This document shows positions 1 to 64,000 of a stretch of DNA of 64,000 nt, piece by piece (within the stretch, counting starts at the first letter, position 1; each line of letters begins with the position of its first letter). The DNA lies in IMG/VR virus record IMGVR_UViG_3300008448_009590; one strand, given 5' to 3'. A program made the position numbers and the translations under genes. This DNA is from an uncultured virus (IMG/VR IMGVR_UViG_3300008448_009590) (taxonomy: Duplodnaviria > Heunggongvirae > Uroviricota > Caudoviricetes). The notes beneath the pieces are model-generated. The model saw only the letters and a list, made by a program, of their open reading frames with translations. It ran no database searches and was not told the origin of the DNA.

Positions 1-296
1 TTTTGTTTAGGCATTTTTGTTTGGACTTCTGGTTTTACTTCTAGTACGTAAGTCATCACTGTTCCATCTTTTTTCTTCGTTTTTACGACAAAATCTGGAA
101 AGTAACGGTGCATCTTTTTATCGATGGGATTGCGATATGGTATGAACAGTTCTTCTGATGCCCACCAGGTAACCATAGGATTTTCATCCAAATATTTCAT
201 GACGTAGAGTTCCCACGAAGAACGGTAGATGATATTTGTTGCATCTCCGTTATATTTCGTCGGATTTTTTGGAGTAAACTTTCCTGAATATGGCAT
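1..296 (-). CDS. gp4: Head completion protein, T4 gp4-like (TnsA-like nuclease fold); runs off the window edge
   Basis: Not in the ORF track. Hand translation of the minus strand from CAT at 294-296 gives MPYSGKFTPKNPTKYNGDATNIIYRSSWELYVMKYLDENP..WWASEELFIPY..RYFPDF..LEVKP, the typical gp4 motifs. Divergent from gp48. Confidence 0.9.
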   Translation of the reverse strand, partial: MPYSGKFTPKNPTKYNGDATNIIYRSSWELYVMKYLDENPMVTWWASEELFIPYRNPIDKKMHRYFPDFVVKTKKKDGTVMTYVLEVKPEVQTKMPKQ

Positions 297-301
297 AAAT
301 A
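294..301 (+). promoter_or_regulatory. T4-type late promoter-like motif CATAAATA
   Basis: One mismatch to the T4 late consensus TATAAATA; upstream of SD AAGGA and ATG 325. Confidence 0.55.
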
Positions 302-324
302 TTATATATTCACAAAGGAATCAT

Positions 325-1635
325 ATGGCATTTTTCAACTTAACCGAAATCAAAATCAATAATACGAGTGATGGTGATACCCTTGGTTTAACAAAACAAA
401 TTTTGCGTGATAGCAGATATATGAGTAATGTACTAAGATATCCTTTGGATATAGGTTCTTTAGATAAAGGACACTATATGGTAATCCATATTAATCAACA
501 AGAAAAAACTAGATTTGATAGAACAAAGGACGAGGTTGGCTTGCCTAACTTTTATGGAAATCCTACTATTATACAAAATCAAAAGTATAATGGAACACCC
601 AATCCTTTTTCGCAAACTGTATCTGGTCTTACACAAATAGTTGAAGATGTCAATGAATCTGGACCTACACAAATAAGTAAAGAAATGATTAAAAAAGGAG
701 CTTCTTTTCTTTCTGATAAAGCCAATGCAAAAATAGAAAATATGAATGAAACGTTCCAAGAAGGTTTTGAGAGTGCTGCTGGTGGATTAAATTCGTTTGG
801 TAAAGGATTGTCTGATTCTGCGAAAGAAATTTTTAATTTAGCTAATTCTGGAAAAGGTTTGAGAACTATAAAAAGAACCACGGATAGTATTGCTTTTTAT
901 ATGCCAGATACTTTAAATTTTACAAATAATCAACAATATTCTACAATAGAATTTGGATCTTCACCTCTAGCTTACTTGGCAGCTGCAACAGCCGGTTATA
1001 GTCAAATAAAAGGATCAGGAGAGAAAAAAATTGAAAGTGCCGTTAAAAACTTAACACCATTCATTTTAAACAATTTTTTACGAAAAACTCTCGGTGGTGC
1101 AGGATCAGGAGTTTTTGCCGCAGGATTTGGAGCAGTTGTAAATCCTCAACTAGAAATGATATATTCGTCTCCTTCATTTAGAGAGTTCAGATTTGATTTT
1201 ATGTTATATCCAAGAAGTTCTAAAGAAGCGGTTGAAGTTCAAAAAATATTACAAAGACTTAGATTTCATCAAGCACCAGAAGTTTTAAAAGAAGGAATTG
1301 GAGCCTTAGGTGGATTCTTCTTAGTGCCACCATCCGAATTTGATATAAAATTTTACTACAACGGTTCTATAAATCCTAATATTCCTCAAATTTCAACTTG
1401 TGTTTTGACATCTATAGATACAGATTATGCACCAAATGGATGGTCTGCATATGAATCTCCTGACAATTTTGGACAACCTGAGATTGGAAAAACTGGTATG
1501 CCTGTTGGTATTAGATTATCTTTAAATTTCCAAGAAACGGAAATTCTTACAAAAGATTCTTTTGTTGAAGTTGCGGGAAGAGATAGGGACGATGTGGCGA
1601 TGTGGGAAGTTTCTACCACCAAAAGAAGATTTTAA
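325..1635 (+). CDS. gp48: Baseplate tail-tube cap, gp48-like
   Basis: Motifs LRYPLD, IAFYMP, NPQLEMIYSSPSFREFRFDF, PSEFDI, CVLTSIDTDY, LNFQETEILTK. Start moved to ATG 325 (SD AAGGA; avoids overlap with gp4). Confidence 0.8.
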   Translation: MAFFNLTEIKINNTSDGDTLGLTKQILRDSRYMSNVLRYPLDIGSLDKGHYMVIHINQQEKTRFDRTKDEVGLPNFYGNPTIIQNQKYNGTPNPFSQTVSGLTQIVEDVNESGPTQISKEMIKKGASFLSDKANAKIENMNETFQEGFESAAGGLNSFGKGLSDSAKEIFNLANSGKGLRTIKRTTDSIAFYMPDTLNFTNNQQYSTIEFGSSPLAYLAAATAGYSQIKGSGEKKIESAVKNLTPFILNNFLRKTLGGAGSGVFAAGFGAVVNPQLEMIYSSPSFREFRFDFMLYPRSSKEAVEVQKILQRLRFHQAPEVLKEGIGALGGFFLVPPSEFDIKFYYNGSINPNIPQISTCVLTSIDTDYAPNGWSAYESPDNFGQPEIGKTGMPVGIRLSLNFQETEILTKDSFVEVAGRDRDDVAMWEVSTTKRRF

Positions 1636-1648
1636 TAAAAGGTAATAA

Positions 1649-2302
1649 ATGTCAAAATTTTTTAATTACTTTCCTAAGGTTGTTTATTTTTCCGATAGAG
1701 ATCAAACATCTTTAGATATAATAACAAACTTAACTTTTAAATTTAAGTTTAATGAAAATTTTAAACAAAATTCTGTTGTTTATTATGATTATATTATTCC
1801 TGAAGGAGAAACACCAGAAATTTTAGCGGACAAATTTTATGATTCTTCCGAAAGACACTGGATAATTTTAATGGTTAATAATATTATAAATCCTTTGTTA
1901 GATTGGCCAATGAGTTATACAACACTAAACAAATATATCGATTCAAAATATTCTGCAAATAATTATGCCGATACTTCTAATACCTCGGTTACGGGACTTT
2001 CTTGGTCGGAATCAAATGTAAAAGAATATTTTGTAAAAGAGAGAAAAACTATATTAGATACTAAAGAGTTTGAAGAAAAAACGATAATTCTAACGCAACC
2101 TGACTACGCAAATACTTCTCCAATAACCTCAAATAATTACACTTTAATTGGTGGTACTCAAATAGAATTTAAAAGAACTAGAGGAACAAAAACTTATTAT
2201 GAATATGAACATGAGACAAATGAAAATAAAAGAAAAATTAAATTGTTAAAAAAAGAATTCGTTCCTTTTTTAGAAAAAGAATTTAAAGATTTAACAAAAT
2301 AA
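1649..2302 (+). CDS. gp53: Baseplate wedge subunit, gp53-like
   Basis: FFNYFPKV, GETPEILADKFY..HWIILMVNNIINP..DWP (LysM-like), YEYEHETNENKRKIKLL; synteny. Confidence 0.88.
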   Translation: MSKFFNYFPKVVYFSDRDQTSLDIITNLTFKFKFNENFKQNSVVYYDYIIPEGETPEILADKFYDSSERHWIILMVNNIINPLLDWPMSYTTLNKYIDSKYSANNYADTSNTSVTGLSWSESNVKEYFVKERKTILDTKEFEEKTIILTQPDYANTSPITSNNYTLIGGTQIEFKRTRGTKTYYEYEHETNENKRKIKLLKKEFVPFLEKEFKDLTK

Positions 2303-2303
2303 A

Positions 2304-3656
2304 ATGCAATCGAATTTTTTAATATCAACTGGGTTTATAATAAAAGAATTAAACCTTGTCGCCAAAGATAAAACTGAACGAAGTCTTATTGCACACTACA
2401 AAGAAATAAACATTTTCGATTCAATATTGCAGCCATGTTTAACTGGTAATATTTTAATTGAAGATTCGTCTGGATTGTCTGATTCTTTTTTATTAGACGG
2501 TAATGATTTTATAAAAATTCACATAGGAAAAGTTGACGATGATACTTTAGATATAAAAAGAATTTTTAGAATTTATAAACAGTCTGATAGAAATGTAGTA
2601 AATCAAACTAAAGAAACTTATATTTTACATTTTATTTCTGAAGAATTTGTTACGGCACAATTTAAAAAGGTGGGACAAGCTTATTTAAATACCACATATA
2701 GTAACACTGCACTCAAAATTCTTAGAGATTATTTAAAAACTCCTAGTGAAAAAATAAAAGGAGGAGAATTTGATACATCTTTAGGAATAAGAGATATTGT
2801 AGTTCCATTATATTTAAATCCAATAGACGCTATAATGTGGATGACAAAATTGGCAATTGATACTGATCACAGACCATGTTTTCTTTTTTACGAAAATATT
2901 TTTGGTTATAACTTTGCTAGTTTAAGTAATTTGTTAGATAAAGAATCGGTTGTAAATATAAATTTTGATCCTAAAAACTTAGGTCGTATGGATGAAACAA
3001 ATGATATGTTTGGAGCCAGACATTTTGAAGTTATACAGCAGTTTGATATTTTATCAAATATAAAAAACGGAGTTTATTCGGGTAAATTTATTGGATATGA
3101 TAGAAATATAGGTCAAAGTCTAGAATTAAATTTCGATTACAATTCTATAAATCATCCAAAAAATTCTAGGAATAACGGACCTGCTGTGGCAAATTTAAAA
3201 ACCATAGAAGGCGATTTATTAAACAATTTTTCAGAATCAAATATAGTTGAAGGTCCTACAAGTTTAATATCTAGAAATATAAATGAAATAAAACAAAATA
3301 GTCCAGGAGAATTCGAAAAGAAGATAGATTATGAACAAATTTTATTTCAGAGAGAATCTATATTTGCAAACTTCTTTTCACAAAGAGTTAAACTTGTAGT
3401 GCCAGGAAATTTTGGAATTTCATCAGGAGCAAATGTATATTTAAACATACCTAAATTCTCCGAGAAAGTTCCAGGAGAAAATAATTTAGACAGAACATTA
3501 TATGGTCATTATATGATCATCGCAGCACGGCACAAATTAACACCGGACAATAAACACGAAACTATTTTTGAAGCTTGTACAAACAGTTCAAATAGAAGTG
3601 ATAGATATAATAAAATGATCGGCGTTGATAATGTAACTAATACAAATTATGCGTAA
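2304..3656 (+). CDS. Probable baseplate hub protein (gp27 / late-control-D-like)
   Basis: Lies between gp53 and gp5; INIFDSI..LTGNILIED, FLFYENIFGYNFASL, VPGN..G..YMIIAARH patterns resemble hub proteins. Confidence 0.55.
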   Translation: MQSNFLISTGFIIKELNLVAKDKTERSLIAHYKEINIFDSILQPCLTGNILIEDSSGLSDSFLLDGNDFIKIHIGKVDDDTLDIKRIFRIYKQSDRNVVNQTKETYILHFISEEFVTAQFKKVGQAYLNTTYSNTALKILRDYLKTPSEKIKGGEFDTSLGIRDIVVPLYLNPIDAIMWMTKLAIDTDHRPCFLFYENIFGYNFASLSNLLDKESVVNINFDPKNLGRMDETNDMFGARHFEVIQQFDILSNIKNGVYSGKFIGYDRNIGQSLELNFDYNSINHPKNSRNNGPAVANLKTIEGDLLNNFSESNIVEGPTSLISRNINEIKQNSPGEFEKKIDYEQILFQRESIFANFFSQRVKLVVPGNFGISSGANVYLNIPKFSEKVPGENNLDRTLYGHYMIIAARHKLTPDNKHETIFEACTNSSNRSDRYNKMIGVDNVTNTNYA

Positions 3657-3677
3657 TATTTTTTTAAGGATAATCCT

Positions 3678-5483
3678 ATGACTATGCAAGTTGTAGAAAG
3701 AGATGCTATAGTTATCAATAATGCTGATCCACTTGGATTAGCCCGACTTCAAGTTTTTATCTATGGTGTTCATGATATAACTGGAATTAAAACTCCATTT
3801 GAGAACCTTCCTTGGGCGTTTGCATCTCAAACTACCGTTTCTATACCAAAAATATACACTCCAATAAAAGTAAAATATAAATTTTCTTTTGGTAGTGCAA
3901 TGAGAGCTTTTGCTGATCAAGAGGCTTTAGAATGGCACTCTCCTTCACCTTATTTGAAATTAACAGAAAATAGAGACCCAAGACTCTATTTAAAATATGA
4001 CAGTGAAAATCAAAAATTTTTAAACCAAAGTCCTGTAGATTATTCAACGATTAAAAATAAAATAGCACAATTAGAGGAAGAAAAGAAAACATTAGAAAAT
4101 GCCAAAAAAGCTAATGAAGAAGAACTAAAAAATTTAATTGCAGATGAAGAAAAATATCAAGTTTCACCTATAGACGAATCTGGATGGACTGTAGCTATAG
4201 AATACTCAAAAAGTGAACTCAATAACTTTTTAAATGATGTTGGTTCAATTGGTTCAGTAAGTGGGCAATCTTACGATAGTAGAATTTCTCAATTAGAATC
4301 TCAAATACAAAGTGGTAGAAAATTAGCTGAGATTGCGTATCCAAATAGAAATGAAGATGAGCAAGATTTAACATTAGAACAATATGCTGATCAAGTTTGG
4401 AATTCTCGTGAACTAACTGAAAGAGATAATTTAGTAACCAGAAAAGGACTACTAGAAAGAAATATATTAGATGCTGAGACAAACCTGGCAAATCTTTATA
4501 AGAACTCTACATCAAATTTAAATAGAGTAAATACGCAAAAACAAGGAATTCAAGAAGAAATAAACAAACAAAGTCTTAAAATACAAGAAATAGATAAACA
4601 AATTGCAGAACTAAATTCTCAAGCTTCTAATGCGCCGAATGCTTTACTTTCCATAGAACAGGCAAGATCATTGGATGCAAGAGTAGGCCGATATGATGAA
4701 ACTTCTGGTAAAGTTTATAATACACAAGAAGAATTAATAGGTAACTGGACAGGATATACTTTTTATTTACCCGGTTACGCATTACAACCTGGACCTTCTA
4801 TACCAGACAGAAAAAAATTAATACCAATAGATTCGAAAGGTAGAATAAGTGAAGAATCTTATTTACAATCAACAAATCTTAATGGTTCAAAATCTGGTCA
4901 ACTGAGTACAATTATAGATCCTTCGGATAGTGTAGCTATAGAAAAATCAAATAATGATAAAACTTGGAATTGTGATATTTCCTATGAAACTAGATTAAAA
5001 ATTCTCACAAAAAGACAAGAAGTTATAACAGCAGTTAAATGGTTGAGAGATAAGATACTTGCTCTTTTTGCAATTGATGGAAATTCTGCCACAGCTCAGT
5101 GGATTAAACAAACGGTTAAACTTTTAACGGCTACACTCAAAAGTATTCAGAAATTTTTAAAAGTAATAAATGAAATAGTACTAGAGATTGCAAAAATTAC
5201 CGCACAGATAAGACAACTAATAAACTGGATATTAAGTTTACCCGCAAGATTATTGGTTCTGTTGCAAGACTGTTTAACTCATTTTTTTAATTCATTGACT
5301 GATGCTTTTTCCGAATCAATATCTTTAAGTGGTGCCGGTGGTGAAAATGTATCTTTTTCTGAAGTAACAGAATTAATATCTGAAACACAAAAAACATTCC
5401 AAACAGCAAAAGAAACAGTAGAAATTACAACAATAGTATATACAGAAATTAAAGCGATAGAAGCAACATTTGAAAAGGTATAA
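3678..5483 (+). CDS. gp5-like N-terminal OB-fold fused to long coiled-coil and helical regions
   Basis: N-terminal VINNADPLGLARLQVFIYGVH..LPWA matches the gp5/VgrG OB-fold start; the rest is Q/E/K-rich and helical with no lysozyme motif. Confidence 0.65.
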   Translation: MTMQVVERDAIVINNADPLGLARLQVFIYGVHDITGIKTPFENLPWAFASQTTVSIPKIYTPIKVKYKFSFGSAMRAFADQEALEWHSPSPYLKLTENRDPRLYLKYDSENQKFLNQSPVDYSTIKNKIAQLEEEKKTLENAKKANEEELKNLIADEEKYQVSPIDESGWTVAIEYSKSELNNFLNDVGSIGSVSGQSYDSRISQLESQIQSGRKLAEIAYPNRNEDEQDLTLEQYADQVWNSRELTERDNLVTRKGLLERNILDAETNLANLYKNSTSNLNRVNTQKQGIQEEINKQSLKIQEIDKQIAELNSQASNAPNALLSIEQARSLDARVGRYDETSGKVYNTQEELIGNWTGYTFYLPGYALQPGPSIPDRKKLIPIDSKGRISEESYLQSTNLNGSKSGQLSTIIDPSDSVAIEKSNNDKTWNCDISYETRLKILTKRQEVITAVKWLRDKILALFAIDGNSATAQWIKQTVKLLTATLKSIQKFLKVINEIVLEIAKITAQIRQLINWILSLPARLLVLLQDCLTHFFNSLTDAFSESISLSGAGGENVSFSEVTELISETQKTFQTAKETVEITTIVYTEIKAIEATFEKV

Positions 5484-6295
5484 TGATGGCAGATACAGAA
5501 GTTAAAAAACCCGAAGGTGATAGTACTTGGTATGAACCCGATTCTCAAGCAAATAATTCAGTTTATCCTCATGTAAAAGGATTTTATTCCGATTCTGGTC
5601 ATTTTGTGGAAATGGATGACACACCACAATATGAAAGAATGAGAATACAACATAGAATAGGAAATTATACTGAGATACAATCCGATGGAACAGAAATTCA
5701 TAAAATTATTGGTGATAATTATGAAATAGTTGTTAAGAACAATCATGTTTTGATAAAAGGTTATTGCTCTGTGACTATAGAAGGTGATTCTAAATTAAAT
5801 GTTAAGGGAGATGTTTATCAAAACATTGAAGGTAATGTTTATCAAAACATTGAAGGTCAGATGGACGCTGTTGTCACCGGTGAGGTAAATTTAACTTCAG
5901 AAACCGATGTAAACATAACTGCTGGAGGAATAGAAGGACAAATTAATTTAAATGCTCCTTTTTCTGTTCATGTCGAAGGTGATTTAACTGTAAACGGAGG
6001 AATATCTTCCACAGGACCTATTGCTTGTTCTGAAAACATAATAGCGAGTAAAAAAGTTTTTGGTGCTTTAGGATTGGTAACTCCCACAGGAGTTTTAGTT
6101 GGCCTTCCAGATGCTGGTGCTGTTGCACCAGGAATTTATTCTGCTGGTCCCATTTCATCATTATCCTCAGTTACGGCGCCAGTATTGAATGATATTATTG
6201 GACCAATACAGATATTCAGACATGCGTATACATATCATTTTCATCCAGGAGATTCTGGAGGAGTTACTGGAATTCCTAGCATAGGAGCTTTATAA
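5483..6295 (+). CDS. gp5: Baseplate spike, gp5 C-terminal beta-helix portion
   Basis: YPH..SGHFVEMDDTP..ER..HRIGNYTEI..DG, octapeptide repeats (VKGDVYQN/IEGNVYQN), C-terminal HFHPGDSGG. Confidence 0.82.
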   Translation: MMADTEVKKPEGDSTWYEPDSQANNSVYPHVKGFYSDSGHFVEMDDTPQYERMRIQHRIGNYTEIQSDGTEIHKIIGDNYEIVVKNNHVLIKGYCSVTIEGDSKLNVKGDVYQNIEGNVYQNIEGQMDAVVTGEVNLTSETDVNITAGGIEGQINLNAPFSVHVEGDLTVNGGISSTGPIACSENIIASKKVFGALGLVTPTGVLVGLPDAGAVAPGIYSAGPISSLSSVTAPVLNDIIGPIQIFRHAYTYHFHPGDSGGVTGIPSIGAL

Positions 6296-7107
6296 TGGCA
6301 AATGTTTTAGATAGATTAACAACTACTTTCGATTCATCTAAATTTGGTGATGATATTAATTTGAGTGACAGAGCTAAAGCTTTTTTAAACACAAGTCCTA
6401 TAAAAATAAGTTCATGGGCGGCTAGTGATTTGGCCAATGGTGCGGTGACACGTTCTGATTATTTTCAAAATCCTGTTGCATCTTATGTTTCTAGTATATC
6501 TTCTAATTTAAATTCAATTATAACATTATGTACTACTAGTCCAGATACAAACTATCCTAGTTCTAATGCTGCGATAAAAAATTTAGCTAATTCATCAAAT
6601 AATTTAGTAACTCAATTAAATTTATTTTTACAACATACAAATAGAATATCTGGTGTTTCAGAGAGTTATTTTGATTCATCTACAGGAGTTATAAAACCAA
6701 ATTATCAAGATTGTGTCGGATCTGGAGGAATGATATTAACTATATTGGGAACAACAGATAATGTTAGAAATTCTACTCCTATTTTAAACCAGTTTACTAG
6801 TTTGTATATTGAAGAAGAATTGGCGGCTAATAATTGGAGTATAGGAAATACTAAAAACTCACTACAAACCGTGCCTTCTTCACTGACAACATCTCAAGTA
6901 AATGCAATGAATGTAATAATAAACACCGCAAATACATTACTTTACACCAGAAGAACCGAAGATGAGAATTATTTTTACGCTTCCCAACAAATTTTAAAAG
7001 ATTTTCAGATACTAAACGGAATGCAAAACTCGGGAAGTACTGAAAAAAATCTAATTACCAATAAAATAGGAACCGCAAAACTCAAAACCTCTTTAGGAGT
7101 TGAATAA
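6295..7107 (+). CDS. Hypothetical protein, probably virion-associated
   Basis: 270-aa ORF coupled to gp5 by a TAATG overlap; S/N/T-rich; no motif recognised. Confidence 0.6.
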   Translation: MANVLDRLTTTFDSSKFGDDINLSDRAKAFLNTSPIKISSWAASDLANGAVTRSDYFQNPVASYVSSISSNLNSIITLCTTSPDTNYPSSNAAIKNLANSSNNLVTQLNLFLQHTNRISGVSESYFDSSTGVIKPNYQDCVGSGGMILTILGTTDNVRNSTPILNQFTSLYIEEELAANNWSIGNTKNSLQTVPSSLTTSQVNAMNVIINTANTLLYTRRTEDENYFYASQQILKDFQILNGMQNSGSTEKNLITNKIGTAKLKTSLGVE

Positions 7108-7110
7108 ATA
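7103..7110 (+). promoter_or_regulatory. Late promoter-like motif AATAAATA
   Basis: TAAATA core 4 nt before the gp25 ATG. Confidence 0.45.
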
Positions 7111-7114
7111 ATAG

Positions 7115-7519
7115 ATGGCCACAATTACTACCAATGTTGCGAGAACTTATAAGGACTTAGACCTCCTTTTCAATGTTCACCCAATAAAAAAAGACGTTAA
7201 TAAACACACAGCAGAAATGGCTGTGATTAATTCTGTAAAAAACTTGATTTTAACAAATCATTATGAACGTCCTTTTCAACCAGAAATAGGATCTAATGTC
7301 TCAAAACTTTTATTCGAACAACTAGATTTTGTGACTGCCGCAGCATTGGAAAGAGAAATTTCTCAGACAATACGAAATTTTGAACCAAGAGCCTCTGTTT
7401 ATAGAATACGTGCTTTACCAGATTATGACAACAATGGTTTTACGATAGATATGGAATTTACCATTATAAACAGAACTGAACCAATAACAATAACATTTTT
7501 TCTAGATCGAGTAAGATAA
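7115..7519 (+). CDS. gp25: Baseplate wedge subunit gp25
   Basis: YKDLDL.F..HP, SVKNLILTNHYERPFQPEIGS, IRNFEPR. Confidence 0.93.
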   Translation: MATITTNVARTYKDLDLLFNVHPIKKDVNKHTAEMAVINSVKNLILTNHYERPFQPEIGSNVSKLLFEQLDFVTAAALEREISQTIRNFEPRASVYRIRALPDYDNNGFTIDMEFTIINRTEPITITFFLDRVR

Positions 7520-9595
7520 ATGACAGATCGTTTAAGAGTAACAGAACTTGATTTTGATCAAATCAAAACAAATTTAAAAAGTTTTTTAAAAAGTCAAAAT
7601 GAATTTACCGACTATGATTTTGACGGTTCTGGATTAAGTGTACTTTTAGATATACTGGCTTATAATACACATTATAACGCTTATTATCTAAACATGATTG
7701 CAAATGAATCCTTCTTAGATACGGCTCTTTTAAGAAACTCGGTTATTTCTCATGCCAAAAAATTTGGATATGTTCCAAGATCAGCAACAGCTGCAAGAGC
7801 TACAATTAACTTTACTATCAATAGTTTAAACTCTACACCAGGTAGTTTAACTTTACCAAGAGGATATATTTTCTTATCTTCATTGATTGATAATAAAGTA
7901 TATAATTTTGTTACATTAGAAGATACTACCGTAACAAAAACTGGGACAAATTTCGTATTCAATAATTTAAAAATATACGAAGGATCTTTGAATAGATATT
8001 CTTTCAACCATTCTGAAGCTTCAAATCCAAAGCAAATATTTTCTATACCAGATTCGAATATTGATACATCAACATTAAAAGTTACTGTACAACAATCTTC
8101 ATCTAATACAGATTCGGTTGTTTATAGTTTAGCCACAGATGTAATAAATCTTACTGCTAACTCTACTGTTTATTTTTTACAAGAGGGACTAAACAATCAA
8201 TATCAGATTTATTTTGGTGATGATGTAATCGGTAAAAAAATACCTGACGCTGGTGTAGTAAATGTAACCTATCTTTCTACGAACGGATCTGTTGCTAATA
8301 AAGCCAATACTTTTGTTGCCACGACACCAGTCTCATCTTTTACTACTTTTAGTGTGACCCCAGTTGCCGCTTCTTCTGGCGGCGCAGCAAAGGAATCTGT
8401 CGATCAAATTAAGTTTGCAGCTCCATTACAGTTTACCTCTCAAAATAGAGCTGTAACAAAAAATGATTATATTAAACTAATTCAACAAAAATATCCACAG
8501 TTTGATGCGGTTAATGTTTGGGGTGGAGAAGAAAATATTCCTCCCGTTTATGGTAAAATTTTTATTTCTGCTAAACCTAAATTGGGATTTGAAGTTTCTG
8601 ATACCGAAAAAAATTATTTTATAAATGAGATAGTTAAACCCATAAGTGTTTTAACAGTTACTCCAGAATTTGTTGATGTTGATTATAATTACATTAAGTT
8701 AATTTCTACCGTTTATTATGACCCAACGAAAACTGATTTAAATACATCAACTCTACAATCAAAAGTTACAAATGCGATAACTTCATTTTCAAATTTAAAT
8801 TTAAATAAATTTAATTCAATTTTTAGTTCATCAAAATTAAGAACTAATGTTGATAATTCTGATATTTCTGTACAATCAAACGAATTGGAAATATTTTTGT
8901 CTAAGAGATTTAGACCTGTTTTAACACAAACTAATACTTATACTTTAGATTTTGGTGTTGAATTGTCTAGAGGCACAACACTCGATAATTTTTATTCTTC
9001 ACCAAATTTTAATATACTTGACGAAAATTTAATAGAAAGATCCTGCTTTATTGAAGAAGTTCCATCTTCATTTACAGGAGTCGAATCGATATCAGTTATA
9101 ACACCAGGTTCAGGATATACGTCAACACCAACCATAGAAATTATTGGAGATGGTCGAGGAGCCAAAGCGGCCGCCATTATCGTAAACGGAAAACTAAGTT
9201 CAGTAAAAGTTATAAATCCTGGTATTGGTTATACAACAGCTGCAATAAGAATTATTGGTGGTGGAGGAACAAATGCTACTGCTGAGTCTATTTTAGAAAA
9301 TAGGTTTGGTAAAATTAGAATCGCCTATTTTAAACCAGATGAGCTTACAAGTAGAAGTACAAAGGTTATTTTAAATGCCGAAAAAAATGAAGGTATTACT
9401 GGTGTTATAGATTACGTTTTAGGCACTATAACAATAGAAAATTTTGCTCCACTTTCTGTAGATAATGATTTTGATGAACTTTCTATAAATGTTAGACCAA
9501 AATCTACAGTTTTACAATCAATTAAAAATAAAATGTTAGCTTTCGATCAAACGGATCCAACCAGTGTTGTTGTTGAACTAAAAATCATAAAATAA
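7520..9595 (+). CDS. gp6: Baseplate wedge subunit gp6
   Basis: LDFDQIKTNLK.FL..Q.EFTDYDFDGSGLSVLLDILAYNTHY, QNRAVT..DY, VWGGEEN.PP.YGK. Confidence 0.93.
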   Translation: MTDRLRVTELDFDQIKTNLKSFLKSQNEFTDYDFDGSGLSVLLDILAYNTHYNAYYLNMIANESFLDTALLRNSVISHAKKFGYVPRSATAARATINFTINSLNSTPGSLTLPRGYIFLSSLIDNKVYNFVTLEDTTVTKTGTNFVFNNLKIYEGSLNRYSFNHSEASNPKQIFSIPDSNIDTSTLKVTVQQSSSNTDSVVYSLATDVINLTANSTVYFLQEGLNNQYQIYFGDDVIGKKIPDAGVVNVTYLSTNGSVANKANTFVATTPVSSFTTFSVTPVAASSGGAAKESVDQIKFAAPLQFTSQNRAVTKNDYIKLIQQKYPQFDAVNVWGGEENIPPVYGKIFISAKPKLGFEVSDTEKNYFINEIVKPISVLTVTPEFVDVDYNYIKLISTVYYDPTKTDLNTSTLQSKVTNAITSFSNLNLNKFNSIFSSSKLRTNVDNSDISVQSNELEIFLSKRFRPVLTQTNTYTLDFGVELSRGTTLDNFYSSPNFNILDENLIERSCFIEEVPSSFTGVESISVITPGSGYTSTPTIEIIGDGRGAKAAAIIVNGKLSSVKVINPGIGYTTAAIRIIGGGGTNATAESILENRFGKIRIAYFKPDELTSRSTKVILNAEKNEGITGVIDYVLGTITIENFAPLSVDNDFDELSINVRPKSTVLQSIKNKMLAFDQTDPTSVVVELKIIK

Positions 9596-9599
9596 AAAA

Positions 9600-12395
9600 A
9601 TGTCAGAATTAATTGTTTCCAATTTAGTTTCAAGTCAACTACCTGATTTTATTAGGTCTGATAACCCCAAGTTTGTCATTTTTTTAGAAAAATACTATAA
9701 ATGGTTAGAAAGTAGTAATAATGCATTATACGAAGTCAAAACTTTAGAACAGTCTAAAGATTTAGATTTGGTCGATGATTACTATTTAAATGAAATAGCA
9801 AAAGAAGTTTTACCATATTTTCCAAAAGAAATTCTTTTAGATAAAAGAACTTTTATAAAAAATGTAGGAGAATTTTATAGGTCAAAAGGAACACCAGAAT
9901 CAGTAAAGTTTTTATTTAGAATATTATATAATGAAGATATTGAAATTTATTTTCCAAAAGAACAAATATTAAAAGTTTCTGACGGAAAATGGGTATTACC
10001 TTTATCGTTAAGAGTTGAGACTGGTGATACCAATATTTTTGATATTGAAAAATGTAAAATTACCGGAACAAATTCAAAAGCAACAGCTATCGTTGAAAAA
10101 GTTATAAAATCGGTTGACCGACAGTTAGGAATAGAATATGTAGAATTATACATTTCCAATATTAATAAATTATTTTTAACTGGAGAAAATGTAAGCACAA
10201 CTATAGTAAGAACCAATGGAAATGAAGATTTTGTTACCGCAAAATTAATTGGTTCTTTATCTGAAATTAAAATTGATCCTAAAAATAGAGGATTATATTA
10301 CAATGGATATGATACAGAATTAAGATATGAAGGAGATCCAGTTACAATTATAGGTGGATTGAATCCAAGTTCTGGTAACCCTATTGGTGCTATAGCTACA
10401 GTTGGAAATGTATTACAGGGTTCAGTTGACGATGTTGTTGTTACTAATGGAGGTTTTGGATTTAGGGATCCCGCATTATATCAAAATTCCTCAATTCTTG
10501 ATTTTACTGGAGGATTTAAAGATATATTATTAGGTTCTGAAGCTAAGGCTAAAATATTACTGTTGGATGAAAAAGTATATAGAACAATAAACGTAAGTAA
10601 TATAACAATAGAATCTTTCTATTCTTCAACTATTGACGGAATTGATAATGTAAATGACAATAAAACGATAAATGAATTGACTACGAAACAAACACTGAAT
10701 GTTTTTCCCATATCTTTTATTACCGTAGAATCTTCTGGTGGAGGGTATAAAACTCAACCCGATTTGGACATTTATAGTTTGTATATGGAAGAACTTGATG
10801 ATACATTAATTATAAATTCAACTACTGCCGTAAAGGGCACTAGAGTTTTGAGAGATGAGTCTCAAGATTTAACCAACTCTTTTGAAGTTGGAGAAACAGT
10901 AAAATTATTTTTAAGAAATAGATATGAAGAAATAAAAATTGTAGCCAACGTAAGTTCAAACACAATAACTTTTTTTGATGAATTTGAAAATAATATAAAC
11001 AATCTTTCAGTATATAAATTAAATAGAAGGAAATTAACCGAAGTTGGATCTTTAGGTAGAATTCAAATAGTCAATGGTGGAAATGGTTATTCTGTTGGGG
11101 ATTTTTTAGTTTTTAGTAGTACTGGTAGAGGATATGGAGCTAATGCGAATGTTAGTTCTGTACATGCCGGAAATAATGGAATTAAAACAATAACTTTCAA
11201 TGAAACATCCGATTATATTAGAGGTGGTGAAAGTTATACTATGATTGACCTTCCAACCGTAACAGTTAATTCTCCCGGTGGAGGACAAAATGCAGTATTA
11301 AAAGTATCCGAAATATTAGGTGAAGGATTAAATAAAGAAATTTCTACAACTAGAATTGGTGCAATATCAAGTATAAGAGTTATAAGTTACGGTTATGATT
11401 ATGTTTCTGCTCCAATTATTTCTTTGAGAAATGCTGACATATCATTAACTGATGTTACCGAAGGTCAAATTTATGTAGCGAATACATTTGTTTATCAAGG
11501 AGCATCGAATACAAATTATAGTTGGTCTGCTTATGTGGACAAATATTCAACATCAAATAATTCATTAAGAGTTTATAATTATACAGGAACTTTTGATTCT
11601 AGTCTATCTATAAAATCTGATGATAATTTAACCACAGGAAATGTTGTGACCTCGTTGTTCTACGGCGATGGTAAGGCTAAGGCAACAGCCAAATTTGAAA
11701 ATGGATTGATTCGATATCCTGGAATTTACTTGAATACCGATGGTCAACCAAGTTCGGATCAAAAATTTCAAGATGATAAAAAATATCATAACTTCTCGTA
11801 TATAATTAATACAGAAAATGATTATTATAAATTTAAGAAAACATTGCAAGAAACTGTACATCCATTAGGAACAAAAACTTTTGTAACTAAAATTGATACG
11901 AATTCAAAAAATGCTTCTGATCAAAATGTACAAATAATCTATTTAACGCAAGATTATCATTCAAATACATTTAATATAAGTAATATTTCTAATAGTATAG
12001 TGTCAACGTCAATAACTCCAAACGTGCAATCTGAAGTTTCTGTTGGCAATTTAATTATTTTAAAAAATTTAGAAAAAACCATAAATGGTACAGCAAATAT
12101 TTCATCCAGCTCAAATGTAATAACTGGTAACGGAACTAATTTTATTCATGATGTGGTTGATGGCCAAACGCTCTATCTTTCCTCTGGAAATACAGTAGTC
12201 GTAAAAAGTATATTTAATGCAAATACTATTTTTGCTCAAACAGAATTTGGCATTTCTAGCACCGATTTGACAATTAGGGTGGTGTTTGATGAAACGAAAA
12301 ATGTCTCTTTTGTGAATGCCAACACCATTTTAGTTGACACTAATCCAATAACAACAAACAACTTTGTTTCAATAATTGTACAAAAAGTGAGATAA
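9600..12395 (+). CDS. Baseplate wedge protein, gp7-like
   Basis: SQLPDFIR..PKF..FLEKYYKWLE, FYRSKGTPES.KFLFRILY, QD.KKYHNFSY, VHPLG; sits between gp6 and gp8. Confidence 0.7.
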   Translation: MSELIVSNLVSSQLPDFIRSDNPKFVIFLEKYYKWLESSNNALYEVKTLEQSKDLDLVDDYYLNEIAKEVLPYFPKEILLDKRTFIKNVGEFYRSKGTPESVKFLFRILYNEDIEIYFPKEQILKVSDGKWVLPLSLRVETGDTNIFDIEKCKITGTNSKATAIVEKVIKSVDRQLGIEYVELYISNINKLFLTGENVSTTIVRTNGNEDFVTAKLIGSLSEIKIDPKNRGLYYNGYDTELRYEGDPVTIIGGLNPSSGNPIGAIATVGNVLQGSVDDVVVTNGGFGFRDPALYQNSSILDFTGGFKDILLGSEAKAKILLLDEKVYRTINVSNITIESFYSSTIDGIDNVNDNKTINELTTKQTLNVFPISFITVESSGGGYKTQPDLDIYSLYMEELDDTLIINSTTAVKGTRVLRDESQDLTNSFEVGETVKLFLRNRYEEIKIVANVSSNTITFFDEFENNINNLSVYKLNRRKLTEVGSLGRIQIVNGGNGYSVGDFLVFSSTGRGYGANANVSSVHAGNNGIKTITFNETSDYIRGGESYTMIDLPTVTVNSPGGGQNAVLKVSEILGEGLNKEISTTRIGAISSIRVISYGYDYVSAPIISLRNADISLTDVTEGQIYVANTFVYQGASNTNYSWSAYVDKYSTSNNSLRVYNYTGTFDSSLSIKSDDNLTTGNVVTSLFYGDGKAKATAKFENGLIRYPGIYLNTDGQPSSDQKFQDDKKYHNFSYIINTENDYYKFKKTLQETVHPLGTKTFVTKIDTNSKNASDQNVQIIYLTQDYHSNTFNISNISNSIVSTSITPNVQSEVSVGNLIILKNLEKTINGTANISSSSNVITGNGTNFIHDVVDGQTLYLSSGNTVVVKSIFNANTIFAQTEFGISSTDLTIRVVFDETKNVSFVNANTILVDTNPITTNNFVSIIVQKVR

Positions 12396-12398
12396 ATA
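12391..12398 (+). promoter_or_regulatory. Late promoter-like motif GATAAATA
   Basis: TAAATA core 5 nt before the gp8 ATG. Confidence 0.45.
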
Positions 12399-12403
12399 AG
12401 TCT

Positions 12404-13744
12404 ATGTCATCAATAATAACGAACACCTTTTCTACTTTACTCGCACAACAATTCATAAATTTATTGGATGTTGGTGCGAATACGTACTTGCCCTTAAATC
12501 GAAGGTCTTATCTTTTTGCGACTATTGGCAAACAAACGCCTTGGAATCAAGGTGACACTCCTCCTGTTTCTCCCGGACAATCCACCAGAGATTTGATTGA
12601 ATATTACAATAGGGGTATTGTAGCGAAGGTAATTCAATTAGACAATGTTTCTTTCGTGGTTCCGAGGTATAATTGGCAATCCGGAACGGTGTATTCTAGA
12701 TATGGTTGTACAGTTTGTCCTATTGGAACACCATTTTATGTTTTAAATTCTAAAAATCAAGTTTTCAAATGTTTAGATAATAATAATAGTATTGCATCTA
12801 CGGATGAACCTGAATTATTTTTATCTGCGACTTCTTTAGAAGAACCATTTTTTATAACTTCTGACGGATATAAATGGAAGTATTTGTACACTATAAGTTC
12901 TGATCAAAAACAAAAATTTTTAAATCAAGATTGGATGCCGGTTGCTTATAATAGATTTGTTAGAGCAACTGCAATTAATAGAAGTATTGATATCGTTAGA
13001 ATAGGAAATGCTGGAAACAATTATGTTGATGGTCCAACACAAAGTATAATTACTATTGTTGGTGATGGAACCGATGCCGTTTTAAAAGCAAATGTTGTTG
13101 GTGGAAATGTAGTAAATATCGTTATTCAAAATAGAGGAAAAGATTATACCACAGCTAACTTAATATTTACTGATGTTGCGGGTGGCATAGGAACTGGTGC
13201 TTCAGCTAATGTAGTTTTATCTCCGCAAAATGGACATGGTTATGATCCGGTTGAAGAACTTTATGCAAATACTGTAATGTTTAATGTCGATTTTGATGGT
13301 AGTGTTGGTGGAATTTTTCCATCAGAAAATGAATTTAGAGAAGTTTCCTTAGTATACAATCCTTATATTAATAATACTGAGACATTGGCTTCAGCTGATA
13401 CATATACACTTTATAGTAAAGTTTTAGTGTCGCCTGGTGTTGGAGATTATAATAACGATGAAGTTATTATACAAGGTGACACTTTAGAAAATTCCACATT
13501 TAGTGCTGAAGTCATTTCATTTGATGAGGGTACTAATGTTATGTACCTTAATAATTTAAAAGGAACTTTTACACCCAATCAACCAGTAAAAGGATTGAGT
13601 AGTGGTTCAATACGAATAGGAATTAATGTAACAAACCCATCTTTAGAATTATATTCAGGAAAAATATTATTTGTTTCAAATAAAGTTCCTGTAACTAGAG
13701 ATCCAGACCAAACAGATAGAATTAGATTTATTTTAAGTTTCTAA
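12404..13744 (+). CDS. gp8: Baseplate wedge subunit gp8
   Basis: VVPRYNWQSG..Y, FYVLNS..VFKCLDN, DGYKWKYLYTI, P.NGHG.DPV.EL, YSGKILF..R..DQ. Confidence 0.85.
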   Translation: MSSIITNTFSTLLAQQFINLLDVGANTYLPLNRRSYLFATIGKQTPWNQGDTPPVSPGQSTRDLIEYYNRGIVAKVIQLDNVSFVVPRYNWQSGTVYSRYGCTVCPIGTPFYVLNSKNQVFKCLDNNNSIASTDEPELFLSATSLEEPFFITSDGYKWKYLYTISSDQKQKFLNQDWMPVAYNRFVRATAINRSIDIVRIGNAGNNYVDGPTQSIITIVGDGTDAVLKANVVGGNVVNIVIQNRGKDYTTANLIFTDVAGGIGTGASANVVLSPQNGHGYDPVEELYANTVMFNVDFDGSVGGIFPSENEFREVSLVYNPYINNTETLASADTYTLYSKVLVSPGVGDYNNDEVIIQGDTLENSTFSAEVISFDEGTNVMYLNNLKGTFTPNQPVKGLSSGSIRIGINVTNPSLELYSGKILFVSNKVPVTRDPDQTDRIRFILSF

Positions 13745-13755
13745 AAGAGGAATAA

Positions 13756-16700
13756 ATGACTAAGCTTTTTAATTACGATCCATATAATGACGATTTTGAT
13801 GAAGATAAAAATTTTATGCGAGTTCTTTTTCGCCCAGGATATTCCTTGCAGGCGAGAGAACTTACTCAATTACAAACAATCTTGTCCAATCAAATTGAAA
13901 AGTTTGGTAATCACATATTTAAAAATGGAAGTCCAATAACTGGAGGTAAAATTTCCCTAGATGATAGAGCTTATTATCTAATTCTAAAGGGTCAATATAG
14001 TGGTCAAGATATTGTTTTGGAAAACTTTTTGGACAAAACTATTGTTTCTTATAATTCATCTAAAGTAATTAGAGCCAAAGTTATAGCTATAGATAATTCA
14101 ACAATTTTTCCTATTTTAATTGTAAAATATTTAAGTGGAGATTTTTTTGCAGAAGGCGATGAATTAAAAGTCTATGGACAAAATATTTTTGCTGAATTGG
14201 AAGATGCAAATGCTACAGGACGTTCTTATGTAGCTAGTATACAGGAAGGTGTTTATTACTTTAAAGGACAATTTGTAAAAGTTAGTCCTCAATTTTTAGT
14301 ATTAGAAACATATTATAGATTAGGTTTAAACACAGAAACAATTAACAAACAACCTTCTTATAGAATAGGTATTGAATTTGATGAATTGGTTATTGATGAA
14401 ATTGATGATGTTTCTTTATTAGACCCAGCACAAGGTTCGTTCAATTATCAAGCACCTGGTGCAACAAGGTTTAAAATTAATACCATATTGAGTAAGAGAA
14501 CATTAGATTCTGCTGATGAATCTTCTTTTTTCGAAGTTATCCGAATTGTTGATGGGGTAAAAACAAAAGAAATTGATTATCCTATTTACAATGAAATTGA
14601 TAAGACTTTAGCAAGAAGAACATTTGACGAATCTGGTAATTATACTGTTGATCCTTTTGTAATATCTCTAGAAGAAGAATACGTAGATACATCAAATAAT
14701 AATTACGTTGATCCTAATTATTTTACAGCATCATTGGATCCAGGTAAAGCATATGTCGGCGGTTATGAGGTACAAACAATAGCTCCAACAAAATTACAAG
14801 TGTCTAGAGGAAGAGCCACAGCTAGTATTAATGACTATGATTTACCCACAAATTATTCGAGTTATGTCCATGTAGCAAACGTATATGGAACCTTAGTTAT
14901 ATCCAACTTTGAACTTTTGGATATACATTGTGCAAATCATGCCAGTGTTAGTGTTGCTTCTACGACAGAATATAATTCTTCAAAAATTGGTACAGTTCGT
15001 GCCAATATGATAAAATATAACAAATCTTCTAATCCCGATCTAGGCACAACCCATCAGTTTACAGTTAATCTTTTTGATGCAAATACTTCTTCAATAACAG
15101 GAAGTGTAGCTTCTTCTGGATCTACTAATACCGTTATAGTCTTACCTTCATCTTTTGCACAACTTCCAGCAAACAGTTATTTGGGAATGTTTTTTAGTAT
15201 TAAAGATGGAGCAGGATTAAATTTAGCACCAGTTAGAATTAAAGAATCGAGTGGATCGTCAAAAACAATTACGTTATCTTCAGCTTTACCTTTTGTTCCT
15301 TCTTCAAACGCATTTTCAATTGATTCGGATTTTAAATTTGCAGAATCATTAATAAAAAGAAGTGGTTCAAAAATTTTTGGTGCTGATATAACAGATGATT
15401 CTAAAACTAACGATGATAATAAGTATGCTTTTATTACTGAACCTAACAGACAAGGATTAATTTTTGATGTTCCTTTTGACGCTATTAAGGAAGATACAAT
15501 AACAAATTTTGATTTTTTTGCAAGAAAAGTCTATAGCGATAAGACATCAAGTGGTTCAGGAATTATTACTTTAGCACCGGAGGGCACTGACACCTTTGCA
15601 TTTGCTGGTACTCCAGGAACTTTATCTGACAGCGTTATTTTAGATAATATAATTTGTTTTATTCGACCTGATACTTCTGGAGGAATTCCAAGTATAGCAC
15701 CAAATACTGTTTTAAGTTTAGCTAATAATGAATATACCGTATCAGCTATAAGTAGCACTGAAATTAGAGTCAATTTTGATCCTACAAACACAGGACTTTT
15801 TGGTGGTATTAGAGCAGATTTTATAGTAACAACTAAAGTGAATAATGCGGAAAATGGATCAACTGGAGCTATACGATCAAAAGTTTTATACCCATTATCT
15901 GTAAGTAAACATGAAAAAGTAGCTTATATGATTGATACTACAACGGGTTTAACTTCACTTAATACTGGAACAACTACTGCTTTTTCTGGAGGATATGTTT
16001 TTCCAGAGTTGGGTGTAACTTATTTTGATAATGAAACGGGAGCGGGAGATGCCGGTACAGTTAAGAAATTAAAAACTCCAGGAGTTCCTGTTAGTTTACA
16101 AGTACCTGACGTATTAGAAATTGTAAAAATTATAGATTCGAGAACAATTACTGGTAACATTACAACAGCAATGTTGACTGATCCACTTTATGACGTAACT
16201 AATAGATATGAATTTGATAACGGACAAAGAAAAACTCATTATGATCACGCAACAATCAAATTAAAAAGAGGATTTAGTTCTCCTGTTGGCAGTTCAATTT
16301 ATGTTATGTATAATTATTTGAGTCATGGATCAGCACCATCTCCTCAAAATGATGGATTATTTACTGTAGATTCTTATTTGAACGAAACTTCGGATATTAC
16401 ATATGCAACTATAAGTAAGTTTGTCGATAAATCTACTGGAAAAATTTTATCTGGAAGAGCTTCTTTTGATTTTAGACCAACTAGAGGTATTGCTCAAAAT
16501 ACTTTGTCTGGAGCGGTTTGTCCGGATCCTGATGAAATTGCAGAAGTTTCTTTTGAAAATTATTTAAGTAGGGTTGATAAAGTAGTTGTAAAACCATCAA
16601 AAGAGATGGCTATTATTGAGGGACAATCTGCTGTTAAACCTTTGATTCCTCCACATGATATAACTGATATGTTACTTTACACCCTGTATATACCCCCGTA

Positions 16701-19700
16701 TACAGAAAATGTAAAAGATGTTCGTGTAGATTTCCAAAATAATCGTAGATTTACCATGAGGGACATTGGTGCGTTTGAAAATAGAATTAAAGGATTGGAA
16801 TATTATGTCTCTTTAAATTCTTTAGAAAAAAATGCTAATGATTCTAAAATATTAGATGCTAATGGACTCGAAAGATCAAAATATGGAATTTTAGTTGACA
16901 ATTTTACTTCAACTAGCGTTCAAGCTAATTATGGTGATGTAGGTTTTGATAATAGAAATAAAGTAGAAGATGGAGAATTAAAGCCAGCTTCTTTAATGAG
17001 TACGACTAAACTCCTATGGTCGGAAAGTACTTCTTCTGGTAGTTATAAGGTTGTGGGTACAAATACTCAAAAATCTTTGATTATGAATTATACTTCCACA
17101 AAATTTGCCGATCAACCATATGCAACTAAAACTATTCCTATTGCTAGTGCTCTTTATGGTAATTTTAATGGAACGTTAAAACTTTTCCCAGAGTTTACGA
17201 GTGACCATGATACTAGTGTTACAGCTAAAGTTACTTTAAACTCGGTTCAAGGATTAGAAGATGCCTTTAATTTCGTTGATGATAGATTAAATTACGTAGC
17301 TGAACAGAATCCAACTTGGCTAAGTGACAAAGATAGTCCTTTTGCAAAAGTTCCAGATTCTTCTTGGTTTGAAACAAAAACCACAGTTGAAAATAAGACA
17401 GTACAAATTAATAGAAATACAAATGGTAATTTACAAACCACTACTGATCAAGTTTATGTTAAAACAGGAGCAACATTAAGTGCAGATCAGATTGGTGTGT
17501 CAACATCAAAACAGGATTTAGGATCTTATATTACAGACACAGCAATAAATCCTTTCTTAAAACCTAGAGGTATAGTTTTTATAGGATCTTCTTTAAGACC
17601 TAAAACGAGATTTTATTCGTATTTTGATGGCACATTAGTTGATAACTACACTATCGTTCCATCAAAAGTTACTTTAACTCAGAATACTCCATTTAAATCT
17701 GGAGAAATGGTTTTAATTGCCAATACAAATGCTGAATTATCAACTCATATAGATAATTATGCTTTAGATACTGGAATATACCATTTAGGTGTTTGTGCCG
17801 TTTCTGAAGTGGGATCAGCTAATGTTTCTATAGTAAATGAAAGTAGTTTGTCATTGAGTGGAAAATATGTATATGGTCTAGATTCGAAAGAAACTAAAAT
17901 TATTAGTTCAGTATTAGATCATCGTTGTGGAAATACAAAATCGGTAACATCCAGTACAATTACATTAGCTGCAGATGCTCCAAGTGTAGACATTACTGGC
18001 AACACAGTAAGTTTGGTTAGAATTCAAACTACTGACGCTGATGTAAATCCTGCAACTGGAATTGGTTCCACTTACACAATTACTGCTTATAATACTACTA
18101 CTAAAGTAGCTACAGTATCAGGAACAATACCTTCCTCCGAAGTAGGAAAAACATTTTCTTATAGTATAGGAACGAATGTTTCAAATAAAGCTGGCCAAAT
18201 TGGTGGAATATTTTATCCACCACAAGCCACTTTCTTAAGTGGAGAAAGAGTTTATAGATTAACGGAGTCTTTCAATAACTCTTATGATAAAGATGCAATT
18301 TCTTTTGCCGATAAAAATTTTGTATCATCAGGTATAACAACAACAAAAACTTCTTTAGTTGATACCGTATACAATATTGGAATAAGTAATCAAATTGTAG
18401 GAACTGTTACTTCACCATTGTTACAATCGACAACAGTTACAAGTACAATAACAAGCACTTGGAGAGTCGATCCATTAGCACAAACATTTTTTGTGGATGA
18501 ACAAACTTACCCACATGGATTGTATTTGGAGAGTGTAAATTTATTCTTTAGTGCTAAGGATGATGAAAACCTTCCAGTCAGAGTGCAAATTAGACCTACA
18601 GTAAATGGTACACCTTCTTTTGATTATTGGTATCCTGAATCTGTAGTTGAAAAATATCCTAGTGAAATAATTGTCTCAAACACACCTAGTATTAATGATA
18701 GTGCTACCAAAAATGTTTTTACTTTTAGTTCACCAGTATTTTTAAAACCAGGATTATATGCTGTTGTTATATTAACTGATTCTCCAGATTATGTTGTTTG
18801 GACAGCAGAAAAGGGACAAACAACATTAACTAATCAAACTGTTTCTGTTAACCCTTATGTTGGCACTTTGTATAAATCACAAAATGCTATGGAATATGTT
18901 CCATATCTAAATGAAGATTTAATGTTTGAATTGAATCGTTGTGTTTTCAATACAAGTTCTGCAACATTTTTATTACAGAGTGAGAAACAAGATTCAAAAA
19001 TTTATATTGATAGATTTAGATTGTTGGAGAAGTCTATTACAACACAATCTAGTTCTCCAATATCAATTTCTTACTCAGTTATTACTAAACCAGTAAATTC
19101 ATCGAAAGAAACAATTTATAGAAATATAACACCGTCTACAATTTATAGTATGGGAGATGACACCTTCTATTCTATAGGTAATAGAAGAAAAGAGTTACTA
19201 GATAAAAATGATTTTACAGTAAGATTAGAAATTTCAACTTCAAACGATGCTGTGACTCCTTTAGTTTCTTTAGAGAGTTTATATGTAAATACTTGGGAAA
19301 ACTTTATTGATAATGGTGAAATTAATCCTGAAGATTTTAATATTATTGTAGCTGGTGCAAAGTACTCAAATGCTAATGTGCTTACTGTTATTTCTTCCAC
19401 AGGAGAAGGCGCAAATGTTGAAATAGTTGTAAATAATAGTACAGATGGAAATGTGGTTCGAATGAATGTCGCTTCATCTGGTATAGGATATGTTGATGAC
19501 TTTTATATTTCATATCCACATACATCAAACAGTTCAACTGTAACAGCTAATGCCTCTATTGTATTAAATAGTGAATTTGATAGTTCTGGTGGACCATGTT
19601 TGGCGAGATATATTACTAAACCTATTATTTTGACAGACGGATTTGATGCTGGTGATTTGAGGGTATTCTTATCTGCCAATAAACCTGTTGGAACAGAAAT

Positions 19701-19995
19701 TCATGTTTTCTATAAAATTTTATCTAGTTCTGATATTATAAGTTTTTCCGATAGACCTTATGGTAAATTTGAATGTTTGAATCCTAGTGTTAGTGGCGCA
19801 ATAGATGAAACTGAATTTAGAGAATATGAATACCGACCTTCTCTAACAAGTGACGAATTGACTTACACTTCTGATGCTGGAGTTATTTACGACACATTCA
19901 AAACATTTGCAATAAAGATTGTTATGACTTCGCGTGATCCTTCGGTAATACCGAGGGTTAAAGATTTAAGAATAATTGCTTTGCCAGCAGGATAA
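13756..19995 (+). CDS. Large virion structural protein (VrlC / DUF4815-like)
   Basis: PYNDDFDEDKNFMRVLFRPG..LQARELTQLQTIL, APGA.R, ARRTFDESGNY.V, DPLAQTF, C-terminal PRVKDLRIIAL, typical of the large protein following gp8 in environmental T4-like phages. Confidence 0.78.
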   Translation: MTKLFNYDPYNDDFDEDKNFMRVLFRPGYSLQARELTQLQTILSNQIEKFGNHIFKNGSPITGGKISLDDRAYYLILKGQYSGQDIVLENFLDKTIVSYNSSKVIRAKVIAIDNSTIFPILIVKYLSGDFFAEGDELKVYGQNIFAELEDANATGRSYVASIQEGVYYFKGQFVKVSPQFLVLETYYRLGLNTETINKQPSYRIGIEFDELVIDEIDDVSLLDPAQGSFNYQAPGATRFKINTILSKRTLDSADESSFFEVIRIVDGVKTKEIDYPIYNEIDKTLARRTFDESGNYTVDPFVISLEEEYVDTSNNNYVDPNYFTASLDPGKAYVGGYEVQTIAPTKLQVSRGRATASINDYDLPTNYSSYVHVANVYGTLVISNFELLDIHCANHASVSVASTTEYNSSKIGTVRANMIKYNKSSNPDLGTTHQFTVNLFDANTSSITGSVASSGSTNTVIVLPSSFAQLPANSYLGMFFSIKDGAGLNLAPVRIKESSGSSKTITLSSALPFVPSSNAFSIDSDFKFAESLIKRSGSKIFGADITDDSKTNDDNKYAFITEPNRQGLIFDVPFDAIKEDTITNFDFFARKVYSDKTSSGSGIITLAPEGTDTFAFAGTPGTLSDSVILDNIICFIRPDTSGGIPSIAPNTVLSLANNEYTVSAISSTEIRVNFDPTNTGLFGGIRADFIVTTKVNNAENGSTGAIRSKVLYPLSVSKHEKVAYMIDTTTGLTSLNTGTTTAFSGGYVFPELGVTYFDNETGAGDAGTVKKLKTPGVPVSLQVPDVLEIVKIIDSRTITGNITTAMLTDPLYDVTNRYEFDNGQRKTHYDHATIKLKRGFSSPVGSSIYVMYNYLSHGSAPSPQNDGLFTVDSYLNETSDITYATISKFVDKSTGKILSGRASFDFRPTRGIAQNTLSGAVCPDPDEIAEVSFENYLSRVDKVVVKPSKEMAIIEGQSAVKPLIPPHDITDMLLYTLYIPPYTENVKDVRVDFQNNRRFTMRDIGAFENRIKGLEYYVSLNSLEKNANDSKILDANGLERSKYGILVDNFTSTSVQANYGDVGFDNRNKVEDGELKPASLMSTTKLLWSESTSSGSYKVVGTNTQKSLIMNYTSTKFADQPYATKTIPIASALYGNFNGTLKLFPEFTSDHDTSVTAKVTLNSVQGLEDAFNFVDDRLNYVAEQNPTWLSDKDSPFAKVPDSSWFETKTTVENKTVQINRNTNGNLQTTTDQVYVKTGATLSADQIGVSTSKQDLGSYITDTAINPFLKPRGIVFIGSSLRPKTRFYSYFDGTLVDNYTIVPSKVTLTQNTPFKSGEMVLIANTNAELSTHIDNYALDTGIYHLGVCAVSEVGSANVSIVNESSLSLSGKYVYGLDSKETKIISSVLDHRCGNTKSVTSSTITLAADAPSVDITGNTVSLVRIQTTDADVNPATGIGSTYTITAYNTTTKVATVSGTIPSSEVGKTFSYSIGTNVSNKAGQIGGIFYPPQATFLSGERVYRLTESFNNSYDKDAISFADKNFVSSGITTTKTSLVDTVYNIGISNQIVGTVTSPLLQSTTVTSTITSTWRVDPLAQTFFVDEQTYPHGLYLESVNLFFSAKDDENLPVRVQIRPTVNGTPSFDYWYPESVVEKYPSEIIVSNTPSINDSATKNVFTFSSPVFLKPGLYAVVILTDSPDYVVWTAEKGQTTLTNQTVSVNPYVGTLYKSQNAMEYVPYLNEDLMFELNRCVFNTSSATFLLQSEKQDSKIYIDRFRLLEKSITTQSSSPISISYSVITKPVNSSKETIYRNITPSTIYSMGDDTFYSIGNRRKELLDKNDFTVRLEISTSNDAVTPLVSLESLYVNTWENFIDNGEINPEDFNIIVAGAKYSNANVLTVISSTGEGANVEIVVNNSTDGNVVRMNVASSGIGYVDDFYISYPHTSNSSTVTANASIVLNSEFDSSGGPCLARYITKPIILTDGFDAGDLRVFLSANKPVGTEIHVFYKILSSSDIISFSDRPYGKFECLNPSVSGAIDETEFREYEYRPSLTSDELTYTSDAGVIYDTFKTFAIKIVMTSRDPSVIPRVKDLRIIALPAG

Positions 19996-19998
19996 TAT

Positions 19999-20238
19999 AT
20001 GAAAGAAAATCTTTTAAAAGTAGAAGGCGATTTATTCGTAAAAGATAGGAAAAATGGTGCCATTTTGGCTGTAAATAAAAATATACTCATACAAAATGAA
20101 GCTAGAAAAAAAATGGGTAAAAAAATGAGCAGTAATGACACTGAGATAAATAACTTAAAATCTAAAATAGAAGAATTATCTAACGATATGACCGAAATCA
20201 AATCGTTGTTAAAAACTTTGATTCAAAAGAAGGATTAA
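19999..20238 (+). CDS. Small coiled-coil hypothetical protein
   Basis: KVEG..LFVKDRKNGAIL followed by a heptad tail EINNLKSKIEELSNDMTEIKSLL; in operon. Confidence 0.7.
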   Translation: MKENLLKVEGDLFVKDRKNGAILAVNKNILIQNEARKKMGKKMSSNDTEINNLKSKIEELSNDMTEIKSLLKTLIQKKD

Positions 20239-20247
20239 TAATTAGAG

Positions 20248-23200
20248 ATGCCTACTTCACTAATACCAATTATTGCCAGAACTAACACTATCGATGAGTG
20301 GAGAATTCAAACTAATAAATCTGCTACAGATTTAAATGATCTTGGATTCTACACCTACGATAAAGCTCAAGGCACATTACTACTCTCGGGTACCTCCCTA
20401 TTAAGTATAACAGCTGAAGGAACACCGTTACAAGTAGCTAACAATGTTTTATTTCAAAGTAGTTTGACTCTTGGTAATACTCTTTTCTTAGGCATTCAAT
20501 CTTCAGCAACTGGTAATATTATTGCTGGTGGAACAATATCAGTTAGGGGTCCAGGACAATCTCTAAACGTGGCGAATAGTGTTTACGTGGGTAGAGACCT
20601 GCAAATTGTTCAAAATGTTTATACCAGTAATGTTATTGTAAATACTGACATAACCATAGCAAATAATTTAACTGTAACAACAGGAAAATTACGATTGAAT
20701 GGATCTGGAAATGTATCCTATATTAATACAGGTTCTTCTTTTACTAAAACGCTATATTCCGATCAAGTATATTCAACAAATGTAAGCACTGCAAACCTAT
20801 ATGCTTTATATGCTAAAGTTGATGTTTTAGATGATTTGTCTTTTGCTAGAATTATTACTTTAGATAATACTACTACAAATTCTCATATATTAAAAACTAA
20901 TGCCGCTACTTCAAATTTTTTAACAACTAAAAATTTAATAGCCAATGTAACAGCGAACATTGTAAATTTAGAATCGAATGTTGCTGTAATTAACGTAGCA
21001 ACAATAATTGATGGTAATGTAGTATCTCTAGTTTCAAACAATTCTACAATAAACATTTCTACCGTAAATACTTCTACGATATTGACTGGTAATGTAGTTT
21101 CATTAGTTTCAAACAATTCTATTTTAAATAATTCCACTGTAAATACATCTACGGTGTTGGTTGGTAATGTAGTAACACTTACTTCAAATAGTTCTACTAT
21201 AAATGTTGCTAGTATCAATTTAGCTTCGATTAATACTTTAACGACATGGAATATAACTTCCACAAATAGAATTACAGGAAATAGTATTGTAACAAATAAT
21301 ATCGTTTCTTCTACAATTAATACATCTATTTTAAATGTCACATCAAACTTATGGATGAGTACTGGTTCTTTAACAAGAATTTTTGCACCGAATGATCAGC
21401 ACGAATCTTTGACTGTTGATGGTAAAACTACTTTAAGAACTGCATTAATTACTAGTAATTTAACTGTTGAAGGAACTTGGACAGCTCTAGGTGATATTGA
21501 GTATGAAGTTGGTGAAATAATTTTAAATAAGAGAACACCAACAAACGCTGAAGCGACATTTAGAAATGAAAGACCTATAGGTGATGATGCGTTAATTAGA
21601 TGGAATGAAGCTGATGATAGATGGACTATTTCGAGAGGAAATACATATTCTTCCCTCTATGGAATTTTGGATGATAGTTTCTTAAGTTCATCAATAAACA
21701 GCACAAGTACTTCAAATGTTGCAACTTCTTTAGCTGTGAATACAGCCCATTTTGTTGCACAGACTTCGGGTATGTACGCTAACTCAGCATTTGCCGCACA
21801 GAATACAACAGGTAGTTATGCTAACTCAGCTTATGCTCAAGCAAATTTAGCATTTACCGCGGGAGGTGTTATAGCTGGAAGTTATGCCAATTCGGCTTAT
21901 CATACAGCTAATAGTGGATCATCATATGCGAATTCAGCTTTCACCCATGCAAATTCATCATTCATTCAAGCCAACACACCATCGCATGTAGCAAATTCTG
22001 CAGCACTTTATGCAAATGGTGCGTTCTTAAGGGCAAATACACCAACACATGTTGCAAACTCCGCGTCACTTTATGCCAATGCGGCTTTCTCTAAAGCCAA
22101 TACAGTTGCTACTGATTTAAATGACGTTGCTATTTCTACGGCTACAGCTGTACATACTTCAAGTTCTGCATCATTATATGCTAATGGAGCTTTCGCTAAA
22201 GCTAATAATTCTTCAGACGCTGTAGCTTTAGATAAAGCTACTTCTGGATCTGCATATGCTAACTCTGCATTTGCAGCAGCTAATAATGCTGTGCAGAAAG
22301 TTGCTCCTACACAGACGATTACTGGTGATCTTACTATAACCCGTAGATTAAATACTGCAAATCTTCAATTTGACGGAGATAGTGCTAGATATTTTGGTTC
22401 CAATTTTGTATTTAATTCGGATTTAAATCCAAATACATCTCCAGGTGAAAATGCTGCTATACAAGTTTATCGAGGAACTAATGCCTCTCCTGCTACATTC
22501 CAATGGAATGAAACATTAGATAAGTGGCAATTTGAAGATGGTGTAAATGGTTTACATAATTTGGAAGAATTTGCCAATAAAGCAAATAATATTACTGGTG
22601 GTGCAACTAATAAAATTCCATATCAAACAAACACTAGTGCAACACAATTCATTGATGCTCCTGCTGTTGCTAATCGTTTCTTAAAGTGGACAGGAACCGA
22701 GTTTACTTGGGCGGATGTTCCTGCTGCTGATTTAAATAATTTAAATGCTACCAATTTAACTTCTGGTACTGTGCCGAGTGGTAGACTAACCGGTACTTAT
22801 AGTATAAACATCAATGGAACAGCATCATCAGCATGTACTGCAACTACTGCTAGTTCGGCAACTAGTGCTACAAATGCTACAAATGTTATTGATGGTGGAA
22901 CTGTTCACACAAACACTATAAGATGTGATGATTTTGCAAATTTCTATTCGAACGTATTTTTTAGAAGTGGTGGAACAACAACGTCTAGAACTGACCCAAG
23001 TAATTTAGCTGCTTTAAAAGTTACTGGTGATGTTGCTGTTTCTAATGAAGTTTGGGCACTTCAGTTTCAAGGTGTCGCAGTGCGAGCCCTTTACGCTGAC
23101 TTGGCTGAAAAATATTTGTCCGATAAAAAATATCCTACAGGTACCATAATGATGGTTGGTGGCAAAAAAGAAGTTACTGCAGCAAAAGACACCAAAAAAC

Positions 23201-23460
23201 ACGCTATCATCGGAATCGTATCGGAGAAACCAGCATACGTAATGAATAATGACTTGAAAAATGGTTTAATAGTTGGACTTAAAGGTCGATTACCTGTTAG
23301 AATAATTGGTACTTGTGAAAAGGGTGATTTAATTACTGTATCTGAAAAGTCTGGTGTAGGTATTTCTATAAAAGAAAATGTAATTTTACCATTTAGAATT
23401 ATTGCTTTAGAAAATAAAGAAACTGAAGAAGAAGGTTTAATAGAAGTAGTTATTATGTAA
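20248..23460 (+). CDS. Tail fibre protein with C-terminal chaperone/autocleavage-like domain
   Basis: N-terminal TNTIDEWRIQTN, beta-rich repeats, YANSAF repeats, C-terminal YADLAEKY..IGIVSEKPAYVMN..VGLKGRLPVRIIG..KGDLI. Confidence 0.75.
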   Translation: MPTSLIPIIARTNTIDEWRIQTNKSATDLNDLGFYTYDKAQGTLLLSGTSLLSITAEGTPLQVANNVLFQSSLTLGNTLFLGIQSSATGNIIAGGTISVRGPGQSLNVANSVYVGRDLQIVQNVYTSNVIVNTDITIANNLTVTTGKLRLNGSGNVSYINTGSSFTKTLYSDQVYSTNVSTANLYALYAKVDVLDDLSFARIITLDNTTTNSHILKTNAATSNFLTTKNLIANVTANIVNLESNVAVINVATIIDGNVVSLVSNNSTINISTVNTSTILTGNVVSLVSNNSILNNSTVNTSTVLVGNVVTLTSNSSTINVASINLASINTLTTWNITSTNRITGNSIVTNNIVSSTINTSILNVTSNLWMSTGSLTRIFAPNDQHESLTVDGKTTLRTALITSNLTVEGTWTALGDIEYEVGEIILNKRTPTNAEATFRNERPIGDDALIRWNEADDRWTISRGNTYSSLYGILDDSFLSSSINSTSTSNVATSLAVNTAHFVAQTSGMYANSAFAAQNTTGSYANSAYAQANLAFTAGGVIAGSYANSAYHTANSGSSYANSAFTHANSSFIQANTPSHVANSAALYANGAFLRANTPTHVANSASLYANAAFSKANTVATDLNDVAISTATAVHTSSSASLYANGAFAKANNSSDAVALDKATSGSAYANSAFAAANNAVQKVAPTQTITGDLTITRRLNTANLQFDGDSARYFGSNFVFNSDLNPNTSPGENAAIQVYRGTNASPATFQWNETLDKWQFEDGVNGLHNLEEFANKANNITGGATNKIPYQTNTSATQFIDAPAVANRFLKWTGTEFTWADVPAADLNNLNATNLTSGTVPSGRLTGTYSININGTASSACTATTASSATSATNATNVIDGGTVHTNTIRCDDFANFYSNVFFRSGGTTTSRTDPSNLAALKVTGDVAVSNEVWALQFQGVAVRALYADLAEKYLSDKKYPTGTIMMVGGKKEVTAAKDTKKHAIIGIVSEKPAYVMNNDLKNGLIVGLKGRLPVRIIGTCEKGDLITVSEKSGVGISIKENVILPFRIIALENKETEEEGLIEVVIM
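21013..21237 (+). repeat. Three degenerate 75-bp (25-aa) tandem repeats in the fibre gene
   Basis: GGTAATGTAGT recurs at 21013, 21088 and 21163 (GNVVSLVSNNS..N.STVNTST). Confidence 0.8.
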
Positions 23461-23463
23461 ATT

Positions 23464-24198
23464 ATGATTGGAATTATTGGTTATGGAATGGTTGGACAAG
23501 CCGTTGAATACGGCTTTTCCAAAACCCAAGTTTTCGTTTGTGATCCGAAATATAATCACGTAACGGTCAAAGGCCTCTGTTTATTAAATCCAGAGGCAAT
23601 ATTCGTTTGTGTCCCCACACCAACAGACGATACTAATTATTCATTGGTTACTTCAGTATTGAATGAAATTTTCGAGATGAACTATCAGGGAATAGTTATA
23701 GTAAAGTCCACAATTTTGCCGCAATATCTTGAAAAATATGATATTGTGTATAACCCAGAATTTCTATCAAGATCAACCTCGAAAGAAGATTTTGTAAATC
23801 CACACTTATTAATACTTTCTGGTAAAAAATCTCAACAGGCTTTGGAACTTTATAAAAAACATTCTACCGTAGATACTGAAAATATTTTTGTAACAGATAT
23901 TAATACAGCATCATTTATAAAATACACCATGAATTCCTTTTATGCAACTAAGGTAACTTTTATGAACTCTATGTATGAGGTTGCTAAAAAAATGGGTGTC
24001 GATTATAATGAAGCTATAACTGTTCTCTCTAAACATCCATGGATGGGATCCAATCATTTCAAAGTACCTGGTCCTGATGGTAAAAAAGGATTTGGTGGGC
24101 CTTGTTTACCAAAAGACACAGAGTGTTTAGTTAAAAATTATGATGTTGAAATACTTAAAAAAGTTTTGGAATTAAATCAAAAGTTTAGAAATGAATAA
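23464..24198 (+). CDS. ugd: UDP-glucose/GDP-mannose dehydrogenase family protein, short form
   Basis: GIIGYGMVG, FVCVPTP, IVKST, YNPEFL, KY..NSFYATKV.F.N, catalytic GFGGPCLPKD. Confidence 0.88.
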   Translation: MIGIIGYGMVGQAVEYGFSKTQVFVCDPKYNHVTVKGLCLLNPEAIFVCVPTPTDDTNYSLVTSVLNEIFEMNYQGIVIVKSTILPQYLEKYDIVYNPEFLSRSTSKEDFVNPHLLILSGKKSQQALELYKKHSTVDTENIFVTDINTASFIKYTMNSFYATKVTFMNSMYEVAKKMGVDYNEAITVLSKHPWMGSNHFKVPGPDGKKGFGGPCLPKDTECLVKNYDVEILKKVLELNQKFRNE

Positions 24199-24203
24199 GT
24201 TTG

Positions 24204-24253
24204 TTGAACAGTTTTGTCAAACACTATATATTAGTACGTCTTTGGTTTAAATA
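24204..24253 (+). promoter_or_regulatory. Putative promoter region for the radical SAM operon (sigma70-like and late-like motifs)
   Basis: TTGAAC (24204-24209), 17-nt spacer, TATATT (24227-24232); TTTAAATA at 24246-24253; SD AGGAG before ATG 24267. Confidence 0.4.
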
Positions 24254-24266
24254 AAAAGGAGAAAAA

Positions 24267-25373
24267 ATGGTAGTAGATATAAACGTAACAAGTATCTGCA
24301 ATTTAGCTTGCACATATTGTTCCGAAGGTTTTGAATGTGGACTATCTACCGAGTTTGAAGAAAATACTTCTTTGACATTAGATAATGTTGAAGAATTTAT
24401 GGCTAAAATTTCTGATCCCAAAAAAGATGTTTATTTCTGGGGTGGTGAACCATTTGTTAATTGGGATTTTTGTAAAGGTGTCATAGAAAAATTTAAACAT
24501 GATCCTGGTTTTTCTTTTTTCTTTTATACAAATGGAACGTATTTAAAGAGATATTTAAAAGATTTGGTTAGAATTCACAATGAGATTCCCGGTAGATTAA
24601 AGTTGCAGGTTTCATATGATGGAAAGCCTGTAAACGACATCGCCAGAGTGACTAAATCTGGTACTCCATCGTCAGCAATGGTCAAAGCAAACTATATTGC
24701 AGCTAAAGAAGCTGGATTGAATGTTTCACTGAAATCTGTACTAACGTCTGAAAATTTCCACTTAATCTATGAAGCCTTTTTGGATGTCATAGAAATGGAT
24801 AAAAATTATTTTCCAACACCAGATTTATACAGCCAATTGACAGAAGAAGAATTTATGCCTAAATTGGAAGTATTAAAGGATGGATTGAAGAAAATTGCTA
24901 AACATATTTACGAAAATAAATTACCTCCTGAGAAGTTTGGATGGTTCCAACAATCTAGAGCTCTATGTGCAGCAGGTATAAATTACGTAAGTGTTGATTT
25001 AAACGGCGATTTGAGTCCTTGCCATGGATGCATGTACAAAGAATCGCATTCACATAAATTAGGAAATATTTTTAAAGTTGCAGATTTGGATCAGTTGATT
25101 GAAGAAAAATCTCAAATGTATAAGGATGCGTTGAAGAATCAACCTTTAGATTGTATGAACTGTGACAGTCAATTCTGTATGAAATGTAATGCGGCAACTT
25201 ATGAAAAATCAGAAAAAGAAACATATCTAGAAAAATGGAGTGATCATACAGCAAATTGGCAAGTCTGTAAAGTATTTAAGACAAACGAGATAGTACATCA
25301 CGCATTAAGAACTGCACTAAAGAGTTATAAAAAGCCTGTAATTAAAATTCAGGCTGAACAGTGTACAGTATAA
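24267..25373 (+). CDS. Radical SAM enzyme 1 with SPASM-type C-terminus
   Basis: CNLACTYC, FWGGEPF, YTNG, VSYDG; C-terminal CAAG..PCHGC..CMNCDSQFCMKC..C. Confidence 0.92.
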   Translation: MVVDINVTSICNLACTYCSEGFECGLSTEFEENTSLTLDNVEEFMAKISDPKKDVYFWGGEPFVNWDFCKGVIEKFKHDPGFSFFFYTNGTYLKRYLKDLVRIHNEIPGRLKLQVSYDGKPVNDIARVTKSGTPSSAMVKANYIAAKEAGLNVSLKSVLTSENFHLIYEAFLDVIEMDKNYFPTPDLYSQLTEEEFMPKLEVLKDGLKKIAKHIYENKLPPEKFGWFQQSRALCAAGINYVSVDLNGDLSPCHGCMYKESHSHKLGNIFKVADLDQLIEEKSQMYKDALKNQPLDCMNCDSQFCMKCNAATYEKSEKETYLEKWSDHTANWQVCKVFKTNEIVHHALRTALKSYKKPVIKIQAEQCTV

Positions 25374-25382
25374 GGATAATAA

Positions 25383-26507
25383 ATGTTTACATTAGAAGTA
25401 AGTGTTACTGAAAAGTGTAATCTAGGTTGTCCGTATTGTTATGTGGCAAACAGACCAACTTGGATGACGAAAGAAGTTTTTGATCAGGGTATGAAAGACC
25501 TGCCAAAATTAATGCAAAGGTCCGGTGATAAAGATTATCATGTAAGTTTTTTTGGTGGTGAACCTTTATTAAATTGGGACCTAATAACTCACGCTGTTCC
25601 TTATTTAAGATCGGATGATAAATGTAAAGGTATTAATATCATCACAAATTTAACGATGATTGATCAAGATAAAGCTAATTATTTGAGAAATAATGGTGTT
25701 GGCGTTTCTTGGTCTTTTGATGGTATGAGTTCTAATGAGAGTAGACCTTTACTTCCACTTTTGGAAAATACTAATCCAGAAACAGGCGAATTGTTTGATG
25801 GTATACTTTCGATGTATGAATATAAGAAAGATATCATAAAGAATTTGACAAACGGATGTAAGGTCATGATATGGCCAGGAAATACAAAAGACATGAAAGA
25901 GAATTTTGAATTTCTCTTAGATTGGGGTATAGATCATCCCGATTTTAGTATTGTTCGTGATGATGTTTGGACAGAAGATGATATAATACAGTTTAGATAT
26001 GAATGTGAAAGACTTGCAGATTTTTGGATAGAAAAGATAAAATCTGGTAAACCATGTTCAGTAGGATTTTTAAAACTAGCTATTTTAGATATTCTCTATG
26101 GTTTAGTGAAAGGTAAAAGACCTTTTGGTTGTTTTGCTGGAACTAATGGTGGAGTATTGATGAGTTCTGGGGAATTCTACCCTTGCGCTAGGTTTGCATC
26201 CAAAAAAATTATGAAAATGGATGAACAGTATAATTTTAGGTACTATCAAGACATTTTTAATCCAAAAAATTATGATAAATGTGAACCGTGTGATTTGAAA
26301 CAGGTGTGTAATGCCGGTTGTACATATTCTCAAATTATGAATGATAATAAACCATTAGATAGTATTTGTGAATTGTTCCACATATATTATGAACAAGCAA
26401 TGCGAGTGGTAGATGAGTGTAAAGACGAAAGAGTTTTCCAAGATTTGGTTTTAAATTATATCGAAAATGTTGGTGTTGAAAATGAAGGTGTGGAGTGTAG
26501 GAACTAA
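25383..26507 (+). CDS. Radical SAM enzyme 2 with SPASM domain
   Basis: CNLGCPYC, FFGGEPLL, SFDG; CFAG..GEFYPC..CEPCDLKQVCNAGC..C. Confidence 0.93.
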   Translation: MFTLEVSVTEKCNLGCPYCYVANRPTWMTKEVFDQGMKDLPKLMQRSGDKDYHVSFFGGEPLLNWDLITHAVPYLRSDDKCKGINIITNLTMIDQDKANYLRNNGVGVSWSFDGMSSNESRPLLPLLENTNPETGELFDGILSMYEYKKDIIKNLTNGCKVMIWPGNTKDMKENFEFLLDWGIDHPDFSIVRDDVWTEDDIIQFRYECERLADFWIEKIKSGKPCSVGFLKLAILDILYGLVKGKRPFGCFAGTNGGVLMSSGEFYPCARFASKKIMKMDEQYNFRYYQDIFNPKNYDKCEPCDLKQVCNAGCTYSQIMNDNKPLDSICELFHIYYEQAMRVVDECKDERVFQDLVLNYIENVGVENEGVECRN

Positions 26508-26508
26508 C

Positions 26509-27357
26509 ATGAAAATTGTTTCTTGCACCAGTCAAGATAAAATTCTTAGAATTAACTGGCATATATTAAATTGGTGTAATTTAAAATGTTCCTACTGTAA
26601 TGTAAAGGAACATTTGAGTTATGATTATAATGATAATACTCAAATTTCAAATAATTATAAATTGATTATAAGTAGATTAAAAACTATTTCTAAACCTTTT
26701 GAGATTTGTTTGACTGGTGGGGAACCAACATTACATCCCAATATCGAAGATATATTAAGTGGATTAAATGAAATTGAAAATTTAACTAAAATTTATTTTT
26801 TTACTAACTTAACTAGATCAGAAAATTTTTATAAAAATATAAAAAGTTTTTCGAAAGTTACATATTACGCATCCTTTCACCCCGAATATCACAAAGAAGA
26901 TTTTTTAGATAAGTGTAAAAATCTAAACTGTGAGGTTCATATAAGTATGATGCCTGAATATAAAAATTACATTTTAAAAATTATTGATAAGTGTAAGTTG
27001 GAGGATATAAAATTTACATTAAATTTTTTAAGAGACACAAAATATTATTCAAGTAATTTAGAAGAAGATTTTTTCGTAGAAGCTTCTACTGCTGAATCTA
27101 TGATTGATATGGATGTTTTATATGATAATGGCTTTCGAGAAAATACTACAAATTTAAGATTATTATACGATAAAAAAAATAATTTCAAAGGCTATAAATG
27201 TTTACCGGAATCTTTTCAAATAGAATTAAATAATGTAGTTAAAAATGTTTGCACTAACGAAATTATGCCATTATCTTTAAAAGATATTACGAAAAAGGTT
27301 ATTTGTCCAAAAGAAGTTTGTGAAGGTGGACTTATGATGTATCCTAAGGAAATTTAA
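26509..27357 (+). CDS. Radical SAM enzyme 3 (short, Cys-containing C-terminus)
   Basis: CNLKCSYC, LTGGEPTLHP, FTN, ASFHPE; FKGYKC..C..CPKEVC. Start set at ATG 26509, just after the upstream stop. Confidence 0.9.
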   Translation: MKIVSCTSQDKILRINWHILNWCNLKCSYCNVKEHLSYDYNDNTQISNNYKLIISRLKTISKPFEICLTGGEPTLHPNIEDILSGLNEIENLTKIYFFTNLTRSENFYKNIKSFSKVTYYASFHPEYHKEDFLDKCKNLNCEVHISMMPEYKNYILKIIDKCKLEDIKFTLNFLRDTKYYSSNLEEDFFVEASTAESMIDMDVLYDNGFRENTTNLRLLYDKKNNFKGYKCLPESFQIELNNVVKNVCTNEIMPLSLKDITKKVICPKEVCEGGLMMYPKEI

Positions 27358-27686
27358 TGAAGAAAAATTTTAAAAGTATTGTATCTATACCTATTAAAGT
27401 TGAGATGCAACCAGTTGAACATCAAAGCAATAAAGTTTTGACTGTTGATGATTTGTCGAAACAAATAGAAGAAGCTAAAAAGGGAAAAGCCAAAGTCGAT
27501 AGTAAGTATGTAGGATTTGAACTGACTGAGAGAGGACATTTATTCGAATATAAATTTGATTATGTTAAATTTTTGGACAATATGTCATTCATAATCAAAA
27601 CGGCAAAACAGCGTAAAGAAATGAATCCTAATAATGTCTATACAATGGATAAAACTAAAAGTGCTAGACGAAAAAAAGAAATATGA
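27357..27686 (+). CDS. Hypothetical protein
   Basis: 109-aa basic ORF coupled at both ends (TAATG and ATGA overlaps). Confidence 0.65.
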   Translation: MKKNFKSIVSIPIKVEMQPVEHQSNKVLTVDDLSKQIEEAKKGKAKVDSKYVGFELTERGHLFEYKFDYVKFLDNMSFIIKTAKQRKEMNPNNVYTMDKTKSARRKKEI

Positions 27687-28576
27687 ACGCCGAAACTTTC
27701 AAAAAAAAGTATCCTCAAATAAATTTTTATGTAGGACATGAAACGGATAAAACTGTAACTAAAGATTCGGGAGTAAATGTATTATATTTCACAAATAAAT
27801 GTAATTTAGCTTGTACATATTGTTATGAAGATTTGCCTGGTCGCCCTCCACAAATTTTGTCTAAAGAAGATATTAAAAAAAGTATCGATAGAGTTATAGA
27901 AAGAGAAGATCCCAATAGTCAAACATTATTTGTTCTTTTTGGTGGAGAAGCTACTATGGAATGGGATAATGTTTGTTATGCCATGAATTATGCCTATACA
28001 AAAAAGAAAAATGTTCATTTTAATTTAAACACAAATGGCATAAGATACCTAAAACAAAGTTTTATAGAGGAAACAAAAAACAATTTTTTTTATAAAAAAA
28101 ACTTGTTAAGTATAGACGTTAGTTTTGACGGTATAGGAAATTCGGATAGAGTCACACACGGCGGCAAGGATTCAACTAATTTAATGATCCAAGTTTTCAG
28201 AAATTTGAGAAAAAACGCAATGAAATTTAGGATAAGATACACCATACATCACAAAAACGTTCATAATTGCTATGAAGATATGTCCAATATTATTAGATAT
28301 TTTAAACCAACCCGTCTTATAACATCCGTTGCGTGGGAAACTCTCAATAAAATTCAAATTGACTTGCTCCAAAACATGAAAGAAAGTCTCAGGAAAGATT
28401 GGATAAATAGGATAATTGATGTTCCAGTTTGTGAGTTATTTTGTGACATGTGTGATGGATGTGGTGAGAGAAAGGAAGTAAAAACTTATTTTACTGACGA
28501 GGGTAATGTAACCACATATGGTAATTATGAGAACTCCCCGAAATTTCATGATTTTAAAGAAAAGGTAATAATATGA
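27683..28576 (+). CDS. Radical SAM enzyme 4
   Basis: CNLACTYCYE, LFGGEA, NTNG, VSFDG; C-terminal CELFCDMCDGC. Confidence 0.9.
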   Translation: MNAETFKKKYPQINFYVGHETDKTVTKDSGVNVLYFTNKCNLACTYCYEDLPGRPPQILSKEDIKKSIDRVIEREDPNSQTLFVLFGGEATMEWDNVCYAMNYAYTKKKNVHFNLNTNGIRYLKQSFIEETKNNFFYKKNLLSIDVSFDGIGNSDRVTHGGKDSTNLMIQVFRNLRKNAMKFRIRYTIHHKNVHNCYEDMSNIIRYFKPTRLITSVAWETLNKIQIDLLQNMKESLRKDWINRIIDVPVCELFCDMCDGCGERKEVKTYFTDEGNVTTYGNYENSPKFHDFKEKVII

Positions 28577-28965
28577 GCACTGATAGAGAAATTGTAATTG
28601 AAAAGTTAACGAGTATTTCACAAAATATTAAAGAGATATCGGAATATGATGAAGGCCTCGCCAACTTAATTTGGATAGGTTTTGACACAGCTATGAGTTT
28701 AGCACAATCTATTTCTGAAAATAATGAGAAAAAGGAACAAATTGATATTTCTGTTTACATTCAACAAATTTGTGATGCTTTGGGTGTTGATATTGAACAA
28801 ATGGTTTTATCAATTATTCAAAATAACAATACTCAAGAATCTAGTAATAAAGAGCCGGACTTGGAAACTTTAGACTTTATAACATCCGATCTTGATGACT
28901 ATGAAAAGTTTTTAGCAAAAAGTTCAGCAAAAAATAATTTAGATTTTTTATCAAAGGAAATATAA
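28573..28965 (+). CDS. Acidic helical hypothetical protein
   Basis: 130-aa ORF, ATGA-coupled to radical SAM 4 and ending 1 nt before the Cys-repeat gene. Confidence 0.65.
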   Translation: MSTDREIVIEKLTSISQNIKEISEYDEGLANLIWIGFDTAMSLAQSISENNEKKEQIDISVYIQQICDALGVDIEQMVLSIIQNNNTQESSNKEPDLETLDFITSDLDDYEKFLAKSSAKNNLDFLSKEI

Positions 28966-28966
28966 G

Positions 28967-29575
28967 ATGGCTTTAGGTAAAATGTTTGACACTACTCTTG
29001 GAGTAGGTACTAACACAACTCCTGCTGGTGAACATAAAAGGCTATCAATAACTATACAAGGAACTGTTGGTAGTAATGCAGTGAATTATGATCTTGCGAA
29101 TGTTGTAGCTGGAGAGGATTTAATAACTAGATCGTTTTTTCAATCGCTGCTTGATAAAGCAAAAGAAGAAAATACGAGAAGGGGAGGCAGCGCCACTAAA
29201 GGTTCGTTATCAACAACAAACATTAGAGCTGCCGACTTTAATAATATCCGAGCACTTTTTGCTGTTGCCGATTCTAGGACAAATCAAGTTTATAATGATT
29301 GGTCTGGTGCAAATGCTAATTTGCCTAATGGTCCGACAGTAAATAGTCCCACAATAACAACCTTTCCTACTACTGCTGCACCAACTGGTGTTCCAGCAGC
29401 AGTTACCACAGATCCAGCAACTCAAATTAGAGCTACAATTCTGAATTCTCTCATTAATGCTTTGAATTCTGCTGGGCAAGTTTGCACCTGTAATTGTAAT
29501 TATTGTACTTGTAATTGCAATTATTGTACATGTAACTGTAATTACGCATGTACCTGCAACTGTAATTACTCCTAA
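28967..29575 (+). CDS. Cys-rich repeat protein; candidate radical SAM substrate (RiPP-like precursor)
   Basis: SD AAGGA; 172-aa Cys-free T/A/N/G-rich N-terminus, then CTCNCNY x3, A, CTCNCNY, S, stop. The ORF is solid; the function is inferred from context. Confidence 0.75.
   Translation: MALGKMFDTTLGVGTNTTPAGEHKRLSITIQGTVGSNAVNYDLANVVAGEDLITRSFFQSLLDKAKEENTRRGGSATKGSLSTTNIRAADFNNIRALFAVADSRTNQVYNDWSGANANLPNGPTVNSPTITTFPTTAAPTGVPAAVTTDPATQIRATILNSLINALNSAGQVCTCNCNYCTCNCNYCTCNCNYACTCNCNYS
29483..29569 (+). repeat. Four 21-bp coding repeats encoding CTCNCNY
   Basis: tgcacctgtaattgtaattat / tgtacttgtaattgcaattat / tgtacatgtaactgtaattac / gca / tgtacctgcaactgtaattac; all differences between units are synonymous. 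Confidence 0.95.
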
Positions 29576-29586
29576 TTAAAAATATT

Positions 29587-30048
29587 ATGTTTTTTCAACT
29601 AAATCATTTAGAAGAAACCAATATGTCTTACATAAGACATTTTAATCATGGAATAAGATTGGGATCTTGGTTATTTTTGTGTTCCATCATTTTTTTAATT
29701 TATTGTCTTTTCTCTTTAAAATTTTTAGAAAACTTTGTGATAGCACGAATAAACACAATGTATCATGGATTAATGTTGCGATGGTTTGAAGATGAAACAT
29801 TTAATCGTGGAAAACCAGAAAAAGATGTTTTAGAAGAAAAGAAATATAAAAAGCAGTATGTAAAATTGATCGAAGATGGAATGATAAATCCTTTCAATAA
29901 AGTTAAAATATTTAATGGACTGTTAATTGCATCCATTACTAGTATAACACATTCTTTTATACCACAAATATTTGTGCATCATGCTGCCACCAATGTAATA
30001 AGATTATATTTTAATTATAAAATAATGGAGAAATTAAATGAAAAATGA
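29587..30048 (+). CDS. Hypothetical protein with hydrophobic segments (DUF6356-like, possibly duplicated)
   Basis: HLEETNMSYIRHF followed by a hydrophobic helix; second half LIASITSITHSFIPQIF..AAT resembles the same family, from memory. Confidence 0.45.
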   Translation: MFFQLNHLEETNMSYIRHFNHGIRLGSWLFLCSIIFLIYCLFSLKFLENFVIARINTMYHGLMLRWFEDETFNRGKPEKDVLEEKKYKKQYVKLIEDGMINPFNKVKIFNGLLIASITSITHSFIPQIFVHHAATNVIRLYFNYKIMEKLNEK

Positions 30049-30442
30049 TAGAGTTGAAATTGAAGGTATTGATGCGAATACTTATGCTGGAAAAGCAATT
30101 AATGCATGTAAGTTAAAAGCAAGAGGAATTTTTGGAGATGAACTTTTAACTTTTAAACTTTTGGATTTTGTAAGTTTTTTAATGTTAAATAATGAATTTA
30201 CGTCAAAAGGTTATTTTATTAGTGAACATAATAGGGAAGAAATTTATATAAAAATTATAGAAACTGGTGATATACAATTAATAAATGATTTGGAAAAATA
30301 TATTAATCTTAGAGATTCTATAAAAGAATTACAAAGAAAAAAAGATGAATTTTACGATATTATTGAAAAATTAAATAATTTATCAAACTTGAATGATGAA
30401 ACGAGTGTTAATGAAATTGTAGAGTCTTATCTAAGGAGATAA
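30038..30442 (+). CDS. Hypothetical protein
   Basis: 134-aa helical ORF with SD GGAG, in operon. Confidence 0.65.
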   Translation: MKNDRVEIEGIDANTYAGKAINACKLKARGIFGDELLTFKLLDFVSFLMLNNEFTSKGYFISEHNREEIYIKIIETGDIQLINDLEKYINLRDSIKELQRKKDEFYDIIEKLNNLSNLNDETSVNEIVESYLRR

Positions 30443-30444
30443 AT

Positions 30445-31437
30445 TTGATAACCTTAATAAATGGACCTAAAAGTATACATTTAAGATATATTGCTAGAAG
30501 TATTTTAGATTCTGAAAAGATATGGAATTTTGAAGATTATACTGTAAAATATAAAAATGATGGATTCATAATTTTCGATTCAGAAGGAACAAATATATAT
30601 TGCAATAACTCGGAATTGGGTAATATAAACAATGATCTTTTAATAATGACCGAAGGTCAGAAAACTTATCTATTGGAAGAAATAGATAAGTTTAGTCACG
30701 ACATTAATGAAAAAATTGTAGAACATCATTTCATAGATTCTTGGCCTACAACAAGTATAGATAATTTATTCAGTGAAGAATGTTTTTTGGAAAATTATGA
30801 ATCTTTAGAATATGAAATGGAGTATCAAAAACTTTTAGATGACTTGAAGGATGATAGTATAACTAACATATGGACTGGAAGATTTTCTGCTTCTTGTATA
30901 AAAACCCTAAGGGAAAAGTTAGGAACAGAAAATGTAAGAGTTATAAACTTTTTCAGGAATCCTAGTGCTTGCATTTTTGGCAATCAATTAGATCCTGATT
31001 GTCAGTTAAAAAATGGATTAATTTCTATTTTAAATATGGTAATGGTTAAAAATTTACCAAATACCTTTAATATTAGATATGAAGATTTTTTAACCAATAA
31101 AAATTTTCATCTAAATGAAAATCAGATAGATTTTCCGGAAAAAATTGTAAATTATAATGGTATTATTAGTCTTTATGAAAAAGAAAACTATAGATTAGAA
31201 TTAATAAATGAAAATTTGATGGATCAGTTAAATCAAAACTTTTTGGATTTTGACTTGATAAAAAATTTAAAAATTGGAATGAGACCAAATAATTATAAAG
31301 ATTATGAAGGTTTTGAAAAATATATGACGTTATTAGAAAATAATTTAAATTTAGAAATTGCGAATAATATTCCAAAAAACTTTTTTGAATTTTTAGGTTA
31401 TACTCCATTAACAGTGGAACAAATTATCACCGGTTAA
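30445..31437 (+). CDS. Hypothetical protein, possible sulfotransferase-like fold
   Basis: TTG start after AAGGAG; VINFFRNP and IRYEDF resemble sulfotransferase motifs, but the N-terminal PAPS loop (LINGPKS) is degenerate. Confidence 0.35.
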   Translation: MITLINGPKSIHLRYIARSILDSEKIWNFEDYTVKYKNDGFIIFDSEGTNIYCNNSELGNINNDLLIMTEGQKTYLLEEIDKFSHDINEKIVEHHFIDSWPTTSIDNLFSEECFLENYESLEYEMEYQKLLDDLKDDSITNIWTGRFSASCIKTLREKLGTENVRVINFFRNPSACIFGNQLDPDCQLKNGLISILNMVMVKNLPNTFNIRYEDFLTNKNFHLNENQIDFPEKIVNYNGIISLYEKENYRLELINENLMDQLNQNFLDFDLIKNLKIGMRPNNYKDYEGFEKYMTLLENNLNLEIANNIPKNFFEFLGYTPLTVEQIITG

Positions 31438-31441
31438 TTCT

Positions 31442-32320
31442 GTGTCTTTAGTAAATCTGAGAAACTATGATTTAGTTATAACTACTTCATTTGGTTTCAA
31501 ATTTGGAATTTGTGGTCATTTATTTGAAATGATTGAATATTATTGGGCTATAAAAAATTGGACAAATCTAAATCCTTGTATACTATTGTCCGATGGTACT
31601 ACAATAGACGAATTTAATATAGCTTTAAACACGAAATATGATAATCTAGTTGTTGAAAATTTAATATACCATCCTTTTCCAAAACTATTATTGTCAAAAA
31701 ATTTATTGATAGTTGACGGATCTTCAAGACTTGATAATTCGGAAATATATACAGATAATTTTTTTCTATTCAGATGTCATGAAAAAAATTATGACTTTTA
31801 TATAAACAATAAAGCGCAATGTCACTTATTTCAAGATTTTGAAATATATGATGATATTCCTAAAAAAATAAATGTTTTTGATTATAAGAAAAAATTATTA
31901 TATTCAAAATTTAAAAAAATAAATGATGATGTAGAAAATTCTGTAATGTTTTATTTGACAGATGTTAGTAGATTTATGTCTGAAGAAACAATAACTGAAA
32001 TTTCCAATAAATATTCTTTCAACAACACAGTAGTATTTACAAATAAACCAGAACTTTATACAAAAATAAAAACATATAAAGTTCCAGTCCCAGACATGTG
32101 GAATAAATTTTCTACATATGTTTATACTAAATTACCTGGCAAAAAAGATTGTTCCAATAGATTTATTTTAGAGTGTATGCACTATGATAAAGAAGTTGTT
32201 TATGATATAGATTATTATGATAAAGCTTTAGAAATTAGAAAAAAGGATGGAATAAAAAATACATCTTTAGAACAAGGTGATTTTTTTATCAATTATATCA
32301 ATGAACAAATTAAGTGTTAA
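31442..32320 (+). CDS. Hypothetical protein, possible GT-B glycosyltransferase-like
   Basis: GTG start; C-terminal DCSNRFILECMHYDKEVVY loosely resembles the GT-B donor-binding motif. Confidence 0.35.
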   Translation: MSLVNLRNYDLVITTSFGFKFGICGHLFEMIEYYWAIKNWTNLNPCILLSDGTTIDEFNIALNTKYDNLVVENLIYHPFPKLLLSKNLLIVDGSSRLDNSEIYTDNFFLFRCHEKNYDFYINNKAQCHLFQDFEIYDDIPKKINVFDYKKKLLYSKFKKINDDVENSVMFYLTDVSRFMSEETITEISNKYSFNNTVVFTNKPELYTKIKTYKVPVPDMWNKFSTYVYTKLPGKKDCSNRFILECMHYDKEVVYDIDYYDKALEIRKKDGIKNTSLEQGDFFINYINEQIKC

Positions 32321-33293
32321 AAAAATACTGATAGATTATGATAGACCTATTAACAATAGAGCTAAATTAGATACTGGTAAACTCTGTAATTATAAATGTG
32401 AATTTTGTTACTATAAAAATAGTTTGTCTGAGAGAGATGAACTTGATAAAATCTACAAAAGAATAGATTATTTACTTGACTATGGCATAAAAGAAATCGA
32501 TCTTAGTGGTGGTGAAAGTAGTGTAGAACCGAATTGGTTTAATATATTAAATTATTGCCAAAATAAATTTGATAGAATTAGTTGCCTTAGTCACGGAGGT
32601 AAATTTAGTGATAAAGAATTTATTCAAAAAAGTTTCGACTTAGGTTTAAGAGAGATACTCTTTAGTCTACATTGTACGGATGAAAGTGTTCATGATAAAA
32701 TTGTAGGCAAAAAAGGAGCTTTTAAAAATTTAATTAAAGCTATTGAGAACTCCCACCGTTTAAATATTGAAGTTAGATTGAACACAACTGTATATCATGA
32801 AAACTACAATAAAATAGACACTTCTTTTATAAAATCTTTAAACCCCACCCAAGTTAATTTTATTGCTCTCAATTATTGGAGAGACAATAAAGATTTTTAT
32901 CCTATTGATTACGGAACAATTTGTTCCTATGTTTCAAATTATATTGATGACCTTAAGGACTCAACCGAAGTTAATGCTAGATATTTTCCTTATTGTTTTA
33001 TGCCATCAAAAGAAAAATATATAAAAAACCATTATCATCATATATATGACTTTAAAGATTGGAATAAAGCGGTTTATAGTGGAACATTAGACACTAAAAA
33101 AAATTATACGCACAATGAAAAAGTAGAACATTCTTTCTCTGAAGCGGAACGAATGAGAATTTATAGTTACTTTAAAACCGAAGAATGTACAAAGTGTAAA
33201 TATTTTTATATATGTGATGGTATAGAAAATGAACTTAAAGATAAAGTTAGTCCAAATCCTGTTTTTGGAGAAAAGATAAGATTAATATGGTAA
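32301..33293 (+). CDS. Radical SAM enzyme 5 (HxsC-like architecture)
   Basis: CNYKCEFC, LSGGES, FSLH..VHDKIVG..GAF, FPYCF, C-terminal CTKCKYFYICDG. Start set at ATG 32301. Confidence 0.88.
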   Translation: MNKLSVKKILIDYDRPINNRAKLDTGKLCNYKCEFCYYKNSLSERDELDKIYKRIDYLLDYGIKEIDLSGGESSVEPNWFNILNYCQNKFDRISCLSHGGKFSDKEFIQKSFDLGLREILFSLHCTDESVHDKIVGKKGAFKNLIKAIENSHRLNIEVRLNTTVYHENYNKIDTSFIKSLNPTQVNFIALNYWRDNKDFYPIDYGTICSYVSNYIDDLKDSTEVNARYFPYCFMPSKEKYIKNHYHHIYDFKDWNKAVYSGTLDTKKNYTHNEKVEHSFSEAERMRIYSYFKTEECTKCKYFYICDGIENELKDKVSPNPVFGEKIRLIW

Positions 33294-33973
33294 ACATTGA
33301 TTTATCTATTTTAATACTTACGCATAATAGGCCTAAACTTTTTGAAAGAAGTTTAAATTCAATTTTATCATATTTAACTCCAAAAATAGAAGTAATTGTA
33401 AATAATGATAGTTCTGATATAAAAGAAATTGAAAATACTAATGTAAATTATTATTATGAAAAATTTAATAATATATCAAGTGTATATGAATTTTTATTTC
33501 TTAAGTCTAAAGGAAAATATATTTATTTTTTGGAAGATGATGACTATTTGAGGAAGCAATTTTTCGAACAAAGTTTTGATGCTGATATTATAGCTGGAAA
33601 TTATTGTCCTACCTATAAGCCAGATAATACTTTTGAAATAATAAATTTGTTTAAAGATGAAGTTATACACGATAAATGTGAATTTTTAAATAAATTAAAC
33701 TTAGAACATTTACAATTAGGACAATTTATATTTAAAAGAAGTGTAATTGAAGATTTTTATTTTGGAATAGATAACAATATTCATAATGATATTAGACTGG
33801 TCTATCACGCTTCACAAAAGTCGAAGAAATTTAGAATGACCAATAAAGTATTTTACTACCAAACAAAAGATGGTAATGATAATATTTCTTTTCCTGGAAC
33901 AAAAAAAAGTATAAACGTAACGGCATCTTTGGACTTTTTAAAAAATTATGAAATACAAAATACAACATCATAA
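33287..33973 (+). CDS. Glycosyltransferase, GT2 / GT-A fold
   Basis: LSILILTHNRP, EVIVNND, KGKYIYFLEDDD. Confidence 0.85.
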   Translation: MVNIDLSILILTHNRPKLFERSLNSILSYLTPKIEVIVNNDSSDIKEIENTNVNYYYEKFNNISSVYEFLFLKSKGKYIYFLEDDDYLRKQFFEQSFDADIIAGNYCPTYKPDNTFEIINLFKDEVIHDKCEFLNKLNLEHLQLGQFIFKRSVIEDFYFGIDNNIHNDIRLVYHASQKSKKFRMTNKVFYYQTKDGNDNISFPGTKKSINVTASLDFLKNYEIQNTTS

Positions 33974-34850
33974 AGATCAAGATCCGGATCATATTAATAT
34001 TCATTGGGATAGTCTTACTATTTGTCAACTCAAGTGTTCTTATTGTTACGCTAGAAATGAGTATGGTAAAGAATGGGGTAAACTATCTAGTAAAAAAACA
34101 ATTGATGCTGTATTGGATGCTTTAAATCGAAGTAGTTTGAATTTTAATTTGGGTTTGTTGGGTGGCGAACCAACTTTAGGTCCTTATTATTACCATATTT
34201 TAGACTCAATCAGTAAAATGGAGAAATTTAATTGGGTTTATGTTGTAACAAATGCTGAAAAGGATTTGACACTTCACCCACATTATGATAAACTGGCTTT
34301 CCTATTCAGTTACCACCCGGCCGATTGTACGGATGAAAATAGATTTCTCAATAATATACATCATATGCTGGGTAGAGGTTATAAATGTAAAGTGAATGTT
34401 ATGCTTCACCATGATAAAAGTTTATGGCCAAAAATAAAAAATATGTTTGAAACTTTGGAAAAAATACCCAATTTAAAAATACATCCACACTTTTTATATG
34501 GTAATAGTATCACTAAATTGTTTAACTATAGAAAAGATTTTTGGGAATATTTTTCTTTTTTAGAGTCGTATGAAAAAGAATTAAAATATGATGATGATTT
34601 TTTTAATGATTATATTATATTTAGGGATAAATTAACCAATTTTAAAGGATGGAATTGTTACAACAATAATTATGAAATTGACGTTAGAGGTAACGTTGTT
34701 AAATTTTGTATGCCAAAAACTGATAATATTAATCTCATAAGCAATAGAGATTTTTTTAAAAATATAACCAAAACTGTTCCTATGGTTTGTCCACATAAAG
34801 CTTGCAATTGTGATGGTCTTTTAAAACAATTAAAAATTAAAAATGAGTAA
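33948..34850 (+). CDS. Radical SAM enzyme 6
   Basis: CQLKCSYC, LLGGEPT, VTN, SYHP; FKGWNC..FC..CPHKACNCDG. Confidence 0.9.
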   Translation: MKYKIQHHKDQDPDHINIHWDSLTICQLKCSYCYARNEYGKEWGKLSSKKTIDAVLDALNRSSLNFNLGLLGGEPTLGPYYYHILDSISKMEKFNWVYVVTNAEKDLTLHPHYDKLAFLFSYHPADCTDENRFLNNIHHMLGRGYKCKVNVMLHHDKSLWPKIKNMFETLEKIPNLKIHPHFLYGNSITKLFNYRKDFWEYFSFLESYEKELKYDDDFFNDYIIFRDKLTNFKGWNCYNNNYEIDVRGNVVKFCMPKTDNINLISNRDFFKNITKTVPMVCPHKACNCDGLLKQLKIKNE

Positions 34851-35601
34851 GATTGTTGAATGGGAAATTACACTTAAATGTAATTATAAATGTGAGTATT
34901 GTACAAATTTGGATCCTAGTATGCGACCAGAATTGACTGAAGAAAAAATAAAAGATTTTATAAAAAAATTAGGTGAGACATATCCCGGTGTAGAAATATT
35001 TATTTTTGGAGGGGAACCATTTGTTCATCCAAAAATAAATTTTATAATAAAAACATTTAATGAATATAATATTCCATTTGTTATACAGACGAACTTCAGT
35101 AGTTATAGTAGAAAAACAATTCAAAAAATAAAAGATCCATTTAAAATTAATATAAGTGTTCATCCTACAGAAACGTCTATAGAAGATATAGTTCAGGGAT
35201 TAAAAGATACTAAAGTTAATATTAAAACTATAGATGTGATGTACACCGGTAAAGAAGCTATAGATTATTATTTTGCAGTAAAAAAATCTTTAGACCACGA
35301 CAATTTATTTTTAACTCCAGTAACAGACTTTGGTGATGGTCATAGTGATACTTTACTCGCACAATATCTTTCTTTAAAAAACAATTTAATGTATCGAAAA
35401 ATAATTAAATTTGAAGATATTGAAAGACTAGGTAAACAACGAAGTGATCTTTGGATAGATTCTAATTTTAACACTTTTGGAAAACCTTGTTTATATAAAG
35501 ATAAATACTTCCTCTACTCACCCAACTTAGATTTGTATAACTGTTGTTATAGAATCAAAGTCAACAAATTGTGCCCGAAAACAAAATGTTTTCTAATGTA
35601 A
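34843..35601 (+). CDS. Radical SAM enzyme 7
   Basis: CNYKCEYC, FGGEPFVHP, QTN, SVHP; GKPC..NCC..CPKTKC. Confidence 0.9.
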   Translation: MSKIVEWEITLKCNYKCEYCTNLDPSMRPELTEEKIKDFIKKLGETYPGVEIFIFGGEPFVHPKINFIIKTFNEYNIPFVIQTNFSSYSRKTIQKIKDPFKINISVHPTETSIEDIVQGLKDTKVNIKTIDVMYTGKEAIDYYFAVKKSLDHDNLFLTPVTDFGDGHSDTLLAQYLSLKNNLMYRKIIKFEDIERLGKQRSDLWIDSNFNTFGKPCLYKDKYFLYSPNLDLYNCCYRIKVNKLCPKTKCFLM

Positions 35602-35602
35602 T

Positions 35603-36436
35603 ATGAGATATCTTTTAGCCGGAGCTTTTAGTAAGTTTGTTCCCTTAATAAAATTTTTAAGTCAAAACATAGTCGATTCTAAAGAGTTGGTGGTTTATGA
35701 CGGCATTAATAAATGTAAATGGAATGGAGGTAGAATAAACAGGGATGTTTATTATAAAGATAATTTGATAGAATATTATTATAGTAAGAATATCAAGATT
35801 GCTTTAACATTTAGTAATCATAATATTGATTTGACTGACGAATTGGGAAATCATTTACTGGAGAAATTTCACAAAAAAGGAAATGCTTTAATTATTGTGA
35901 ATGATGACTTGAGAAAATATGTTAGAGAAAAATTTCCATTATACGATTTAATTTACAGTATTACTGGAATGGGACTATTAAACATACCTTTACAAGATAA
36001 AGATATAGAATTTTATAAAAAATTGGAAGAAAATTATGATTGGATCGTTCCTAGGTTTGAACACATATTTGATCCTAGGTCTAACGAACTGGACAAAACA
36101 AAGTGGGAAGTAATGCTGAATGATACTTGTGTTTATGGATGTAAACATTGGGATGCACACTTCAAGGCAATTGCAGATGAAAATACCGCCGGTAGACCGT
36201 ATAGTAAGGAAGTGGAAGAATGTTGGCTTCCTAAGTTTGATTTCAACAAAGATAGTAAATATGAATGTATGGATATAAAACCATTAGCGATGGAAAAATT
36301 AATAAAAGATGGAGTTAGGAGTTTTAAAATTACTGGTAGAGAAATGAAAGATGATGAATACTATGGAGAATTAATGAGATTCGTTTTAAATAGCAAATCT
36401 GTTAATATTGTAAAATGGCCAACTGGGAAAAAATAA
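35603..36436 (+). CDS. U32 peptidase-like (Fe-S) protein A
   Basis: CKWNGGRINR, YSITG, EVMLNDTCVYGC..HF, C-terminal GVRSFKITGR. Confidence 0.6.
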   Translation: MRYLLAGAFSKFVPLIKFLSQNIVDSKELVVYDGINKCKWNGGRINRDVYYKDNLIEYYYSKNIKIALTFSNHNIDLTDELGNHLLEKFHKKGNALIIVNDDLRKYVREKFPLYDLIYSITGMGLLNIPLQDKDIEFYKKLEENYDWIVPRFEHIFDPRSNELDKTKWEVMLNDTCVYGCKHWDAHFKAIADENTAGRPYSKEVEECWLPKFDFNKDSKYECMDIKPLAMEKLIKDGVRSFKITGREMKDDEYYGELMRFVLNSKSVNIVKWPTGKK

Positions 36437-37488
36437 AAGTAGTTAGAAAAAAAGAGGACATGCAAGTTGGGCAAATAAAGCCTAAATGTTCTTACAAGGT
36501 TTTACAATTAAACAACAGTTCAATAATGGAGTCTAAGTATGTCGTTACATTTAGAATTACTGAAGCGTGCGACCTCAAATGTAATTATTGTCACTGGCAT
36601 AGTGGTAAACATTACAAATACGAAGATATTATAAAAACGATTGATAAGATATTTGAATTCTTACAAAAAAATAAATTAAAGTCTGTTCTGTTTTACTATC
36701 ATGGTGGAGAACCAACAACACATCCTAAGATAGTTGATATTCTGAAGTATATTCATGATAAGGGAAAACAAACAAATATTATTGCGTCTAATGAGATGCA
36801 AACCAATTTGACTTTAAAAGAATCAAAGTTAAAAGAAATACTACCATATTGTGACCTTTTTAATGTAAGCTTTCATTACTTGGAATTAAAAAGATTAAAA
36901 AAATTTAATAATTTTAATCACAATTGGAATCTTTTAAAAGAAATGAATGTGGAGATTCATAATTTAGATATCATGTTGGAGAATGTGGAGAGAACTCATT
37001 TATTTTATAATGGAGAAATTATTGAAATATATCCAGATGAGTTCTATAGTAGTATTGTAGATTATCTGAAATATGATAAAATTGTTAATAGTGAAATGAT
37101 ATATGGATTTTGTCACTACAAATACCCTCCAGAAATCGAAGCTAAACATATGGAGTTTTATAAAAAATATAATAAAACAGAACAGAAATATCTTATAGAT
37201 GATGTTGAGTATACCACGAATGATTTATTTAAATTCGGTATAGATGCTAGAGGTTGGCATTGTGCAGCCGGTAATGAAAGTATAACAATTAATGGTGATG
37301 GTAATGTTTTTAATTGTGGTATTCATATGACAAACTACATACGAGAAAGTTCTCCAGAAAAAGCATATACAAATTTAGTACATGATGAAATTGGGGTAAC
37401 AAAATTAACTTTATTATATAAAACTGGCACAATATGCCGTTGGGATTATTGTGGCGGCGATTTTTACTTAAGTAGAAAACCCAAATGA
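36415..37488 (+). CDS. Radical SAM enzyme 8
   Basis: CDLKCNYC, YHGGEPTTHP, QTN, VSFH; GWHCAAG..GNVFNC..CRWDYC. True start may lie further downstream. Confidence 0.9.
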   Translation: MANWEKIKVVRKKEDMQVGQIKPKCSYKVLQLNNSSIMESKYVVTFRITEACDLKCNYCHWHSGKHYKYEDIIKTIDKIFEFLQKNKLKSVLFYYHGGEPTTHPKIVDILKYIHDKGKQTNIIASNEMQTNLTLKESKLKEILPYCDLFNVSFHYLELKRLKKFNNFNHNWNLLKEMNVEIHNLDIMLENVERTHLFYNGEIIEIYPDEFYSSIVDYLKYDKIVNSEMIYGFCHYKYPPEIEAKHMEFYKKYNKTEQKYLIDDVEYTTNDLFKFGIDARGWHCAAGNESITINGDGNVFNCGIHMTNYIRESSPEKAYTNLVHDEIGVTKLTLLYKTGTICRWDYCGGDFYLSRKPK

Positions 37489-37500
37489 GGATTGATAATT

Positions 37501-38103
37501 ATGTCAGAAATAATTTCATTGTTTCCAATTAATGTTTTAGTTGAAAAAATAAATGTCGATTGGAATAAAGATAAAGTGATAGAACACATTGAGAACTATT
37601 TAAAAAAACAATGTAAAACTGGAGAAGTAGGAGAAGATTTACACAAACAAGAAGTATTCAGTCCAATAGTAAAATTTATGAATGATAGTGTAAACAACTA
37701 TTGGAAATTATTAAATTATTCCAATCATTTTCCAATTGAAATGACAAGTATGTGGGCTAATAGACATGATAGACATCATGATAGACCACATGATTTGGAT
37801 GTTGATGGACCTGCAATTATATCAGCTGTTTTTTATGTTCAAAAAGAAAGTTCTCAAATGGGAAATTTATATTTTGGAAATCCCATTGAATTAATTTGGC
37901 AAACACAACCACTATCCGAATCGAGGCGCCATGAAAATAGATATTTTGAATTTGATGGTAGAACTGGTGATTTAATTTTTTTCCCTAGTTGGTTACAACA
38001 CGGCATAAGGCAAAATAAAACCGATATACCTAGATATTCTATAGCTGCAAACTTTGAATTGAGAGGTATTAAAATGATTAAACAATTGTCTAAGAAAAAA
38101 TGA
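37501..38103 (+). CDS. 2OG-Fe(II) oxygenase family protein
   Basis: SLFP, MWAN, ISAVFYV, GDLIFFPSWLQHG..N..RYSIAAN. Confidence 0.8.
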   Translation: MSEIISLFPINVLVEKINVDWNKDKVIEHIENYLKKQCKTGEVGEDLHKQEVFSPIVKFMNDSVNNYWKLLNYSNHFPIEMTSMWANRHDRHHDRPHDLDVDGPAIISAVFYVQKESSQMGNLYFGNPIELIWQTQPLSESRRHENRYFEFDGRTGDLIFFPSWLQHGIRQNKTDIPRYSIAANFELRGIKMIKQLSKKK

Positions 38104-38681
38104 AAGTGTCTTTGACAGGTTGGAACGGTTTTCTTTCTAAAAAATTGAGAGAAAGAACAGAAATAAAATGGCAAGAAGATGTGAATGGTAGTGATATACT
38201 TTTTCTTATGGGCAGTCCTACGTTTACGGGTTCTACTTTGGATAAAAACGATTCTCAAGTTATGCACAATTATGTAAAAAATACAATTAATAAAATAGAC
38301 TCCTATTCAAACCCTATTATTTTTGCTAGTACCACTGGTGTGAATGATATTGATTTAAATCATTCGGGAACAACTTGTTATAATTTGTGTAAACTTTACA
38401 TTGAAAATTATATAATGAATAAATGTGAAAATTGGATGATATTACGTATTGGCACTATTATATCCGATAATAAGTATGATATTGATAAAATGCGTTTCGA
38501 TAGAATACAACAGAGAATGCTCAAAAATGATTTTACAAACATAGAGTTTGAAGATAATTATCTATTTGTAGATGAATTTGTAAATACTACAATTAATAAT
38601 ATTTTAAACTTTAATATTGGTATAGTTCATTATAAACTAACAAAAATGACTTTACCAAAATTAATGCTTTTAGGAAAGTAA
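38100..38681 (+). CDS. NAD-dependent epimerase/dehydratase (short SDR)
   Basis: LTGWNGFL, IIFASTTGV, YNLCK (YxxxK), ILRIG. Confidence 0.72.
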   Translation: MKVSLTGWNGFLSKKLRERTEIKWQEDVNGSDILFLMGSPTFTGSTLDKNDSQVMHNYVKNTINKIDSYSNPIIFASTTGVNDIDLNHSGTTCYNLCKLYIENYIMNKCENWMILRIGTIISDNKYDIDKMRFDRIQQRMLKNDFTNIEFEDNYLFVDEFVNTTINNILNFNIGIVHYKLTKMTLPKLMLLGK

Positions 38682-38682
38682 A

Positions 38683-39543
38683 ATGATTACAGTAAAGGTC
38701 GGAGGAGCTGTACAAAAATATAAAAACATATTGATGTTTAATGTTAAAAATAGGTCTTTAATTGATGGTCTACAAATGATTTATTATGATATGCCTAATA
38801 GTTGTATTTGGAATGGCGGCAGAATTAATAGAAATATAGAATTAACTCAAAATATAATAGATACTTACAATCAACAAAAATTTGGATTAGATTTAGGTTT
38901 TACCAATCAAGTCATAATTGATGTTGGAGATGAAGTTGGAAATTATTTGTTGGAAATGGTTTATTCGAATAATCCAAATAAATTGCATGGTGTTATTTTA
39001 GTAAGTGAAACATTAAGAAGATATTTACGTAAAAATTTTCCAGAATTTAAATTAACTTATAGTATCACTGGTCATCCGACTACCGATCAATTAAATTTTG
39101 AGGGATATTATAAAGAACTTGAAGAAAAATATGATATAATTGTACCAAAATATAGTCATTTAGATAATATATTACCTCTAATGTATGAAAATAAGTTAGA
39201 CGCATCCAAATATGAAATACTGGTTAATGACAACTGTAATGTCACTTGCCAATTTTACTCCGAACATTTTGCACAAATATCACATTTAAATTCTATTATA
39301 GAATTTCCTTGGGAAAAACAACACGAACTTAGTTATCAAGTCGAAATAAAACCTAAACTAAAATCTGGTCCAATTAAAAAAGAACCGAATTGTATTCAAG
39401 GTGATCTTCTGGTCAATAATTTACAAAGATTTTATGATGCTGGAGTAAGAAACTTTAAAATTAGTGGTAGAGATTTAGAAGATATTGATTTCGAACATCA
39501 ATTACCAAAACATTTAAGAGAAATAAAATCTATACATGTATAA
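38683..39543 (+). CDS. U32 peptidase-like (Fe-S) protein B, paralogue of 35603-36436
   Basis: CIWNGGRINR, YSITG, EILVNDNCNVTC..HF, GVRNFKISGR. Confidence 0.6.
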   Translation: MITVKVGGAVQKYKNILMFNVKNRSLIDGLQMIYYDMPNSCIWNGGRINRNIELTQNIIDTYNQQKFGLDLGFTNQVIIDVGDEVGNYLLEMVYSNNPNKLHGVILVSETLRRYLRKNFPEFKLTYSITGHPTTDQLNFEGYYKELEEKYDIIVPKYSHLDNILPLMYENKLDASKYEILVNDNCNVTCQFYSEHFAQISHLNSIIEFPWEKQHELSYQVEIKPKLKSGPIKKEPNCIQGDLLVNNLQRFYDAGVRNFKISGRDLEDIDFEHQLPKHLREIKSIHV

Positions 39544-40336
39544 CTATGCGATAGTGTTTTCGGTTGAAAATAAAAAAAAATTAAATTACGAAAAATTGTC
39601 TATAATACTTTCAACTAGCATCAGAGAACATTTACCTGATATTGATGTGTACTGTGGTTGTTTTACAAGTAATACTATTAGTGACGAAACAAAAAAACAT
39701 TTAAAAAAATTAAATGTAAATATTCAAGAAATTGATATTTTTAACGAGAGAGATGGTGATGACTCTTTTTATTTAAGATTGTATACAAAATATTTTTTTT
39801 CCAAAACTTTATTAAATTCTTATGATTATCTAGTTTACGTTGATGTTGACACTTTATTTTTAAAACCGTTAAACTTTGATTTTGATCCTTTAGATAATAT
39901 TGTACTAGTAGAAACAATACCCAATTGGGTTAAAAAACATGAGTCGAAGAATACTTATGTTCCAGAGGGAAATTTGTATTATAATTGGATACAGATATTA
40001 AACCATAAAAACAAATTTCTATATGATATAGATTTTTCCGATATAAGTTTTTTAGAAAGTAAAATGGCTGATAGTTTTATATCCAAAAGAATAGACAATT
40101 CTGGATTAAAATTAATTGAACAGAATATAGGAGCCAACCACTGTTTAAAGCCTATAACAGAAAAAACACAAATAATACACTACGATGATTTGGATTATGA
40201 TGGTTGTTTTATTGATTTGGAAGATTTATATCCAGAAACTTACAAAAAATATAAATTATTAATAGAACAAATTTTAAATTTGAAAATAACCAATATTAAA
40301 GATTATTATAAAAATATAAGAGATTTATATTCATGA
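39536..40336 (+). CDS. Glycosyltransferase, GT-A (GT8-like)
   Basis: SIREHLPD, YDYLVYVDVDTLF (DxD), IIHY. Confidence 0.7.
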   Translation: MYNYAIVFSVENKKKLNYEKLSIILSTSIREHLPDIDVYCGCFTSNTISDETKKHLKKLNVNIQEIDIFNERDGDDSFYLRLYTKYFFSKTLLNSYDYLVYVDVDTLFLKPLNFDFDPLDNIVLVETIPNWVKKHESKNTYVPEGNLYYNWIQILNHKNKFLYDIDFSDISFLESKMADSFISKRIDNSGLKLIEQNIGANHCLKPITEKTQIIHYDDLDYDGCFIDLEDLYPETYKKYKLLIEQILNLKITNIKDYYKNIRDLYS

Positions 40337-41016
40337 AAAAAGAAATTTTAGAATATTCTTTTGAAAAAGATGTTGCTCATATACCTTCAGCTTTATCAAT
40401 GTCGGACTATATTGAGGAGTTGTTTAGTGAAAAATTAGTAACACCTGACGATAAAATAATAATAGGAAAACCTTTTGGAGCTCAAGCCTATTATATAATA
40501 TGGAAAAAAATGGGATATTTGGATGATATACATAAATTAAGTCCTGTTTTAAAAATGAGTGAAGTTGATTTTGTAGATTTTTCTGAAGAAACTATGGGAG
40601 ATTCATTGGGTATAGCAGCAGGCATAGCTCTAACTACAGAAAAATTAGTTTGGGTAAATCTATCTGATGCAACTTTACAAATGGGACCAACACTTGAAGC
40701 AATACAGTTTATAGGACAAAATTGTTTAAAGAATGTTTTAGTAACAGTTGATTATAATGGAACTCAAGTAACGGGGTATACAAAAGATATAATTAATACT
40801 GATCCTATCGTAGACATGTTTAGAGGATATAATTGGGAAGTATTTCATGATTTGAACAATTTTAGTATTGGTAAAAAGCCTAAAGTTTTTATTATGAAAA
40901 CAATTAAAGGTAATGGAATACCAAGCATGGAAAAGGATATAAAAAAATGGCATTACAGGAAAATACAATCACAAGAAGAATTACAGTCGTTGGTGCAGGA
41001 ACTTCAGGTTATTTAA
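40333..41016 (+). CDS. Transketolase-like N-terminal (ThDP-binding) subunit
   Basis: AHIPSALS, MGDSLGIAAGIA, SDATLQMG..EA..VDYN (variant GDG..N motif), TIKGNG..ME..WH. Confidence 0.82.
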   Translation: MKKEILEYSFEKDVAHIPSALSMSDYIEELFSEKLVTPDDKIIIGKPFGAQAYYIIWKKMGYLDDIHKLSPVLKMSEVDFVDFSEETMGDSLGIAAGIALTTEKLVWVNLSDATLQMGPTLEAIQFIGQNCLKNVLVTVDYNGTQVTGYTKDIINTDPIVDMFRGYNWEVFHDLNNFSIGKKPKVFIMKTIKGNGIPSMEKDIKKWHYRKIQSQEELQSLVQELQVI

Positions 41017-42290
41017 CTGTTTTATATTTTTGCAAAAAATATCCTGATATGCAGGTGACATGGATTTATCCAGAAGTCAACCAGCCCATAGGTGTTGGTG
41101 AAGCAACAGTACCACAAGTTCAAAGATTTTTAGCTGAGTTGGGAGTATCTGTTCAAGATATGATATTACATTGTAATGCAAATTTAAAAATTGGAGCAAT
41201 GTTTGAAAATTGGTCACCAACACAAAAATCTTTTTTTCATCCATTTGGATCCACAGATGAAAATTGTTTGGATTTGGAGTGGTACTTAAAAAATAATCAA
41301 ATTCCACCAAATATTTTAGAAGCTTATCCCGAAACATTAGAATATATGTTGGAGAATGATGATTTTCCAGATTTTGCAACAAATTTTGATGTAAGAGAAT
41401 TGTGTAAGTACTTGGATAAAATTTTTGAAAATTTTAAAAATTTAAAAGTAATACGTAAAACTATAACAGATGTTGATGAAATTGAAGATGATCACATCAT
41501 AGATGCCACAGGATTCTCCAAAACATTAATCAATAAAACTGATAAAGAAAATTTCAAAAGTATTAAACACATTATACCTAATAATAAAGCTTTTGTTTAT
41601 CGAGCTGAATATTCCGATAAAGAGAATCAACAACAACCTTATACAACAATTACCGCGGTGACGCATGGTTGGATATGGACTATACCATTGAAAGATGTTA
41701 TAACATTTGGTCACGTACATGATGATCGTTACGACACTAAACAAGAATACATAAATTTTGTGGAGTCTAGACTTGGTTACAAAATAGACGAATCTAAAAT
41801 TGTTGAAGTTAAAATGATTACTGGTAGGAATATAAAACATTTTAGAAAACAAGGAAACAAGTCGATTTATTCAATTGGTTTAAGTTCTTATTTTATTGAA
41901 CCTATAGAAGCTACAGGATTATATCTTGCAACTTATGGTATTAAATTATTAGATCGTCTGTTAAAAAATGAAATAACCGTGGATGAGTATAACAATGATT
42001 ATAACAGAGAATTTGATGCTGTTACAGACTTTATTACTACATATTATAAATTTTCAAAAAACTCTAATGAATATTGGGATCATTTTAAAAAATTAAATAT
42101 AGAAACTCATAGGAAAAATAATATTTTTCCGGCCAGAAGTTGGAATTTAATATTATCTGGAATGGGACAAGAAGAAAAAAAATACAAAATAAAAGCAGAA
42201 CGTATAATAAAAATTAGAAAAAATAATGTAAAATATAGTGAATGGTTAAAAGAATTTCATGAGAAAAACTCTACATCAATATCTAAGTAA
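40947..42290 (+). CDS. Flavin-dependent (tryptophan) halogenase family protein 1
   Basis: VVGAGTSG, IGVGEAT, CNANLKIG..F.NW (catalytic Lys position), GWIWTIP, FIEPIEATG. Confidence 0.87.
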   Translation: MALQENTITRRITVVGAGTSGYLTVLYFCKKYPDMQVTWIYPEVNQPIGVGEATVPQVQRFLAELGVSVQDMILHCNANLKIGAMFENWSPTQKSFFHPFGSTDENCLDLEWYLKNNQIPPNILEAYPETLEYMLENDDFPDFATNFDVRELCKYLDKIFENFKNLKVIRKTITDVDEIEDDHIIDATGFSKTLINKTDKENFKSIKHIIPNNKAFVYRAEYSDKENQQQPYTTITAVTHGWIWTIPLKDVITFGHVHDDRYDTKQEYINFVESRLGYKIDESKIVEVKMITGRNIKHFRKQGNKSIYSIGLSSYFIEPIEATGLYLATYGIKLLDRLLKNEITVDEYNNDYNREFDAVTDFITTYYKFSKNSNEYWDHFKKLNIETHRKNNIFPARSWNLILSGMGQEEKKYKIKAERIIKIRKNNVKYSEWLKEFHEKNSTSISK

Positions 42291-42738
42291 ATTAAAACAT
42301 CCCGACATTTATCTATTACATGGAGATATGTGGGGTTTCCCCACAAAAGGCAATGTAATTAATTGCGGTATACAAGAACCAAATATGGTTAATATTGCAG
42401 CTGGTCTTGCCAGTCAAGGTAAAAAAGTGATAGTATATGGTGTTGCTGGATTTGTAATTTATAGAGCTTACTCTCAAATCAAACTCAATATTAAAGATTG
42501 GGCAGAAAATTTTGGTTCGATTATATTTGTAAATGCTGGTTATAATGGGTGTTATTCATACTGCGGTAGAGGACATCTCGTATATGATGATCATTTATTG
42601 ATGAATGCTTTAGACATTCCGTTATATACTCCCGACGATTGTAGTGGTTTTATACGTACAGTAAAAGAAGGACTACAACAGAACGGAGTTCGTTTTATTC
42701 GATTGGGTTGGGATGGTGCACCATGGAAATTGCGGTAA
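42259..42738 (+). CDS. Transketolase-like pyrimidine-binding subunit
   Basis: INCGIQEPNMVNIAAGLA..G, F..RAYSQIK, GH, FIRLG. Confidence 0.82.
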   Translation: MRKTLHQYLSKLKHPDIYLLHGDMWGFPTKGNVINCGIQEPNMVNIAAGLASQGKKVIVYGVAGFVIYRAYSQIKLNIKDWAENFGSIIFVNAGYNGCYSYCGRGHLVYDDHLLMNALDIPLYTPDDCSGFIRTVKEGLQQNGVRFIRLGWDGAPWKLR

Positions 42739-43319
42739 CTGGACACACGGGATTTATTGGTAGAAATTTGGTCGAAGAATTTAAACGCCAAGGCTATAAT
42801 CCAATTTTAATAGACAAAAATTTTACACCAGTTAAGTGTGATAGGATATATCATTTGGCTTGTCCTGCAACTACATATCACATTACAAATAATACTATTA
42901 GTGTTATGGATGCTATATTAGATTTAACTCGCAAAGCAATGAATATATGTAGTGATGCTTTATTTGTAAATGCTAGTTCTTTTGGCGCTGCTGATATTAA
43001 TGAAAGTAAGCAAGGTGGATATAATGTTGCTAAAAGATGTATGGAAATATATTTGTCGCATTCTAAAATTAATTATATAAATTATAGAATACCTTCCGTT
43101 TATGGTCAAGACGCCAGTACCGATTCCTTTATTAAAAGGTGTGTTTTAGGTACTGCTTACAAACCCACAAACTCCTCACAGATTTGGCCGATATCTCATG
43201 TTGATGATGTCGTTGAAGCTTTAATTAATCTTTCAGAAATTAAAATTGAATATATTACTTTGGGTGAAATATACGAACAATTTACTTCGGGAAAAAGAAA
43301 TTTGATAAAACATGAATAA
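42723..43319 (+). CDS. NAD-dependent epimerase/dehydratase
   Basis: VTGHTGFIG, IYHLACPA, ASS, YNVAK, RIPSVYG. Start set at ATG 42723. Confidence 0.8.
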   Translation: MEIAVTGHTGFIGRNLVEEFKRQGYNPILIDKNFTPVKCDRIYHLACPATTYHITNNTISVMDAILDLTRKAMNICSDALFVNASSFGAADINESKQGGYNVAKRCMEIYLSHSKINYINYRIPSVYGQDASTDSFIKRCVLGTAYKPTNSSQIWPISHVDDVVEALINLSEIKIEYITLGEIYEQFTSGKRNLIKHE

Positions 43320-44577
43320 TATAGAAAATATTACAGTTATTGGTGCAGGCACTACAGGTTATTTAACCGTTTTTCATTTGTGTGAAACTTATCCTAATAA
43401 AAAAATTACTTGGATTTATCCGAAAGAAAATCAACCAATCGGTGTTGGAGAAGCTATTATACCAGATGTTAGTAAATTTTTACAAAATTTTGGAGTTAAA
43501 CATCAGGATATATTAAAACATTGTAATGGAACACTAAAATTTGGAGTCTATCTGAAAGGATGGAATAAACCAGGAGAAGATTTTACTTTTCCTTTTGGTT
43601 TCGAATCTGCTAATCCTAGACACAACTCGTCCAGTCAAGATAGAATAATGAAAACTAATAAAATACCAAAAAGAATATTTGATTACCAAAACATTTCTAC
43701 GCATTTTAGGGTTACCGAACTATTGGAATATCTAGACAACTATAAAAAGAAATATTCTAATTTAACTGTTATTAGAGAAAAGGTGACATTGAATGATATA
43801 AAAGACTGTTATGATTTAATAATAGATTGCACTGGATTTGAAAGAACTGTTAGTTATATTCCAAATAATTTTAAAAACATTTCGGATAAAATACCAAATA
43901 ATCAAGTTTTTCTTTTTAGACATACTTACACAGATAGGGAAAAACAATGTGTTCCTTATACCGTTGCAGAAGCAATGAATTATGGTTGGTGTTTTAATAT
44001 TCCTTTAAGGAATGAATTGGCTTGCGGTTATGTACATGACGGAAAATTTGATGTTAAAGAAGAATATATTAATTATTTGGAAAAAAAGTTTAATATAAAA
44101 GTTGAACCTTCGAGTATAAAATCGTTAAAGATGGTAACTGGTAGAAATAAAATACATTTAAAAAACAATATTGTAGCTATGGGTCTTGCCTCATCTTTTA
44201 TTGAACCGTTGGAATCTACAGGTTTATATTTGGTAACTAGTGCTCTTAGAAAATTGTGTGATTATATAGATAAGAAAATTACTGAAACTGAATATAATTT
44301 TTTTATTAATGAAGAATTCGATACTATTACAGATTTTATAGTCGAACACTACAAATATTCTAAAAGAGACAATGAATATTGGAACTTTTATAAAAAAGTA
44401 AATACCAAAAAACGCACAGTTAATATATTTCCTAATTCTGGATGGGACACAATAAAAAGTGGTTTTCTCTCCGAAGTACCTAGGCCTACTGAACCCATGG
44501 ATAGTAAAGAATTAATTGAAATACATAAAGGTAAACCTTTTCATGAGTGGATATTAAACGAAGAAAATTACATATGA
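43312..44577 (+). CDS. Flavin-dependent (tryptophan) halogenase family protein 2
   Basis: VIGAGTTG, IGVGEA, CNGTLKFG..GW, IDCTGF, GWCFNIP, FIEPLESTG. Confidence 0.85.
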   Translation: MNNIENITVIGAGTTGYLTVFHLCETYPNKKITWIYPKENQPIGVGEAIIPDVSKFLQNFGVKHQDILKHCNGTLKFGVYLKGWNKPGEDFTFPFGFESANPRHNSSSQDRIMKTNKIPKRIFDYQNISTHFRVTELLEYLDNYKKKYSNLTVIREKVTLNDIKDCYDLIIDCTGFERTVSYIPNNFKNISDKIPNNQVFLFRHTYTDREKQCVPYTVAEAMNYGWCFNIPLRNELACGYVHDGKFDVKEEYINYLEKKFNIKVEPSSIKSLKMVTGRNKIHLKNNIVAMGLASSFIEPLESTGLYLVTSALRKLCDYIDKKITETEYNFFINEEFDTITDFIVEHYKYSKRDNEYWNFYKKVNTKKRTVNIFPNSGWDTIKSGFLSEVPRPTEPMDSKELIEIHKGKPFHEWILNEENYI

Positions 44578-45497
44578 ATAATTTGATATTAGGTGGAGCT
44601 GGTTTTATAGGACAGCACTTAACACATAAACTTTTAAAAACTAGACAACAAAGAGTTACTATAATAGATAATTTATCTACCAGTAAAATAAATTTAGATA
44701 ACTTTTCTGAATACAAAAATTTATTTAAATTTGTTGAAGGTGACATTTCCAAAATGGAAGATAAAGAACTACTCAAACATATGAGAGATCACAATAGAAT
44801 TTTTCATTTTGCGGGCAGTGTTGGTGTCGAACATATTGATAAGGATCCATCAGGCACTCTTTTCAATAACAATTCTTTAACTAATAAATTAATACCATTA
44901 TTTAAAGAATCCAAGAGGCATGTAATATTTTCCAGTACCAGTGAAATTTACGGAAATGGACCCTTCAACGAAGAAGATTGTAGTAACATAGGACCTAGCA
45001 ATAAGTTAAGATGGGGATATGCAACAAGTAAATTGATGGCAGAATTTTTATTAAATGCTAGTGGTGTGCCGTATACTATTTTAAGATTTTTCAATATAGT
45101 TGGACCTGGACAACTATCAGATTACGGTATGGTTTTACCTAAATTTATAGAAGCTGCAAAACGAAATGAAGATTTAATTGTTTATGGAACTGGTGAACAG
45201 ATAAGGTGTTTTTTTCATATTGATGATGCGACAGATGCTATAATAAAATGTACCAATTTTAAAAATGAACTTTTTAATGTTGGAAATGATGAACCGATTA
45301 CCATAAACAAACTTGCCAAAAAAGTTATTAAAATAAGTGGATCTAGTAGTAAAATTGTTCACATTCCTTATGAAAAAGTTTTTAGTAAAAACCACGGTGA
45401 TATACAAAAAAGAATTCCCGATATAACCAAACTCAGAGAAAAAACAAATTTCAGACCAAAGAAAAATTTGGATGATATCATAAAAGATATGTTATGA
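44574..45497 (+). CDS. Nucleotide-sugar epimerase/dehydratase (extended SDR)
   Basis: LGGAGFIG, IDNLST, FSSTSEIYG, RWGYATSK, RFFNIVGPGQ, GTGEQIRCF, RIPDITK. Start set at ATG 44574. Confidence 0.9.
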   Translation: MNNLILGGAGFIGQHLTHKLLKTRQQRVTIIDNLSTSKINLDNFSEYKNLFKFVEGDISKMEDKELLKHMRDHNRIFHFAGSVGVEHIDKDPSGTLFNNNSLTNKLIPLFKESKRHVIFSSTSEIYGNGPFNEEDCSNIGPSNKLRWGYATSKLMAEFLLNASGVPYTILRFFNIVGPGQLSDYGMVLPKFIEAAKRNEDLIVYGTGEQIRCFFHIDDATDAIIKCTNFKNELFNVGNDEPITINKLAKKVIKISGSSSKIVHIPYEKVFSKNHGDIQKRIPDITKLREKTNFRPKKNLDDIIKDML

Positions 45498-46138
45498 AAA
45501 TAGTTTTTATATTTGCACATTTAGACGATGAGTCTTTTGGGCCAGCCGGAACAATATCAAAATTGTGTGAAGATAATGAAGTTACAATTGTATCTTTATG
45601 CAAAGGAAATCGTCCAGGTAACGAACATGTTGAATCCAAAAGATTGAATTCTTTTTATAAAGTTTGTGATTATTTTGGTGCGAAACCTATAGTTTTTAAT
45701 AACTCCGATTGCACTTTAACTTTAGAAAAGTGTTTGAGTGATGTTGAATTGGTTATCAACGAAATACAGCCAGAGATAGTCTTTACGAATAATATATCGG
45801 ACATACATAGAGATCATAGAATAGTTTCCGAATCTGTTATGGTTGCCTGTAGACCTAAACCAAATTCTTCGGTAAAACAACTCTATATGTGCGAGATACC
45901 AGCTTCAACCGAATGGTCTATGGGTCAAATAGAGCCTATTTTTATACCAAATTATTTTGTGAATGTTGAGTATTATATGCATAAAAAGAAATTCGTATTG
46001 TCACTATATGATACGGAAACGTATTCTTATCCTGATGCTAGATCAGAAAAAAGTATGATAGTTCTATCGGAACAAAGAGGTAAACAAGTTGGATATAATC
46101 ACGCAGAATCATTTAAGATGATATATAACCTTCAATAG
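45494..46138 (+). CDS. PIG-L / LmbE family N-deacetylase
   Basis: FAHLDDESFG..GTI, DIHRDH, AESF. Confidence 0.88.
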   Translation: MKIVFIFAHLDDESFGPAGTISKLCEDNEVTIVSLCKGNRPGNEHVESKRLNSFYKVCDYFGAKPIVFNNSDCTLTLEKCLSDVELVINEIQPEIVFTNNISDIHRDHRIVSESVMVACRPKPNSSVKQLYMCEIPASTEWSMGQIEPIFIPNYFVNVEYYMHKKKFVLSLYDTETYSYPDARSEKSMIVLSEQRGKQVGYNHAESFKMIYNLQ

Positions 46139-46667
46139 AAACCCTCTCTCTACCATAAAATTCATTAATACCGTAAGACTTTAAGACGGTTTGATATAAT
46201 CCATTTAAATCGTTATTATATGGGAAACAAAACTTAACCGGAAAAATATTTAAGTTTTTATTGAACCATTCCAACATTAATTCGGTGTCCATTTTTATAT
46301 GGTCTATTTTATCTTTCAGGCTGCTGAAAAAATTCAAATTTTTGTGAAAATGTGAATGTCCTCCTATAATAACGTTTTTTCTAGTAGATAAATAACTTAT
46401 CTGGTCCACATTCATAAAATCTTCATAATTTCCTTCGAATGCTTTTTTATGGCAATTTTCGGAACTTATGAATTTTTTAGATTGTTTTCCTTTACAAATA
46501 ATGTTTGTTGATACAAAAAATATTTTTTCTGTTTCTATTTTTTCAATTTTTGGGTAATAATAGAAGTGGTTGTAAAGTCCATCATCAAAAGTTAGAACAA
46601 AATCTTTTAATTTTGGAACTATTAAGTTTTTTTCTATTTTATGTATCATTAAAACTGGTTTGTCCAT
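46113..46667 (-). CDS. Polysaccharide deacetylase family protein
   Basis: PVLMIH, LTFDDG, IGGHSHFH, FCFPYN. Start set at ATG 46667 to avoid overlap with the ErpA gene. Confidence 0.82.
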   Translation of the reverse strand: MDKPVLMIHKIEKNLIVPKLKDFVLTFDDGLYNHFYYYPKIEKIETEKIFFVSTNIICKGKQSKKFISSENCHKKAFEGNYEDFMNVDQISYLSTRKNVIIGGHSHFHKNLNFFSSLKDKIDHIKMDTELMLEWFNKNLNIFPVKFCFPYNNDLNGLYQTVLKSYGINEFYGRERVSIEGYISS

Positions 46668-46671
46668 ATCA

Positions 46672-46679
46672 AATAAATA
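46672..46679 (+). promoter_or_regulatory. Late promoter-like motif AATAAATA
   Basis: In the 28-bp divergent gap, upstream of SD AGGAG and ATG 46696. Confidence 0.5.
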
Positions 46680-46695
46680 TAGTAGGAGAAAATTA

Positions 46696-47010
46696 ATGCT
46701 TAATATAACTGAATCTGCTGTAAATGAAATCAAACAATATTTAGACGATGAAAACAAATACTTGAGGGTCTATGTTGAGGGTGGTGGATGTTCTGGTTTT
46801 AAATATGGTTTTGATTTTGAAGAATCTGTTTCCGAAGATGATTTTGAAATTCCTTTAGATGGTTTTTCAATTCTTGTAGACTCTTTCAGTATGCAATATT
46901 TGGAAACCGCAACTTTGAATTTCAAAGAAGATATTATGGGACACACTTTTACTATAGAAAACCCTAATGCACAGACGACCTGTGGCTGTGGAAGTAGCTT
47001 TTCGGTATAG
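46696..47010 (+). CDS. erpA: A-type Fe-S cluster carrier (ErpA/IscA/HesB family)
   Basis: ITESA, LRVYVEGGGCSGFKYGF, LVD..S..YL, NPNAQTTCGCGSSFSV. Confidence 0.93.
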   Translation: MLNITESAVNEIKQYLDDENKYLRVYVEGGGCSGFKYGFDFEESVSEDDFEIPLDGFSILVDSFSMQYLETATLNFKEDIMGHTFTIENPNAQTTCGCGSSFSV

Positions 47011-47026
47011 TAAAGATGTCAGTTTG

Positions 47027-47062
47027 ACTAAATACCACATTAACAAAGGGAGTTTAATGTGG
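47027..47062 (+). promoter_or_regulatory. Late promoter-like ACTAAATA followed by a stem-loop covering the start codon
   Basis: CCACATTAA (47035-47043) pairs perfectly with TTAATGTGG (47054-47062); SD GGGAG is in the loop and GTG 47059 is in the stem. Confidence 0.6.
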
Positions 47063-47391
47063 CTGAATTTGTAGAACTTACCATAGACCAGGGTGCGACT
47101 TTTAACACCGTAATTACTGTAAATGATGGTACCGGCGCAGGCCAAAACCTGTATGGATATATTGCCAGGTCCCAGATGAGAAAATCTTACTACTCCTCAA
47201 CAAAATACGATTTTAATGTTCAAGTGACCACTCCTAACATTGGAGAAATCACTATGATCATGTCAGCAGCAAATACTGCAAATTTAACTCCGGGACGATA
47301 CGTTTATGATGTAGAAATAGATGATGGCGCAGGTGAAATCACAAGAATTTTTGAAGGTATAATTACTGTCCTTCCTAACGTTACGAGATAA
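47059..47391 (+). CDS. Conserved T4-like virion protein (Ig-like / BppU-like)
   Basis: LTIDQGATF, ARSQMRKSY, GRYVYDVEI..TRIFEG.ITV.P.VT. Confidence 0.7.
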   Translation: MAEFVELTIDQGATFNTVITVNDGTGAGQNLYGYIARSQMRKSYYSSTKYDFNVQVTTPNIGEITMIMSAANTANLTPGRYVYDVEIDDGAGEITRIFEGIITVLPNVTR

Positions 47392-47394
47392 AAA

Positions 47395-47595
47395 ATGCCA
47401 ATAAATGTAAACGTAAAACCACAAAAAACAACTATATCTTCGGTTACCGTGGCCAGAACTGCAAATTTAGCTCTATCACAATTGAATAATGTTGAAACTC
47501 AGGGTGTGGAAGAAGGATTCGTTTTGACTTATGAATCTGGATCCAATAAGTATGTTATGAAAGAAATTCCTGTAATTAACGGCGGAAGCTTCTAA
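47395..47595 (+). CDS. Small hypothetical virion protein
   Basis: LSQLNNV..GFVLTY fibre-type motif; C-terminal INGGSF. Confidence 0.6.
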   Translation: MPINVNVKPQKTTISSVTVARTANLALSQLNNVETQGVEEGFVLTYESGSNKYVMKEIPVINGGSF

Positions 47596-50500
47596 GTGTC
47601 AACAGCAATTGTAACCAAGTATTCTACCGCGAATACTGTACCTACTGCAAACTCACTTCTTGGTGGTGAATTAGCTTATTCATTTCCTTCTGGTAATTTA
47701 TTCATAGGAACTGAAGCCGGATCGTATGAAATTATTGGTGGTAGTTATTACACTAACATAATAGATCAGAGAAGTAGTAACACTTCATCCGGAACTTTAG
47801 TTTTACGGAATGTAGATGGTGATATTAGAACTAGTGTTTTTATATCAACACAAGATGATACTCCTGGATTTATTGGAAATTTAGATGGTATTGCGGATAG
47901 AGCAAACGCACTCCATAATTCAGTTCAAATAGTTCTTTCGGGTGATGTTCAATCGAATGTATTTACGACCTTTGGTAATACAGTTAATTTTCAAGTTGAA
48001 TTAAGTACTATAGTTCCCGGTGTATCTGGTACATACGGTAATTCTACTAATATTCCTGTAATTACAGTTGACACCAAGGGTAGAGTAACAGCTGTTTCCA
48101 ATTTAGCGATTTCTGTAGCATCACAAGAACAAGCAACTGCTGCCTTTGATAAAGCTAATGCAGCAAATGTATTAGCGCAAGCAGCTTTTAATGCAGCCAA
48201 TAGTTTAAGTCCCAATTTTAATCAGTCTGCATTTGATCGTGCTAATGCGGCTTTTAATTTAGCAAATTCTAGTTCTTTAGCTGCTAATACTCCTAGTTCA
48301 ATTGCAAATATAGCTTTAGATTTGGCTGGACTAAGTTATATACATGCTAATGCGGCTTTTGCTGTTGCGAATACTGGAGCTAACGCAGGACAAACTGCAA
48401 ATGAAGCCTACAGTTTAGTCAGTTATGTTTCAACTTCCGTAAATGCTTCGTTTGATACAGCAAATTCAGCTTATGATGCTTCAGTAAATACAGCTAATAT
48501 TGTTGTTGCTCTTGGTGAGTTAATACAGAGTTTTCAGGGAGTTGCAGTAAATGCTGAAAATATTTCAGTATCTACAAATACTTCTACTACATTAGCTTAT
48601 AGACACGCCAACGCTTCATTTAATGCTGCTAATACTAAATTAAGTTTAACTGGCGGCACAATTAATGGTAACGTATCGATTGTTGGTAATTTAAGTATAT
48701 CGGGTGATGTCAATTATATTGGCACAAATCAGTTACTTATTGGCGACAATATCATCACATTAAATGCTGATTTACCTAACAATTTAGCTCCCACTCAAAA
48801 TGCTGGCATAGAAGTTGCAAGAGGTTCCTCATCAAATGTTCATATAACATGGAATGAAGTTGCAGATAGATGGACATTTACAAACGATGGTACAAACTAT
48901 AGTAATTTTGCAACAGACTCAGCCGAGTCATATGCGAATGCCGCCTTTGCACAAGCTAATTCATCATTTGCATTAGGTACTCAAGCTGGTATTAGTGTTA
49001 GTGCAGCTTTTGATAGAACCAACTCTGCATTTACAAGAACAAATTCTTCGTTTAGTCAAGCAAATGCCTCCTATAATACGGCTAATGCAGCGTTTATACA
49101 GGCTAATACACCAAGTCATGTTGCAAACTCCGCGTCACTTTATGCCAATGCAGCGTTTGCTGCTGCGAATTCTTTAAGTCCAGAGTTCAACCAGAGTTCT
49201 TTTGATAAAGCTAATGCAGCTTTTAATTCTTCAAACTCTGTTGCTAACGTAGTAGGTTCTTATTCTAATTCAGCATACACTCATGCGAATGCGGCATTTG
49301 CTGCTGCAAATTCAATTACGTTTTCTGTAACTGACTTATATGCAAGAGCTCATTCTAATGCTGCTTATACAAATGCCAATAATACGTTAGCTGTAGCAGA
49401 TTCTTCTTATACACAGGCAAACCTTGCTACTGTTATTGCTGTTGCTGCTTATGCTAAGGCGAATAGTATTATTGATTTGGCAACAGGTCAAGCAGCTTTC
49501 GATGCTTCGAATAGTGCTGGTAATTATGCTAATTCCAGTTTTATACATTCTAATGCAGCATTTGCTTATGCAAATACTTTAGCTGCTGACTCTGTAGACT
49601 TCTTTGCTAGACCTCATGTTAATGCGGCATTTACACATGCCAATGCATCGTTTATACATGTAAACTCCGCATTTAGTGCCGTAAATACTAAATTCTCATC
49701 TTCTGGTGGAACAATTACCGGTAATGTAATAATTAACGGTAATGTAACGATAGATGCAATTCAGGCATCACTTAGTGTATCGACTTTAAGTGTGCAAGAC
49801 AATATTATTGATATTTCATCGGAGACAGTTGGTACACCTACAAATCCTGCTGGTATTAGAGTAATTCGTGGAGATGAGGTACCCGTACAGTTTAGATGGA
49901 ACGAATCATTATTAAAATGGACATTTACTAATGATGGATTTACTTATAGTAATGTAGGTTCGTCAACTGCTGAAGAATATGCTAACTCAGCTTTCTTAAA
50001 GTCCAACTCATCTTATGAGAGTCAGAATACAACAGGCATTTATGCTAACTTAGCTTTCACTCATGCAAATTCTGCTTATGAAAGTCAGAATGTAACAGGC
50101 ATTTATGCTAATTCCGCTTATTCTTTAGCTAATACTAAATTCTCATCTTCTGGTGGTACTGTAAGTGGTGATATCGTTGTTACTGGCAATTTAACAATAG
50201 TTGGTGAGACAGTTTATGCTAATACACAAACTGTATTAATCAAAGATAATATAATTACATTAAATGCAGCAACCAATTTATTATCTCCTGCTATCTTTAA
50301 TGCTGGTATAGAGGTTAATAGAGGATCATTATCAAACGTAGCTTTAATTTGGAATGAAACTGTAGACAATTGGCAGTATACGGTAGATGGAACAACCTAT
50401 ACAAACCTTTCTTCTGCATCGGCCGAATCTTACGCTAATGCAGCATTTGCTGCACAAAACACAACTGCAATTTACGCCAACTCATCCTTTAGTGCAGCTA

Positions 50501-52866
50501 ATACTGCTGACGATAAAGCTGTAACGTCTGGTAGTTATGCTAACTCTGCTTTTGTTGCTGCAAATTCTTCTGGTGCTTATGCTAATGCTGCGTTTAATTC
50601 TTCGAACATAGCTTTTTCAGTTGGTGCTACATCTGGCGCTTATGCTAATGCAGCATTTGCTTTAGCCAATACGTTATCTATAAGTGCAGTTGATACTTAT
50701 GCAAGACCACATGTTAACGCAGCATTTACTCATGCTAATGCATCATTTAATTTAGCTAACACCGCAAATGATACTTCTTTAAGTGGTAGTAATTATGCTA
50801 ACTCGGCATTTAGTGCTGCAAATACCTCGGATTCTAAAGCTGTAACATCAGGATCATATGCTAATGGAGCTTATACTCAAGCAAATACCGCAACTACTAA
50901 TGCGGCCACTGCTGATGGTAAAGCTGTAACAGCAGGTGACTATGCTAATGGTGCGTACAGTGCTGCAAATACTTCCGATTCTAAAGCTGTAACAGCTGGC
51001 AGTTATGCTAACGGTGCTTATGATAAGGCTAATACAGCAGACACTAAAGCTGTAACATCAGGTGTTTATGCAAATTCAGCATTTACTGTTGCTAATACTG
51101 CTGATGTTAAGGCTGTAACATCTGGTTCTTATGCTAACTCAGCGTATGAACAAGCTAATACTTCAAATACCAATGCTGCAACTGCTGATTCAAAAGCAGT
51201 AACAGCCGGTAACTATGCTAATGCTGCCTTTGGATCTGCAAATACATCTGATAGCAAAGCTGTAACGGCAGGTAACTATGCCAATTCAGCATACGGACAA
51301 GCAAACACTGCTACAACTAATGCTGCTACAGCTGATGGTAAAGCAGTAACATCCGGATCTTATGCTAACTCTGCTTTTGATACAGCTAATACTGCTGACG
51401 GTAAAGCTGTAACATCTGGTAATTACGCTAACTCTGCTTATGGTCAGGCCAACACCGCAACTACAAATGCTTCTACTGCTGACAGTAAAGCAGTAACAGC
51501 TGGCGATTATGCTAATTCTGCTTACAGTCAAGCTAATACATCGGATAGTAAAGCGGTAAGTGCAGGATCTTATGCTAATGGAGCTTATACTCAAGCTAAT
51601 ACCGCAACTACTAATGCAGCTACAGCTGATGATAAAGCGATAAGTGCTGGATTATACGCCAATTCTGCGTTCACTGCTGCTAATACTGCTGACAGTAAAG
51701 CATCAAGTGCAGGATCTTATGCTAATGGAGCCTATACTCAAGCAAATACCGCAACTACAAATGCGGCTACTGCTGACAGTAAAGCGACAAGTGCTGGACT
51801 ATACGCCAATTCAGCATTTGGTGCGGCTAATACCAAGTTCTCATCTTCAGGTGGTACCGTAAGTGGTGATGTAATCATTACTGGTAATGTAACAATTCAA
51901 GGAAATACCGCCGAATTTAGTGTACCACATTTCATTGTTCAAGATGGCATAATTGAAGTTAATGTTGAACAGATAGGAAATAATCCCGTAGAAAACGCTG
52001 GTTTAAGAGCCATGCGTGGAGATTTAAATCCAACATTAATTTTATGGAATGAAACGAATGATAGTTGGTCGTTTACAAATGATGGATTAAATTATAGTAA
52101 TATTGCTTCACAATCAGCAGAAAGTTATGCTAATGCAGCATTCAGTTCTGCCAATACGGCCAACAGTAATGCTATAAGTGCAGGCAGTTACGCTAATTCA
52201 GCTTATGCTTTAGCTAATACTATATCTTCTGGCGCAATTGATAACTACGCTAGACCACATGTTAATGCAGCATTTACACATGCTAATTCATCTTTTGATG
52301 CTGCAAATACTGCCGACTCTAAAGCTGTAACAGCTGGTAGCTATGCCAATAGTGCATTTGGTGTTGCTAATACTAAGTTAAGCACATCAGGAGGCACAAT
52401 CTCTGGTGATTTAAGTGTTACTGGTAATTTGACGGTATTAGGTAATGCTACTTCTATAGCTGTTTCAAGTATAAAAATAGATGATTCTTTAATTCAATTA
52501 GCTGCTAATAATGAATCGTCCGATACGATTGATATAGGTTTCTTTGGTCATTATAGCCCAGATGCTGGCGTGTCTAAAAAACATACTGGTTTATTCCGTG
52601 ACGCTAATGATGGTCGTTATTATCTATTTTACAATTATGAAGATCCTAGTTTCGAAACTCTATCGCCGAATAATGTAATTGATGTTGCTAATTCTACTTT
52701 TAGAGTTGCTAATTTAACTGCAAACGTCATTACAGATGTAATATCAATTCGTGGATATGATCCAATTAATTATACAAATACTGTTTATACTCATGCAAAT
52801 GCATCTTACTCTGCAGCAAATACTGCTATATCCGACGCTTTAGCCTTTGCCATTGCACTAGGATAA
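47596..52866 (+). CDS. Long tail fibre-like protein with Ala/Asn heptad repeats (1756 aa)
   Basis: N-terminal P..NSLLGGELAY..LFIG, VDTKGRVT, many YANSAF/YANAAF repeats, repeated GGTI.G..DNII.L..RG..WNE..W.FTNDG modules, C-terminal ALAFAIALG. Confidence 0.8.
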   Translation: MSTAIVTKYSTANTVPTANSLLGGELAYSFPSGNLFIGTEAGSYEIIGGSYYTNIIDQRSSNTSSGTLVLRNVDGDIRTSVFISTQDDTPGFIGNLDGIADRANALHNSVQIVLSGDVQSNVFTTFGNTVNFQVELSTIVPGVSGTYGNSTNIPVITVDTKGRVTAVSNLAISVASQEQATAAFDKANAANVLAQAAFNAANSLSPNFNQSAFDRANAAFNLANSSSLAANTPSSIANIALDLAGLSYIHANAAFAVANTGANAGQTANEAYSLVSYVSTSVNASFDTANSAYDASVNTANIVVALGELIQSFQGVAVNAENISVSTNTSTTLAYRHANASFNAANTKLSLTGGTINGNVSIVGNLSISGDVNYIGTNQLLIGDNIITLNADLPNNLAPTQNAGIEVARGSSSNVHITWNEVADRWTFTNDGTNYSNFATDSAESYANAAFAQANSSFALGTQAGISVSAAFDRTNSAFTRTNSSFSQANASYNTANAAFIQANTPSHVANSASLYANAAFAAANSLSPEFNQSSFDKANAAFNSSNSVANVVGSYSNSAYTHANAAFAAANSITFSVTDLYARAHSNAAYTNANNTLAVADSSYTQANLATVIAVAAYAKANSIIDLATGQAAFDASNSAGNYANSSFIHSNAAFAYANTLAADSVDFFARPHVNAAFTHANASFIHVNSAFSAVNTKFSSSGGTITGNVIINGNVTIDAIQASLSVSTLSVQDNIIDISSETVGTPTNPAGIRVIRGDEVPVQFRWNESLLKWTFTNDGFTYSNVGSSTAEEYANSAFLKSNSSYESQNTTGIYANLAFTHANSAYESQNVTGIYANSAYSLANTKFSSSGGTVSGDIVVTGNLTIVGETVYANTQTVLIKDNIITLNAATNLLSPAIFNAGIEVNRGSLSNVALIWNETVDNWQYTVDGTTYTNLSSASAESYANAAFAAQNTTAIYANSSFSAANTADDKAVTSGSYANSAFVAANSSGAYANAAFNSSNIAFSVGATSGAYANAAFALANTLSISAVDTYARPHVNAAFTHANASFNLANTANDTSLSGSNYANSAFSAANTSDSKAVTSGSYANGAYTQANTATTNAATADGKAVTAGDYANGAYSAANTSDSKAVTAGSYANGAYDKANTADTKAVTSGVYANSAFTVANTADVKAVTSGSYANSAYEQANTSNTNAATADSKAVTAGNYANAAFGSANTSDSKAVTAGNYANSAYGQANTATTNAATADGKAVTSGSYANSAFDTANTADGKAVTSGNYANSAYGQANTATTNASTADSKAVTAGDYANSAYSQANTSDSKAVSAGSYANGAYTQANTATTNAATADDKAISAGLYANSAFTAANTADSKASSAGSYANGAYTQANTATTNAATADSKATSAGLYANSAFGAANTKFSSSGGTVSGDVIITGNVTIQGNTAEFSVPHFIVQDGIIEVNVEQIGNNPVENAGLRAMRGDLNPTLILWNETNDSWSFTNDGLNYSNIASQSAESYANAAFSSANTANSNAISAGSYANSAYALANTISSGAIDNYARPHVNAAFTHANSSFDAANTADSKAVTAGSYANSAFGVANTKLSTSGGTISGDLSVTGNLTVLGNATSIAVSSIKIDDSLIQLAANNESSDTIDIGFFGHYSPDAGVSKKHTGLFRDANDGRYYLFYNYEDPSFETLSPNNVIDVANSTFRVANLTANVITDVISIRGYDPINYTNTVYTHANASYSAANTAISDALAFAIALG

Positions 52867-52869
52867 ATA
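52862..52869 (+). promoter_or_regulatory. Late promoter-like motif GATAAATA
   Basis: Overlaps the stop of the fibre gene; upstream of SD GAGG and ATG 52890. Confidence 0.45.
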
Positions 52870-52889
52870 TTGTTTATTGAGGAAAATAA

Positions 52890-53213
52890 ATGGCAAATAC
52901 GTTTAAAAATAGTTTTTCACAAAGTGTAGGTCAAACTTCAGACACAATTTATACTGCTACTGGTGTTCAAGCCACCGTTATAGGTATGAGTGTTGCGAAT
53001 GTTACTCAGGCAGATGTAAAAGCAAATGTTTTTGTTACTTCTTCCGGAACAGATTATTTCTTAGTTAAAAGTGCATTGATAGAACCTGGTAGTGCATTAG
53101 TTCCTATTGGAGGAGATCAAAAATTGGTTTTAGAGTCTGGTGACTTAATTAAAGTTCAATCAGATACATCTTCTTCTTTAGATGTAATCTTAAGCGTATT
53201 AGAAATAAGCTAA
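52890..53213 (+). CDS. Small beta-rich virion protein (putative fibre connector)
   Basis: MANTFKN..IGMSVANV..KLVLESGD.I.V..SLDV.LSVLEI. Confidence 0.65.
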   Translation: MANTFKNSFSQSVGQTSDTIYTATGVQATVIGMSVANVTQADVKANVFVTSSGTDYFLVKSALIEPGSALVPIGGDQKLVLESGDLIKVQSDTSSSLDVILSVLEIS

Positions 53214-53214
53214 C

Positions 53215-56200
53215 ATGACATATTCTTATATTGGCAATCAGTCTACTTCCAATCAACTTAATAAAGTTAAAACTGAAGCTAACTCAGCATTTAGTGCTGC
53301 AAATTCTTCAGGTTCTTATGCTAACTCAGCATTTAGTGCTGCCAATACAGCCGACAGTAAGGCTGTAACATCTGGATTATATGCTAATTCAGCCTACGCT
53401 TTAGCTAATACTGTATCCTCTGGTGCAATCGATAATTATGCTAGACCACATGCTAACGCTGCATTTGAGGTAGCTAACAGTAGTTCTTCTTATTCTAATT
53501 CTGCATTTTTAGCAGCCAATACATCAGACAGTAAAGCTGTTACGGCTGGTTCTTATGCTAACTCTGCTTATGGTCAAGCAAACACTGCCACAACTAATGC
53601 TGCTACGGCCGATACTAAAGCTGTAGATGCTGGTAATTACGCTAATTCAGCGTTTGGTATTGCCAACACAGCAAATGTCAATTCTATTTCTGCTGGCAGT
53701 TATGCTAACTCTGCTTATACTCAAGCAAATACCGCAACTACAAATGCTGCTACAGCTGATGGTAAAGCAGTAACAGCTGGCAGTTATGCTAACTCATCCT
53801 TCAGTGCAGCTAATACTGCTGACGGTAAAGCTGTAACATCTGGATCATACGCTAACTCAGCATTTGCAACAGCTAATACTGTTGATGATAAAGTATCAAC
53901 ATCTGGATCATACGCTAACTCAGCATTTGGTGCTGCCAATACAGCGGATACTAAAGCAGTAAACGCTGGATCATATGCTAATGCTGCCTTTGGTCAGGCT
54001 AATACAGCCACAACTAATGCGGCTACGGCCGATAGTAAGGCTGTTAGTGCTGGTAATTATGCTAACGCAGCATTTGATGTTGCTAACACTGCTGATGGTA
54101 AAGCTGTAACAGCTGGATCGTATGCTAATTCGGCATATGTTCAGGCTAATACAGCTACTACTAATGCGGCCACTGCTGACAGTAAAGCAGTAAGTGCTGG
54201 AGAATATGCTAACTCATCTTTTGGTGCAGCTAATACTGCTGATAGTAAAGCTGTAACAGCTGGTAATTACGCTAACTCAGCATTTGGTTCTGCAAACACC
54301 GCAGACGCTAAGGCTGTAACATCTGGATTATATGCTAATGCAGCCTATGCTTTAGCTAATACTATATCTTCTGGTGCAATTGATAACTATGCTAGACCTC
54401 ATGCTAATGCTGCATTTGAGGTAGCTAATTCAGCTTCCAGTTATGCTAACAATGCATTTGCTTCTGCTAACACGGCCGATAGTAAAGCAGTAACATCTGG
54501 TAGCTATGCTAACTCAGCATTTAGTGCTGCCAATAACAAATATTCTTCCTCTGGTGGTACTATTACAGGAGATGTTGTTGTTACTGGTAATTTGACAGTA
54601 AGTGGAACTCAGACTATTATTAATACTGAGACATTAAATCTTGCTGACAATCTAATTGACCTCAATAGTAACTTTACATCGGGAGCACCTACTGAAAATG
54701 CCGGTATAAGAATTATACGCGGTGATGAGTTGCCCGTACAATTGAGATGGAATGAAACTGTAGATCAATGGCAATTTACTGTTGATGGATCTAATTATAA
54801 TAACATAGCTTCACAATCAGTAGAAAGTTATGCTAACTCAGCCTTTGGTACTGCTAATACAGTAGACAGTAAAGCAGTAACAGCTGGCAGTTATGCTAAT
54901 TCCGCTTTTGGTACTGCTAATACAGCTACTGCAAATGCTGCTACAGCTGATGGTAAAGCAGTAACAGCTGGCAGTTATGCTAATAGTGCTTTTGCTGCTG
55001 CGAATACTGTTTTAAGTGGTTCAGTTGACAACTATGCTAGACCTCATGCTAATGCAGCATTTGAGGTAGCTAATAGTTCCTCTGTTTATGCTAATTCGGC
55101 TTACGGTCAGGCTAATACCGCAACTACCAATGCGGCTACTGCTGACAGTAAAGCGATAAGTGCTGGCAGTTATGCTAATTCAGCATTTAGTTCTTCTAAC
55201 ACCGCCACAACAAATGCTGCTACTGCTGACAGTAAAGCAGTAAGTGCTGGAGAATATGCTAACTCTGCTTACGGTCAAGCTAACACCGCAATCACTAATG
55301 CTGCTACTGCCGATTCTAAAGCTGTATCAGCAAGTGACTATGCTAATGGTGCATTTAATACTGCGAATAGTGGTTCGAGTTATGCTAATTCAGCATTTTT
55401 AACATCCAATACTGCTGATAGTAAAGCTGTAACATCTGGTAATTATGCTAATGCAGCCTTTGCTTTAGCTAACACAGTATCAAGTGGATCGGTTGATAAC
55501 TACGCTAGACCACATGCTAACGCAGCATTTGAGGTAGCTAATTCAGCTTCCAGTTATGCTAACGGTGCATTTGCTTCTGCTAACACGGCCGATAGTAAAG
55601 CAGTAAGTGCTGGTAATTACGCTAACTCGGCTTATACTCAAGCAAATACTGCTACGACTAATGCTGCAACTGCTGATGGTAAAGCAACAAGTGCTGGTTC
55701 ATATGCTAATTCAGCTTATACTCAAGCAAACACTGCTACGACTAATGCTGCAACTGCTGATGATAAAGCAACAAGTGCTGGTTCATATGCTAACTCCGCA
55801 TTTAGTTCTTCTAATACTAAATTCTCATCTTCTGGTGGTACTATTACAGGAGATATTGTCGTTACTGGTAATTTAACGGTAAGTGGAACTAGAACGATAG
55901 TAGATACAGAAATTGTAACTATAGCTGATAATTTAATTGATCTTAACAGTAATTTTGTTACCGGTACTCCTACTGAAAATGGTGGCATAAGGGTTATCCG
56001 AGGTGATGAAGTACCTGTACAATTAAGATGGAATGAAAGTGCAAAATATTGGCAGTTCAGTAATGATGGTGTATCATATTCAAATGTAGCTTCTCAAATA
56101 TCTGAACAATATGCCAACTCGGCATTTGCAACTGCTAACTCCGCTGATAGTAAAATAACTACAGTAGGTAACTATGCTAACTCGGCATTTGGTGCTGCTA

Positions 56201-59200
56201 ATACATCAGACAGTAAAGCTGTAACAGCTGGATCGTATGCTAACTCTGCTTATGGTCAAGCAAATACAGCAACTACGAATGCTGCTACGGCCGATACTAA
56301 AGCTGTAACAGCTGGCAGTTATGCTAATGCAGCCTTTGCTTTAGCTAATACAGTATCAAGTGGTTCGGTTGATAATTATGCTAGACCACATGCTAATGCT
56401 GCATTCAATACTGCTAATAGTGGATCAAGTTATGCTAACTCTGCATTTGGTGCAGCTAATACTGCTGACTCTAAAGCAGTAACATCTGGTAATTACGCTA
56501 ACTCAGCTTATGGTCAGGCTAATACAGCAACTACGAATGCTGCTACTGCTGACGGTAAAGCAGTAACAGCTGGATTGTATGCTAATGGTGCGTACAGTGC
56601 AGCTAATACTGCTGACGATAAAGCAATAACATCAGGATCATATGCCAATTCAGCATATGGACAAGCAAATACAGCAACTACCAATGCGGCCACTGCTGAC
56701 AGTAAAGCAGTAACGGCAGGAGACTATGCTAACTCATCCTTCAGTGCAGCTAATACTGCTGACGGTAAAGCTGTAACAGCTGGTAATTACGCTAACTCAG
56801 CCTATGGTCAAGCAAACACCGCAAACACCAATGCTGCAACTGCTGATGGTAAAGCAGTAACAGCTGGCAGTTATGCTAATAGTGCTTTTGCAGCTGCCAA
56901 TAATGCGGTAGATACTTGGGTTAGAGATGCTGCCAATAGTGCATCTAGTTATGCTAATTCAGCATTTGGCGCAGCGAATACATCTGACAGTAAAGCTGTA
57001 ACAGCTGGCAGTTATGCTAACTCATCATTTACAAAAGCAAATTCTGCTTATGACTTAGCTTCAGCTGTAGCGGCAAATGGTAATTTTATATTGAGTGTTA
57101 AAAATGACACTTTTGTTGGAACGGGTTCTTGTACAACTTTTCAATTATCAACAACTCCTGCAAATGAAGATTATACTTTAATTACTATAGAAGGTGTCAC
57201 TCAATTAAAATCTTCTTATAGTTTATCTGCTGCAAATGTTATATTTTCTGAAGCGCCAAAGTTAAGTGATAATATTGATGTATTAGTATTTTCTTCTGAT
57301 GTTAATCCTTCATTTGGTGCAGCCAACTCAGCAGGACTTTATGCTAATGCTGCCTTTGCTTTAGCTAATGCAGTTTCGAGTGGTTCTGTTGATGCTTATG
57401 CCAGACCTCATGCTAATGCTGCCTTTGATGTAGCTAACAGTGCTTCTGGTTATGCCAATTCAGCATTTGGTGCAGCTAATACTGCAACTACTAATGCGGC
57501 CACTGCTGACAGCAAAGCTGTAACAGCGGGTAGTTATGCCAACTCAGCATTTAATACTGCGAATAATAACGTATCAAATACTGGCGGCACAATCTCTGGC
57601 GATTTAAGTATTACTGGCAATTTAACAGTATTTGGCAATGCAACCTCAATTGCAGTCTCTAGTATAAAAATAGATGATTCTTTAATTCAGTTAGCTGCTA
57701 ATAATGAATCTGATGCAATTGATATCGGGTTTTTTGGACATTATAGTACTGATGCTGGAGTAACTCAGAAACATACTGGTTTATTCCGTGATGCTACCGA
57801 TGGTCGTTATTATTTGTTTTACAATTACGAAGATGCCAGTTTCGATACACTAACACCGAATAATGTAATTGATGTTGCTAATTCTACTTTTAGAGTTGCC
57901 AATTTAACTGCGAATATTGTTACGGATGTAATATCAATTCGTGGATATGATCCAATTAATTATACTAATTCTGCTTTTAATGCAGCAAATACAGCAGATA
58001 GTAAAGCAGTATCAGCTGGTAGTTATTCTAACGCAGCATTTGAGGCAGCTAATAGTTCTTCTGGTTATGCTAATTCAGCTTATGGCCAAGCAAACACTGC
58101 CACAACTAATGCTGCGACTGCTGATGGTAAAGCTGTAACAGCTGGCATTTATGCTAATGCTGCGTTTGCTTTAGCTAATACAATCTCAAGTGGTTCAGTT
58201 GACAACTATGCTAGACCACATGCTAATGCTGCATTTGAGGTAGCTAATTCAGCTTCCAGTTATGCTAACGGTGCATTTGGTGTGGCTAATACAGCAGATA
58301 GTAAAGCCGTAAGTGCGGGACTTTATGCTAATGCAGCATTTGGTACTGCTAATTCAGCTTCAAGTTATGCTAACTCAGCATTTGGTACTGCTAATACGGC
58401 AGATGCTAACGCTGGAACTGCTGATAGTAAAGCTGTAACAGCTGGTAACTATGCTAACTCTGCATTTAGTGTTGCTAATACGTCAGACAGTAAAGCTGTA
58501 ACAGCTGGCAGTTATGCTAATGCAGCCTTTGCTTTAGCTAATACAGTTTCAAGTGGTTCAGTTGACAACTATGCTAGACCACATGCTAATGCAGCATTTG
58601 AGGTAGCTAACAGTGCTTCTGGTTATGCTAACTCAGCTTATGGTCAAGCTAATACATCAGACAGTAAAGCAACGAGTGCTGGCAGTTATGCTAACTCAGC
58701 TTATGGTCAGGCTAATACAGCTACTACCAATGCTGCGACTGCTGATCAGAAAGCAGTTACTTCGGGTTCTTATGCTAATTCTGCATTTGATACTGCTAAT
58801 ACAGCCACAACTAATGCTTCTAATGCCAACAGTAATGCTTTAATTGCTGGATCGTATGCTAACTCAGCATTTGCTGCTGCTAACAATGCTACAGACACAT
58901 GGGTAAGAAATGCTGCTAATGCAGCTTCCAGTTATGCCAATTCAGCATTTGGTACTGCAAATACATCGGATTCTAAGTCTCAATCCGCAAGTTTGTATGC
59001 TAATGCTGCTTTTGCTTTAGCTAATACACTATCTTCAGGTAATGTAGATCAGTATGCTAGAGACCTATCTAATGCAGCATCATTACATTCAAATACCGCA
59101 TTTAATTTTGCAAATACTTTAATAGGAACTGGAACATCAATAGTTGGTTATGTAGATGAGTTTTTGGGCGATGGAGCTTGTACAGAATTTACACTAATAA

Positions 59201-62200
59201 ACACTCCTAATAGTGAGAATTTAACTTTAATAAGCATTTCCGGATTAGTTCAGTCTAAAAACAATTATTCGTTAACGGGTAATGTAATAACATTTAGTAC
59301 AGCACCTCCATTAAATTCCAAAATTGAAATTAATACTTTCTCTGGCGGCGGCGCAGGATTAAGTTTTGATGCTGCTAATTCAGCTGGTTTATATGCTAAT
59401 GCAGCTTTTGCTTTAGCTAACACAGTTTCAAGTGGCTCAGTTGATAATTATGCTAGACCTAATTCTAATGCTGCATTTGAAGCAGCTAATAGTGGATCAA
59501 GTTATGCTAACTCAGCTTATGGTCAAGCTAATACAGCTACTACAAATGCTGCAACTGCTGATGGTAAAGCTGTAACAGCTGGCAGTTATGCTAATAGTGC
59601 TTATGGTCAAGCTAATACAGCTACTACAAATGCTGCTACTGCTGACAGTAAAGCAGTAACAGCTGGCGATTATGCTAATTCGGCATTTGGTGTAGCAAAT
59701 ACAAAATATTCTTCTTCTGGTGGCACTGTTTCTGGCGATGTAATCATTACTGGTAACTTAACCGTAAGTGGAACTAGAACGATAGTAGATACAGAAATTG
59801 TAACTATAGCTGATAATTTAATTGATCTTAACAGTAATTTTACAACAGGAACACCCACTGAAAATGGTGGCATAAGAGTAATTCGTGGAGATGAAGTACC
59901 TGTACAATTAAGATGGAATGAAAGTGCAAAATATTGGCAGTTCAGTAATGATGGTGCCTCTTTTATTAATATTTCTTCACAGTCAGCAGAAAGTTATTCT
60001 AATGCTGCATTTAGTGTTGCCAACTCATCATCCAGTTATGCTAACTCAGCATTTGCTGCTGCTAACAATGCTACAGACACATGGGTAAGAAATGCTGCTA
60101 ATGCAGCTTCCAGTTATGCCAATTCAGCATTTGGTACTGCAAATAGCGCAACTACTAATGCTGCAACTGCTGATGGTAAAGCTGTAACAGCTGGCAGTTA
60201 TGCTAACTCAGCATTTGGTGCTGCCAATACGTCAGATTCAAAAGCTTTAAGTGCAGGACTTTATGCTAATGCTGCCTTTGATTTAGCTAACACAATTTCT
60301 AGTGGTTCAGTTGATAACTACGCTAGACCTCATGCTAATGCTGCATATAATACTGCTAACAGTGCTTCCAGTTATGCTAATTCTGCATTTGATACTGCTA
60401 ATACAGTAGATAGTAAAGTAGTAACATCTGGCAGTTATGCTAATGGAGCTTATACTCAAGCAAATACCGCAACTACAAATGCTGCAACTGCTGATGGTAA
60501 AGCTGTAACAGCAGGATCTTATGCTAACTCAGCTTATACTCAAGCTAATACCGCAACTACTAATGCTGCAACTGCTGATGGTAAAGCAGTAACAGCTGGC
60601 AGTTATGCTAATGCTGCATTTGCTTTAGCTAATACAATCTCAAGTGGATCAATTGATAGCTATGCCAGACCTCATGCTAATGCTGCTTTTGAGGTAGCTA
60701 ATAGTGCTTCTGGTTATGCTAATGCTGCATTTGCTTTAGCTAACACAATTTCAAGTGGCTCAGTTGACAATTATGCTAGACCTCATGCTAATGCAGCTTT
60801 TGAGGTAGCTAATAGTGCTTCCAGTTATGCTAATGCAGCATTTGATACTGCTAATACGGCAGATAGTAAATCAGTAACATCTGGTAACTATGCTAATGGA
60901 GCTTATACTCAAGCAAATACAGCCACAACTAATGCTGCAACTGCCGATTCTAAAGCAGTAACATCTGGATCGTATGCTAATAGTGCTTTTGGTACTGCTA
61001 ATACAGCCACAACTAATGCTGCAACTGCTGATGGTAAAGCAGTATCAGCTGGCAGTTATGCTAACTCAGCATTTGGTACTGCTAATACAGCCACAACTAA
61101 TGCTGCAACTGCTGATGGTAAAGCAGTATCAGCTGGCAGTTATGCTAACTCAGCATTTGGTACTGCTAATACATCGGACAGTAAAGCAGTAACATCTGGA
61201 TCGTATGCTAATAGTGCTTTTGGTACTGCTAATACAGCCACAACTAATGCTGCAACTGCCGATTCTAAAGCTGTAACAGCTGGCAGTTATGCTAACTCAG
61301 CATTTGGTACTGCTAACAATAAATTAAATTCTTCTGGTGGTACAATTTCTGGTGATTTAACTGTTAATGGAAATATTAGTGTAACAGGTTGTACAACGAC
61401 ATTAACAGTCAATACATTAAGAACTTCAGATCATATTATCGATTTAGGATTTGGCACTGTAGGAGTTCCTACACAAAATGCAGGTATAAGAATACTTCGT
61501 GGTGATGAAAATCCTGTGCAATTGAGATGGGTTGAAGATGACAATTCATGGGAATTTACCAACGATGGTGCAAATTATTTAAAAATAGGTGCTCAATCTG
61601 GTGAAATTTATGCTAATTTAGCATTTACTGCTGCTAATACACCAAGTCATGTAGCTAATTCTGCATCAAGTTATGCTAATGCATCTTTCATACATGCTAA
61701 TGCAGCTTTTGCTGTTGCTAACTCCGGTGGAGGTGCTGGTACAGACTCTTACGCAAGAGACACCGCAAACTCAGCTAGTGTGTATGCTAATGCAGCCTTT
61801 GCTGCAGCAAATACAGGAGGTGGTGGAGGCGGAGGTACAGGTCAATATGCATCTACGATGAAAGTGGACTCATTCACTGGAACTGGTGCCTGTACACAAT
61901 TTACACTGACACAAGAACCAAGTGGTGAAGATTATACAATTGTTTCTTTGAACGGTATTTTACAACACAAGTCAGCATACTCTTTATCGGGTTCTATTGT
62001 AACATTCTCTGAAGCTCCAGAAAATAATATTGCTATTGATATTGTTTCGTTAGTAAATAAAGTTGCTGGCGGCTCTTCGGAAATTGTTGTTGATAACTTT
62101 ACTGGCACGGGTGCATGTACACAATTTACATTAACTACCACACCGGCAAATGAGAATTTTGTTACCGCAGTGTTTGATGGTGTAACGCAATCCAGATTAA

Positions 62201-62601
62201 CATACTCTGTAAGTGGTACAACAATTACCTTCGATGAAGCACCACCCAATACTGCAAATATTGAAATTACCACTATTAAGAATATCTTTGGTACGTTCAT
62301 AAATAGAAATTACCTTGGAGATGGTTCAAATACAAACTTTACTGTTACGAGTGGCGTTTCAGCAAATAGTGTTCTTGTGTTCCAAAATGGTATCGCACAA
62401 AGACCTATTACTGATTATACTGTAAGTGGAAGCACACTATCATTCTCAACGGCACCAACGAATGGTGAAATTGTACAAGTGCGAGAACTTGTAGGTGATC
62501 CTGGTGGTTCAACAGTTCTTGCACAAGCGGCTTTTGATAAAGCAAATACGGCAGCAACAACAGGTAAATCTATTGCAATGGCGATAGTATTCGGAGGATA
62601 A
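53215..62601 (+). CDS. Giant tail fibre-like protein with Ala/Asn heptad repeats (3128 aa)
   Basis: YIGNQ N-terminus, dozens of AGSYANSAFG.ANTADSKAV units, repeated beta modules, five G.G..T.F.L..FSEAP-type modules, C-terminal IAMAIVFGG. Confidence 0.8.
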   Translation: MTYSYIGNQSTSNQLNKVKTEANSAFSAANSSGSYANSAFSAANTADSKAVTSGLYANSAYALANTVSSGAIDNYARPHANAAFEVANSSSSYSNSAFLAANTSDSKAVTAGSYANSAYGQANTATTNAATADTKAVDAGNYANSAFGIANTANVNSISAGSYANSAYTQANTATTNAATADGKAVTAGSYANSSFSAANTADGKAVTSGSYANSAFATANTVDDKVSTSGSYANSAFGAANTADTKAVNAGSYANAAFGQANTATTNAATADSKAVSAGNYANAAFDVANTADGKAVTAGSYANSAYVQANTATTNAATADSKAVSAGEYANSSFGAANTADSKAVTAGNYANSAFGSANTADAKAVTSGLYANAAYALANTISSGAIDNYARPHANAAFEVANSASSYANNAFASANTADSKAVTSGSYANSAFSAANNKYSSSGGTITGDVVVTGNLTVSGTQTIINTETLNLADNLIDLNSNFTSGAPTENAGIRIIRGDELPVQLRWNETVDQWQFTVDGSNYNNIASQSVESYANSAFGTANTVDSKAVTAGSYANSAFGTANTATANAATADGKAVTAGSYANSAFAAANTVLSGSVDNYARPHANAAFEVANSSSVYANSAYGQANTATTNAATADSKAISAGSYANSAFSSSNTATTNAATADSKAVSAGEYANSAYGQANTAITNAATADSKAVSASDYANGAFNTANSGSSYANSAFLTSNTADSKAVTSGNYANAAFALANTVSSGSVDNYARPHANAAFEVANSASSYANGAFASANTADSKAVSAGNYANSAYTQANTATTNAATADGKATSAGSYANSAYTQANTATTNAATADDKATSAGSYANSAFSSSNTKFSSSGGTITGDIVVTGNLTVSGTRTIVDTEIVTIADNLIDLNSNFVTGTPTENGGIRVIRGDEVPVQLRWNESAKYWQFSNDGVSYSNVASQISEQYANSAFATANSADSKITTVGNYANSAFGAANTSDSKAVTAGSYANSAYGQANTATTNAATADTKAVTAGSYANAAFALANTVSSGSVDNYARPHANAAFNTANSGSSYANSAFGAANTADSKAVTSGNYANSAYGQANTATTNAATADGKAVTAGLYANGAYSAANTADDKAITSGSYANSAYGQANTATTNAATADSKAVTAGDYANSSFSAANTADGKAVTAGNYANSAYGQANTANTNAATADGKAVTAGSYANSAFAAANNAVDTWVRDAANSASSYANSAFGAANTSDSKAVTAGSYANSSFTKANSAYDLASAVAANGNFILSVKNDTFVGTGSCTTFQLSTTPANEDYTLITIEGVTQLKSSYSLSAANVIFSEAPKLSDNIDVLVFSSDVNPSFGAANSAGLYANAAFALANAVSSGSVDAYARPHANAAFDVANSASGYANSAFGAANTATTNAATADSKAVTAGSYANSAFNTANNNVSNTGGTISGDLSITGNLTVFGNATSIAVSSIKIDDSLIQLAANNESDAIDIGFFGHYSTDAGVTQKHTGLFRDATDGRYYLFYNYEDASFDTLTPNNVIDVANSTFRVANLTANIVTDVISIRGYDPINYTNSAFNAANTADSKAVSAGSYSNAAFEAANSSSGYANSAYGQANTATTNAATADGKAVTAGIYANAAFALANTISSGSVDNYARPHANAAFEVANSASSYANGAFGVANTADSKAVSAGLYANAAFGTANSASSYANSAFGTANTADANAGTADSKAVTAGNYANSAFSVANTSDSKAVTAGSYANAAFALANTVSSGSVDNYARPHANAAFEVANSASGYANSAYGQANTSDSKATSAGSYANSAYGQANTATTNAATADQKAVTSGSYANSAFDTANTATTNASNANSNALIAGSYANSAFAAANNATDTWVRNAANAASSYANSAFGTANTSDSKSQSASLYANAAFALANTLSSGNVDQYARDLSNAASLHSNTAFNFANTLIGTGTSIVGYVDEFLGDGACTEFTLINTPNSENLTLISISGLVQSKNNYSLTGNVITFSTAPPLNSKIEINTFSGGGAGLSFDAANSAGLYANAAFALANTVSSGSVDNYARPNSNAAFEAANSGSSYANSAYGQANTATTNAATADGKAVTAGSYANSAYGQANTATTNAATADSKAVTAGDYANSAFGVANTKYSSSGGTVSGDVIITGNLTVSGTRTIVDTEIVTIADNLIDLNSNFTTGTPTENGGIRVIRGDEVPVQLRWNESAKYWQFSNDGASFINISSQSAESYSNAAFSVANSSSSYANSAFAAANNATDTWVRNAANAASSYANSAFGTANSATTNAATADGKAVTAGSYANSAFGAANTSDSKALSAGLYANAAFDLANTISSGSVDNYARPHANAAYNTANSASSYANSAFDTANTVDSKVVTSGSYANGAYTQANTATTNAATADGKAVTAGSYANSAYTQANTATTNAATADGKAVTAGSYANAAFALANTISSGSIDSYARPHANAAFEVANSASGYANAAFALANTISSGSVDNYARPHANAAFEVANSASSYANAAFDTANTADSKSVTSGNYANGAYTQANTATTNAATADSKAVTSGSYANSAFGTANTATTNAATADGKAVSAGSYANSAFGTANTATTNAATADGKAVSAGSYANSAFGTANTSDSKAVTSGSYANSAFGTANTATTNAATADSKAVTAGSYANSAFGTANNKLNSSGGTISGDLTVNGNISVTGCTTTLTVNTLRTSDHIIDLGFGTVGVPTQNAGIRILRGDENPVQLRWVEDDNSWEFTNDGANYLKIGAQSGEIYANLAFTAANTPSHVANSASSYANASFIHANAAFAVANSGGGAGTDSYARDTANSASVYANAAFAAANTGGGGGGGTGQYASTMKVDSFTGTGACTQFTLTQEPSGEDYTIVSLNGILQHKSAYSLSGSIVTFSEAPENNIAIDIVSLVNKVAGGSSEIVVDNFTGTGACTQFTLTTTPANENFVTAVFDGVTQSRLTYSVSGTTITFDEAPPNTANIEITTIKNIFGTFINRNYLGDGSNTNFTVTSGVSANSVLVFQNGIAQRPITDYTVSGSTLSFSTAPTNGEIVQVRELVGDPGGSTVLAQAAFDKANTAATTGKSIAMAIVFGG
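60988..61172 (+). repeat. Perfect 84-bp tandem repeat (about 2.2 copies)
   Basis: tttggtactgctaatac recurs at 60988, 61072 and 61156 with identical intervening sequence. Confidence 0.85.
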
Positions 62602-62605
62602 TTAA

Positions 62606-62971
62606 ATGGCAGCACCAAATATAGTTAATGTAAGTCAAATAACAGCGAATACAAATTTAGCAAATGTTACCACAGTTGTATCAAACGTGGTGACGAATTC
62701 TGCAAGTAGTGGTAAAGTATATAAAGTAAATAACATACAACTTGCAAATTATAGTGCTGCAACAGTTACAGCCAACGTAATTTTTAATAGAAATTCTGCT
62801 TCACCAACATCTTATTATATTGCTGGATCTATTTCAATACCTGCTACTTCTACTTTAGTTGTTGTAGCAAAAGATACTTCATTTTATATGGAAGAAAGTG
62901 ATGTTTTACAATTGTCCTGCTCAGCAAATTCATCTGTTCATGGTGTAGTCTCTTATGAGGTTATAAGTTAA
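62606..62971 (+). CDS. Small beta-rich virion protein, similar to 52890-53213
   Basis: MAAPNIVNV..KVYKVNNIQLAN..ISIPATSTLVV..FYMEESD.L..VSYEVIS. Confidence 0.65.
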   Translation: MAAPNIVNVSQITANTNLANVTTVVSNVVTNSASSGKVYKVNNIQLANYSAATVTANVIFNRNSASPTSYYIAGSISIPATSTLVVVAKDTSFYMEESDVLQLSCSANSSVHGVVSYEVIS

Positions 62972-63906
62972 TGCCTAGAGTTAGGTCAAATTTTGGAATT
63001 ATTGGTAATGAAAAAACTATCAACTCAGGTAGTACAGGTATTTTATCTAGTAGTATCGAATCACAGTACTTAAAGAGTTCTGGTAAATGGCCAGGATTAA
63101 CAACAACAGTTAATTTCTTAGTCGTTGCTGGTGGTGGCGGAGGATCAGAAGATAATACAGGTGGAGGTGGAGGAGGAGCAGGAGGATATAGAACTGATAC
63201 TACAGAACTCGGAACCGGAACATATACAATTACTATTGGTGCTGGCGGTAGTGGAGGAAGCACGGATGGTGCTAGAGGAGCCAATGGATCAGTTTCTCAA
63301 ATAACAAATGGAACATACACAATGACTTCTACTGGAGGTGGCGGTGGAGGTTCACAAACACTTAATGGTTTTCCTGGTGGGTCTGGAGGTGGAGCATCTA
63401 GAGCATTACTTGGTGCTGCCGGCAATTTAGGAGGATACACTCCACCCGAAGGACAAAGAGGTGGTAGAGGTATAGATGGTACTCCATACGCCGGCGGCGG
63501 TGGCGGTGGTGCTGGTGTTGCTGGCGCTAATGCCTCTGTAACTGGTGGAGGTTCTGGAGGCACAGGAAATACTTGGCTTAATGGAGTAGTTTATGCAGGA
63601 GGCGGCGGAGGAGGTTCCCGTGTAGCTGGAACAGCAGGAGCGGGCGGAAGTGGCGGCGGCGGCAACGGATCAAACACACATACTGCGCCGGGAGCTTCTG
63701 GAACAGCAAACAGAGGAGGTGGTGGTGGAGGAGGAGGTTATAACAGCGGTACGAGTGATGGTGGTGCCGGCGGATCAGGTGTTGTTATATTAAGATTTCC
63801 AACCGCTTCTGCAAACGCTACTTCTACTGGAGGATCACCAACATATACTGAAAGTGATGGATATAGATATTTTACTTTCACAGCTTCAGGTTCAATTACA
63901 TTCTAA
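62971..63906 (+). CDS. Glycine-rich virion protein (putative fibre tip)
   Basis: FLVVAGGGGG, YTITIGAGG, YAGGGGG, GGSGVVILRF, YRYFTFTASGSITF. Confidence 0.72.
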   Translation: MPRVRSNFGIIGNEKTINSGSTGILSSSIESQYLKSSGKWPGLTTTVNFLVVAGGGGGSEDNTGGGGGGAGGYRTDTTELGTGTYTITIGAGGSGGSTDGARGANGSVSQITNGTYTMTSTGGGGGGSQTLNGFPGGSGGGASRALLGAAGNLGGYTPPEGQRGGRGIDGTPYAGGGGGGAGVAGANASVTGGGSGGTGNTWLNGVVYAGGGGGGSRVAGTAGAGGSGGGGNGSNTHTAPGASGTANRGGGGGGGGYNSGTSDGGAGGSGVVILRFPTASANATSTGGSPTYTESDGYRYFTFTASGSITF

Positions 63907-63923
63907 CATTCGTTAAAACCTTA

Positions 63924-63963
63924 GATGGCATAAATACTCTGTAAAAGGAGAATTTATGGCATC
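63924..63963 (+). promoter_or_regulatory. Late promoter-like CATAAATA within a hairpin covering the gp13 SD and start codon
   Basis: 63924-63940 pairs with 63947-63963 at 15 of 17 positions (one G-U); CATAAATA at 63929-63936. Confidence 0.62.
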
Positions 63964-64000
63964 CCCATCAACTAGAGCACAATTCAAAGATTACTGTTTA
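63956..64000 (+). CDS. gp13: Neck protein gp13, N-terminus (truncated by the window edge)
   Basis: SD AGGAG; MASPSTRAQFKDYCL resembles the gp13 N-terminus; only 15 codons are visible. Confidence 0.7.
   Translation, partial: MASPSTRAQFKDYCL

Follow-up and report, generated by a model that had tools for sequence, protein, structure and literature searches.

Heptad gene and its surroundings

The window analysed here, a stretch of 64,000 nucleotides from an uncultured tailed virus, a freshwater T4-like phage (IMG/VR record IMGVR_UViG_3300008448_009590), carries at 28967..29575 on the + strand a gene for a 202-amino acid protein (P0001) in which an N-terminal domain of about 170 residues is followed by a block of cysteine heptads. 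By translation, the carboxy-terminus reads ...AGQV-(CTCNCNY)x3-A-CTCNCNY-S before the stop codon, and all 12 cysteines of the protein lie in residues 173-201 (29483..29569, + strand), which we propose as the site of modification. The translation thus agrees with an earlier, sequence-only reading of this DNA, which had described 12 cysteines in four C-terminal heptads with one alanine spacer. When the four 21-nt units were compared in their six pairs, we found 22 codon differences, of which 22 were synonymous and none non-synonymous, and the comparison of the whole block with 11 orthologous phage blocks showed synonymous differences in 9-20 of the 29 codons and 0-4 non-synonymous ones, partly at the one-residue spacer. 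This synonymous-only divergence indicates that the heptad peptide is under strong purifying selection and rules out recent replication slippage as the origin of the repeats, as the earlier reading had also argued. At the DNA level, the heptad repeat of the window matches the repeat of Campylobacter phage genes.

The 202-amino acid protein matches no Pfam or NCBIfam family, and a tblastn search of phage GenBank records with it gave no match, to which low-complexity filtering possibly contributed. In an AF2 model built from an 81-sequence alignment (mean pLDDT 75), residues 40-170 mostly exceed pLDDT 80, with a minimum of 60 at residues 111-120, while the tail (residues 177-202) falls below 50 and the heptads are unstructured in the monomer. 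The N-terminal 170 residues are therefore predicted with confidence to be a folded domain. Structure searches with this domain model matched no fibre fold: Foldseek returned nothing from the PDB at E<=1e-3, the best BFVD match (E 0.15) was to uncharacterised Myoviridae proteins, and the best score of a VIA-wide fold search (Z 6.5) was within noise.

Eight ORFs of the window match the Pfam Radical_SAM (rSAM) family. Four of them, beginning at 24267, 25383, 26467 and 27683, lie directly upstream of the heptad gene on the same strand, as the sequence-only reading had noted, and four more lie downstream (32277, 33948, 34843 and 36415). In window-like lineages the cassette is opened by a gene for a UDP-glucose/GDP-mannose-dehydrogenase-like protein, here at 23464..24198 (+ strand, 244 amino acids, Pfam UDPG_MGDP_dh 4.2e-18), whose orthologue immediately precedes the rSAM genes in seven other loci (L009, L010, L012, L013, L017, L028 and L033); likewise, a gene of the Campylobacter phage CP220 that adjoins rSAM genes (CPT_0019) has a sugar dehydrogenase domain in its annotation. 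Two small ORFs are interleaved with the upstream rSAM genes. The first, at 27357..27686 (+ strand), encodes a basic protein of 109 amino acids that has no Pfam, PHROG or NCBIfam family; its position is widely conserved, and among the loci retrieved here jackhmmer detected 22 unique homologues of it. The second, at 28573..28965 (+ strand), lies immediately upstream of the heptad gene, is start/stop-coupled to its neighbours and encodes an acidic protein of 130 amino acids, for which we found no family, a single weak match being at chance level, and 14 unique homologues, all in window-like lineages. In divergent loci its slot, directly upstream of the heptad gene, is taken by an orthologue of the first rSAM enzyme.

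Downstream of the heptad gene, at 30038..30442 (+ strand), a conserved gene encodes an all-helical protein of 134 amino acids (phrog_25260), which has 33 unique homologues, those of Campylobacter phages included, usually encoded just downstream of a heptad gene. Its AF2 model has five helices and a mean pLDDT of 92; Foldseek found no similar fold at E<=1e-3, the best VIA score (Z 7.6) was uninformative, and Pfam gave two single matches at chance level among 30 homologues. The cassette is part of a larger island that also contains sugar, halogenase-like, GT2 and further rSAM genes as well as an IscA-type Fe-S carrier. Baseplate genes lie on one side of it and genes for giant proteins on the other, and T4-type genes for capsid and baseplate are present on one related contig. 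Scans of positions 19500-31500 for sigma-70 promoters and terminators gave results at chance level.

Radical SAM enzymes and their linkage to heptad genes

Three of the four upstream enzymes, those at 24267..25373, 25383..26507 and 27683..28576 (all + strand; Radical_SAM 8.8e-16, 3.7e-12 and 3.1e-12, respectively), are conserved with heptad genes in distant phages and are hereafter called core enzymes. They are exactly the ones that the sequence-only reading had numbered 1, 2 and 4 and singled out for co-expression with the heptad protein. The remaining enzyme (26467..27357, + strand, Pfam Radical_SAM 4e-11) is lineage-specific and outside the conserved core: its NCBIfam matches are generic only, and it is missing from its slot in L009, L010, L013, L017 and L028, though kept in L033. 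Each core enzyme combines the Radical_SAM domain (PF04055) with a CxxxCxxC motif, found at residue 11 in the 24267 enzyme, 12 in the 25383 enzyme and 40 in the 27683 enzyme. The 25383 enzyme has a full seven-cysteine SPASM motif (C250-x13-G-x4-C268, C300xxC303x5C309x3C313, C329) that is invariant in 11 orthologues. The SPASM region of the 24267 enzyme (Pfam SPASM 2.7e-4) is variant in its second half, and that of the 27683 enzyme, which also has an orthologue in divergent loci, consists of a C-terminal CxxxCxxCxxC only (cysteines 250, 254, 257 and 260).

The best NCBIfam match of all three core enzymes is the PapB-family ranthipeptide maturase (NF047865); SCIFF- and QhpD-type families are also among their best matches, and their nearest families are the Cys-thioether maturases (ranthipeptide/SCIFF). 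However, the PapB-family scores of 78.5 bits (5.1e-22, 24267), 132.2 bits (2.4e-38, 25383) and 79.9 bits (1.9e-22, 27683) compare with a cut-off of 340, and as none of the rSAM scores comes near a curated family cut-off, the reaction type is unreadable from homology. By their sequences, the core enzymes are thus placed closest to the PapB family, yet not as members of NF047865. The nearest solved structure of the 25383 enzyme is CteB (5WGG/5WHY), whose residues 102-430 align with residues 7-328 (E 6.7e-18). Alignments of the core enzymes start at position 5-7 of the PapB profile and at residue 102 of CteB, and we accordingly found no fused RRE in them; no stand-alone RRE was recognised either: searches of Pfam, PHROG and NCBIfam assigned the small ORFs nearby to no family. 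A divergent stand-alone RRE may still be present.

The earlier reading had proposed that heptad protein and rSAM enzymes are functionally linked, a proposal against which homologues commonly standing without rSAM neighbours would speak, and it had suggested a motif search with a table of neighbours as a check. We found rSAM genes in 34/34 loci retrieved with the heptad protein. In a motif-only DNA scan of viral contigs, an rSAM gene was present within 8 kb of the motif in 36/39 and within 1.5 kb on the same strand in 33/39. Metagenome contigs with the motif had an rSAM gene nearby in 56/70 cases overall, in 32/32 where both flanks were at least 1.5 kb and in 25/25 where they were at least 3 kb. 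In contrast, the same HMM detected rSAM genes in 0/76 gp6-like baseplate loci of related phages (630 kb), and the link has thus stood up. The reverse test, starting from full-length orthologues of the 25383 enzyme, gave a heptad gene in 51/58 phage loci, compared with 0/11 loci that had distant or partial rSAM matches only. The linkage is kept where gene order varies, as in L062, L065-67 and L069, where the heptad gene lies upstream. Adjacency has exceptions. The heptad gene of Campylobacter phages is separated by 2.2-2.3 kb from the closest rSAM gene, with the 25383-type enzyme encoded elsewhere in the genome; the 832-amino acid heptad protein of a T4-like contig (L108) is accompanied by no rSAM gene in 12.6 kb; and in two loci (L124 and L126) the 8 kb before the heptad gene, of which a single giant gene takes up 6 kb, hold no rSAM gene. 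Whichever of the two is taken as the starting point, heptad genes and core enzymes therefore occur together, and they do so in phages that are deeply divergent.

Some of this linkage could nevertheless reflect a pathway with another target, since the island also holds sugar, halogenase-like and further rSAM genes. High cysteine content with CxC spacing is a metallothionein-like trait, and the tip of the T4 long tail fibre has His-x-His iron sites. The heptads, with 43% cysteine and CxC spacing, could accordingly form a metal-thiolate, Fe-S or disulfide-rich structural motif that stays unmodified, perhaps lining a trimer axis with metal, while a sugar, nucleotide, cofactor or other substrate within the island would be the target of the rSAM enzymes. 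The sugar-modifying enzymes, the GT2 and UDPG-dehydrogenase-like proteins and the IscA-type carrier of the island, the rSAM scores under all family cut-offs and the three loci without adjacent rSAM genes are consistent with this explanation, and the authors who described CrpA, an archaeal Cys-repeat protein, suspected metal binding for it too (PMC13692751). We nonetheless regard it as unlikely. Metal alone leaves unexplained the near-invariant N6 and Y7 and the N/D/Q at position 4 of the heptad, and the two-way linkage with PapB/CteB-like SPASM enzymes persists across rearranged loci, against none in the controls. Moreover, the three core enzymes still adjoin the heptad gene in loci that lack the sugar genes (L020, L024, L029 and L106).

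The heptad protein could also be a helper of the enzymes rather than their target, acting as a sacrificial sulfur or Fe-S donor or as a scaffold for the eight rSAM enzymes of the island, given its richness in cysteine, its linkage to many Fe-S enzymes and the IscA-type gene nearby. We consider this very improbable, as a scaffold would have no reason to be fused to self-cleaving S74 chaperones (see below), to carry as many as 28 repeats or to occur in large multi-domain forms, and the heptad gene persists where a locus has no more than one to three rSAM genes.

Heptad family and its fibre connection

The 202-amino acid protein has 554 homologues at E<=1e-3, and nearly all, among the 120 matches listed, carry the same 12-cysteine block. 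From 169 unique heptad proteins, with 4-28 heptads each, we collected 866 heptads. Cysteine occupies positions 1, 3 and 5 in 100% of them, as the search pattern demanded; position 2 is T in 83%, position 4 is N in 76%, D in 18% and Q in 4%, position 6 is N in 95%, and position 7 is Y in 90%, the pattern having admitted only Y, F, H, W, N or Q there. The proteins range from 125 to 851 amino acids, the larger forms having 355-851 and the Campylobacter group II phage homologue CPt10_1891 having 534. The family is large and almost exclusively phage-borne: the motif occurs in 3 of 185,579 species genomes, all three on short MAG contigs, two of which have rSAM genes directly upstream. These low numbers rule out a cellular, non-phage origin. 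Tandem heptad paralogues with varied N-terminal domains occur in L010 (four copies) and L012 (three copies) and resemble fibre cassettes.

The sequence SD-x3-K, with which S74 chaperones start, was found right after the heptad block in 124/169 unique proteins. In 48 of these 124 it is followed by a long domain, in some cases labelled PF13884 by Pfam, a family assigned to many heptad homologues; in other S74-start relatives, the block ends at the S-D-x3-K of a 12-residue S74 remnant. A separate PF13884 ORF follows the 12-residue tail of the heptad protein in L063, and one heptad protein (P0142) is fused to Gly_rich_2. A Hint-domain reading of the P0126 group was confirmed neither by Pfam nor by a PDB sequence search and was set aside. 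S74/ICA domains are known to cleave before the catalytic Ser of a Ser-x4-Lys dyad and to be active only as trimers, and they come after a triple beta-helix stalk (PMC8326128). The window copy belongs to the 27/169 unique proteins that end at the heptad block; its last residues, ...CNYS, extend one residue past the S74 cleavage point, and we found no S74 domain in it (no Pfam match) or elsewhere in the 72.7-kb record (completeness about 42%).

These observations bear on the leader-plus-core precursor that the sequence-only reading had suggested. A true RiPP would lose its leader and release a modified Cys-rich peptide as a toxin, signal or metallophore. The layout of a leader-like domain before C-terminal repeats would suit such a precursor, as would the RiPP-type SPASM maturases and the 125-amino acid member of L020, which consists almost entirely of repeats; furthermore, 19% of the members of an Atlas neighbour cluster have PF27846, an rSAM-target Cxxx-repeat family, which we take as a lead only. 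The classical form of this proposal was not borne out, however, and release of a peptide appears improbable to us. We found no protease, exporter or transporter among the conserved genes that accompany the heptad gene in divergent loci, the AF2 model shows a folded domain in the N-terminal part, members reach 355-851 amino acids, and many are fused to S74, one to Gly_rich_2. The genes are also located in phage structural regions, and the tandem paralogues are fibre-cassette-like. The folded domain, the large forms, the S74 start and the phage gene context together make a modified particle protein likelier than a released peptide. Virion proteomics of the Campylobacter phage IBB_35 lists 38 structural proteins.

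Known systems and proposed role

The closest published system to the phage module is that of Methanococcus voltae (PMC13692751, 2026), where CrpA, a Cys-repeat protein of 28.8 kDa, receives ranthionine links from the SPASM rSAM enzyme CrpC. Both systems pair a SPASM enzyme with an adjacent Cys-repeat protein rather than a short peptide, the C-x-x-Q/D spacing of CrpA equals the C-x-x-N/D/Q of the phage heptads, a conserved N-terminal part of CrpA is used for engagement, as that of the phage protein may be too, and neither system has an assigned biological role. In contrast to the phage-borne heptads, CrpA/CrpC is archaeal and cellular (the words 'phage' and 'viral' do not occur in PMC13692751), and the CrpA repeat is described as a 17-residue motif present ten times, compared with the seven-residue CxCxCNY. 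CrpC is an RRE-bearing member of TIGR04463, a family absent among the best 25 NCBIfam matches of the phage enzymes, and has no fibre-chaperone link of the kind found in the heptad family.

Among ranthipeptide-type systems, PapB/PapA (freyrasin) and CteB/CteA (SCIFF, 5WGG/5WHY) are the systems to which the core enzymes come closest by family and by structure, and they share the rSAM and seven-cysteine SPASM architecture. The PapA precursor has repeated Cys motifs that are modified iteratively. However, CteB has an N-terminal RRE part of about 100 residues that is missing in the phage enzymes, PapA and CteA are peptides of about 45 amino acids as opposed to phage proteins of 200-850, and the phage heptads have three cysteines per seven residues. 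QhpD, an rSAM/SPASM enzyme, makes Cys-to-Asp/Glu thioethers in a protein subunit, and its family (TIGR03906) is among the top NCBIfam matches of the phage enzymes, with E 3e-14 to 6e-22 and scores far below the cut-off of 453; its substrate QhpC is unlike the heptads in being a subunit of a cellular enzyme, with few specific cross-links and no repeats. S74/ICA fibres and spikes (endoNF of K1F; MyRF) share with the relatives of the window protein, which itself has no S74 domain, the S-D-x3-K dyad spacing that there directly follows the heptads. To our knowledge, no S74 protein with a Cys-repeat stalk or rSAM partners has been reported. In S74 fibres the cleavage site follows a triple beta-helix stalk (PMC8326128); in the heptad proteins this place is taken by the heptad block.

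Taken together, we think that the heptad protein is probably a fibre-type phage protein whose cysteine heptads are cross-linked by the co-encoded rSAM/SPASM enzymes, and not a small diffusible RiPP, the chemistry being inferred. The 202-amino acid protein would be the substrate of the enzymes encoded at 24267, 25383 and 27683 and most likely a fibre-type part of the phage particle. Its N-terminal domain could serve recognition, assembly or both, while the core enzymes would turn the heptad thiols into covalent cross-links, the most plausible being ranthionine-type thioethers with residue 4 (N/D/Q) and residue 6 (N) through their side chains. In every heptad, two C-x-x-N registers would be available, C1 to N4 and C3 to N6. 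The product would remain a protein: S74-bearing forms would trimerise, the chaperone would then cut itself off before Ser, and the mature chain, as we propose from this cleavage, would end in ...CTCNCNY, so that the window copy, ending in ...CNYS, may be a natively 'pre-trimmed' form. Chemical stapling of this kind would give the protein a C-terminal tip or stalk of great stability.

A bolder version, which we put forward tentatively as a possibility, is a dedicated 'stapling' system in several tailed-phage lineages, in which three enzymes would each serve one Cys register and build interlocked thioether rings in a fibre stalk or tip that is then exposed by S74 or, in some lineages, Hint-like self-cleavage. 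Among the lineages concerned are T4-like phages from fresh water and from the sea, giant phages known only from uncultured material, and the group II phages of Campylobacter.

We found no paper on a CTCNCNY-type heptad protein or its rSAM partnership in a literature search, and searches for phage rSAM enzymes combined with tail fibre, thioether, structural-protein or ranthipeptide/sactipeptide themes gave nothing relevant among the matches listed. The abundance of rSAM genes in Campylobacter group II and some marine T4-like phages has long been noted and left unexplained (PMC3322345, PMC5332604), and a T4-like environmental genome is noted to have 12 rSAM genes. Known rSAM thioether chemistry has so far concerned small peptide natural products and, since 2026, one archaeal protein; here, SPASM-type enzymes are tied tightly to a conserved, fibre-module-like Cys-heptad protein of phages. 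If the modification is real, it would explain this abundance of rSAM genes, and it would offer a compact repeat substrate, with 12 cysteines in 29 residues, for studies of iterative SPASM enzymes. It would also mean that viruses harden or functionalise their own particle with RiPP-type enzymes. The stapling system, if true, would be the first RiPP-type chemistry known in the building of virus particles and a new covalently cross-linked protein architecture.

The heptad gene and its phage setting

Because Pfam finds T4-type baseplate proteins (gp53, gp25, gp6 and gp8-like, 1649-13744, + strand) together with giant proteins, the window represents the tail-and-baseplate region in a T4-like phage genome. 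It comes from a viral contig of 72.7 kb that is about 42% complete; freshwater metagenomes from 15 studies contain near-identical DNA. The GC content is ~0.3 and, apart from a single minus-strand ORF (46113-46757), every long ORF is on the + strand. An island of ~23 kb (23464-46757) sits between giant genes inside the tail-fibre region, flanked by four giant + strand ORFs of 2079 aa (13756-19995, DUF4815 in Pfam), 1070 aa (20248-23460), 1756 aa (47596-52866) and 3128 aa (53215-62601). The 1070-aa ORF ends in a Peptidase_G2-type chaperone region (Pfam), homologues of which stand just 5′ of the radical SAM (rSAM) cassette in several divergent loci. The island holds eight rSAM ORFs, a GT2 glycosyltransferase, dehydrogenase and epimerase genes (including a UDPG-dehydrogenase-like gene and two epimerases/dehydratases), two tryptophan-halogenase-like genes, a transketolase split into separate ORFs for the N part and the pyrimidine-binding part, a 2OG-Fe(II) oxygenase, and PIG-L and polysaccharide deacetylases; an IscA-type Fe-S carrier gene (46660-47010, +) follows directly. 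Divergent loci also retain gene 31442 paired with the HxsC-like rSAM gene at 32277. The T4 late-promoter octamer TATAAATA has 0 copies on both strands of the 64-kb window, where shuffles predict 15.8 +/- 4.0; the absence of TATAAATA suggests avoidance, or another late-promoter motif in this T4-like phage.

Within the island, the heptad gene (28967-29575, +) encodes 202 aa with the carboxy-terminus QV-CTCNCNY-CTCNCNY-CTCNCNY-A-CTCNCNY-S, and all 12 of its Cys fall within residues 173-201. The sequence-only reading had described a four-heptad Cys tail whose DNA units differ only at synonymous sites, and this was borne out far above chance, with 22 synonymous versus 0 non-synonymous codon differences among the four units. 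Comparison with the block in 11 orthologues gave 9-20 synonymous against 0-4 non-synonymous differences over 29 codons. The peptide sequence of the heptad block is under selection. In the monomer model the heptads have no structure; the N-terminal domain is modelled with pLDDT >80 for most of residues 40-170, falling to 60 at 111-120, and fold searches with this domain gave no match above noise.

A protein search returned 554 homologues at E<=1e-3, and almost all of the 120 listed among them carry this four-heptad block. Motif statistics were drawn from 866 heptads in 169 unique proteins, those of fetched loci included. Cys at positions 1, 3 and 5 is 100% as imposed by the search pattern, while T2 reaches 83%, position 4 is N (76%), D (18%) or Q (4%), N6 reaches 95%, and Y7 90% under a pattern that allowed Y/F/H/W/N/Q only. 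Most proteins carry 4 heptads, the maximum being 28 (90 Cys in 346 aa). Their otherwise differing N-terminal parts have in common an E-x-x-R-R-G helix motif; E68 and R71 are invariant in an 81-sequence alignment. Thirty-three members are longer (355-851 aa), one of them with a Gly_rich_2 domain, and the Campylobacter group II phages encode a 534/535-aa heptad protein (CPt10_1891) whose repeat is annotated merely as a 'repeat region'. A degenerate two-heptad pattern run against 185,579 prokaryote species, one genome each, matched only 3 contigs, all short MAG contigs, of which one has T4-type capsid genes and two have an rSAM cassette as in the phage loci; the motif is therefore almost restricted to phage DNA.

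Three to four tandem heptad paralogues occur in two loci (L010:8045-10609 and L012:9501-11558), where the N-terminal domains differ and the heptad blocks are identical, an arrangement resembling exchangeable fibre cassettes. Divergent members (L011, L020, L021, L022, L029, L030 and L146) open with a second repeat grammar of Cys and His (M-A-C-x-x-H-T-N..C..H.., up to about 40 residues), which may be a metal-binding site or a second modification site.

Two-way linkage to radical SAM enzymes

The sequence-only reading had tied the gene to its rSAM neighbours, a tie that would be undone if homologues commonly lacked such neighbours, and the searches upheld it. With an HMM trained on all eight rSAM enzymes of the window, we found rSAM genes in 34/34 loci retrieved with the heptad protein. 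Scanning viral contigs for the motif alone, irrespective of the N-terminal domain, yielded 39 distinct contigs; an rSAM gene lies <=8 kb away in 36 and on the same strand <=1.5 kb away in 33. One of the three remaining contigs begins at the heptad gene, and the other two represent a single phage, whose upstream flank is taken up by a gene for 2007 aa and whose downstream sequence is scant. The metagenome scan gave at least 131 stretches, from which 73 distinct contigs were analysed, 70 of them with a called heptad ORF. The locus includes an rSAM gene in 56 of these 70, the nearest always on the strand of the heptad gene, and all 14 contigs lacking one have a flank <1.5 kb. With both flanks >=1.5 kb the rSAM gene is present in 32/32 contigs, and with >=3 kb in 25/25.

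The reverse test searched with a profile made from 11 orthologues of the rSAM enzyme at 25383; of the 69 viral loci found, 58 encode a full-length orthologue (33-100% identity). A heptad gene is present in 51 of the 58 (47 by strict pattern, 4 with variant motifs) and in 0/11 loci with merely distant or partial rSAM matches. The other seven comprise three loci cut at contig ends, three Campylobacter phage records with the heptad gene at another genome position, and one locus in which a remnant ORF of 71 aa takes exactly the place of the gene. This last ORF (L045:10665-10880) reflects either a deletion in the phage itself or a repeat that collapsed during assembly; elsewhere its contig is colinear with L046/L047. 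As a base-rate control, 0/76 loci (630 kb) near the gp6-like baseplate gene of related phages hold an rSAM gene or heptad ORF. The heptad gene lies 3′ of the enzymes in most lineages and 5′ in L062, L065-67 and L069; since this order and the flanking genes vary between lineages, the linkage is more than inherited synteny. There are exceptions: in L108 an 832-aa heptad protein stands amid T4-type structural genes with 0 rSAM genes in 12.6 kb, and in the Campylobacter phages 2.2-2.3 kb separate the heptad gene from the closest rSAM gene, the remaining enzymes and partner genes being grouped about 30 kb off, as computed from record coordinates. Heptad genes and rSAM enzymes are linked in both directions, and reading the heptads as an unmodified metal or disulfide motif explains the data less well than cross-linking by these enzymes.

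The set recurring in divergent loci consists of orthologues of the 25383, 27683 and 24267 enzymes, a small ORF like that at 27357, one to four heptad genes in tandem, and a relative of the 30038 gene; the enzyme at 26467 is lineage-specific and outside this core. No RNA run was listed as containing this cassette. By sequence comparison, the three core partners are rSAM enzymes whose best NCBIfam match is in each case the PapB-family ranthipeptide maturase (E 5e-22 for 24267, 2e-38 for 25383 and 2e-22 for 27683), followed by SCIFF, nif11-type and QhpD maturases, with all matches far under curated cut-offs. The 25383 enzyme has a complete seven-Cys SPASM motif, invariant among orthologues. Among solved structures CteB, which has an RRE part, comes closest to it (E 6.7e-18); the alignment begins at CteB residue 102, so the phage enzyme lacks that part. 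The 30038 protein is modelled as five helices (pLDDT 92), and fold searches with it gave no informative match. Inside its gene (30038-30442), positions 30188-30306 show about 75% DNA identity over 119 nt with Campylobacter phages CP220, CP21, F379 and others, in hypothetical genes such as CP21_143 and CPT_0015, which is unusually high for phages so distant.

Heptads at the fibre-chaperone cleavage site

In 124 of the 169 unique heptad proteins, S-D-x3-K directly follows the last heptad. Forty-eight of these extend into a long C-terminal domain, labelled PF13884 (Peptidase_S74) in many database relatives, and 76 end ~12 residues on; in 27 of the 169, the window's protein among them, the chain ends at the heptads. 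The S74 domain, a self-cleaving fibre chaperone, is described as cleaving the bond N-terminal to its catalytic Ser, with a Ser-x4-Lys dyad (the counterpart of endosialidase S911/K916), as active in trimers only and as preceded by a triple beta-helix stalk (PMC8326128). The heptads are positioned at the chaperone's cleavage site. In S74-bearing forms they would occupy the place of the stalk, and mature chains would end ...CTCNCNY. The window's protein has no S74 domain by Pfam, none was found in the rest of the 72.7-kb record (about 42% complete) either, and the chain ends one residue past the predicted cleavage point. That the heptad product is a diffusible RiPP explains the data less well than cross-linking of a fibre-type protein.

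In L063 the heptad protein keeps a 12-residue SD-x-RLK...Y(M/I/L) tail and the next ORF (99 aa, L063:11167-11466) carries PF13884 (E 2.7e-6), so the chaperone is split there. A Pfam scan of an 88-aa ORF at L010:10609-10875 gave no match; another 88-aa ORF lies at L012:11558-11824. Protein P0144 has a Hint_2 match (E 5.7e-6, its 27.2 bits falling below the 28.4 cut-off) starting 11 residues past the last heptad, and P0157 a weak Intein_splicing match (0.071). P0126, P0132, P0146 and P0149 share a 'C-F-L-A-G-T-P-V' start that is Hint-like by eye only and found no support in Pfam or PDB sequence searches. If real, a Hint/intein-like start would replace S74 in some long members, and the same point after the heptads would have received two unrelated self-cleaving domains.

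Possible cross-linking of a fibre-type protein

We propose that the rSAM enzymes cross-link the heptad Cys residues. The C-x-x-N/D/Q spacing is present twice in each heptad, from C1 to position 4 and from C3 to N6, in agreement with the C-x-x-Q/D motif of CrpA from Methanococcus voltae, on which the SPASM enzyme CrpC is reported to put ranthionine links (PMC13692751). One may speculate about a division of labour, with three conserved enzymes for three Cys per heptad. A role of the heptad protein as an Fe-S or sulfur helper explains the data less well than such cross-linking.

In literature searches on the heptad motif and on phage rSAM/thioether combinations we found no description of this system. 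The CrpA paper nowhere mentions phages (PMC13692751), and reports on Campylobacter group II phages and one marine T4-like genome remark on many rSAM genes and, in the text available, nothing further (PMC3322345, PMC5332604). Cross-linking of Cys by rSAM/SPASM enzymes is already known; what would be new here is a phage fibre-type protein as its target, with a new heptad motif.
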